Positions 1-40,742 of a stretch of 40,742 nt of DNA are shown piece by piece. The stretch lies in NCBI GenBank assembly GCA_001724245.1, contig MEDX01000015.1:62001-102742 (forward strand), given 5' to 3'. The stretch comes from Fonticula-like sp. SCN 57-25 (lineage: Eukaryota). The position numbers were made by a program, and so were the translations under genes. The notes under the pieces were generated by a model. That model made no database searches. It saw nothing but the letters and a program-made list of their open reading frames with translations, and was not told where the DNA came from. Within the stretch, counting starts at the first letter, position 1. The number at the start of each line of letters is the position of its first letter.

Positions 1-659
1 CCTCATTGCCGGCGGCCTGCAGCATGTCGGCGCACACGTACTCGAGCACGGCCGTCACAAGCACGAGGGCGTCGGGCGTCAAGTCAAGCTGGCCGGCCGC
101 CAGCTGCTGCACAATCTCAGTGTCAAAGATGAGCCCGGTCGCCTTGATGCAGTCGGCGGGCGCCTGCTTGTTGCGCGCGGCATCATCATAAAGGCGCTTG
201 GCATTGAGGCCGTCGCTCAGCGCCCACTCGGCAATCGCCCTAGGAAGGGTGAGGCGGATCGCCGCTTCGACGCGACGTGCGTCAGCTTTGATGCGGTCGC
301 CTATTCACAGGTCAGCGGGGAAGGGCGAGAGATGCGGGCAGCGCACCGGTATCGCCGAGAACGGGGCGACACGTCTCCTTGAACAGGTAGGACACAAATG
401 TCTCAAGCTTGCTCGTCACAAACTCGACCGCCTAAACAAGCAGTGTTAGTAAAAGGATAGCAAGGAAAGAAGCATAAAAGAAAAGCAATAGAATAACATG
501 CAGCTTGGCGACATGCGGCACAAAACGGAGCCAAGGGATTTTAGGGGGGTGGCGTACGTCGTGGTCAATGATGTAGCCGGGATGAACGAGTTCCACGATA
601 CACCGGATCATCGCGTCCATGCTCATGGGCCCTGGCCCGACATGCTCGCTCGTCGACAT
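1..659 (-). CDS. Son-of-sevenless-like protein, N-terminal tandem histone-fold (H2B-like + H2A-like) region; gene runs off the window start. Exons 659-558, 431-347, 300-<1
   Basis: Spliced translation MSTSEH...IVELVHPGYIIDHD/AVEFVTSKLETFVSYLF...G/DRIKADARRVEAAIRLTLPRAIAEWALSDG...GLIFD...LVTAVLEYVCADMLQAAGNE. It matches remembered SOS histone-domain motifs (QVHP; [37 protein letters not shown]). Introns GTACGC..TAG and GTGCGC..TAG keep the frame. DH/PH/RasGEF domains are not visible in the window. Confidence 0.7.
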
Positions 660-1032
660 TACGTGTCAAACGCTGCGGCTCGGAAGAAGAAAAGTTCGCC
701 TCGGCGCCCTCGTCTCGCGCCGATGGTTTGCGGCTTGGCCACTTCAGACAAAATGCCACGTGGATGAGATCGTCATGAGACGATATGAGATAGATCTATC
801 GGCTATTTGCCAAGAGACTGCCCTATTGGGAACTCGTATTGCAGCATATTGCATAGTCGAAAAGCACGGAAAGACTCGCTTTTTTACAGGAAAAGAAGAA
901 TATATTATAAAAACACGACATGTCAATTTCAAAGATACAATTTCACAATATGGCATCACAGTAAGCACCTGTTTCCAATAGGAACGAACTTGCCTTGCGT
1001 TGCCGCACGGCGTTTTCCAATGAAAATGGCAA

Positions 1033-1630
1033 TTAAAGGCGGCTTGTTTTCTCGAGCCGCCTGATGACGTGCTCGGGGCTGACGCTCCATCTGCTATTGT
1101 TGAGGTGGTGCTTGATGTACCCCATAAAGCCGGTGAGGGGAAGGGCGATGCAGTGCATGTGGAGATGCTCGACGGAATTGAAGGGCGGGCGGTGGAAAGA
1201 AAACCTAAATATGCATTTAAAACTTTGATAAAAAATAAAAGGAAGAGAAAATGCGCACTTGTGCTCTCCCGCGGGATCGATTTGTTGCATGACTCGATTT
1301 CCTGTTTCCATCATGCGTTGAACTGCACAGCGCCGTGAGCAAGTACAGATCGCGGAGGCGGCGTACCAAGTGGAATATCCGACGCCGTGAGAACATTAAC
1401 ATTCTTGTAGTGAGTGCGGGGGACGAGCTGGTAGTGTCCGCGGGCCATCGGGCGCGCGTCCTTGAAGCAAACAAACTCGTCATCCTAAAGCAAATCAGCC
1501 ACACGCAGCGCACAATCTCGCATACTTCATAAACAATTTCGGACGCTAGCTGTTTATTCACAATCTTGCAAAACACACAGTTGACGGTCTCGCGCTCCTC
1601 TGCGCCCCCCGCGCCTCCAGTACAGCCCAT
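1033..1630 (-). CDS. HIT-family nucleotide hydrolase (HINT3/HINT4-like). Exons 1630-1526, 1484-1367, 1322-1259, 1204-1033
   Basis: CVFCKIV N-terminus, DDEFVCFKDARPMARGHYQLVPRTH, and FHRPPFNSVEHLHMH (HxHxH triad). Three GT-AG introns of 41, 44 and 54 nt. Confidence 0.9.
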
Positions 1631-1811
1631 CCTCGTCGCCGCCGTCTACTTTTTGGCGGGAACGATCAGTTTGCAGTTTGCACGCAATCGCTTTTGAAGT
1701 TCGAAGGCATAATATATTCGTATGCAAGTGTACATGACCAATAAGAAAAGAAAAGCAAACAAACAGCAGCGAAAAGAGTGCACAAGACGGCCACAAAGCG
1801 TCAGCGCGCGC

Positions 1812-3443
1812 CTAGAGTTGCCTCCAGTAGTACTTTGTGATCGGGATTCTCGTGTCGTTGTCGAGGACGACATCCTGCGCGGTCCATCGAATGTCGTCCC
1901 ACTCGATCTTGTCGGTGAGAACGTCCACGCCGCCGCTCCCCTTTCTCTTCACCACCTGGTACCTTTCCTCCTCCTCCTCGTCCTCCTGCGCGTCGGCATT
2001 CTCCTTTTCCTGCTCCTTTTCCTCTTCCTTTTCCTCCTTTTCCTGTTCCTTGTCGGCCTCCTTTTCGGCCTCCTTTTCCTTGTCGACAACGTGCTCGCCG
2101 CCCGCCGCTGCCTTGACCCTGGCCACCTCGTAGTGCCGTCCCTCGTCGTCCTCGAGGCAGAGCGCCTGCGCGCCGCCGCACAGCCGCGCGCGCGCCGTCT
2201 CAATGGACCAGTAGAGCACCGCCCAGCGCGAGTACGCGACGCACGGCTCGCCGCCGCGCGCGAACCGCAGGCGAATGTCGGGGAAGACCGGCGCGCCGAC
2301 GCCGCTCGGAAGCACTTCGGCGCGCTCCTGGACCTGCTGGTCGAGGCGCCACGACTTTAGGCCGCGGCGGCCGCGGCGCGCAGCCTCGCCGCGCTGCAGC
2401 GGGACGCACGACTCGAGGCGCAGCGACACGCCGTCATGGGCGGCGGCGGCGTCCGACGGCGGCCACGTGCGCGACTCGACGCCGTGGCGCTTGGCCGATG
2501 GGTACAGCGCCTGCGGGGGGAGAACGCGAAGGCGCAGGCGGAGGTCGTGCGCGGGGGAAGAGTCGGTCACGGGGTGCGAGCCGCTGTACTGGAGCACTGA
2601 AGCAAAAAGGTGAGATAAAAGAAACGAACAAAAATGGGCGCAAATGCGCAAAATGACAATAAACAACAATAAAGACAACATAATATCTAAACAATAACAA
2701 GTATTGTACGTACTTGCAACGGGGTCCGAGTCGTCGGTAAAGACGCCGTTGCCCCAGAGGCACCGCGCCGCGACGCGCGGGTTGCCCTTGATGACGTATT
2801 CGGCGCCGACGTACACGTCGATAAGCATGCCTACGGCGCCCTCGAGCGTCGGCAGCATTTCGTGCGGCGAGTACACGAAGGATCCCGCGTACTCGTCATC
2901 CTCCTGATCATCCTCTTGCTTGGCTGCCGCGCTCTCCGGCGCAGCGATCGTCGGAGCGGCATCGTCGGCAACAGCGGCCGGCTCTGCGTCCTTAGGAGCT
3001 TCGGCCGGCGGCGCGCTCGGCGCGGGATCCGCGGCATCACTGTGGCCGGCATCGGCTGCCGGAGCGGGATCCTCCTTCTTGGCGACCGGCTCCGGGGCGG
3101 GATCCGCGGGAGCAGGCGCGAGGGAGATCTTGAGCTTGAGCGATCCCGGCGCAGACGTCACAACGCGCGGCGGAGACGTCTTCTGCTGCTTGGGCTCATT
3201 AACACTTTCAGCAGCGGGCGCGGCGGTCGTCGGGATCACGGGGGGCTCGGGCGAGCCGTCATCGACACGAGCACGCTTCGCAGAGGTCGGCGAATCGGGA
3301 TCAGCATCTTTCCGCTTGTTTCCTGAATAGGAGGAAGGATCTACAGCGGAAGCGGCATCGGCCGCGCCAAGAGAGGCGGGGGCACTGGTGCCATCTAGGG
3401 GAGCAGACGCATCCGGCGCGACGTGGACGCCATCAACCTCCAT
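1812..3443 (-). CDS. Rxt3/HDC1-like histone deacetylase complex subunit. Exons 3443-2714, 2596-1812
   Basis: LWGNGVFTDDSDPVAMLQYSG (Rxt3 LWGTDIYTDDSD motif), Y.S..RHGVESRTW, HDGVSLRLE, and a C-terminal IEWDDIRW segment like plant HDC1. One 117-nt GTACGT..CAG intron. Start codon uncertain (3443 vs 3482). Confidence 0.8.
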   Translation of the reverse strand: MEVDGVHVAPDASAPLDGTSAPASLGAADAASAVDPSSYSGNKRKDADPDSPTSAKRARVDDGSPEPPVIPTTAAPAAESVNEPKQQKTSPPRVVTSAPGSLKLKISLAPAPADPAPEPVAKKEDPAPAADAGHSDAADPAPSAPPAEAPKDAEPAAVADDAAPTIAAPESAAAKQEDDQEDDEYAGSFVYSPHEMLPTLEGAVGMLIDVYVGAEYVIKGNPRVAARCLWGNGVFTDDSDPVASTYNTCYCLDIMLSLLLFIVILRICAHFCSFLLSHLFASVLQYSGSHPVTDSSPAHDLRLRLRVLPPQALYPSAKRHGVESRTWPPSDAAAAHDGVSLRLESCVPLQRGEAARRGRRGLKSWRLDQQVQERAEVLPSGVGAPVFPDIRLRFARGGEPCVAYSRWAVLYWSIETARARLCGGAQALCLEDDEGRHYEVARVKAAAGGEHVVDKEKEAEKEADKEQEKEEKEEEKEQEKENADAQEDEEEEERYQVVKRKGSGGVDVLTDKIEWDDIRWTAQDVVLDNDTRIPITKYYWRQL

Positions 3444-3750
3444 CGTCGGCGAGCGATGATGGGATCGCAAACGGAATGTCACGTGATATAAAGTCAGGGG
3501 TGATTTTAGGGGTGATTTTTCGGAAAGGGCACAAAAGAAGCAAAAAAGGTACCAGTATGATATGGAAAATGAAATGATATTATTCTATTGTGGATGAGGT
3601 GTAGATGCAAAGTATGATCAAAAATGGTTCTAGAATTAATGAGAAATCAAACAATCACTCGCACGACAATTGGCATTGAATATGAGTCTCCTTTACTCTA
3701 CCGTGCTTCTATCAAAATTGGCGCAAGCCGCACCCCACGATCGAGTACTC

Positions 3751-5112
3751 TCACGCGACCGCCTCTATCAGCCCGAACCTTTTCGCGCGAGCATAGAGCG
3801 CCGCAATCACAAAGTGAAACACATTTGTCGGCTTGTAGATCTTGTTGTCCACTTGCGCGCGCTCCACACGCGCATTCCCGACGTACGGCGATGCCAAGAT
3901 CTGCGCGATCTCCCTGACGCCCGCTGCCATTCTTTCGCGCTCGTCCTGCGAGATCGCGTTGAGAATGTCGGGCAGCTTGCCATTGAGGACTTGCTTCTCT
4001 GACACGATCACGGCGATGCGCTCCCACCGGATGAACTCTTCGAACGGCAGCTCGAGATCGTCGATCGCGACGACGGGGATGCACCCGGCGTTGAGGAGGT
4101 GGGCGAGCCGGCCGCTCCACCGCGCGGGCGACCAGCCGGCGAGGTAGAGGCAGAAAATTGACGAGTCGAGCAGATCGCGGTACTGCGGCGGCGATTCGTT
4201 GGGGTCGGGCCGGTCGGTGCTGTAGATGCGGAAGCCGGGGATGTTGCGGTGCGTCGCGTAGACATGCTGGCGCACGCCGTTGCTGTATTCCGGGGCGTCG
4301 GGCATGACAGAGCCCATGAAGGAGCAGAGCGTCTTGCGGCCGCGCAGATCGGGGATGCTGCCAGAGTACGCGCGGCGGCGGTAGCTGTCGTCCGTGTCGT
4401 ACGGCGACACGACAACATCCTTGTTGGGGCGGAAGGCATCGTGCTGGCGGTACGATCCGAGCGGGCCGACGAATATTCCCTGAGAGAGGAGAGAGCGGAG
4501 GCGGCCATTATTGATCAGGCTCATGCCATTGTCATGCGCAAAAATGTACACATGATCGCGGCCAAGAGTGTGGTTCCAGTACGGAAGCTCACCAATTACG
4601 CGGCCGAGAACAGTGTCAACATAGGCGTCCGTCTTTTTATAAATGTCGGGATCATGCTCATGAAGAAGGGCGTGGAAGTACGCAGTGGGGTAGAAAGGCA
4701 CAAGCCGGAGCGTCGCGTTCGATGGGTCGCTCGCGATGTACGGTCCAAAAGGGCCGTCGCGATCCCGCATGACGTCGGCCAAGAGAAACTCCCACGTGTA
4801 GCCGGGATCGTCGGAGAGAAAGGAACCTTTGCGGAACGAGGGCGATATCGTGCCCTGCCGCAGGTACTCTTCGTCAAAGTCATACGTCCAGATGCTAAAC
4901 GAGCTGTTGGGGGGCGGAAGAATTAACGTCGAGTAGAGCGAAGTGTCCTTGGGCCGACCTGAGCAGTCCAGCGGAGGCGGCAGTTGTGGGTCGGGGGGCA
5001 CCATGATCTCAACGGTAACAAAAAAGGTCACCGTGACGAGCAAGGCAGCCATGGCCAGTCTATGCCGCAGCACTCGCTCGAGCATGCTGCCCGCCATAGC
5101 ATGCCAGCGCAT
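3751..5112 (-). CDS. Exostosin-family (GT47) type II membrane glycosyltransferase, intronless
   Basis: N-terminal TM helix, PYWNHTLGRDHVYIFAHDNG, SSIFCLYLAGWSPARWSGRL, GCIPVVAIDDLELPFEEFIRW. Start codon uncertain (about 5112; ORF open to 5163). Confidence 0.88.
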   Translation of the reverse strand: MRWHAMAGSMLERVLRHRLAMAALLVTVTFFVTVEIMVPPDPQLPPPLDCSGRPKDTSLYSTLILPPPNSSFSIWTYDFDEEYLRQGTISPSFRKGSFLSDDPGYTWEFLLADVMRDRDGPFGPYIASDPSNATLRLVPFYPTAYFHALLHEHDPDIYKKTDAYVDTVLGRVIGELPYWNHTLGRDHVYIFAHDNGMSLINNGRLRSLLSQGIFVGPLGSYRQHDAFRPNKDVVVSPYDTDDSYRRRAYSGSIPDLRGRKTLCSFMGSVMPDAPEYSNGVRQHVYATHRNIPGFRIYSTDRPDPNESPPQYRDLLDSSIFCLYLAGWSPARWSGRLAHLLNAGCIPVVAIDDLELPFEEFIRWERIAVIVSEKQVLNGKLPDILNAISQDERERMAAGVREIAQILASPYVGNARVERAQVDNKIYKPTNVFHFVIAALYARAKRFGLIEAVA

Positions 5113-5383
5113 GGCCACGTGGCGAATGTCATTGAAGTGTGTTGTTGATGGGATGTCGATCATTGGAGGCTGATTGGAGGATTTATTTAAAAATGAAACA
5201 GACGTGATCCAAACATAAAGCAGTACTAAAACGATCCCCTTTCAATTTTCGCGGGTTGATTTTGGCGGTTTTTCCCGCTGCCGCCCTTTTGTCGCTTTTA
5301 GTCGCCCGGTGCCTTATTGCTCTTAACGAGCGGTTTGTCGCCTACCCCCCCTTCGTCTTTTAGCACTTTCAAGTCTACTAACC

Positions 5384-6718
5384 ATGCGTGAGTGCATCTC
5401 CATTCACATCGGCCAGGCCGGTGTGCAGATTGGTAACTCGTGCTGGGAGCTGTACTGCCTCGAGCACGGCATCTCGCCCGATGGCACCATGCCCGCCAAC
5501 GCCGCCAAGGACGACTCGTTCTCGACCTTCTTCAGCGAGACTGGCGCCGGCAAGCACGTGCCCCGCGCCGTCTTTGTTGACCTCGAGTCGACCGTTGTGG
5601 ACCAGGTCCGCACCGGCCCGTACAAGGGTCTCTACCACCCCGAGCAGCTGATCACTGGCAAGGAGGATGCCGCCAACAACTACGCCCGCGGTCACTACAC
5701 CGTCGGCAAGGACATTGTTGACCAGGTCCTCGACCGCATCCGCAAGCTTTCGGACGCGTGCTCTGGCCTCCAGGGCTTCCTCATCTTCCACTCGTTCGGT
5801 GGTGGTACCGGCTCGGGCTTTGGCGCCCTCCTCCTTGAGCGCCTCTCGGCCGACTATGGCAAGAAGTCCAAGCTCGAGTTCGCCGTCTACCCGTCGCCCC
5901 AGGTGTCGTCGGCCGTCGTCGAGCCCTACAACTCGATCCTGACCACCCACACCACCCTCGAGCACGCCGACGTGACCTTCCTTGTCGACAACGAGGCCAT
6001 CTACGAGATCTGCCGCCGCAACCTCGACATTGAGCGCCCGAGCTATGTCAACCTCAACCGCCTCATCAGCCAGGTTGTCTCGAGCATCACCGCGTCGCTC
6101 CGCTTTGACGGTGCCCTCAACGTTGATCTCACCGAGTTCCAGACCAACCTTGTGCCGTACCCGCGCATCCACTTCCCGCTCGTCAACTACTCGCCCATCA
6201 TCTCGTCCGAGAAGGCGTACCACGAGCAGCTCACCGTTGCCGAGATCTCGTACGCCTGCTTCGAGCCCCACAACCAGATGGTCAAGTGCGACCCCCGCCA
6301 CGGCAAGTACATGGCCTGCTGCATGCTCTACCGCGGCGACGTCGTCCCCAAGGACGTCAACGCTGCCATTGCCAGCATCAAGACCAAGCGCACCATCCAG
6401 TTCGTCGACTGGTGCCCGACCGGCTTCAAGGTTGGCATCAACTACCAGCCCCCGACCGCCGTCCCCGGCGGCGACATGGCCAAGGTGCCCCGCTCGGTGT
6501 GCATGCTCTCCAACACCACCGCCATCGCCGAGGCCTGGGCCCGCCTTGACCACAAGTTTGACCTCATGTACGCCAAGCGCGCCTTTGTCCACTGGTACGT
6601 CGGCGAGGGTATGGAGGAGGGTGAGTTCTCCGAGGCCCGCGAGGACCTCGCCGCCCTCGAGAAGGACTATGAGGAGGTTGGCCAGGACTCGAGCGCCAAC
6701 GAGACCAACGAGTTCTAA
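5384..6718 (+). CDS. TUBA: Alpha-tubulin, intronless, 444 aa
   Basis: [20 protein letters not shown], and [17 protein letters not shown], with strong C-ending codon bias. Confidence 0.99.
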
Positions 6719-6866
6719 GCTCTTTGTGTGTCGCAATACACTATTTTATCCATAAAAGGAAATTTCATGTCCACAAAAGGAAATAATTTGGAATCTAGGC
6801 CAAAAAAGGCAATCGAGTGTTGGTTGTTGTTTCTTGGGCCACACAGATCGGCTGCGCTGCGTCGTC

Positions 6867-9800
6867 ATGGAGGACGTGCTGCGGATCGCCGAAAAGCTTG
6901 CGGTATTAAACGCGCACGCCAAGGGCTTGCTGGCGCGCGTCAGCAATGTGCGGATCGTCTTTGAGCGGGATGAGAACAAGCCTCGCGTTTTCCAGGACCC
7001 GCTTCTCGGACCGTTGTTCAAGGGGTTCCTAAAACGCTTTCCGTTGAACGATGGCCTTTCTCAGGTCCAGCATTATGACCGTTTCACGAGCATGCACCGC
7101 GATTTCCTCGACGCCTGCAGCGAGGCGTATTCCGTTATGGTTCTTTTTATGGACTTTCGGGATGCGACCTTGTCTGTCTTTAGCGAAGTTGCTCGCCTGA
7201 CGCAGCTTTCGCCCGATCTCAATGTCGACATTGTGGATAACGTGGTTCGCCTGCTCGCCAACTACACGCGCCTCAACATTCTTCTGGGCCTTATTGAGGA
7301 CGCAAAGCTTATTGCCATTTGCTACTCGCGCTCCTTTGCCATTGCGAATGGCACCACCGAGCAAAACTACAAGCGGATCGCCGACTACCTCACCGACACT
7401 GAGCAGCAGTCCCTGCAGCATGTCCAGATGGAGCTCGGCGCCGTGAGCGGCCGCCTCGGCGAGGCCCTCTTGACCTACAAGTCGCTTATCGACAACAACG
7501 TGGTGTCTGCGCTGACCCTTCGCGACGAAGGCGTGCACAACCTGATCCACGCGCCCGACAAGATCAAGCGCCCGAGCCCCGAGGATGGCCGCCTACGTGA
7601 TCTGCGCCGCTTTGGCGAAGTCTCTGAGAACCTTCTCTACGGCTTCCTCGCCTGCCCGACCGAGTTTGCTAAGCAGCAGTCGCTCGACTTTGTGCGTGCG
7701 ATCCTCGAGCGCGGCTTTGTCTGGGATCTCGCCCCCATGGTCCAGATGCCCTTTTTCGCCGAGTTTGAAGTCCTTGCCAACAAGAGCGTCTCCCGCCAGG
7801 CCAAGGCCATCATTGCCGACGCGCAGACCGCGTCCGCCGCCACCTGCTGGACCTACCGCCGCGGCCGCCGCGACTACTGCCGCCTCGTCCTGCAGCAGAC
7901 GCTGACGCTCCTCAAGGAAAAGCCCGGCCTCGTGTGCCCCAAGCTGTCGCAGGTGCTCTCGCTGCTCGGCATGGCGCGCGACGAAGTGCTCTGGTACTTT
8001 AAGCACCTCGACCAGGCGCACCCGAAAAAAGGCAAGACGCGCGAAGAGGACGTCCGCGACGCGTCCATTTCCGAGCTTGTTTTCCTCACCGAGGAGCTCA
8101 AGGCGACCATCCTCGCGAGCCGCCAGCTCATCCTCTCGTACTATTGCGAGTACCTTTCCGTCTACTACCGCAACAAGCTGTACGAGCTGATGCAGCCCGC
8201 GCTCGCCGCCTCGCCCGCCGACTCTGTCCTCAACCAGCAGTTCGACGCCGCCATCGAGCTGCTCGGCGAGATTGGCGCCGCGAGCGGCACGGTGAGCCTC
8301 GAGCCGCTGCGCATGAACTGGAGCCGCGCGCAGGTTTTCCTGTCGCTGCCGTCCACGAGCTCTGCGCTGACGCACGCATTCGGCCCGATCATCCCTCTCA
8401 TGAATGAGATTTCCGCGCGCTCGCACTACGTCGACGACCTCGACCGCCTCGTCGTCTCTGTCGGCGGCCTCCACGAGCTCTTTTTCCGCCCGACTGTCCT
8501 TCAGGCCACGCTCGACGCCGCCATCCGCTCGAGCGTGCAGCAGAGCCGCTACGTCAAGGCGTACGTGTCTGTCTTTTCGAGCTTTTGCGACAACGCCCCC
8601 GCCATGTACCAGCGCGAAGTCCCCATGATCGCCGCCGCGACGGTGCCGCTCATGGAGCGCTCCTACTTTGAGATCGCCGCGCGCATCGCGCAGCTCGCGC
8701 ACGAGGTGGCGATGCAGAGCGTGCGCCACGGCGCGCTCGGCTCGCAAGAGTCGGCGACGCCCATCTTTGCGCGCCTGCACAAGGAGCGCAGCAACAGCAA
8801 GAGCGCCGCCACCACGCGCAATGTGGTCGCGCCGGCAGCGCAGCCGGGCGACGAGTCGTCAATGCGGCTCGACAAGGATAACAAGCTGCTGTTTATGCAG
8901 CGGCAGCATCTGCGCAATATGTGCGCGGCGTTCCTCGACAGCGAGACCGTTGCCATTTATGATACGGTTTTCTCGCCAAAGGCGTTTTTGGTGGAGGCGA
9001 TTGTGGCAAAAACGCGCATTGTGTTTAGCAGTCTTGTGCGCGCGCCGCCGACGGCCGAGGATTCGCTGCAGCCGATTAGGCGTCCGTCGTTGATTTTGGC
9101 GGATTTGCAGGCGTATTTGAACGCATTCTTGCTCATGGAAGACTATGGTACGAAGGGGGCAAGAGTGGGAAGTGTGGGAAAGTGGGGAGAAAAGTGGTAA
9201 GTGTTGAGTGTTATGTGGTTAAAGTGTCGAAAAAGTGTTGAAAAATGAGCAAAAGTTGTGTTAAAGTGTTGAAAAAGTGATCAAATTTGCATGAATTATC
9301 ATAAAATATAGCAAAATATGATGTATTTGCGTACTAATTTTGTGTTTCAGCGCGCATTGACCTCCCTTCCATTCTCCGCAACATGATCCTCGAGCACACC
9401 GACATGTCAAAGTACGCCCCCTTTCCCTTCCCACCCACGCTGACGTAATCAAAATAAGGGCACGCAAACTCGCCGTCGCCCTCCAAAACGGCGACCTCCG
9501 CCGCGCCCTCGTACGTGGCCGCGCCCTCCCACTCGTCCAGGGCCACGCGTTCGCCGACGAGGCGCCCTACATGGCAATCTTGGCCACGTGGTATGTTGAT
9601 GCTGCGCTTAATCGTCTGTATAATTCGTCGGCTGTTTATTCGCCGTTGAGAGAGTCGTTTATTACGCGGTCGACTGTGCCGTCCATTCGATTTGAGCGAT
9701 TCACAGAGCCAATCGGTACGAATTGAATATATGGTGGGTAGTGAATGGGAGTGGGGGTATTGGGGGTAGTATTGAGTGTTAAGTAGTATTGAGTATTGAG

Positions 9801-11808
9801 TATTGAGTATCATTGATGATGATGATCATGAGTGTGTATGAGTATCATCTGAGTATCATTGGTATCATTTGAGTATCATTGGTATCATTGTGTATTGAGT
9901 ATCATTGGGTATCATGATGAGTATCATATGAGTATCATTGATTGAGTATGAGTATGAGTATGAGTATCATTGTGTATCATTGTGTATCATTGTGTATCAT
10001 TGATGATTGAGTATCATTGAGTATCATTGGGTAATTGTGTATCATTGAGTATTGAGTATCATTGAGTAATTGTGTATCATTGAGTATTGAGTATCATTGA
10101 GTATGAGTATCATTGAGTATGAGTATCATTTGAGTATGAGTATCATTTGAGTATCACTGAGTACCATGGATATCATTGAGTAACATGAGTAACATGAGTA
10201 TCATGAGTATCATTGAAGAGTAACATGGAACATGCATGAGTATCATGAGTGTCATGAATGTCATTGAGTATCATTGAGTATCGCTGATGATGTTGATGAT
10301 GATGATGATGATGATTGTAATCATTGGTGAGTGTCATTGATGTATCATTGAGTATCATGTGAGTATCATTATCATGTGAGTATCATTGAGTGTTATTGAT
10401 GTATTATCAAGTATCAAGTATCATTCTTCTTCCCTTCCTCTTCCCTTCTTCCCTCCCCCTACTAACATTTTTCTTCTTCAGAACTCCAAGCCCTCTGCCG
10501 CCTCATTGGCCCCAACGGCATCCGCCACATCGAAGAGCGCACCCTCCGCGCCATCACCACGTGGATCGGCGACCTCAAAGACCTCGTCAACCGCAACCGC
10601 GACACCCTAGAGTCACTCCTCCTGCCCACGTGCACCTCCTCTCGCTTTGCTGACACACTCAAACGTGTCCGCCACTGCGACGAAGTTGTGGAGTTGTTGA
10701 TGCAAATTGGATATGCATTGAAATTGCGTGATATGCTTCATGCTGCTTTGCGTGAAACAGTTCGCCAAACATCGCCAGATATACTTTATAGTATCATTAA
10801 TATGCACTCGCAGTATCCGAAAAACACGTTTGGCATGGCAGGATATATTGATGTTGATATGCTTGCGAATGCTGTCGGTGTATTTGACGCTGTTGATGTC
10901 CCATTGCGTGCCGCTGCAGAGCCGCATTGCCGCGACACTGCCAATGATAAGCGCACGTGGGCATTATTGCCTATTATGGTTGCTGCTTCATTGCCTGTTT
11001 TGGCGGGAAATGAGCAGAGTGGGTTTAATCCGAATTTGAATGCGCATGATAATAATGCGACGTTTGTTGTGAATGCAATGTCACGTGTGAGTATTGCAGT
11101 GATGTCATTGGTCAGTGGGGATGAACAAGAGGTGGAGAGGGTGCATTGTGGGTTTGTGGAGGTGGGGGCGGCGGTGCTGCTGAGGTTGGGGGTGGAGACG
11201 CAAAGACCCAAAGAGATCGACGCTGCTTTTTTGCTTTTGCAGGAGGTAAGATTATTGGGGAAAAATGGGAAGGTTTAATGTCTTTTTTGGGGGTTTTTTG
11301 GCACTTTTTTGGTGTTTTTTGGTTCTTTTTTGGTTCTTTTTTGGTTCTTTTTTGGCATTATTGGCATCTTTTTCGGTTCTTTTTTGACGTTATTGGTATT
11401 TTTTTTGGTTCTTTTTTGACGTTATTGGTATCTTTTTTGGTACTTTTTTGGTACTTTTTTGATGTTATTGGTATCTTTTTTGGTACTTTTTTGTCATTAT
11501 TGGTATCTTTTTTGGTACTTTTTTGGTATTATTGGTATCTTTTTTGGTACTTTTTTGGTGTTTTTTGGTTCTTTTTTCCTCTTTTTTTCTCTCTTTTCCC
11601 CCTTTTCCTCACTTTCTCCCCCTTTTCTCCCCCTTTTCACCCCTTTTTCTCACAACTTCTCTAGTTTGCCGATGTGTCGCCTTATATTACGGCCGAGTTC
11701 CTTGAGGGTTGCATGCCTTATGGCCTTATTCGATCGACTCACGCGGACCTTTTGCGTCTTCGTGCACGCAAGCGAATCGTCATCAAGGAAGAATCCGAAG
11801 CATCATAA
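6867..11808 (+). CDS. NCKAP1: NCK-associated protein 1 / Nap1 / Hem (WAVE/SCAR complex). Exons 6867-9147, 9351-9411, 9459-9715, 10482-11245, 11665-11808
   Basis: IAEKLAVLN..GLLAR, KEKPGLVCPK, LGMARDEVLWYFKH, PGDES, ELQALCRLIGPNG, SPYITAEFLEGCMPYGLIR. All four introns keep the frame. Confidence 0.92.
9765..10425 (+). repeat. Degenerate (GAGTATCATT)n microsatellite filling NCKAP1 intron 3
   Basis: Dozens of gagtatcatt / gtgtatcatt / gagtat units. Confidence 0.9.
11280..11650 (+). repeat. T-rich degenerate repeats (TTTTTTGGTAC / TTATTGGTATC) in NCKAP1 intron 4
   Basis: Visible recurring units; G/T-rich start changing to a C/T-rich end. Confidence 0.85.
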
Positions 11809-12039
11809 GGAGTCAAAAAGGAGTGAAATAGAGTGAAAAAAGTGGTAAAAATGGAGTATTTTGGGGCATTTTGGCTCTAAAAGTGGTAAAAAAGGTGCAA
11901 AAAAGGTAAAAAAAGGTGCAAAAAACTGCAAATGTACAGCAGCAAATTACTATTAAAAAGTCTTTTTTCTTTTATTTTCTCTCTTTACACACAATAAAAT
12001 ATATCTTTTTCCCTTCTTTTTCCCTTTTTTTCTTCCTAT

Positions 12040-14993
12040 TCACTCCTTGATAGTCCTTGCAATAGTCCTCTTGAAATACGTATCATTCCTCATCAAATTC
12101 TCATACGTATCCACTTCCACAATCTTGCCCTCTTTCAGCACTGCAATCTTCCCAGCCCCCCTAATAGTCGACATTCTATGCGCAATGATAATCACAGTCC
12201 GCCCTACCATTAGCCTATCAAGCGCCTCTTGTACCAATCCTTCACTTTCCGCATCTAATGCACTCGTGGCTTCATCCAATATGAGTATTTTCGGGTTTTT
12301 TAATAAAGCACGTGATATAGCTATGCGCTGTTTTTGACCACCGGAAAGTGAAATTCCCCTTTCGCCAACATATGTTTCATATTTGGCGGGAAAATTGTTT
12401 ATGAATGTGGACGCATTGGCGCGATTGGCCGCATCAATGATGACGTCATCAGACACATGATCACGTGATGAGCCGTAAGCGATGTTGGATTGGATGGTGT
12501 CTGCGAATAGGACGGGTTCTTGTGAGACGAGGGCCATGTGGTCGCGGAACCAGGTGAGGTTGAGGTCGCGAATGTCGACGCCGTCAACAAGGATGTGGCC
12601 CTAGGGGAAGAATAAGGGGAAGAGTAAGTAAAGAGAAGGGAAAGAAGAAGAGAAGAGAAGAAGAGAAGAAGAGTAGAGTGATAACAAGTACAACAAGTAC
12701 AAGAGAAAGTACAAGTATAATAACAAGTACAACAAGTATGATATCATCATCAACATTGACAACAAGTACAAGTACAAGTACAATAACAGGTACAATAACA
12801 GGTACAAGTACATGTATAATATCATTGACAAGTACATGTACAAGTACAAGTAAGAGTACAAGTACAAGTGCAAGTACACGTATAGTAACAAGTAAGAGTA
12901 CAAGTACAAGTACACGTATAATAACAAGTATCATCACCATCATCAACAACAAGTAAAAGTACAATAACAAGTACAAGTACAAGTACAACATCAATATCAA
13001 CAACAAAAGTATCATCAACATCAACTACCATGTTTGATGCATTCTAGTGTCATTTTGATATCTTTCCAACATCTTTCCAACATGTTTTCAACATATTTCT
13101 TGCACTTTCCAACCACAATCACTATATCGTACCGCTTGAGGGTCGTAAAGGCGCATGAGAAGTGACCCAATAGTACTTTTGCCGCTGCCAGACTGACCAA
13201 CAATGGCCGTGATCGTTCTTTTCAAATCATCAGTCACGTGACATCAAGTCGGTTTGAAACGTACCCGGGCTCGATGGTGAGGTTGAGGTCCTTGAGGATG
13301 CCGGCGGAGGAGCGCGAGGGGTAGGCGAATTGGACATTGCGGAACTCTATGTGGCCGCGAAGCTCATCAAGGCGCTTATTGGCTGGAAATTATGAGAAAA
13401 AAGGTTGAAAAAAGGGGTAAAAATGGTCGAAAAAAGGGGTCAAAAAAGGACGAATGACCAAAAAACGACCAAAAAACGACCAAATTACCACCAAATAAAG
13501 ACCAAATAACATCCAAATAACATCCAAATAACATCCAAATAACCACATATTAACCACAATAACCAACAAATATCCTCATTCTTTTTTCGCACCTCCAATG
13601 TACACTTCCGGTACGCGATCACGCAGCTCAAACACGCGCGCCCCCGCCCCCACGCCCTTCATCAGCTCGCTGTAAAACGAGCTAATTCCGACGACAGAGC
13701 CGCCGACGTAGACCGTGTAGAGCAGAAAAGTGGAAAGGTCGCCGATGGAAATGGCGCCGGACATGACCATGCTGCCGCCGTACCAGAGGACGGCAAGCAT
13801 GCTCGCATTGCCCATGAAATTGGCCTGGAAAGAATTGCGAGGTAAGAAAAGGGCAAGAAAAAGTAGAAAAAATGAAAGTAAATGTACGTAAAATGAACGA
13901 AAGTTGTTTAAAAATGCACGAAAAAGTACCAAAAATGAACGAATTACCGCCAAAAATGCCGCCAAAATCACACAATTTCAACGTAAATCAACGTAATCCT
14001 TTATAAACACCCACAAAAACACCCAAATTTTATTTATTTCATAATTTCACGTACGAGACCGTAAAAACCACCGCTTGCGAGCGCCTCTTTCTTTGCAATT
14101 CTCAGAATTTCAAATGTCTTTTCGGCGTAGCGCTCAATTTCGGCCTCTTCGCGGCCGTTTGCGCGCACTGTCCTGATGCCCGAGATGCGCTCCTCTGCGA
14201 TCTTTGTCGTGTCCGCGAGCGCGTCCTGCGTCTGCTTGGTGAGCTTGCGCACGTAGCGTCCGTAAAAGACGCCGACGAGCGCGAGCGGCGGGACGATCGA
14301 GAGGATCGTGAGGGTGAGCGGCGGCGAGATGACCATCATGAGCGCCGAGCCGATCACCGCCTGCGACATTGTGCGAAGGCCGTCGGCGATGTTGTTTGTG
14401 AGTGTCTTGCCGACGAGCTGCGTGTCCGAGGAGAGGCGGTTGATGAGCTCGCCGGTGCGCTGCGTGTCGAAAAAGCCCATCTCTTGGCGGAGCAGCGAGG
14501 CGTAGACCTGGCGGCGGAGATCGTTCACGATGCGCTCGCCAGACATCTTCATGAGGTACGTGCGCACACCGCCTGCCACGGCGCTCATGGCAAAGGCGCC
14601 GCCGAGCACGAGCACGGTCGTTTGAACGCGCTCGGCAGAGACCGATCCGATCGTGATGTAGTCAATCACCTTGCCCATGCTGAATGGCAGCAGCATGTTC
14701 ACCGAAGTGTTGATGGACAGCAGGCCGATCGACGCAGTGAGCGACTTCCACTCGGGGCGCGCAAGGCGGAAAACCTGACGCATACTCGAAACATCAAGCT
14801 TGCCGCGAGCAGGCGCCGCATTCTCTTGCTTGTCCAACGACGTTGATGCCGTTGAAGCAGTTGCCGCAGATGCGGTCGATGCCGATGCGGCCGATTGAGA
14901 GTCGGACGAGTAGGCATAGCGGCAATACAGCGCGCCGTTCGCTACAGCGCGCGGGGCGATGCGCGCCCCTCTCGCCACGCGCAGCGACAGCAT
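12040..14993 (-). CDS. ABCB10: Mitochondrial ABC half-transporter, ABCB10/MDL1-like. Exons 14993-14055, 13824-13593, 13382-13265, 13217-13133, 12600-12040
   Basis: Arg/Ala-rich presequence, [25 protein letters not shown], Walker [10 protein letters not shown], signature LSGGQKQR, Walker [14 protein letters not shown]-loop IAHR. Confidence 0.92.
12603..13030 (+). repeat. (GAAGA)n then (ACAAGT)n repeats in ABCB10 intron 4
   Basis: acaagtacaagt arrays read directly. Confidence 0.88.
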
Positions 14994-15181
14994 TCGATCC
15001 GTCCGGGTGGGTCGCCGCGTGTTTCGTTTCCCGCGCTTTGACGTTCACTACAGGTCACGTGAACGGCCTTTTTTTGTTGCCCTGCAAGCGGCGGCAGCAT
15101 ACATTAGCGCGCGCGCTGCATCACGGGCCGCTGCTCGCCGACGCGCACGCCTTTTTCTACATTTCTTTCTGAGACTGCACA

Positions 15182-15218
15182 TTGATCACTTTTGATCACT
15201 TTTGATCACTTTTGATCA
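15182..15218 (+). repeat. Tandem 10-bp repeat (TTGATCACTT) x about 3.7, ending at the GTF3C2 start codon
   Basis: attgatcact tttgatcact tttgatcact tttgatcATG read directly. Confidence 0.9.
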
Positions 15219-17881
15219 TGGACATTGACGATGCGTCGGTCGAGGCCGGGGATAATAGTACGCCCCGGCGCCGCGGTCGGCCGCGCAGGGGCGATCCCGC
15301 TTCCCCCGCGGATGCCGCCACGCCCACGCCGAGCAAGCGTCGCATGCTGTCGCGCCGCGATGCCGGCGATGATTCCCCCGAGTATCTTGATTTCACTCCC
15401 GATTGCACCGTGATTGCCGACGGATCGCTCGCGTCGCATGTTCGCGTCCTCCTGCACTCGATCGCCCCCCACTTTCAGCTCACGCTGCAGACGCGCGAGA
15501 GCGGCGGCGAAGACGGCGGCAAGACCGAGCAGCGCCTCGTGTGCCCGATCCCCGGCTGCTCCAAAACCTTTCTCAACATTGACGGCATCATCTACCATGG
15601 CAAGACAACCGTGCATTCCGTGCTCGATGCCCTCGAGTGGGCGCATCCCGCCGACGCCCTCGCCGCTTTCACGCCCGACGCCGACCTGCCGCTCCCCGTG
15701 CGCGCCGTGTGGCGCGTCACCGCCTTTGAGAAGCAGACGCGCGACATCCCCTTCATCATCGGATTCCCAAAAAAAAAGGGCGAAAAGCGCGTCAAGACAG
15801 AGCCGATCGACACGGATGCCGTCGCATCGGGTCGCAGTAACGCGGCAATTCCCGACAGCGTGCCTCTGGCCGTGCGCACGCTCGTGCAACAGGCGGCCGC
15901 GGCAGCAGAGCCAAGTGAAATTCCATTTCCTTTGTGGCGAAGCACGCATGGCGACATCACCATCTGCCAGGCACCGCCCATTGACACTGCAGGTAAAAGT
16001 TCAGTCATTCTTGCCCATCCAGACGAGGGAATCGCTCCATATTCATTAAACATCCTTCAGGGACGCTCAGGTGCGCACAATATACACAGTTAATGTTTTC
16101 TGTTTCCTACCGTGATCATGTTGTGTGCCATGTTGCCATGTGCATGATGTGTTTTGTGTCATATTTGTGACATTTTCATGATATTTTGTGTTGTATTTGT
16201 GACACTTTTCATGATGTTTTGTGTCATATTAGTGACATTTTCATGATGTTTTGTGTCGTATTTGTGACACTTTTCTCTATATTTCCTCATATTCACCTCC
16301 ATATATTCTTACTTTCCTTAGTGTCACCGACTGAGTCTGTCCTTTTCTGCGGCCCCGACCTCCGCGCCATCTCCTTCTGCCCCTCCTCACCCTCCTCTCC
16401 CCACCACTTTCTCGCCACCACCTCCTCTTCACAAGGCACAATCCAAATATGGAACATTGGCGCACTCGACAACGACAAAAATGAAGAAAAAGCGCCATTT
16501 CTCGCAATGTCATTGGTGCATAATGAAGGTGTTTGTCATGACATCGCATGGCTTCCAATATGTGCACAAGACAACAGTGAATGTGAAGGAAATGAACTAA
16601 AGAGACTGGGAATATTGGCGGCGGTGTTTGGGAGTGGAGAGGTGAGTGTGTTTGCGGTGCCAGAGCCAGAGGGGGTGTCGAAGGCTGTCGGGAATGATCC
16701 GCCATGTACGTTGAATATGAGGAATTGAATAGGGAATTGGGAATAAATGGGGGTAATTTGTGTGTATTGTGTGTGTATTGTGTGTATATTGTGTGTGTAT
16801 TTTGTGTCAATGGGGTGTCAATTGGGTATTTGTGTTCAATTGTGTATCGTGTGTTGTGTGTCAATTGTGTAATTTTAACATGTATTTTGGTGCATTTTCA
16901 GTGCATTTTTCATTCTTTTCGCCCCTTTTTCATACATTTCACTCCCTTTCGTTCACTTTTCCTTACCTCTTTTCTCCAGGCATTCGTCTGACCCCCATGC
17001 GCTCGCTTCACTTTCCCTCTTCTCCTCTCTGCCTCTCGTGGCTCCCTTCCCCCTCTGGCGCACACCTCACCCTCGGCACATCCACCGGCGACCTCTGCGT
17101 CCTCTTTTTCCCCTTTTCTTCCCACCCTTTTTCCTCTTCTCTTTCCCTTGAAGTTGTACGCTTTTTTCCCGCGCATTTTGGCGCCATTCGCGCTGCCTCT
17201 TTATGCCCACAAAACCCTCTTTGTGCCGTCTCGTGCGGCGAAGACGGCGCCGTCCACGCGTGGGACCTGAATGACCCAGCCGCGCCGCTCGCACAGAACA
17301 GTTCCCGCAGCATTGCGGCCAGTTGCGGGTGGACGTCCAGTGAGCCACGTGCGTATTTTTGCACGGAAGGAAATGCGGTAAAATTGTTTTGGCTGCAAGA
17401 TCGCTTTAAAGAGTATGCGTCAGTGAGGGTTATTGAGCATGGGGCGACGGCGTGGGCGGCGGAGGCGTCGCCGTGCACGGGAATTGTCGCGTCGGGCGGC
17501 GCGGACGGAACGGTTTTGGTCATTCCGAATTATGCGCGAATTCAAACTGGGCGCAGAAAAATAAAGCCGTGGCGCGTTTTTCGCGTTATTTCGAGGCAAA
17601 AAGTGCAGCAAAATGGACAAGAAATGCCGCAAAATGGACAAGAAATGCAGCAAAATGGACAAGAAATGCAGCAAAATGGACAATTAACGCATGAATATGT
17701 GCTTGAAACGTCCAAAAAGGCAGAGGAATGGAATGCGCATGCGGCGGGCGGGCTGCCGAGGAGCGAAGAGGGGGTGATTAAGGTCACGTGGTGCCCGACG
17801 GGCGGGAAGGCGGGGTGGATGGCGGCGGCGACGGGGGGGGGGACAGTGCACGTGTTTAGCGTGCACGACATGAAAAAGTAG
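15218..17881 (+). CDS. GTF3C2: TFIIIC tauB WD40 subunit (GTF3C2/Tfc6-like) with AT-hook and C2H2 finger. Exons 15218-16070, 16322-16705, 16980-17881
   Basis: RRGRPRR AT-hook, CPIPGC..F....GIIYH....H, IQIWN, RLGILAAVFGSGEVSVFAVPEP (like GTF3C2 RLGLLA..DGKV..FSLPHP), WD40 repeats, and C-terminal VTWCPT..GWMAA..GG.V. Confidence 0.75.
16145..16272 (+). repeat. ~31-bp minisatellite (x about 4) in GTF3C2 intron 1
   Basis: Units of the form atatttgtgacattttcatgatgttttgtgtc. Confidence 0.8.
17604..17683 (+). repeat. Coding 21-bp tandem repeat (QQNGQEM x about 4) in GTF3C2
   Basis: tgcagcaaaatggacaagaaa units. Confidence 0.92.
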
Positions 17882-18288
17882 TGAAGAAATAGTGGGAAAA
17901 GTAGTGGAATAAGATAGCAAAAAGTGTGTTTGTTTAGGTTTGTTTGTGTTGGAACAGTCATATTTGTTGTAGTTTATCGGTGGTGTAACAGTTTAGCAAT
18001 AATACTGAGGCATTTGAAATCAAGTTAAAAGTCACACATATGTGAATGTAAAGTAAAAGATATGTAGCACACATGATTATGCACTGAAAGTGTCATGTAT
18101 CATATGTGAATATGGACATAAAGTGAGTCTTTTGCCATGTATCATATGTGAATATGGACAAAAAGTGTCATTCTACGCCATGTATCATATGTAAATGTAC
18201 ACAAAAAGTATCCTTTTTAACCATGTATCATATACAATGCTTCATTCTTCTTTATATTCTTCATTATTTATTATACAAATATCAAAAA

Positions 18289-20983
18289 TCACGCCAACAT
18301 TCCATCAATTGTATTGGCGAGCTGTTCCAGTCTTTTCACGCCCGACGCGCCGACCCACGCGCGGCACGTGAACGAGTCCAGTTCAGTGTTGACGCGGTCG
18401 AGAAGGGCTTCAAGTTGGGGGCGGGCGAGGGGCTCAAGTCGCTCAGGTTCAATTTCAATCATGGCTGAAAAGAAAAGGAAAATGGTAAGAAAATTGATAG
18501 AGAAAAGGGGTGAAAAAATAGAAAAATTGATTAAAAAAGAGACGTAAAAAAGATAAAATTTGATATAAAAAGAGACGCAAAAAGAGTTGGAATTTTATAT
18601 AAAAGAGACACACAACATCAGAAATTGATATAAAAAGAGACCAAAAATGCCAGAAATTAATACAATGAGACAAAAACATGTCATAACTCAATATAAAAAG
18701 ACACAAATAAAGTCATAAATATATCTATGGCCACGTACACTTTACGTAGAGCTTTCTGAGCATGCGATTGGCCTGTCGGGTTTTATCGCGAAGCCACGCG
18801 ACAAAGTTTGGCGAGCGAAGGAAGCGGTGATACAGTTCGATAATATTGCTCTTGAAGCGCGTCTTGAGCTCGGCGGCATCTGAAAAAGTGAGGAAAAGTG
18901 AGGAAAAAGTGCAGAAAAAGTGAGGGAAAGTGCGGAAAAAGAGTGTAAAAAGAGTGTAAAAAGAGTGTAAAAAGAGTGAAAATGAACTCAAAATGAACAC
19001 AAAAAGAACAAAAAAGATGCAAAAAAGTATAAAATAGACACAAAAAAAGTATCATTTTCTGCTTTAATGTCCACAAAAAAGTATCATTTTCTGCTTTAAT
19101 GTCCACAATAACAATATTAATTTACGTACGTTTTCCCTCGACTGTTGCCAAAAATGCGACTGCCTCGAATGGCAACAACCTCGGCAGCGGCTCAAACGCA
19201 CTCACAGCCCTATTTAACCCCCTTTTTAATACATAAATCCAATACTTTTCCCCACTTTCGTACGCCACACTTGGCACCAATGTCGAAAAATACGTCTCAA
19301 TCGGCTTCAAAAACGCATTCGTCAATTCCTGAAAGTGATTCAGCAGCAGCGCATTCGCCGAATCCTCATCGACATTCCTCTCCATCACGGCTTTTAACAG
19401 CCTCCTATCGACCGACACGTGCCTCTTGTACGCCGTCCTTAACCCAGGCACAAAGTCCAAACTTCCGCCGCCGCCCTTTTTCTTGGCCGCCGCGCCGACG
19501 CGCAGGATGTGCGGCCAGTGCTCGAATGCCTTTACGAAAAACGGGTTTGTGACGCCGAGCAAAACATTCGCGGGCGTTTTTGTGCGCGTCGTGTACTCTT
19601 TAAAGTCGGTGTCGTGGATGGTAAAGTACGGGCGAAAGTCGCCGCCGTACGCGACCGGACTAATTAAAGCGAGCGCGCCGAGAACAACGTCGGCGCACAA
19701 GGCGGGCGACGAGCTCATGACGACGATTGGCTCGGCGATCAGGGACAGTTCCCAGAATGTCCAGAGGTCGGCGAGAATGTCGCGAAAGTCGTGAAAGATG
19801 TTTGCCGCGCAGCTGCTCAGCGAAAACTGGTTTGGCGCGAGCTCAAACGACGATTTGCGCATGGCGCCAAAGCCGACGCTGCCGTTGAGGTGCGCGGGGA
19901 TGGTGTAGTAGAGCATCGAGCCGAGAAAGGGGAGCTCGAGGGGGCTCTCGGGCGTCGTCAGGGGCCAGCGGGCGATCGTGTGCGAGGCGGACTCGAGGAT
20001 GGGGTGGCCGACGTCAAAGTAGGTCGCGGCGAGCATGCGCAGGACCTGGCGAAAGAGGCCGACAAAGGGGCGCTCGGTGAGGAGGACGACGGATTTCTGA
20101 AAGTAGCCGCGGCGGATGCGGTCGTCTTTGCACTGGCGGAAAAAGACAAAGCCGTAGAGGAATTTTTGCTTGGGGGGGGAGAGAGGGTCCGCGCCGCTCG
20201 GCCAGCGGATGCGGAAGGTGTACTCGGTGTCGCCAATTGACGACGAATTCGAGTCGGCAAACGCATTAAAGCAACTAAAAAAGCAGGCCATTTTTAGCAC
20301 AAAAAGCACACTAAAAGCCCTCAAAACAATGCGCACATGTTGGACTTTTCTGATTCGGTAAAGTTGACGGGGGGAAAGACGCACTCGAGGGCCTGGCCGA
20401 GCTCGAGATCGAATGTGACGACGGCAAAGCAGTGCATCCAGCGCTGGAATCTGAGCATGTCGACGGGCGAGAGGTTTGTGGCAGAGGAGGGTACCGCGGC
20501 GGCGTCGACGTCGACGGCGACGGGGCCGACGCCGCGCGCAGCGGATGCCACGGCGGGATCGACCTCGAGCTCGAGCACCTCGTCATCGTCATCGTCGGCG
20601 GCGTCGGGGGCCGCCGTGGTCACAGCGGACGGATCGACCATGCCGCTGTCGTCGACGTCGTCAAAGTAGGACTCGTTGAGGTCGAGCTCGGCGGCCACGC
20701 CCACGATGAGATCGGAATCGTCGGCGGAGAGCTGCTCCTCCTCCTCGTCGGGATGGCTGCGCGTCGCAAGCTCGCTGCTGCGCGTTGAGGGATCGGCCAG
20801 GGGGTTCGCGGACGCGGCAAGATCGGGCAAATTGGGCGTGCTCATCACGCCGGCCACGTGCGTCACCAGCACGTCAGACGCCTCCTGGGAAGCGAAGCCG
20901 GCGCTAAAGGAATCGGGCGGGGCAAGCGACGGCATCCCGGGCGGCGCGCTGTTCAGCCGGCCAATAAACTCGCCGCCAGACAT
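18289..20983 (-). CDS. DENND6: DENN domain protein 6 (FAM116, Rab14 GEF-like). Exons 20983-20337, 20274-19264, 19209-19130, 18879-18739, 18464-18289
   Basis: CFAVVTFDLELGQALE, ICFNAFADSNS, YGFVFFRQ..RRGYFQKSVV, DFRPYFTIHD, LGVTNPFF, LYHRFLRSPNF.AW. Confidence 0.92.
19039..19108 (+). repeat. ~32-bp tandem duplication in DENND6 intron 3
   Basis: cacaaaaaa(a)gtatcattttctgctttaatgtc twice. An AAAAAGAGTGT x3 array lies nearby at about 18936-18978. Confidence 0.88.
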
Positions 20984-21349
20984 GCTTGTACACTCGATTC
21001 TGCGCGGGCGTCTATAACCCGACGCTGCACTCTACGCTACTCCAAAGGAACAACAACCGACGGCGGAGCGCTCCCCTTTCCTGCGGGGCAGCGGGCCTCG
21101 GGTCAGGAGCAGGACGCGAACCGGGGCGCGGCAATCAACAGACCACTTGCGGCAGGGCTGTGACACGTCGATATGTCCACGTGGGTGAGAATCGCGGGAA
21201 AATGAAAGGAAAGTGTGTGAAAATGTCCGGAAATGGCCGGAAAAATATCAAAAATATGTGGGAATTTGTACTTTCAGTGCTGATAAAAGACTAACAAGTG
21301 TCGAAAAATTAAATACTATTAATAATGTACACAAAAAGACTGAAATTAG

Positions 21350-24300
21350 TTACAATGTGAGCGCCGCGCGCCCCCTTTCAGCGCTCGAAGCGTGCAGCGC
21401 GTCGGCCGTGAGGTGCCCCAGCGGCATCAAAAGATGCGTCTGCATGTGCACAAGCAGCGGACTACCGTTAATTAGCGCAATAGCAGTCATGCTTTCCGCG
21501 ACAGAAATCAGTTTCCGCGAAAGCGGCGGCCCAAACAGCGCCGCCACAGCTCGCCACAGCCCACACGACGCCTGCAACACAAGCGCGTCAACTTCGGGCG
21601 TCGAAAACGCCATCGCCGCGATATGTGCCGCGCCCGCCGGCGGTGCAACCATTGCCGGCGGCATTGCCGCGACCGGCGCGTCGTCGCGCGTCGCCTGCTG
21701 CAGCTCGGCGAGCATGGCCGAAAGTGCCGGTGCGCCCGCGAGCGCGCCCTTTAGCTGCGCATAGTGCGCGTCAAACCCGAGCGAGGCGCGCGCGTCGCGG
21801 TGCGCGTTAATTTGCCGGAACGTGTGGTCGATCGTGTGCGCAAAGAGGCAATGTACGACGCGGCGAAGCAGCGCGCCCCACTGGAATGCCGCCGCTTCCA
21901 AATCGCCGCGGCGTTCAAGGCTGCGCAGCGCGCGCGCCATTGTCGCGAAAATGACAAGAATGTGCGAGCGCGCGACGGCGGCGAGCGGGTTGGCGCACGC
22001 GCGAAAAGCGCGCAGCGCAACAAGCAATGTCGGGCAAATGGCGCGCGCCTCTGCCGCCCAGCTCGCGGCATCAATCGAGCCACTATAGGCCCGCTCGAGC
22101 GCCGCCTGCATGATGCGCAGCGCGGCAATGGCGCCGACGATGCGGTCAATGCTCTCGGTCCAGCCCGACAGCAGCCGCACAAAGAACGCGCGAAACACAA
22201 AAATGCGGAACGCGTTGATGCGCGGCGCTTCGCCCGCGTCGCGCGCCGACAGCGCCTCTGCAAACGCGTCGAGGCGCTGCTGCTCTGCCTGCCGCCGCGC
22301 CGGGTGCAGCTGCACCGAGTCAAAGTGCTTTGAGAACGTCTGCGCAATGGAGCGCCGCACGTACGCGTCGCCGTGATAGTCGAGCCGCGCAAAGCAGCGC
22401 AGCAGCGCGACAAGATTGGCCGAACGCGCCGCCGTCAGCGGCCCCGTCGCGGGCGTCGCAGTCAAAAACTCGCCAATGAGCGCCGGCAGCATCGAGTCGC
22501 TCTCATTGCGGTCATACAGCAAATCTGTACACGTAATCATGAGATGCCCGACAACGGTCGCCGCAAACGTCGAGTACTGCGCCTGCAGATTCGGCCGCAC
22601 TTCAAGCTCGCGCACGCGCTGCTGCATAAAAGCAGGAATGTGCGCAATTCGCGCGCGAAGCGCCGCCCTCGCCTGTCGCAACTGCGGCCCGCTCAGCACT
22701 CTTGCCTGCTCATTTTGCCGCGCAATTTCAACTAAGACTGCCTGTACCATTGCTGGAATCGCCGCGCGGTACTCGTCCGGGTTGGCAAGCATCGACGCAC
22801 TGCCCGAAAGAACACCCGCAAGGCACCGCAATGTCGGCAGAGCGTGCTCGCCAAACGCGAGCGCCGACGTAAACACTGGCTGAACCGACACGGCATAATC
22901 AAGGTGCGCGCTAAACCACATTTGCACCAACTCTTTATCAAACAGCTGCGCACACAGCGGCATAACATCGAGCAGCCGCGAAAAAAACCGCGGCGGCACT
23001 TGTCTGTGCTCGGGCGTGTCGCCATACTGCAGCCATGACGAATTGGGCCCATACAGCGCAAGAATATCGTCCCACTGACGCACGCCGTGCAGCACAAGCA
23101 CAGGCGCCGCCTCAGCAAGCACATTCACAGCAAGAGAAAAAACATCGCGGTCGGCGCGGTACCGCGCATGCTGCCGACCAGCAACATTCCCCGGCACGGC
23201 GGCATTCTGAACACCAATTGTGCCGCCTTCCTTTCTAAAGCGAGAATGAACAAGACCAACAAGCAGCTTGTTTAAGGCGTCTTGAAACCGCCGCGCCACC
23301 TGCGCCGCCATCCCATCATCAGAAACAGAAACAGAAACAGAAGTTGAAGTGGCGGCGCTCAGTGGAACGCCAGCCTCGAGCGCGTCCATGTCAATGTCGA
23401 GCAATGCCGCGTCGAGCGAATCCTGACTGTCGCGGTCGCTCGTCGCGTACACTTGCGGCGCGCCCTGCACTGGACTCGCTGCAGGGCGACACAGCGACAG
23501 CACCGACGACACAATATAAAGCGCAGCGCGACGCAGCGCCGCCGGAAATGTCGCGTCGGCATTGAGAAACGCCGCCGACAGCGACAAAAACGCAAGATGG
23601 TCGGCTTGCGGAACTGCGCTGCGCCGCACAATTTTCTGAACGGCGCCCAAAAGTCCGACGAGCGCGTTTTCAAGCGCGTCCTGGCGCGACTTCCATGCTT
23701 GCCGCTCGGCGGGTCCCCACGGGGCGTCTTCAGGGCGCGACGTGGCGGGCGAAATGGAGCTCGAGGCAAAGATGGCGGGCGTCACGGGGGCGAAGCGGCG
23801 ACGCTCAGCGGCCACGTAGCGGTCGGCGACGGCGGAGATTGTCGTGCAGAGGGAAGTTATGATGGTGGAGGTGGGGAGGTCGAGGGCGTCGGCGAGGTCG
23901 ATGAGGACGGCGAGAGAGTCGGCAATGATGGCTTTGCAAGTGTCGTCGGTGGAGGAAACCATATCAACAAGGCCGCAAATGCGCCTGAAACAGAGTTAGT
24001 AAGGAAAGACATCGAAAAAGTAAGGAGAAAGTAAGGAAAAGCAAGATAAAGTATGGTAAAGTAAGGATAAGTAAGGAAAACCACCAAAAAGCCACCAAAA
24101 ACTACCAAAAAAACCATCAATTGCGCACTTTAAGGTGGCCGGTGCGTTCAATGTGCGCTGTACATATGCGAGGTAGACGAGAAGTGAACAGTGTGACGTC
24201 AGCGTCCGCGTGGCTGCCACTTCGCCAGTGTACCGCACCGACGTCGGCATATGCAAATAAATACTACAAAAGCATATTAGATTCATCCTCAGCCAATCAG

Positions 24301-27300
24301 AGAACGCCGTACGCGGACAAAAGTCGACCAAATTGGCGGTTTTGGCGGATCTGTTCTGCACGATCGGCGTCGCTGACCATATCCGATCGCGGGACGAGTC
24401 GTTCCAATTGAGCGTGAACGATTCGCACAAATATAATCAATGGTGTGTCATTGTCATCGGCCGCCACAAGCTGGTCAGACGCAGTCGCAAGCTGTGAAAA
24501 GTGTTAGCAATAATGTCACAGATATGAACTTTCTTATACTTATCATCAAAAAATATCATATCTCACACAGTATCATGTATGAAAATATATCATATCTCAC
24601 ACAGTATCATGGAAAGTATCATATCATACACAGCATCATATCTATAATATCATGTCACAAAGTACACAGCATCAAATACAGTATCATATCTCACACAGTA
24701 TCATATCTCACATCATATCTATTTCCACATACAATCCCTTATATTCCCCCTTGACGTACAGTTCTAACGAATCTTGGCAAAGTCAATTCTCCCTCCTCAA
24801 ACCCCTCTGCATCCGCCCTCGCGTTCCTCATCAGCAGCCACAGCGCCGCCATCACTTCCGCCGACGGCGCCCAAATCCGCGACAGCTCCAAGCAGCACAG
24901 CATCATGTGACGTACCGCCGACACTGAACACGTGACCTCTCTTGTGCGCGCCTGCTGCAGCCACGCGAGCACAAACTCCCAGTGCTGCGGCACGTCGGCA
25001 GTCGAGTCGAGCACGTGGCCGTCAACGCCGACGCGCGCGAGCGGCGCGAGGTAGGCGATGCACGCCCACCCGTGCGCCTCTGTGTTGGCCGCGGCCACGT
25101 CCTTGTGCGCCGACGAGAGCGTCGCGGCGGCCCACTTTTGCCACGCGGGCCGGAAGAGCGCCCAAAAGGAGCCGTCGTCGCCGACAACGTCGTCTTCTAC
25201 GTGGCCGTATTTTTGGCGCGAACGGAAGGCGTCGGCGATGTGGCGGATGCCGACGACGAGCTCGCGGGGGGGGTCGTCGAGGATGGAAGCGAGGCGGCTG
25301 CCGCCGGAAAAGGTCAGCGAAAAGAGCGTCGGCTGCTCAAAGAGGAGGGCGATGACGTCATAGAGGGCGGATGCGGCTTGTGTGATTGGGTGCGCGTCGA
25401 CGAAGAGGGCGCTCGCGGCAACGTCAACGTCAATGTGCTCGCTGCCGACGCACGAGGCGGCCCAGAGGGCGGAGACGGCGCGCCAGCGGGCGGCAAGGGC
25501 GCAACGAAGAAGGGCGCGGGAACGCGACCAGGGGAGTAACGGTGACAGCAAAGACAGGAAAGAAAGTGAAGACTCGTTCAGGGCGGTACGGAAACGCAAA
25601 ACATCCAATGAGCGCAGTCGCGGTAAACGAACGCGAACAAGCTTGTCAACAGAATCAAACGCGTCGCCAATCGAAACAAGCGCGCTTTCACAAAGTGACA
25701 TGTCCTTGGCGGCATCTTGAAGCAGCACACCAACACGTGAAAACGCATCAGATAGCATCAAAACCGCGTCATCACATGGTGCTGTCGCCGCACCGGGCTC
25801 GACGTCGTCCACGGGAAAGGTGAGCAGCCGCGAAAGATCGGCAAAGGCGAATGAACTGCCGGCAAAGCTCGCGTCCGGCGGCAGCGGAGGCACAGACACG
25901 AAGCCACGTGGCTGCGGTTTCGGTGGCGGCGCCGGCTGAGCAAAAAACATTCGCTGCTCGGGGGCGGCAAAGGCGCTTTCGGGCCGCGCGTCGTCCGCGT
26001 CCGCATCGAAAAAGTCGCCGTTCCCGCCAAATCCCTCATCGGCCGCCGCGTCGCCAGCAATAGTTAAACCGCCGCCGACGCCCACGTGGAGGAACAAGGA
26101 CCGCGGGGACGCGCCGGGTCGCCCTGGCGACGGCCACTCGTCCTGCGTCGCGCCGAGCAGCCTTCCGCTGCCGCCACGTGGCGTACTGAGAAGCGACGGC
26201 AGGGGGGGCCGCGTGGATGTGCGCGCGCGCATTGCCGACCACACTCGACGTGGCGGCGTCATTGGCGAAGGCGACGCCGACGACGTGCGTGGCGCCGACG
26301 TGGCGCGCGTTCGAATCCGCCTGACAATTTGCTGAAGAACGGCCTCGAGGCGGCGTTTTTTGTGCTCGCGGTCGCTCAATGCGCGCTTTTCAGAAGGAAG
26401 AACGCTCGCGTCGGCGAACCGTTTGGGGGCGCGGCGCACAACTTTGCCGGAAACGACGCGCTTGCGACGAACAACCGTCGCGGATTCCGATCGAGGCTTG
26501 CGCGGTGCGTCATGTCTGCTCTTGTGTGGCGAGTGGGCCTCTAACCGACCCGTCGTGTGTGGCGATCTATCAACTTGCCTCGACTTTTGTGGCGATCTAT
26601 CAACGTCTTGATGCCTTGACCTTGGCGTGTCGGCCTCAAACCGACTCGACTTTAATGGTGATCGATCCGACTCTAGCCGACCCGATCTCTGCGGCGATCG
26701 GTGATGAAGGGCAGGCGAAAATGCTTGCCGCGCAGGTGATACTACGGGACGCTTGTCGTGCGGCGTGCGCGGCGTCAAATGCTCACCAGAAGCCGCCATT
26801 GGTCGTCGCATCGGCGTCATCAGGGCCGTCAGTGGCGGCAAATCGCTGCCGTCGTCGGCGTCGGCGTCGGCTTCTGCGTCAAAGTCGTCGTCTTCAATGA
26901 CGAGCGGCATGGAAGGTCGGCCGTTGCCACGCGTCGCGACGTAAGGCACTTCTCTGACGGGGCTCGGCGCGGCACTCTTGAGCGGACTTGGCGCTGCGCT
27001 CGCGACATTCGACCGAAGCGGGCTTGGCGGCACACTTCTGCGAACATCTTCTTCTTCTTCCTCTTCGTCGTCGTCGACAATGAAGCGACGCTGTGGCCTT
27101 ACAAGCGGCTCGTCGGCGTCGTCGCCGCGTCGCGCATCACCGCCGCGCGCCCTCTTTCTGTGCTCGCCGTCGTCTTCTTCGTCGCCTTCCTCGTTTGCAA
27201 TGACGCGCCGGCGTACGCTCGACACTGCTCTGCCACGTGACCGCACGGTGGAGTACCCCGGCCCGGTATCAAAGTGCGGAAAGTGCCTTCTTATTGACTC

Positions 27301-28794
27301 GTTGACGCCCTGCTCGATGCGCTGCACGTCCTCCTGCTCCCACGTGCGGCGGTAGCGCTCCTCGGACTCTTGCCCGTACGTCTCGCTCTCGTCGGCCTCG
27401 GACGGCCGCAGCTGCCGAAACTGACCGTGCTCGTCCCAGCCGTACGTCGGGTCGGCCAGAACGCCCTCGCGAAGCAGCTTGCGGTAGTGATTGCTGCACT
27501 GGTAGCCGACCTTGTGAGGGAGAGCGAGGCTGAAAATGCCCCAGGCGCTGCCAACGCGCCACCCGCTGCTCTTGAACTGGTCGTAGCGCGCCATCCAGAT
27601 CGCTTCTTCCTCCTGGGTTAGCGAGCCCATTGACTGGTGAAAGCACAGCTCGGTGAAGCGGTAGTAAAAGGCGTTCGGGTTATCGTGGCGCTGCGCCCAC
27701 GCGCGAAGCTGCGCTGTCGACCACTTGGCGACGGCAGAGTCGCAAAACTGGTCCTGGAAGCCTTTCTGGCGCGTCGCGGTGGAGGAGACGGCGCGGGCGC
27801 GCTGGCGGGCGGCGCGCTCAAGGTCGTACACGCGGCGGCCCGTCGGCGATGACGAAGGCAGCGGCTCGTCATTTAATACAAGGCGCCTGCGCGCAGAAAC
27901 GGGCGTGGCAGACTCGTCTTCAGACGACGATGAGTCGGAATACATTTCCATTTCGGCTGCTTCGGCTGCTTCGCGTGCTTGCTGCAGCGAAGTGAACAGC
28001 AGCTGCCGCTCGGATTCGCTGGCAGTGATGCGACGCGACGTTGAAAACTGGCCGTCGCGGGCGGACGACTCGCCGCTCTCGTCGATAAAGACAATGCCAT
28101 TGCAGGGCGGCGGCTCGTCAAGGCGACGGATGGAGCGCCAAAAGACACGCAAAAAGGCGGGCGGGCGGCCATTCGACGCCGCCTCGAGCCACGAGGCAGG
28201 CGCGGGCGGGTCGCTCGTCGCGGCATCGGCCGAAACAGCATCAGCGTCACTTGGTGTCGTCGAATCGCCGCCGTCGCCTTGTACGATGTCATTGGCTGCG
28301 CCATCGTCGGACGTGGTGACATCAGTTGATTCAGCCTCGGCGCCACTCAATGACGCATCATTAAAAACAGCAACATCGTCATCAGCACCGCCTAATGTCG
28401 TCGATTCGCTACTAGAAACATCTTTGGCTTGTACTATGTCGGTCGCTGCGTCATCTGCCGCGCCCACCTCAATCGTGGCACTTGAAACAGTAGCGCTCAC
28501 CGGTGGCATCCCTGGTCGCCGCGTAAACGTCGCCATGGAATAAAAGTCTATATTATCTTCTTCCTCGTCATCCTGCACTTCCGGCGTACTTGGCAGCTCA
28601 ATCCGCGATCGCCCCCGCGGCACCACCAGCCTGCCCACAACCTCGGCCCGCTCCTCTCGCCCGACCGTCGAAAGCTGTATCGTCGTCAGCTCCTTTCTCT
28701 CCCACGCTCTCCGCGCCTCGAGCATCTCTCTCTCATCGGGCACGTCGTCATCGACGCGTGGCCTGACGCCATCATCATGCACGTCGGCCTCCAT
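21350..28794 (-). CDS. ~2340-aa Mms22/Mus7-like replication-fork repair protein with an N-terminal Myb/SANT-like domain. Exons 28794-24760, 24491-24313, 24263-24129, 23984-21350
   Basis: Three frame-preserving GTRCG introns join the 1351-aa and 870-aa ORFs. The C-terminal helical region has WDDILALYGPNSSWLQYGDTPEHRQVPPRFF..LL and LVQMWF, like fungal Mus7/Mms22, plus SHCSLLVYL...ICGLVDMVSS..TC. Confidence 0.7.
24552..24722 (+). repeat. Degenerate ATCATATCTCACACAGT repeats in Mms22-like intron 1
   Basis: Recurring tatcatatctcacacagtatcat units. Confidence 0.8.
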
Positions 28795-28827
28795 CCGGCC
28801 GGCGTTTCAAACTGCGCACCAGCCTGC

Positions 28828-28842
28828 GTTTCGCGCGCTTTT
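28828..28842 (-). promoter_or_regulatory. E2F-like element GTTTCGCGCGCTTTT, 33 nt upstream of the Mms22-like ATG
   Basis: Contains TTTSSCGC. An identical 15-mer lies at 39162-39176. Confidence 0.5.
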
Positions 28843-28986
28843 TCTTCTTGATCGCGATCCGAATTAAGGCGATCGCGATTGTCCGCTGACCAATCGCGTG
28901 TTGCCAGCATAGTTTTCTTTTCTCCCATCGTAAGAGGGAGGCGTTTTATTCTTTCTTGCCGTCGCCATCGACTGTCTTCGGCCAGA

Positions 28987-30564
28987 ATGAAGTTCCTCGT
29001 CGTGGCGCTTCTCGCCATCGCGGCGGTCGCCACCGTCCAGGCTGAGAAGAACGTTATTACCCTCACCACCGACAGCTTTGACTCGGTTGTCCTCGAGGAG
29101 GGCACCATGCTCGTCGAGTTCTTCGCCCCCTGTACGTACTTCTCCTGCGCGGGAAGATGGCGGGAGTGCTGACGGGAGGCGATGCCGGGACTGCGGGCCG
29201 TGTGTTAACTGTGCTTTGCTAACGCGCGCCTGTGCGTTGATAGGGTGCGGCCACTGCAAGGCTCTTGCCCCCAAGCTCGAGACTGCCGCCGGTACCCTCA
29301 AGGCTGACAACATCAAGGTCGGCGCTATTGACTGCACTGTTGAGACCGAGATCTGCACCCAGTTCGAGGTTCGTGGCTACCCGACCCTCAAGGTCTTCCG
29401 CAAGGGCGAGCAGGCCTCTGACTACCAGGGCGGCCGCGAGACCGATGAGATTGTTTCGTTCATGCGCAAGGCTGCCGCTCCGACTGTGACCATCATCACC
29501 GCCGCCGAGGTCGAGTCGATCGCCCACAAGGACCGCGTTGTTGTCGTTGCCTCGATCCCCTCTGGCGAGACCGAGCAGATCACCGCCTACGAGAAGGTTG
29601 CCAAGGAGCTCCGCCTCGAGTACTCTTTCTACCGCGTCTCTGATGCCACCGCCGCCGGCATCACGCTCTTCAAGACCTTTGATGAGGGCAAGGCCGAGTA
29701 CTCTGGCGACTTTACCGAGGAGTCGATCAGCGAGTTTGTCAAGACCAACGCTCTCCCGATCATGGACGACATTAGCCAGCAGAACTATGCCCGCTACGCC
29801 AAGACCGGCCTCCCCCTCGGCTTCCTCTTTGTGAGCAGCCAGGAGCAGCGCGACACCATCGGCCAGGAGGTCGAGAACGTCGCCCGCGAGCACAAGGGCA
29901 AGATCAACTTTGTCTACATTGACGCCAACAAGTTCGCCGGCTTTGCCGACAACCTCGGCGTCAAGCAGGAGTGGCCCGCCTTTGCCGTCCAGCACAAGAA
30001 CTTCAAGTACATCGCCTCGCAGGAGGAGCCGCTCACCGGCGCCGCCGTTGCCAAGCTCGCCGAGGACCTCATCAACAACGTCGCCGTCCCGGTGTACAAG
30101 TCGGAGCCCATCCCCACCAGCCAGGATGGCCCGGTCACCGTCGTCGTCAACAAGAACTTTAACGACATTGTCTTTGGCGGCAAGAACGTCCTCATCGAGT
30201 TTTACGCTCCCTGTACGCATTTTTGACGGCGCTGATTGGTCGGTTTGCTGACATTTCCCGCGTTTTTTTCCTTTTTTTTCCCTCTCTCTCAGGGTGCGGC
30301 CACTGCAAGCAGCTCGCCCCGATCTACGACGAGCTTGGTGAGGCCTACACTGACGATGAGGTCATCATTGCCAAGATGGACGCCACCGCCAACGACGTGC
30401 CCGAGTCTGCGCCTTTCGAGATCCGTGGCTTCCCCACCATCTTCCTCGTCCGCGCCAACGGCGAGGCCGTCGAGTACGAGGGCGACCGCAAGTTTGAGGA
30501 CTTTGTCGCTTTCCTCACCCGCAACGGCATCAACCGCTCGGGTGCCGCCCACGACGAGCTCTAA
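28987..30564 (+). CDS. PDI: Protein disulfide isomerase (a-b-b'-a'). Exons 28987-29131, 29244-30212, 30293-30564
   Basis: Signal peptide [14 protein letters not shown], two WCGHCK active sites after splicing, and C-terminal HDEL. Confidence 0.97.
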
Positions 30565-30824
30565 ACATGTATAACATGCGTAATAGCGTTTTTTCATCAT
30601 TTGCGTCCAATAAATGACGAAGAAAAGACTCGTTTGAATATCACGGTACATTTTGTTACCTTTCCCGAAAATTATAGCCACTTTTTTGCCATGTTTATGT
30701 TAGTGTGCCGTCTTGTCAGGCCACGTCATCGCTTCGTTTACAGTTCCTTCTATTCAGTGCCACATAAACGTGCACAAATGCTCATATTTACAACAAGATA
30801 ATACACCTAAAATCGTTTCTGTGC

Positions 30825-31595
30825 TCACAGCCTGATAGAGACGGCGTGCTCGAGCGCGATATTCGCGTGCGACGCGACCATGACCATGCCGCCTTCTTGC
30901 CTGTGTTCCCTGATCAGCCCCTCAATGCGCTCCTGCGTCCTATTATCCCGCTAATGTTAGCACATCCCACAAGGCAAGTGTGCCACGTACTTTGTATCGA
31001 GGGCGATCGTCGGCTCATCGAGCAGCCACACGGTCCTCGGCGCAGCGAGAAGCCTTACAAAGGAGAGCATGCGCCGCTGGCCGGTGGACAGCTGCCGCAC
31101 GTCCCTGTCGCGCAGGTGGTCCACCTGCATGCGGCTGAACGCCTCGTTGAGCAGTTTTTCGCTGCCGCCAGAGATGTGGCACAGCATGCGCAGCTGCTCC
31201 TCGACGCCGAGCGATTCGGTCAGGCCGTCGACGCGCGCGCCGACGTAATGCGCGTGATCCTTGATCGCCTCGTGGTACTCCCACGCAGTGTGGTACTGGC
31301 CGTTGACAAAAAAGGCGCCCTCGAGCGGCGTGCTAAAGCTCGCAACGGCGCGGAGCAGTGTTGTCTTGCCACTGCCATTCGGGCCCTGCAGGAGCAGCGC
31401 GCTGCCCGGCGACAGCGAAAAGGACATGTCACGAATCACCCATTTAAAGTTGACGCGGCAGCCCAGCCGAACCGCAGACAAGGTCACTGGTAACATATTA
31501 GCATTGTCACGCCACAAAAGAGACAAAGAAATGGCTGGCGCACTGAGATCAAGCAGATGCGGCCGGCCCGCCGCCACCAGCACCGCCGCCGCCAT
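30825..31595 (-). CDS. ccmA: CcmA-like heme-export ABC ATPase (cytochrome c maturation System I), nuclear-encoded. Exons 31595-31544, 31486-30991, 30939-30825
   Basis: Stand-alone ~220-aa ABC NBD: LGCRV...IRDMSFSLSPG, GPNGSGKTTLLR, YVG..DGLTESLGVEEQL, LSTGQRR, WLLDEPTIALD, EHRQEGGMVMVASH. The last two motifs are CcmA-typical. Confidence 0.82.
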
Positions 31596-31637
31596 GCTGA
31601 ATATCACGTGACTCAGTCTCACGTGATCACATTTGCC
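31596..31637. promoter_or_regulatory. 42-bp head-to-head intergenic with two palindromic TCACGTGA E-boxes (31604-31611, 31619-31626) and TGACTCA (31609-31615)
   Basis: Sequence read between the ccmA ATG (31595) and the ORC5 ATG (31638). Regulatory function is inferred. Confidence 0.55.
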
Positions 31638-32957
31638 ATGTCAGCCGAGCTGTCGGCGGCGTTCCCTGGGCGGCAGTCGCAGATCGCGACGCTTGGTCGC
31701 CTGCTCCGGAGCTGCGAGTCGGGCTCTCTCCCCACCCCCGCGCTGCACATATGGGGCGCCCCCGCCTCCGGCAAGACTGCGGTTGTTCAAGCCGTTCTTG
31801 AGGGCAGCCGCTCGCAGGTCGCGTGGGTCAAATGCCTCGAGTGCTACTCTGCGCGCCTCTTTTACGAGCGCGTCCTGTCTGCCCTTGGGCATCCCGATGA
31901 CCGCGTCGTGACGCTCATGGACTTTGTGAACGCACTTTCTCGCATTCTCCCCGAGTCCGGCCCGACGCCGATCCTCGTTGTGGACCATGCGGATCGCCTT
32001 CTTCGCCTCACCCCCCCCACGCTTATCGCCTCCCTTTTACGCCTGAGCGATCTCACCGGCCGCCGCGTGTGCGTGATCCTGATCAGCCAGCTTGTATGGG
32101 ACCGCCTGCGCCCCCGCCCCGGCTGCCGCGACCCGCTCATCCTCCACTTTGATGCCTACTCTGAGGATCAGATGCGCCGCATCCTCGAGGCCGACTGCCC
32201 ACTAGAAGAGCAGCCCGACCCGCGCCTGTACGCCGCCTTTGTCGAGCTCGTCGTCAAAGTTTTCCGCCACGCGTGCAAAAACATTAATGAGCTGCGCTTT
32301 ATCGTTTCTGCGCTGTTTCCAAAGTACCTCGAGCCGACGCGCGCCGCCGAAGCGCCGCTGCGCCGCGACCCCGTCAAGCTGTACGCGCGCATCGAGCCCT
32401 ACTTTCGGACAATGCTCGCCAAGCTGTACCTCAGGGACGTGTCGGCGCTCGAGCTCGACGCGTCGCTCGACGCGGCCGACGCCGAGGACGCGGCAAAGCG
32501 CGCGGCGGCCGTCCGCGGTCTCGCCTTTTACGTGAAATTCCTCGTCATCGCCGCCTTTCTCGCGTCGTACAACCCGCCGCGGCTCGACGCGCGCTACTTT
32601 TCGCGCGGCAATGAAGGCGCGACAAGCACGGCGCGCGGCAGGGCGTCCGGTGGCGCTGCTGCGGCGCCTTCCTCGGCGTCGGGGCGCGTCAGGCAGCAAC
32701 TGCTCGGGCCAAAGTCGTTCCCGGTCGACCGCATGCTCGCCATTTTTTACAGCATTTTGGATAGGCCGCTCGACAGTACAGTCGATATTCATATTCAGAT
32801 ATCGACGCTTGTCAGTTTGAGGCTGCTCACGCAGGTGACGTCGCTCGATGGGCTAGAGGCGGTAAAGTACAGGTGCAATGTTCCGTTCGAGATGGTGAGG
32901 GAGTTGGCCGATTCGGTTCAGCTCGACGTCCATAGGCTCCTATACGATTTCAGGTAG
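31638..32957 (+). CDS. ORC5: Origin recognition complex subunit 5, intronless
   Basis: FPGRQSQI..L, Walker A GAPASGKT, VKFLVIAAFLASYNPPRLDARYF, LLGPKSFPVDRMLAIFYSI, YRCNV. Confidence 0.95.
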   Translation: MSAELSAAFPGRQSQIATLGRLLRSCESGSLPTPALHIWGAPASGKTAVVQAVLEGSRSQVAWVKCLECYSARLFYERVLSALGHPDDRVVTLMDFVNALSRILPESGPTPILVVDHADRLLRLTPPTLIASLLRLSDLTGRRVCVILISQLVWDRLRPRPGCRDPLILHFDAYSEDQMRRILEADCPLEEQPDPRLYAAFVELVVKVFRHACKNINELRFIVSALFPKYLEPTRAAEAPLRRDPVKLYARIEPYFRTMLAKLYLRDVSALELDASLDAADAEDAAKRAAAVRGLAFYVKFLVIAAFLASYNPPRLDARYFSRGNEGATSTARGRASGGAAAAPSSASGRVRQQLLGPKSFPVDRMLAIFYSILDRPLDSTVDIHIQISTLVSLRLLTQVTSLDGLEAVKYRCNVPFEMVRELADSVQLDVHRLLYDFR

Positions 32958-33274
32958 GAAAGAAAAGGTTTGTTATGTTGTATTTGTATTCTAGACAAAC
33001 ATAAATAAATTCAGTGCGCATCCACGTGACTGTATCATAAAGTCCAATACTCTATTCTGGTTATTGTGTGTGTTTGTACTGTAGTCTAAAAGAAGATTTG
33101 GGTGGCCATCATGTACTGAAATACTCTACATTGTACTATAAAAATATTCATTGTCCACATGACCTTCTGATCCAGAATATGCATTAAACTCACGACTGTA
33201 TATACATACCAATGCTACACTTCATATCGCACACCCAATCACCACCCTCCCTCTCACCAACCCACCAATCACAC

Positions 33275-36200
33275 TCAGTGCTCCTGCGCCCTACCGCCGC
33301 CCTTATGAAACGGCCACAGCCACGCGCCCTTTTTCGGCGTGCTCACCGGCGTCTCTTCGCCAAACGACGGCGGCGCTGGCGTCGGCGACTTTGACCGTGC
33401 ACTGTCACCATCTTCAGAAACACTCAACAACGCCACTGCAGCAGCAGCAGAAGTTGCAGAAGTGGCAGAAGTTGCTGATGATGATGCTGGCGGCAGCTCG
33501 GTGGCGGTTGGCGGCATGCCCGGCAGCGACACTGGCGACCACTCGCTGCTGATGGCGGCGGCCGGGCGAGGCGCGCAGCGCGTGTGCACCATGACGCCGC
33601 AGGACTCGCAGCGGAGGTACTTGCCGCTGATGCCAAAGAGGACGCGGTGGCAGCCGCTGCAGCGTTGGGTGCCGGCGCCAATGTTGGTCTCTTGGAGGAA
33701 GCGGTGGTTTTCGCAGGGGGCAAGTACATTGCGAGCTAAAGAAAGGGTGAAAAATGGGTCAGTACATGGAAAAGAAAAGTAAAATAGAGGTGAAAAAGGG
33801 TTACAATGATATGGAATGAACAGAAAAGTGGTACAAAAACTGATATAAATAAACATGAAACACAAGTATAGACAATGTCAATGTCTACATGACCATATTT
33901 ACTTCTACATCTACATTCACATTCATGTATCATTCCATGTATCATTCCATGTATCATTCCATATACTCTTCCATATACTCTTCCATATCTATCCCATAAT
34001 ACCCATTATCTTCTTCTCTTGTCGTACCGTATAAAAAGAACTGAACGAGCTCCTGCTCCGACACACTCCCATTCTGATCCGTATCAATCAACTGAAACGG
34101 CGGCAAAAACGGAAAAAACGACGCGAGCCTCGCAAACTCATCCTTGCCCAGCGCCCTCGACTTTGTCGTATCAAACGTCCCCACAATCGCCGCCACCATT
34201 TCCGCGACACTTTTCTTGTAATCTTCCCTCGACGGCGCCGTCTGGCCAATCGCGTTGCCCCTGATGAGCGCCCGGCGGTCATCCACGGGGTAGAATGTCA
34301 GCAAAAACTTGAAAAGCGCGTCCTGCGGCGAGCACCGGACGTCGCTCAGCGACCGCCGGCGAGCGCTGACTGTGCGCCTGTGGCCCGCGTGGCGCGGCTC
34401 GCGCAACAGGGAAAGTTCATAGAGCTCGCTTTCGGTCACGACGGGGAAGAGCGTCGCGCGAAGGACTTGTAAAAGGGTCGCGTCGCGCTCGACAGAAAGG
34501 CTTTCTGATTGGAATTGGAGCGCGCGGCGGATCACGTGGGACATTTGGGAGAGGCGCTGAAAGTTGAACATGTGGGCTTCGACGCCGGGGCCTTTCCAGA
34601 GGGCGTCAGAGATGTGCGTGAGGTCGGTGAGGGTGAGGCCGAGGTACGGGATGCAAAAGTCTGGGTAAAGTGTCAGTAAAAGGACGGAAAAAGGCAGGGA
34701 AAAGGCGGGAAATTATAGCAAATATGTGCAGTTCATACCAAAAACCATAACAAAGATCATTCAAAAACATGGCACAGATCACATAATTAACATCATATGA
34801 AAGACATGTCAAGAAGCACACAGATGAAAGAGACAATGGGTGTTCGGAGGATATCGTAGAGATCATGACCAAATCAAGACAGATCATGACCATAAAAGGG
34901 CAGATCATGACCATACAAGGGCAGATCACGATCGTATCAAGCCAGATCAGAACCAACAAAAGACAAAACACGATCGATAACAGGAACCAAAACAAACGCC
35001 CTTTCACGCTTCTTCCCATTCCATTCCCGCTCTTTTTTTCCCAATAAAAACCATAAAACGCACCCCGCTGCGCATCCACGTCGCGCCTGTACTGCTCAAA
35101 ATTGTGCTCTGGCGTCAAAAAGTCGCCCAAATCACTCAGTGCGCTCTGCAGCTTCCTCGGCAGCGCGTCAAACGTCTCCTTTAGCCTATGAATGGCATTG
35201 TGCTTGAACCCGGCAAAAAATGCCATGAGCGTATTGTAATTTTTGAGCCCGCGCAGCTTTCGCGCGATTCTGATGAGCTTTCCAAAGACGAGCGCGCGCC
35301 TCTGCGTGTCCGTCTCGCTGAGAATCATTGCGACGACCCAGAACGAGATGCGGTTAAAGTGCTGAATCGAGAGGAACAGGTTGGGCGACACGACGCGGCC
35401 GTTAAAGTCGCGCGACGAGCTCACGAAAAACTCTAGCGGGCGAATGTTTCGGTAATAGTCGAATTCGAGGACGGTAAACTGCGCGGCGAGGAGGCTCGCG
35501 TCGGCAGACTGAAAGTTGACGAGCGACGGCGAGGCGGTCGTCTGAACGCGCGCGGCGGTCGTCTGCGGCAGCGTGCTAAAGGCCACTTGGCGCGACTCGG
35601 CAAGCATCGCGGCGAGCGACGGCTCGTTGGCGCGCAGCTCTTCCATAAAGGCGTCCAGCTGAAACGACACGGCTTCGTCGACAAAGTCGTTGGGCTGGCT
35701 CTCGAGCCAGTAGCGCAGCACGCGGACGGCGCGTGAGCGGAACTTGCGCAAAAGGTCGGCGTCCGCCACGAGCTCCTGCGGCGACACGTGCGACCATTGC
35801 GATAGCGGGCACCCGCCCGTCGCCATTCCGTCGCTCCCGGTGACAGAGGACGCGTACGGCGGAAGAGGCGACACGTCATCGCTTGCGGCAGTAGAGGGGG
35901 CGCCGCCGTACGACTCGACCGAGTTGCGCGACGGCGTTCGCGAGTGGCGCGCCGCGCCGCCGCTGCTCGAGAGGGCAAAGCCGTCTGCGCCGGACGCCGA
36001 GGCAGTACGGGAGTGAGAGTGCCGCGAGGAGGTGTCGCTCGCGGCGCCAAGCGATGACGCGGGGAGAGGCGTCGACGCGGCGGAAATCGAATCGGCCAAG
36101 ACAGAGGCAGAGGGGCCCTGGTAGAGGCGCGCGATGCGGATAAACAGGCTGCACGATGATACGACCCACCGGTGCACCATCAGAAAGGTGCTCGGCAGGG

Positions 36201-36597
36201 TGTACTCGTTCAGGTTACGATGCCGGCCGCGATCCTCCTCGGGAAAGTCGAGCACAATCTGGTAGAGAAGGCGGTTTACGCTCGTCGCACGGATTATGTA
36301 AGAAGCAGTGTCCTGCTGCGCGTTTCGCCTTTCTTCAAGCCAAAGATGGGGAGGCTCGCAAAGCAGCTCGCTCCAAATGTCCTCCTTTTGCGAGCGGCGC
36401 GATTCGGACAGCGTCGCATTCGACGAATCACCAGGCGTCACGCCATCATTAACCATCGGCGACGAGATGGGCGTTGCCTCCGATATCGTAAAGGAAGGGG
36501 CAGCCTTGGGCATCGGGGACACGGGCCCCGTCGGCTCGGAAATAAAGGGCTTGTCGCCGTTAATCACGATCGGCGGCGGCTTGGCCGAGCTCGCCAT
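33275..36597 (-). CDS. RasGRP/CalDAG-GEF-like Ras GEF (REM-CDC25-EF-hands-C1). Exons 36597-35064, 34660-34028, 33735-33275
   Basis: REM motifs TFLMVHRW and VLRYWLESQPNDF. CDC25 motifs FNRISFWV, LKNYNTLMAF and CIPYLGLTLTDL. EF-hand DTDQNGSVSEQE. C1 domain HRF...CSGC...CESC..VHTRC. Confidence 0.88.
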
Positions 36598-36948
36598 GGC
36601 GCGAAGATCGCAGGGCGCTCACAGGAAACAAATAGCCTATTCAACAAAATGAGGGCGGTGGCGGAAGGGGAGCGCCTTCGCCTGCTGTTTTAGCGCGCGC
36701 GCAAGAAGCGACGCGGACGATGCCTAAATTGGGAATCTATGAGGCAATCAAGTCCCTCGCGCCCAGGGTCCGTCGCCCAACTCGTTCACACGTTCGATCT
36801 CTAAGAAACGGGAAACGAACTAACGTGATTGGACGACTCAAACTAGCAAATTTAACTTTTCCACATTTATTGAACTGGCGCAAGCGGGGCGCAGATCAGC
36901 GCAGATGTCACACAAACAGATATGAAAACCACGCGGCAGCAGCACAGC

Positions 36949-37702
36949 TTACTTGTTCTTGGAGGCGCGGAAGGCGGCGACGTCCTTGGCGGCCTGCGCG
37001 TCGATCTCCTTGGCGAGCTTGGGGTTGTAGCCGAGCGCAAAGAGGGTCTCGAGGAACACAAAGAAGGGCGCCATCACGAGGGCTGCGGCCGAGCGTGAGA
37101 AGAGGTCAAACAATAATGCACATAACAAAAGAGAAAGCGTACACTGGACAAGGTTGTCAAAGAGGGAAGGCTTGCGGCCCTCGTGGACACCGTGGCCGTA
37201 AAACTGCATGATCCAGCTCGAGATATGGAGGGCAAGGGCAACGAACTGGGCGCTGGGCACGTTGGCCGCAAAGTAGTTGGCACCAAAGAGGAGCATCGAC
37301 ATGAACGGCACATACATGAGCTAGCGGCGCACGCGTTAGCTGCCAGTCTTACATGATGACAAAGTAACGTACGCCAGCGGCCGGGTTCAGGACGATGTAG
37401 TAGAGGTTGTAGAAGACGCCCACGACCAGCGCGAGGTTAAGCGGGAGCGTCGGGGGAAGAAAGTTGAAGACCTCGGGCACGGTCGCAGGCTTGACCTGCG
37501 TCACAAACACCAGCGAGGTGAACAGAATCAGGGGCACAAACACCATGTGAATGCGCTGGTTCCTGTAAATTAAACAGTAAGCCAAATTGAACCAAGCCAA
37601 AAAAGAGAAAAAAAAAGAGGGAAGCGCGCGCAATGCGTACACAACATTGTGGTGATAGCCGGCGTAAAAGCCAATCTGCTCGCGAAAGTTGAAAATGCCC
37701 AT
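36949..37702 (-). CDS. Mpo1/YGL010w (DUF962) 2-hydroxy fatty acid dioxygenase-like ER membrane protein. Exons 37702-37641, 37562-37373, 37320-37143, 37082-36949
   Basis: FYAGYHHNVVNQRIHMVFVP, SWIMQFYGHGVHEGRKPSLFDNLVQ, MAPFFVFLETLFALGYNPKL. Confidence 0.92.
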
Positions 37703-38079
37703 GACGGCGCGCGGGGGGACGACGAGGTTCGAATGGTGGGTCAAACAAGAAAGAGAATCCCGTGTCATCGGACCAATAGGATTGCTCCATTTCCCGCTAT
37801 GCGGGGCGGGAACGCAACGGAAACGAAAACGTGCACGGAATTGCGTCTCGCCGACACGCACAAAGGAAAAAGAAGAGCATACATCGGTGTTTACGCAATA
37901 ATAGAAAAAAATGCATGAAAAAATGCATTGAAAGTGTGGCCCACTTTGCTTTTGAATAAGGAGATATTGGACAGCCTCTTCAATGAATTCCAAAATCAGT
38001 GCAATGAAATAGAATAATGCGTTGTTATAGTAATACAGCGAAAAATGATATACACGCGGTCAAATAAGCTGTCGTGCGT

Positions 38080-39150
38080 TCAGCGCTTACGACCGCCGCT
38101 CTTCTTTGACGGCGACGCGTCCACATAGTCCTCATCGTCCGAGTCGTCCCTGATCTCGACGACTTGGCGCTTACGGCGGCTCGGGCTGGCGCTCACGCTC
38201 GACGTGTCGGCTTCGTCTTCTTCTTCCTCTCCCTCTTCTTCTTCGTCGGCTTCCTCGTCAGCGGCACCTGCTTCGTTGTCGTCGCCGTCGTCGTCGCCGC
38301 TCGCCTCGCCGCTTCCGTCTTCTTCTTCTTCGTCGTCCTCCTCGTCGGCACTTTCATCTTCCTCGTCCAGCGCATATTCTAACAAAATCCTGTCAATACA
38401 TACACAAAAAAGACGCAAATGCGCACTTTTTGGCGTCGCGCGAGAGGCCCGCACAGGCCGGTCCGACTTGAAGGGCGATGGCGTCGCGTCCGTGAATTCC
38501 TCTACTTCCGAGGCGTCGGCGTCGGCGTCTATCACCTGCTGCGACTCGGCGGCGCTGTCCGTCTGGCTTAGGGACGCCGTTGATGTCGATGCCGCGGGCC
38601 TCGAAAGCTCGCTCAGGATCGACTGCTGAAAGATGCCCGCGGGGGGCGGCGCCGGCGCACCGGTCGCTTCGTCAATCCACTCGGCATCAGCAAGCACGAC
38701 GATCTCGCGGTGCACACCAAAGACGTCCATTGACCGCTCCGTGCGAGAGGATCCCGTGGCCTTGAGGCCGATCAGCGGGGAGGCCATCTTGACAGTCGTC
38801 CCAGAGAAACGCAGGGCGCCCGGCTGGTCGGGGAAGCGCACCAGCAGAGACGGCGAGCTCGTGTTAATGTCGGTGAGCTCGAACGAGGCCGTCGGCATTG
38901 ACGTGATCTGCCCAGGGAAGCAAAAGACGCGACGCGACTTGCGGGCATGCGACGATCGCGTGAGGCTCGCGCCGTGCATGACCTGCAGCGCCTTGGGGAT
39001 CGGATCCCCTTCAGTTGCAGTCACACTGCTCTCGCCCAGCACGCCAATCTCTCGCGCACGCGTGAGCACGCGCTGAAGCGTGGCCGCGCTCTTCTGCGCC
39101 GCCTGGCGGGCAGGGCTGGCGTCTACCTCCTTGCCTTTCTTGCTCGACAT
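38080..39150 (-). CDS. RHL1 (ROOT HAIRLESS1/BIN5/HYP7)-like DNA topoisomerase VI accessory subunit. Exons 39150-38427, 38378-38080
   Basis: HGASLTRSSHARKSRRVFCFPG, LTDINTSSPSLLVRFP..GALRFSGT and HREIVVLADAEWI align in order with remembered plant RHL1 motifs (HGKDIIRKSQRKNRFLFSFPG; LDRLSTKNPVLYLNFPQGRMKLFGT; FDNMIVFSESWWI). Acidic C-terminus with a basic NLS-like end. Confidence 0.72.
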   Translation of the reverse strand: MSSKKGKEVDASPARQAAQKSAATLQRVLTRAREIGVLGESSVTATEGDPIPKALQVMHGASLTRSSHARKSRRVFCFPGQITSMPTASFELTDINTSSPSLLVRFPDQPGALRFSGTTVKMASPLIGLKATGSSRTERSMDVFGVHREIVVLADAEWIDEATGAPAPPPAGIFQQSILSELSRPAASTSTASLSQTDSAAESQQVIDADADASEVEEFTDATPSPFKSDRPVRASRATPKSAHLRLFCVCIDRILLEYALDEEDESADEEDDEEEEDGSGEASGDDDGDDNEAGAADEEADEEEEGEEEEDEADTSSVSASPSRRKRQVVEIRDDSDDEDYVDASPSKKSGGRKR

Positions 39151-39161
39151 CCCTGCTGGTG

Positions 39162-39176
39162 GTTTCGCGCGCTTTT
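39162..39176 (-). promoter_or_regulatory. E2F-like element GTTTCGCGCGCTTTT, 11 nt upstream of the RHL1-like ATG
   Basis: Identical to 28828-28842 and in the same orientation relative to the gene. Confidence 0.5.
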
Positions 39177-39355
39177 ACCTCTGAATCCGGGGCTGATGTT
39201 TCAGGCACATTTCAAGGCAACGACTGCGCAACAACAGCGCTTTTCAACAGTTTTCCTTGAATAAATACAAAAGTGTCTTTGTAGTTTTGAAGTAAGCAAG
39301 CAAATTCATAACGCTTATGCATTATGCTGATACAAAAGTGCGCAACAAAGGGTGA

Positions 39356-40212
39356 TTAGTGAGAGCCTTCGGGGGTCTCGCCGGCGGGCGCCTCGGCCCC
39401 CTCGGCGGGGATGCCGGTAAAGTCGCCCTCCTTGCGGGCGCGGCCAGTCCACATGAGCAGCCGGTCCGCAACAATAACATAGTTGGGGGCGGCATAGCGG
39501 CCTTCGGTGGTGGCTGGCCGGTCGCCGACGCGCAGAGATCCGTCAACGATGACGGCCGTCCTGCAAGGCGGTCGGTCGTTAGCGCGCTGGAAATGCACCA
39601 AAAAGAAATAAAAGGCAAAAAGGGCTAAAAGAGCGTACGTCGTGTCGGCAGTCGAGAGGCGCGCGAGGACATCCTCATCGAACACGAGCACGGGGTAGTG
39701 GTTCGTCGCTATTGATGCCAGCGGCAGGGGTCAGCAGATCGTGGCAAACAGGGTGAAAGGCAAGAATAAACGCACTGAAGCGGCCGGTGGGGAGGCGAGC
39801 GCGCACGCCAACGGTGATGCGAGCGTACTTGCGGTTGTTGGGGCTCGTGGCAACGAACGGCTTGCGGGTGAGGTAGCCGCTCAGCTGGACATGCGCAAAG
39901 GTCGGGGCTGATAAAATGCGGCCAAAAAGGTTAGAGGTCGTGCTTCAATGTGTAACGTCAAGGCGCACGGTTCGAGGGGATCGTGAACGAGCGAGGGGCG
40001 CGCTCGCCATCGTGCTGAGCGGCTTCGCCCTCAGCTGGCTCCTCGGCTACAAACAAACGGTCAGTGATTGGCGGCGATTTGGGGCGGCCAAGCGAGGTCA
40101 CGCAACTGGTTTCGGTCGAGAAGTGGCGTGCGGACGACGCGGCAACAGTGCTGCGCACGGTGGCGGCGGAGAGAGCGCGGGAGCCCAGGCGGGCGGCCTG
40201 CTGGAGCATCAT
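39356..40212 (-). CDS. Mitochondrion-targeted SSB-type OB-fold protein (divergent RIM1/SSBP1/OSB-like). Exons 40212-40107, 40046-39969, 39907-39776, 39708-39639, 39560-39356
   Basis: Presequence ending ARHFST. Spliced core HVQLSGYLTRKPFVATSPNNRKYARITVGV...TNHYPVLVFDE...AVIVDGSLRV...EG...YVIVADRL follows the SSB beta-strand pattern. Confidence 0.65.
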
Positions 40213-40439
40213 CGTCTTGGGATAGGAGGCAGAGCAATGTGGGTCGGTTTGGGTCCGTCTCGGTCCGTCTCAGATCACCCTTTCTGGCGCCTTTCTGGCA
40301 CCATTCAGGACATCATGGCAAAGTGTTTTTCGAGTTTTGAGGTTTAACAACTTCTTTTGCGTTTGAAATGATGGTATGCACACTACTTTATCATTTCTTT
40401 ACTCTTCTATGGTTTTACTTAACCTTTTCTCTTCAAAGC

Positions 40440-40742
40440 CTACCCGGATGACGTTGGATTCCGCCTCGTCGACCGCAAGGTGAGAGGAGTTGCCACGCGC
40501 ACTCGCCACGCGTAGCTACTTGATCGGCAAGCGTGCCCTTTCGACCGGTTCAACCGACTCTTCCGCCCCACGTTGAGCTTGTTGGACTCGTACTTTGCCT
40601 TTTGCGTCGTCCAGTACGAGTACGGCAAGTGCGGGTCGAGCCGTTTCTCCTTCTCCAGGCATACAATGCGCCACCACTGCATCGCCTGGAGGACAGTCGG
40701 CCGACCGAACATGGCCTCCGTCATGGAGAAGAGCGTCTCGAG
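40440..40742 (-). CDS. 3' end of a gene entering from the window end; possible P-element-like DDE transposase C-terminus
   Basis: Open frame LETLFSMTEAMFGRPTVLQAMQWWRIVCLEKEKRLDPHLPYSYWTT. It resembles the LE.FFS...PT..Q segment that follows the last catalytic Glu of P-like transposases. Confidence 0.4.
   Translation of the reverse strand, partial: LETLFSMTEAMFGRPTVLQAMQWWRIVCLEKEKRLDPHLPYSYWTTQKAKYESNKLNVGRKSRLNRSKGHACRSSSYAWRVRVATPLTLRSTRRNPTSSG

Follow-up and report, generated by a model that had tools for sequence, protein, structure and literature searches.

The minus-strand gene that ends with a stop codon at 38080-38082 of the window (the whole stretch of DNA that was analysed, 40,742 nucleotides) likely codes for a rapidly evolving RHL1 (HYP7) orthologue. 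RHL1 is an accessory subunit of topoisomerase VI in eukaryotes, and we read the host as a non-plant protist, uncultured and with introns; the topoisomerase VI context is an assumed part of this reading. As judged from its sequence, the gene is a new, unusually divergent member of the known RHL1 family.

Structure of the Gene and Its Product

The open reading frame of the RHL1-like gene extends over 38080..39174 of the minus strand, with the first in-frame ATG at 39150. Translation of the minus strand from 39150 to 38083 yields an open frame of 356 residues (P0001) in which the candidate intron is read through, whereas the spliced product consists of 340 residues. The features found along the gene are the following.

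38427..39150, minus strand: exon 1, codons 1-241 and the first base of codon 242; from the translation and the donor position
39046..39114, minus strand: N-terminal helix preceding the core (residues 13-35), modelled by AlphaFold2 as helix 13-35 with pLDDT ~88-89 and aligned with the 'RLR.RA' helix of the family
38656..38988, minus strand: conserved, beta-rich RHL1 core (~residues 55-165) that holds the four blocks; from hhalign, BLASTP (residues 70-159), AlphaFold2 and the structural neighbours
38911-38976, minus strand: block HG..LTR...RKSRRVFCFPG, residues 59-80
38830-38877, minus strand: block LTDINTSSPSLLVRFP, residues 92-107
38797-38820, minus strand: block GALRFSGT, residues 111-118
38674-38706, minus strand: block EIVVLADAEWI, residues 149-159
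38379..38426, minus strand: candidate intron of 48 nt, phase 1, GTGCGC...TTAG, in frame and stop-free; the reading frame is open unspliced too
38083..38378, minus strand: exon 2, which completes the basic motif and then encodes the acidic tail and the basic patches at the C terminus; stop codon at 38080-38082
38370..38460, minus strand: first basic motif of the family (consensus P.RS.P.R..R...Y), here R.SRATPKKY, spanning the intron; from family alignment columns ~480-520 and a motif HMM
38200..38373, minus strand: acidic low-complexity tail; from the count of D and E and a deletion in a metagenomic relative
38083..38187, minus strand: C-terminal basic patches; the basic motif recurs at residues 322-331, and residues 349-356 form an end rich in lysine and arginine

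The four ordered blocks, the R.SRATPKKY motif and the acidic tail, all of which had been pointed out in the first-pass annotation, are present in the minus-strand translation, with the motif formed only upon removal of the 48-nt segment 38426..38379, which keeps the same stop codon in frame. In the family alignment, the four blocks lie on conserved columns. Since 25 homologues align over the same region, and since the blocks fall on conserved columns, they do not represent a chance pattern.

Relationship to RHL1

A phmmer search with exon 1 (P0002) against 1.84 billion representative proteins yields 25 proteins besides the window protein at E <= 1e-3; the top match has E 5.4e-10 and 33% identity, and all 25 matches cover the same N-terminal region, roughly residues 5-230. 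The organisms named among these homologues are the haptophyte Diacronema lutheri, the ichthyosporean Sphaerothecum destruens, the labyrinthulid Mucochytrium quahogii (via a cluster member) and the red alga Cyanidium caldarium. A family profile made of 24 sequences, with the window protein as the first and with no plant sequence, was then searched in a collection of 5.8 billion proteins. Among the 8,000 candidates scored, only three proteins reach E <= 1e-3, namely the ichthyosporean protein, the window protein itself, and P0037 of Cryptomeria japonica (XP_057825908.2), which is matched with E 1.4e-55 and carries in NCBI the name 'DNA-binding protein RHL1 isoform X1 [Cryptomeria japonica]'. The ichthyosporean protein (EP00126_P009422, P0010) has an E value of 1.1e-74 with the family profile and of 7.1e-07 with the window protein.

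The link made by the profile is confirmed by two direct comparisons with P0037. BLASTP of the window protein gives E 3e-10, with 32 of 94 positions identical (residues 70-159), and hhalign of the non-plant profile gives a probability of 99.9% and E 4.3e-34 over 160 columns. Because both confirm the profile link, homology of the window protein to RHL1 is well supported, on sequence evidence, over about residues 13-180. Thus the RHL1-like identity proposed in the first-pass annotation is borne out by all three values, and the profile comparison with plant RHL1 that it had named, here made with hhalign, agrees with it. Three other searches are uninformative: a Pfam-A scan assigns no family to the window protein or to 13 homologues (PF30943 is absent from the Pfam set scanned), a PDB sequence search with the window protein returns only a chance-level match to BAG1 (E 1.5), and a word-indexed search with the core sequence returns only the window protein itself.

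The order of elements in the window protein is that of plant RHL1/HYP7, as represented by P0037: an N-terminal helix is followed by a beta-rich core of ~110 residues, a basic motif of the P.R..R...Y type and a charged low-complexity tail. The core landmarks FPG, P..L, G.L.F.G and W.G are common to both proteins, and they belong to a similar length class, with 340 residues in the spliced window protein and 377-503 residues in the listed conifer RHL1 proteins. However, identity to the plant protein is only 34% over 94 residues, many family-conserved residues are replaced in the window protein, a three-residue insertion precedes its last strand, and its tail is much more acidic. The ichthyosporean P0010, a non-plant RHL1, has the same core as the window protein, although the two are not grouped in a tree with poorly supported branches.

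In that tree (25 rows, 122 columns), good support is limited to one of the 22 inner branches, and the end branch leading to the window protein is 4.37 changes per column long, the median being 0.42. With so few supported branches and so long a branch for the window row, the tree is mute on vertical descent versus transfer. The near-invariant residues of the family that are replaced in the window protein lie in the stretches D-G-.-D-I-.-K, K-Y-L-F before FPG, and F-S-E-W.W.G...NP. By alignment and branch length, the window protein is by far the most divergent member of the family.

Predicted Fold of the Core

The AlphaFold2 model, calculated with the 25-row alignment, has a mean pLDDT of 67.5. 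Its confident parts are the helix 13-35 and seven strands located between residues 73 and 159; the strand blocks of the core mostly have pLDDT values of 77-94, and the linker and the tail are disordered. A Foldseek search of this model against the PDB gives no matches at E <= 1e-3. In an exhaustive VIA-align search of 48,161 chains, all matches lie below the noise bar (Z < 8), and a single chain reaches Z >= 5, namely 4bjj_B from the Sfc1-Sfc7 dimerisation module (Z 5.5, rmsd 6.0, 79 aligned). The next ones are TFIIIC tauA (6yj6_C, Z 4.7), ELL2-EAF1 (7oky_O, Z 4.5), Dcc1-Ctf8-Ctf18C (5msm_B, Z 4.4, rmsd 5.3, 83 aligned) and TFIIIC TauA (8clk_F, Z 4.4), followed at Z 3.4-3.8 by TFIIF entries, TAF1-TAF7 and an RNase H2 complex. 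In turn, for the Atlas's own model of P0001 the top row is a chlorophyte cluster assigned to PF30943 (TM 0.71 over 161 residues), and further rows contain clusters of ELL, Ctf8, TFIIF alpha and beta, TFIIIC_sub6, RNase H2 subunit C and TAF7. Judged in part by the titles of entries and clusters, we take these structural neighbours to form a single 'triple-barrel' class.

The structural matches, weak as they are, carry weight because they agree in kind and because the independent Atlas model gives the same picture. The models predict that the core forms half of a dimerisation module of the triple-barrel type. Its predicted fold is like that of Ctf8-Dcc1 as well as of TFIIF Rap30/Rap74, TFIIIC Sfc1-Sfc7, ELL-EAF, RNase H2 B/C and TAF1-TAF7; with this class there is no detectable sequence relationship, and the likeness is one of fold, and probably of pairing mode, rather than of family. 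The RHL1 feature of a mostly beta, Ctf8/Dcc1-like barrel half is present in the model, with seven strands and with Dcc1-Ctf8 among the best five chains, each match being weak. According to the report by Brinkmeier et al. (2022, PMC9665070), the cores of BIN4 and RHL1 resemble the Ctf8/Dcc1 barrel module, and the fold predicted here fits that likeness.

Sequence Constraint

A close relative of the gene is found in run X2, a metagenome of another study, the contigs of which span most of 38045-39400 with an identity of ~96-97%. Among the 26 coding differences listed, 22 are located at third codon positions, and 21 are synonymous and five non-synonymous; three further differences lie beyond those listed. 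In the core, all six listed differences (residues 73, 84, 99, 153, 155 and 159) are synonymous. None of the five replacements falls there, as they affect linker residues 187 and 189 and acidic-tail residues 278, 289 and 300. Two of the tail positions listed, 38239 and 38285, deserve less confidence, because unrelated low-complexity contigs also match there. Divergence is much quicker in the 5' flank of the gene, where 124 bases contain 11 differences. The pattern of codon differences between the two relatives shows the RHL1-like gene to be under purifying selection. Runs X3 and X4 each contain one 251-base contig that is identical over 38598-38848, as well as short matches to the acidic tail. 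The small shares of the stretch that occur in runs X5-X13 may stem from this low-complexity tail too.

Candidate Intron, Basic Motifs, and Acidic Tail

Five AG acceptors were tried for the donor at the end of exon 1, giving segments of 37, 48, 65, 69 and 76 nt. An internal stop is avoided only with 48 or 69 nt, and among the five only the 48-nt choice creates the basic motif reported in the first-pass annotation. As the 48-nt segment is in frame and stop-free, the reading frame alone cannot decide whether it is spliced. Three indirect observations support its assignment as an intron. The GC content is 30% in the 40 nt that follow the donor versus 70% upstream, and further candidate short introns of the window also have donors of the form GT[AG]CG[CT] with a short AT-rich sequence behind them, including sites at the breaks of open frames in the neighbouring gene. 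The X2 relative carries within these 48 nt a one-nucleotide insertion behind 38389 and three substitutions (seen in a single contig with a depth of ~4); such an insertion would break a translated segment and therefore favours an intron. Additionally, a small HMM of the basic motif, built from family members other than the window protein, scores the spliced sequence at 4.8 bits and the unspliced one at 1.4 bits, both weak values. Among the sequencing runs listed as containing the stretch, none is an RNA data set. The candidate GTGCGC intron, the donor pattern of which is shared with other short candidate introns of the window, makes the gene look native, as the first-pass annotation had argued.

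The same HMM finds two weak copies of the motif in the window protein, the first at the splice junction (4.8 bits) and the second at residues 322-331 (5.1 bits). The acidic tail that follows the first motif contains D or E at 37 of the 59 positions between residues 260 and 318 in the read-through numbering, and its short words are common to many unrelated contigs. In the X2 relative this tail has a 6-nt in-frame deletion at 38226. The C-terminal basic patches are probably nuclear-localisation and/or DNA-contact elements. Arabidopsis RHL1 binds DNA in vitro, as cited in PMC9665070 and PMC11302465.

Topoisomerase VI Context

Two surveys describe the distribution of RHL1 and its partners. According to Brinkmeier et al. 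(2022, PMC9665070), plants, SAR and some opisthokonts, choanoflagellates among them, have conserved BIN4 and RHL1, and the two occur strictly alongside TopoVI. Within Holozoa the lineages given as retaining topoisomerase VI are Ichthyosporea, Filasterea and Choanoflagellatea (Allen & Maxwell 2024, PMC11302465). Both surveys report the joint loss of RHL1, BIN4 and topoisomerase VI, and the exception noted in them is a dinoflagellate with a bacterial-type enzyme (PMC9665070 / PMC11302465). In Ectocarpus, the conserved cores of RHL1 and BIN4 are described as both necessary and sufficient for their interaction, and contacts of the RHL1-BIN4 pair with the transducer and C-terminal domain of TOP6B are reported from modelling and from a three-protein yeast assay with the Arabidopsis proteins (PMC9665070).

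If the window protein acts as these reports describe, its core would pair with the matching core of BIN4 into a Ctf8/Dcc1-like barrel module, and this module would dock on the transducer and the C-terminal region of TOP6B. Contacts with DNA or chromatin and nuclear targeting would then come from the basic motifs and the acidic tail, and all these parts together would specialise topoisomerase VI, probably for the decatenation of replicated DNA (all steps after PMC9665070). Among the 25 window ORFs scanned, none matches the topoisomerase VI Pfam families at E <= 1e-3 or 1e-2.

The first-pass annotation had offered as a novelty that the accessory module is ancient and not plant-specific. That claim to novelty fails, because the surveys already report RHL1 and BIN4 together with topoisomerase VI in plants, SAR and some opisthokonts (PMC9665070, PMC11302465), and for the same reason the picture of an ancient accessory module is unchanged by the present gene. 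A non-plant RHL1, that of the ichthyosporean S. destruens, is also found among the homologues collected here. The value of the window gene is modest: it adds one very divergent protist RHL1 to a family with a documented spread beyond plants, and it shows which positions of the core tolerate change, which is useful for mapping the interfaces with BIN4 and TOP6B.

Host Lineage

The genes of the window are eukaryotic and include those for alpha-tubulin, a Nckap1-like protein, ORC5, an MMS22L-like protein, a protein disulfide isomerase-like protein, an exostosin and an ABC transporter; tRNA and Rfam scans of the window give no matches, and an Atlas search with the Nckap1-like protein yields nothing of use for placing the host. 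The DNA is part of a metagenome assembly, and run X1, a bioreactor metagenome with a coverage of ~14.5x, contains the whole compared stretch and may be its source. Against the PDB, the alpha-tubulin scores 904-913 bits with entries that we take to be animal tubulins and ~835-838 bits with those that we take to come from Tetrahymena and Chlamydomonas. Among ~15 billion proteins it is a singleton at 90% identity, and therefore no close relative has been sequenced. The alpha-tubulin gene itself (5384-6718, plus strand) is intronless and encodes 444 residues, with an unusual C-terminal end that lacks the acidic, E-rich EY/EF tail.

On the minus strand at 33275-36618, RasGEF, EF-hand and C1 domains are found in three ORFs in a row, which probably belong to a single RasGRP-like gene split by introns. 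In the PDB, the RasGEF portion matches RasGRP1, 2 and 4 with 82, 66 and 63 bits, and SOS with 53 bits. Animals and organisms closely related to them typically have this RasGRP architecture, and the RasGRP-like gene may be a marker of holozoan affinity. Judged by these genes, the host does not look like a plant or an alga, and the alpha-tubulin together with the RasGRP-like gene gives a lead, short of a placement, toward Amorphea or Holozoa. Of the non-plant, opisthokont-like host proposed in the first-pass annotation, the non-plant part stands on these two genes, and the opisthokont-like part is plausible and unproven.

We can also imagine, as a placement that is conceivable if rather unlikely, that the host is a deep unsequenced lineage outside Ichthyosporea, Filasterea, Choanoflagellatea and Diaphoretickes, for example an apusomonad, a nucleariid-like organism or another member of Amorphea. 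If so, either the topoisomerase VI-RHL1-BIN4 module would be wider in Amorphea than the surveys found, or a divergent RHL1 would have outlived topoisomerase VI, breaking the strict co-occurrence. A host outside the listed phyla would also refine the history of topoisomerase VI loss on the way toward animals and fungi.

Alternative Explanations

The extreme divergence of the window protein, with its end branch of 4.37 against a median of 0.42 and its replacement of family-invariant positions, would also be expected of an RHL1-derived orphan, left behind after loss of topoisomerase VI by the host and since given another task, such as partnering in a different nuclear complex of the barrel type. 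We nevertheless regard such a history as unlikely, since in both surveys RHL1, BIN4 and topoisomerase VI occur strictly together and are lost jointly, and since the core is still under purifying selection, with six out of six listed core differences synonymous. A fast-evolving RHL1 orthologue that still serves topoisomerase VI remains the preferred reading.

Different origins of the gene also have to be weighed against a vertical RHL1 of the opisthokont type. The best single-sequence matches resemble haptophyte, labyrinthulid and red-algal members of the family, and the tree does not join the window protein to the one ichthyosporean sequence, as would be the case after horizontal transfer from an alga or a stramenopile, or if an algal contig had been mis-binned. 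However, the tree has no resolving power for the window row, no starred set containing the window protein; a single 12,449-base contig of run X1 spans the whole compared stretch together with the gene; the animal-like alpha-tubulin and the RasGRP-like gene lie in the same window; and the gene shares the GT[AG]CG[CT] short-intron style of that window, so that we hold transfer or mis-binning to be quite improbable. The identity of the family itself could be questioned on the grounds that the structural neighbours are other small triple-barrel proteins, and the gene might then encode a Ctf8, TFIIF, TFIIIC or ELL-associated subunit with an acidic tail. This we consider very improbable, because the sequence match is to RHL1 (E 4.3e-34) and no Pfam match to Ctf8, TFIIF, TFIIIC_sub6 or EAF appears even at E <= 10. 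RHL1 orthology is thus retained as the best explanation of the gene.

Other Genes of the Window

The gene located directly upstream of the RHL1-like gene (39356-40269, minus strand) contains at least two short candidate introns, with donors at 39968 and 39638. Its product has a presequence-like N terminus followed by a sub-threshold match to the SSB family (E 0.0045, 17.4 bits versus a cut-off of 26), and may be a mitochondrial single-strand-binding protein. The gene for Nckap1, a component of the SCAR/WAVE complex (6756-11278, plus strand), is split into ORFs 6756-9200 and 10466-11278; the ~76 profile positions missing between them correspond to a 1.3-kb stretch of lower GC content that probably contains several introns or small exons. 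Two regions of the window, 10001-14000 and 16001-20000, have a GC content of 41-49% versus 55-64% elsewhere, and coding sequence, namely the C-terminal part of Nckap1, reaches into at least one of them. Finally, on the minus strand at 21350-28806, ORFs of 881 and 1355 residues match Mus7/MMS22 and MMS22L_N, respectively, and probably belong to one very large MMS22L-like replication-stress gene.
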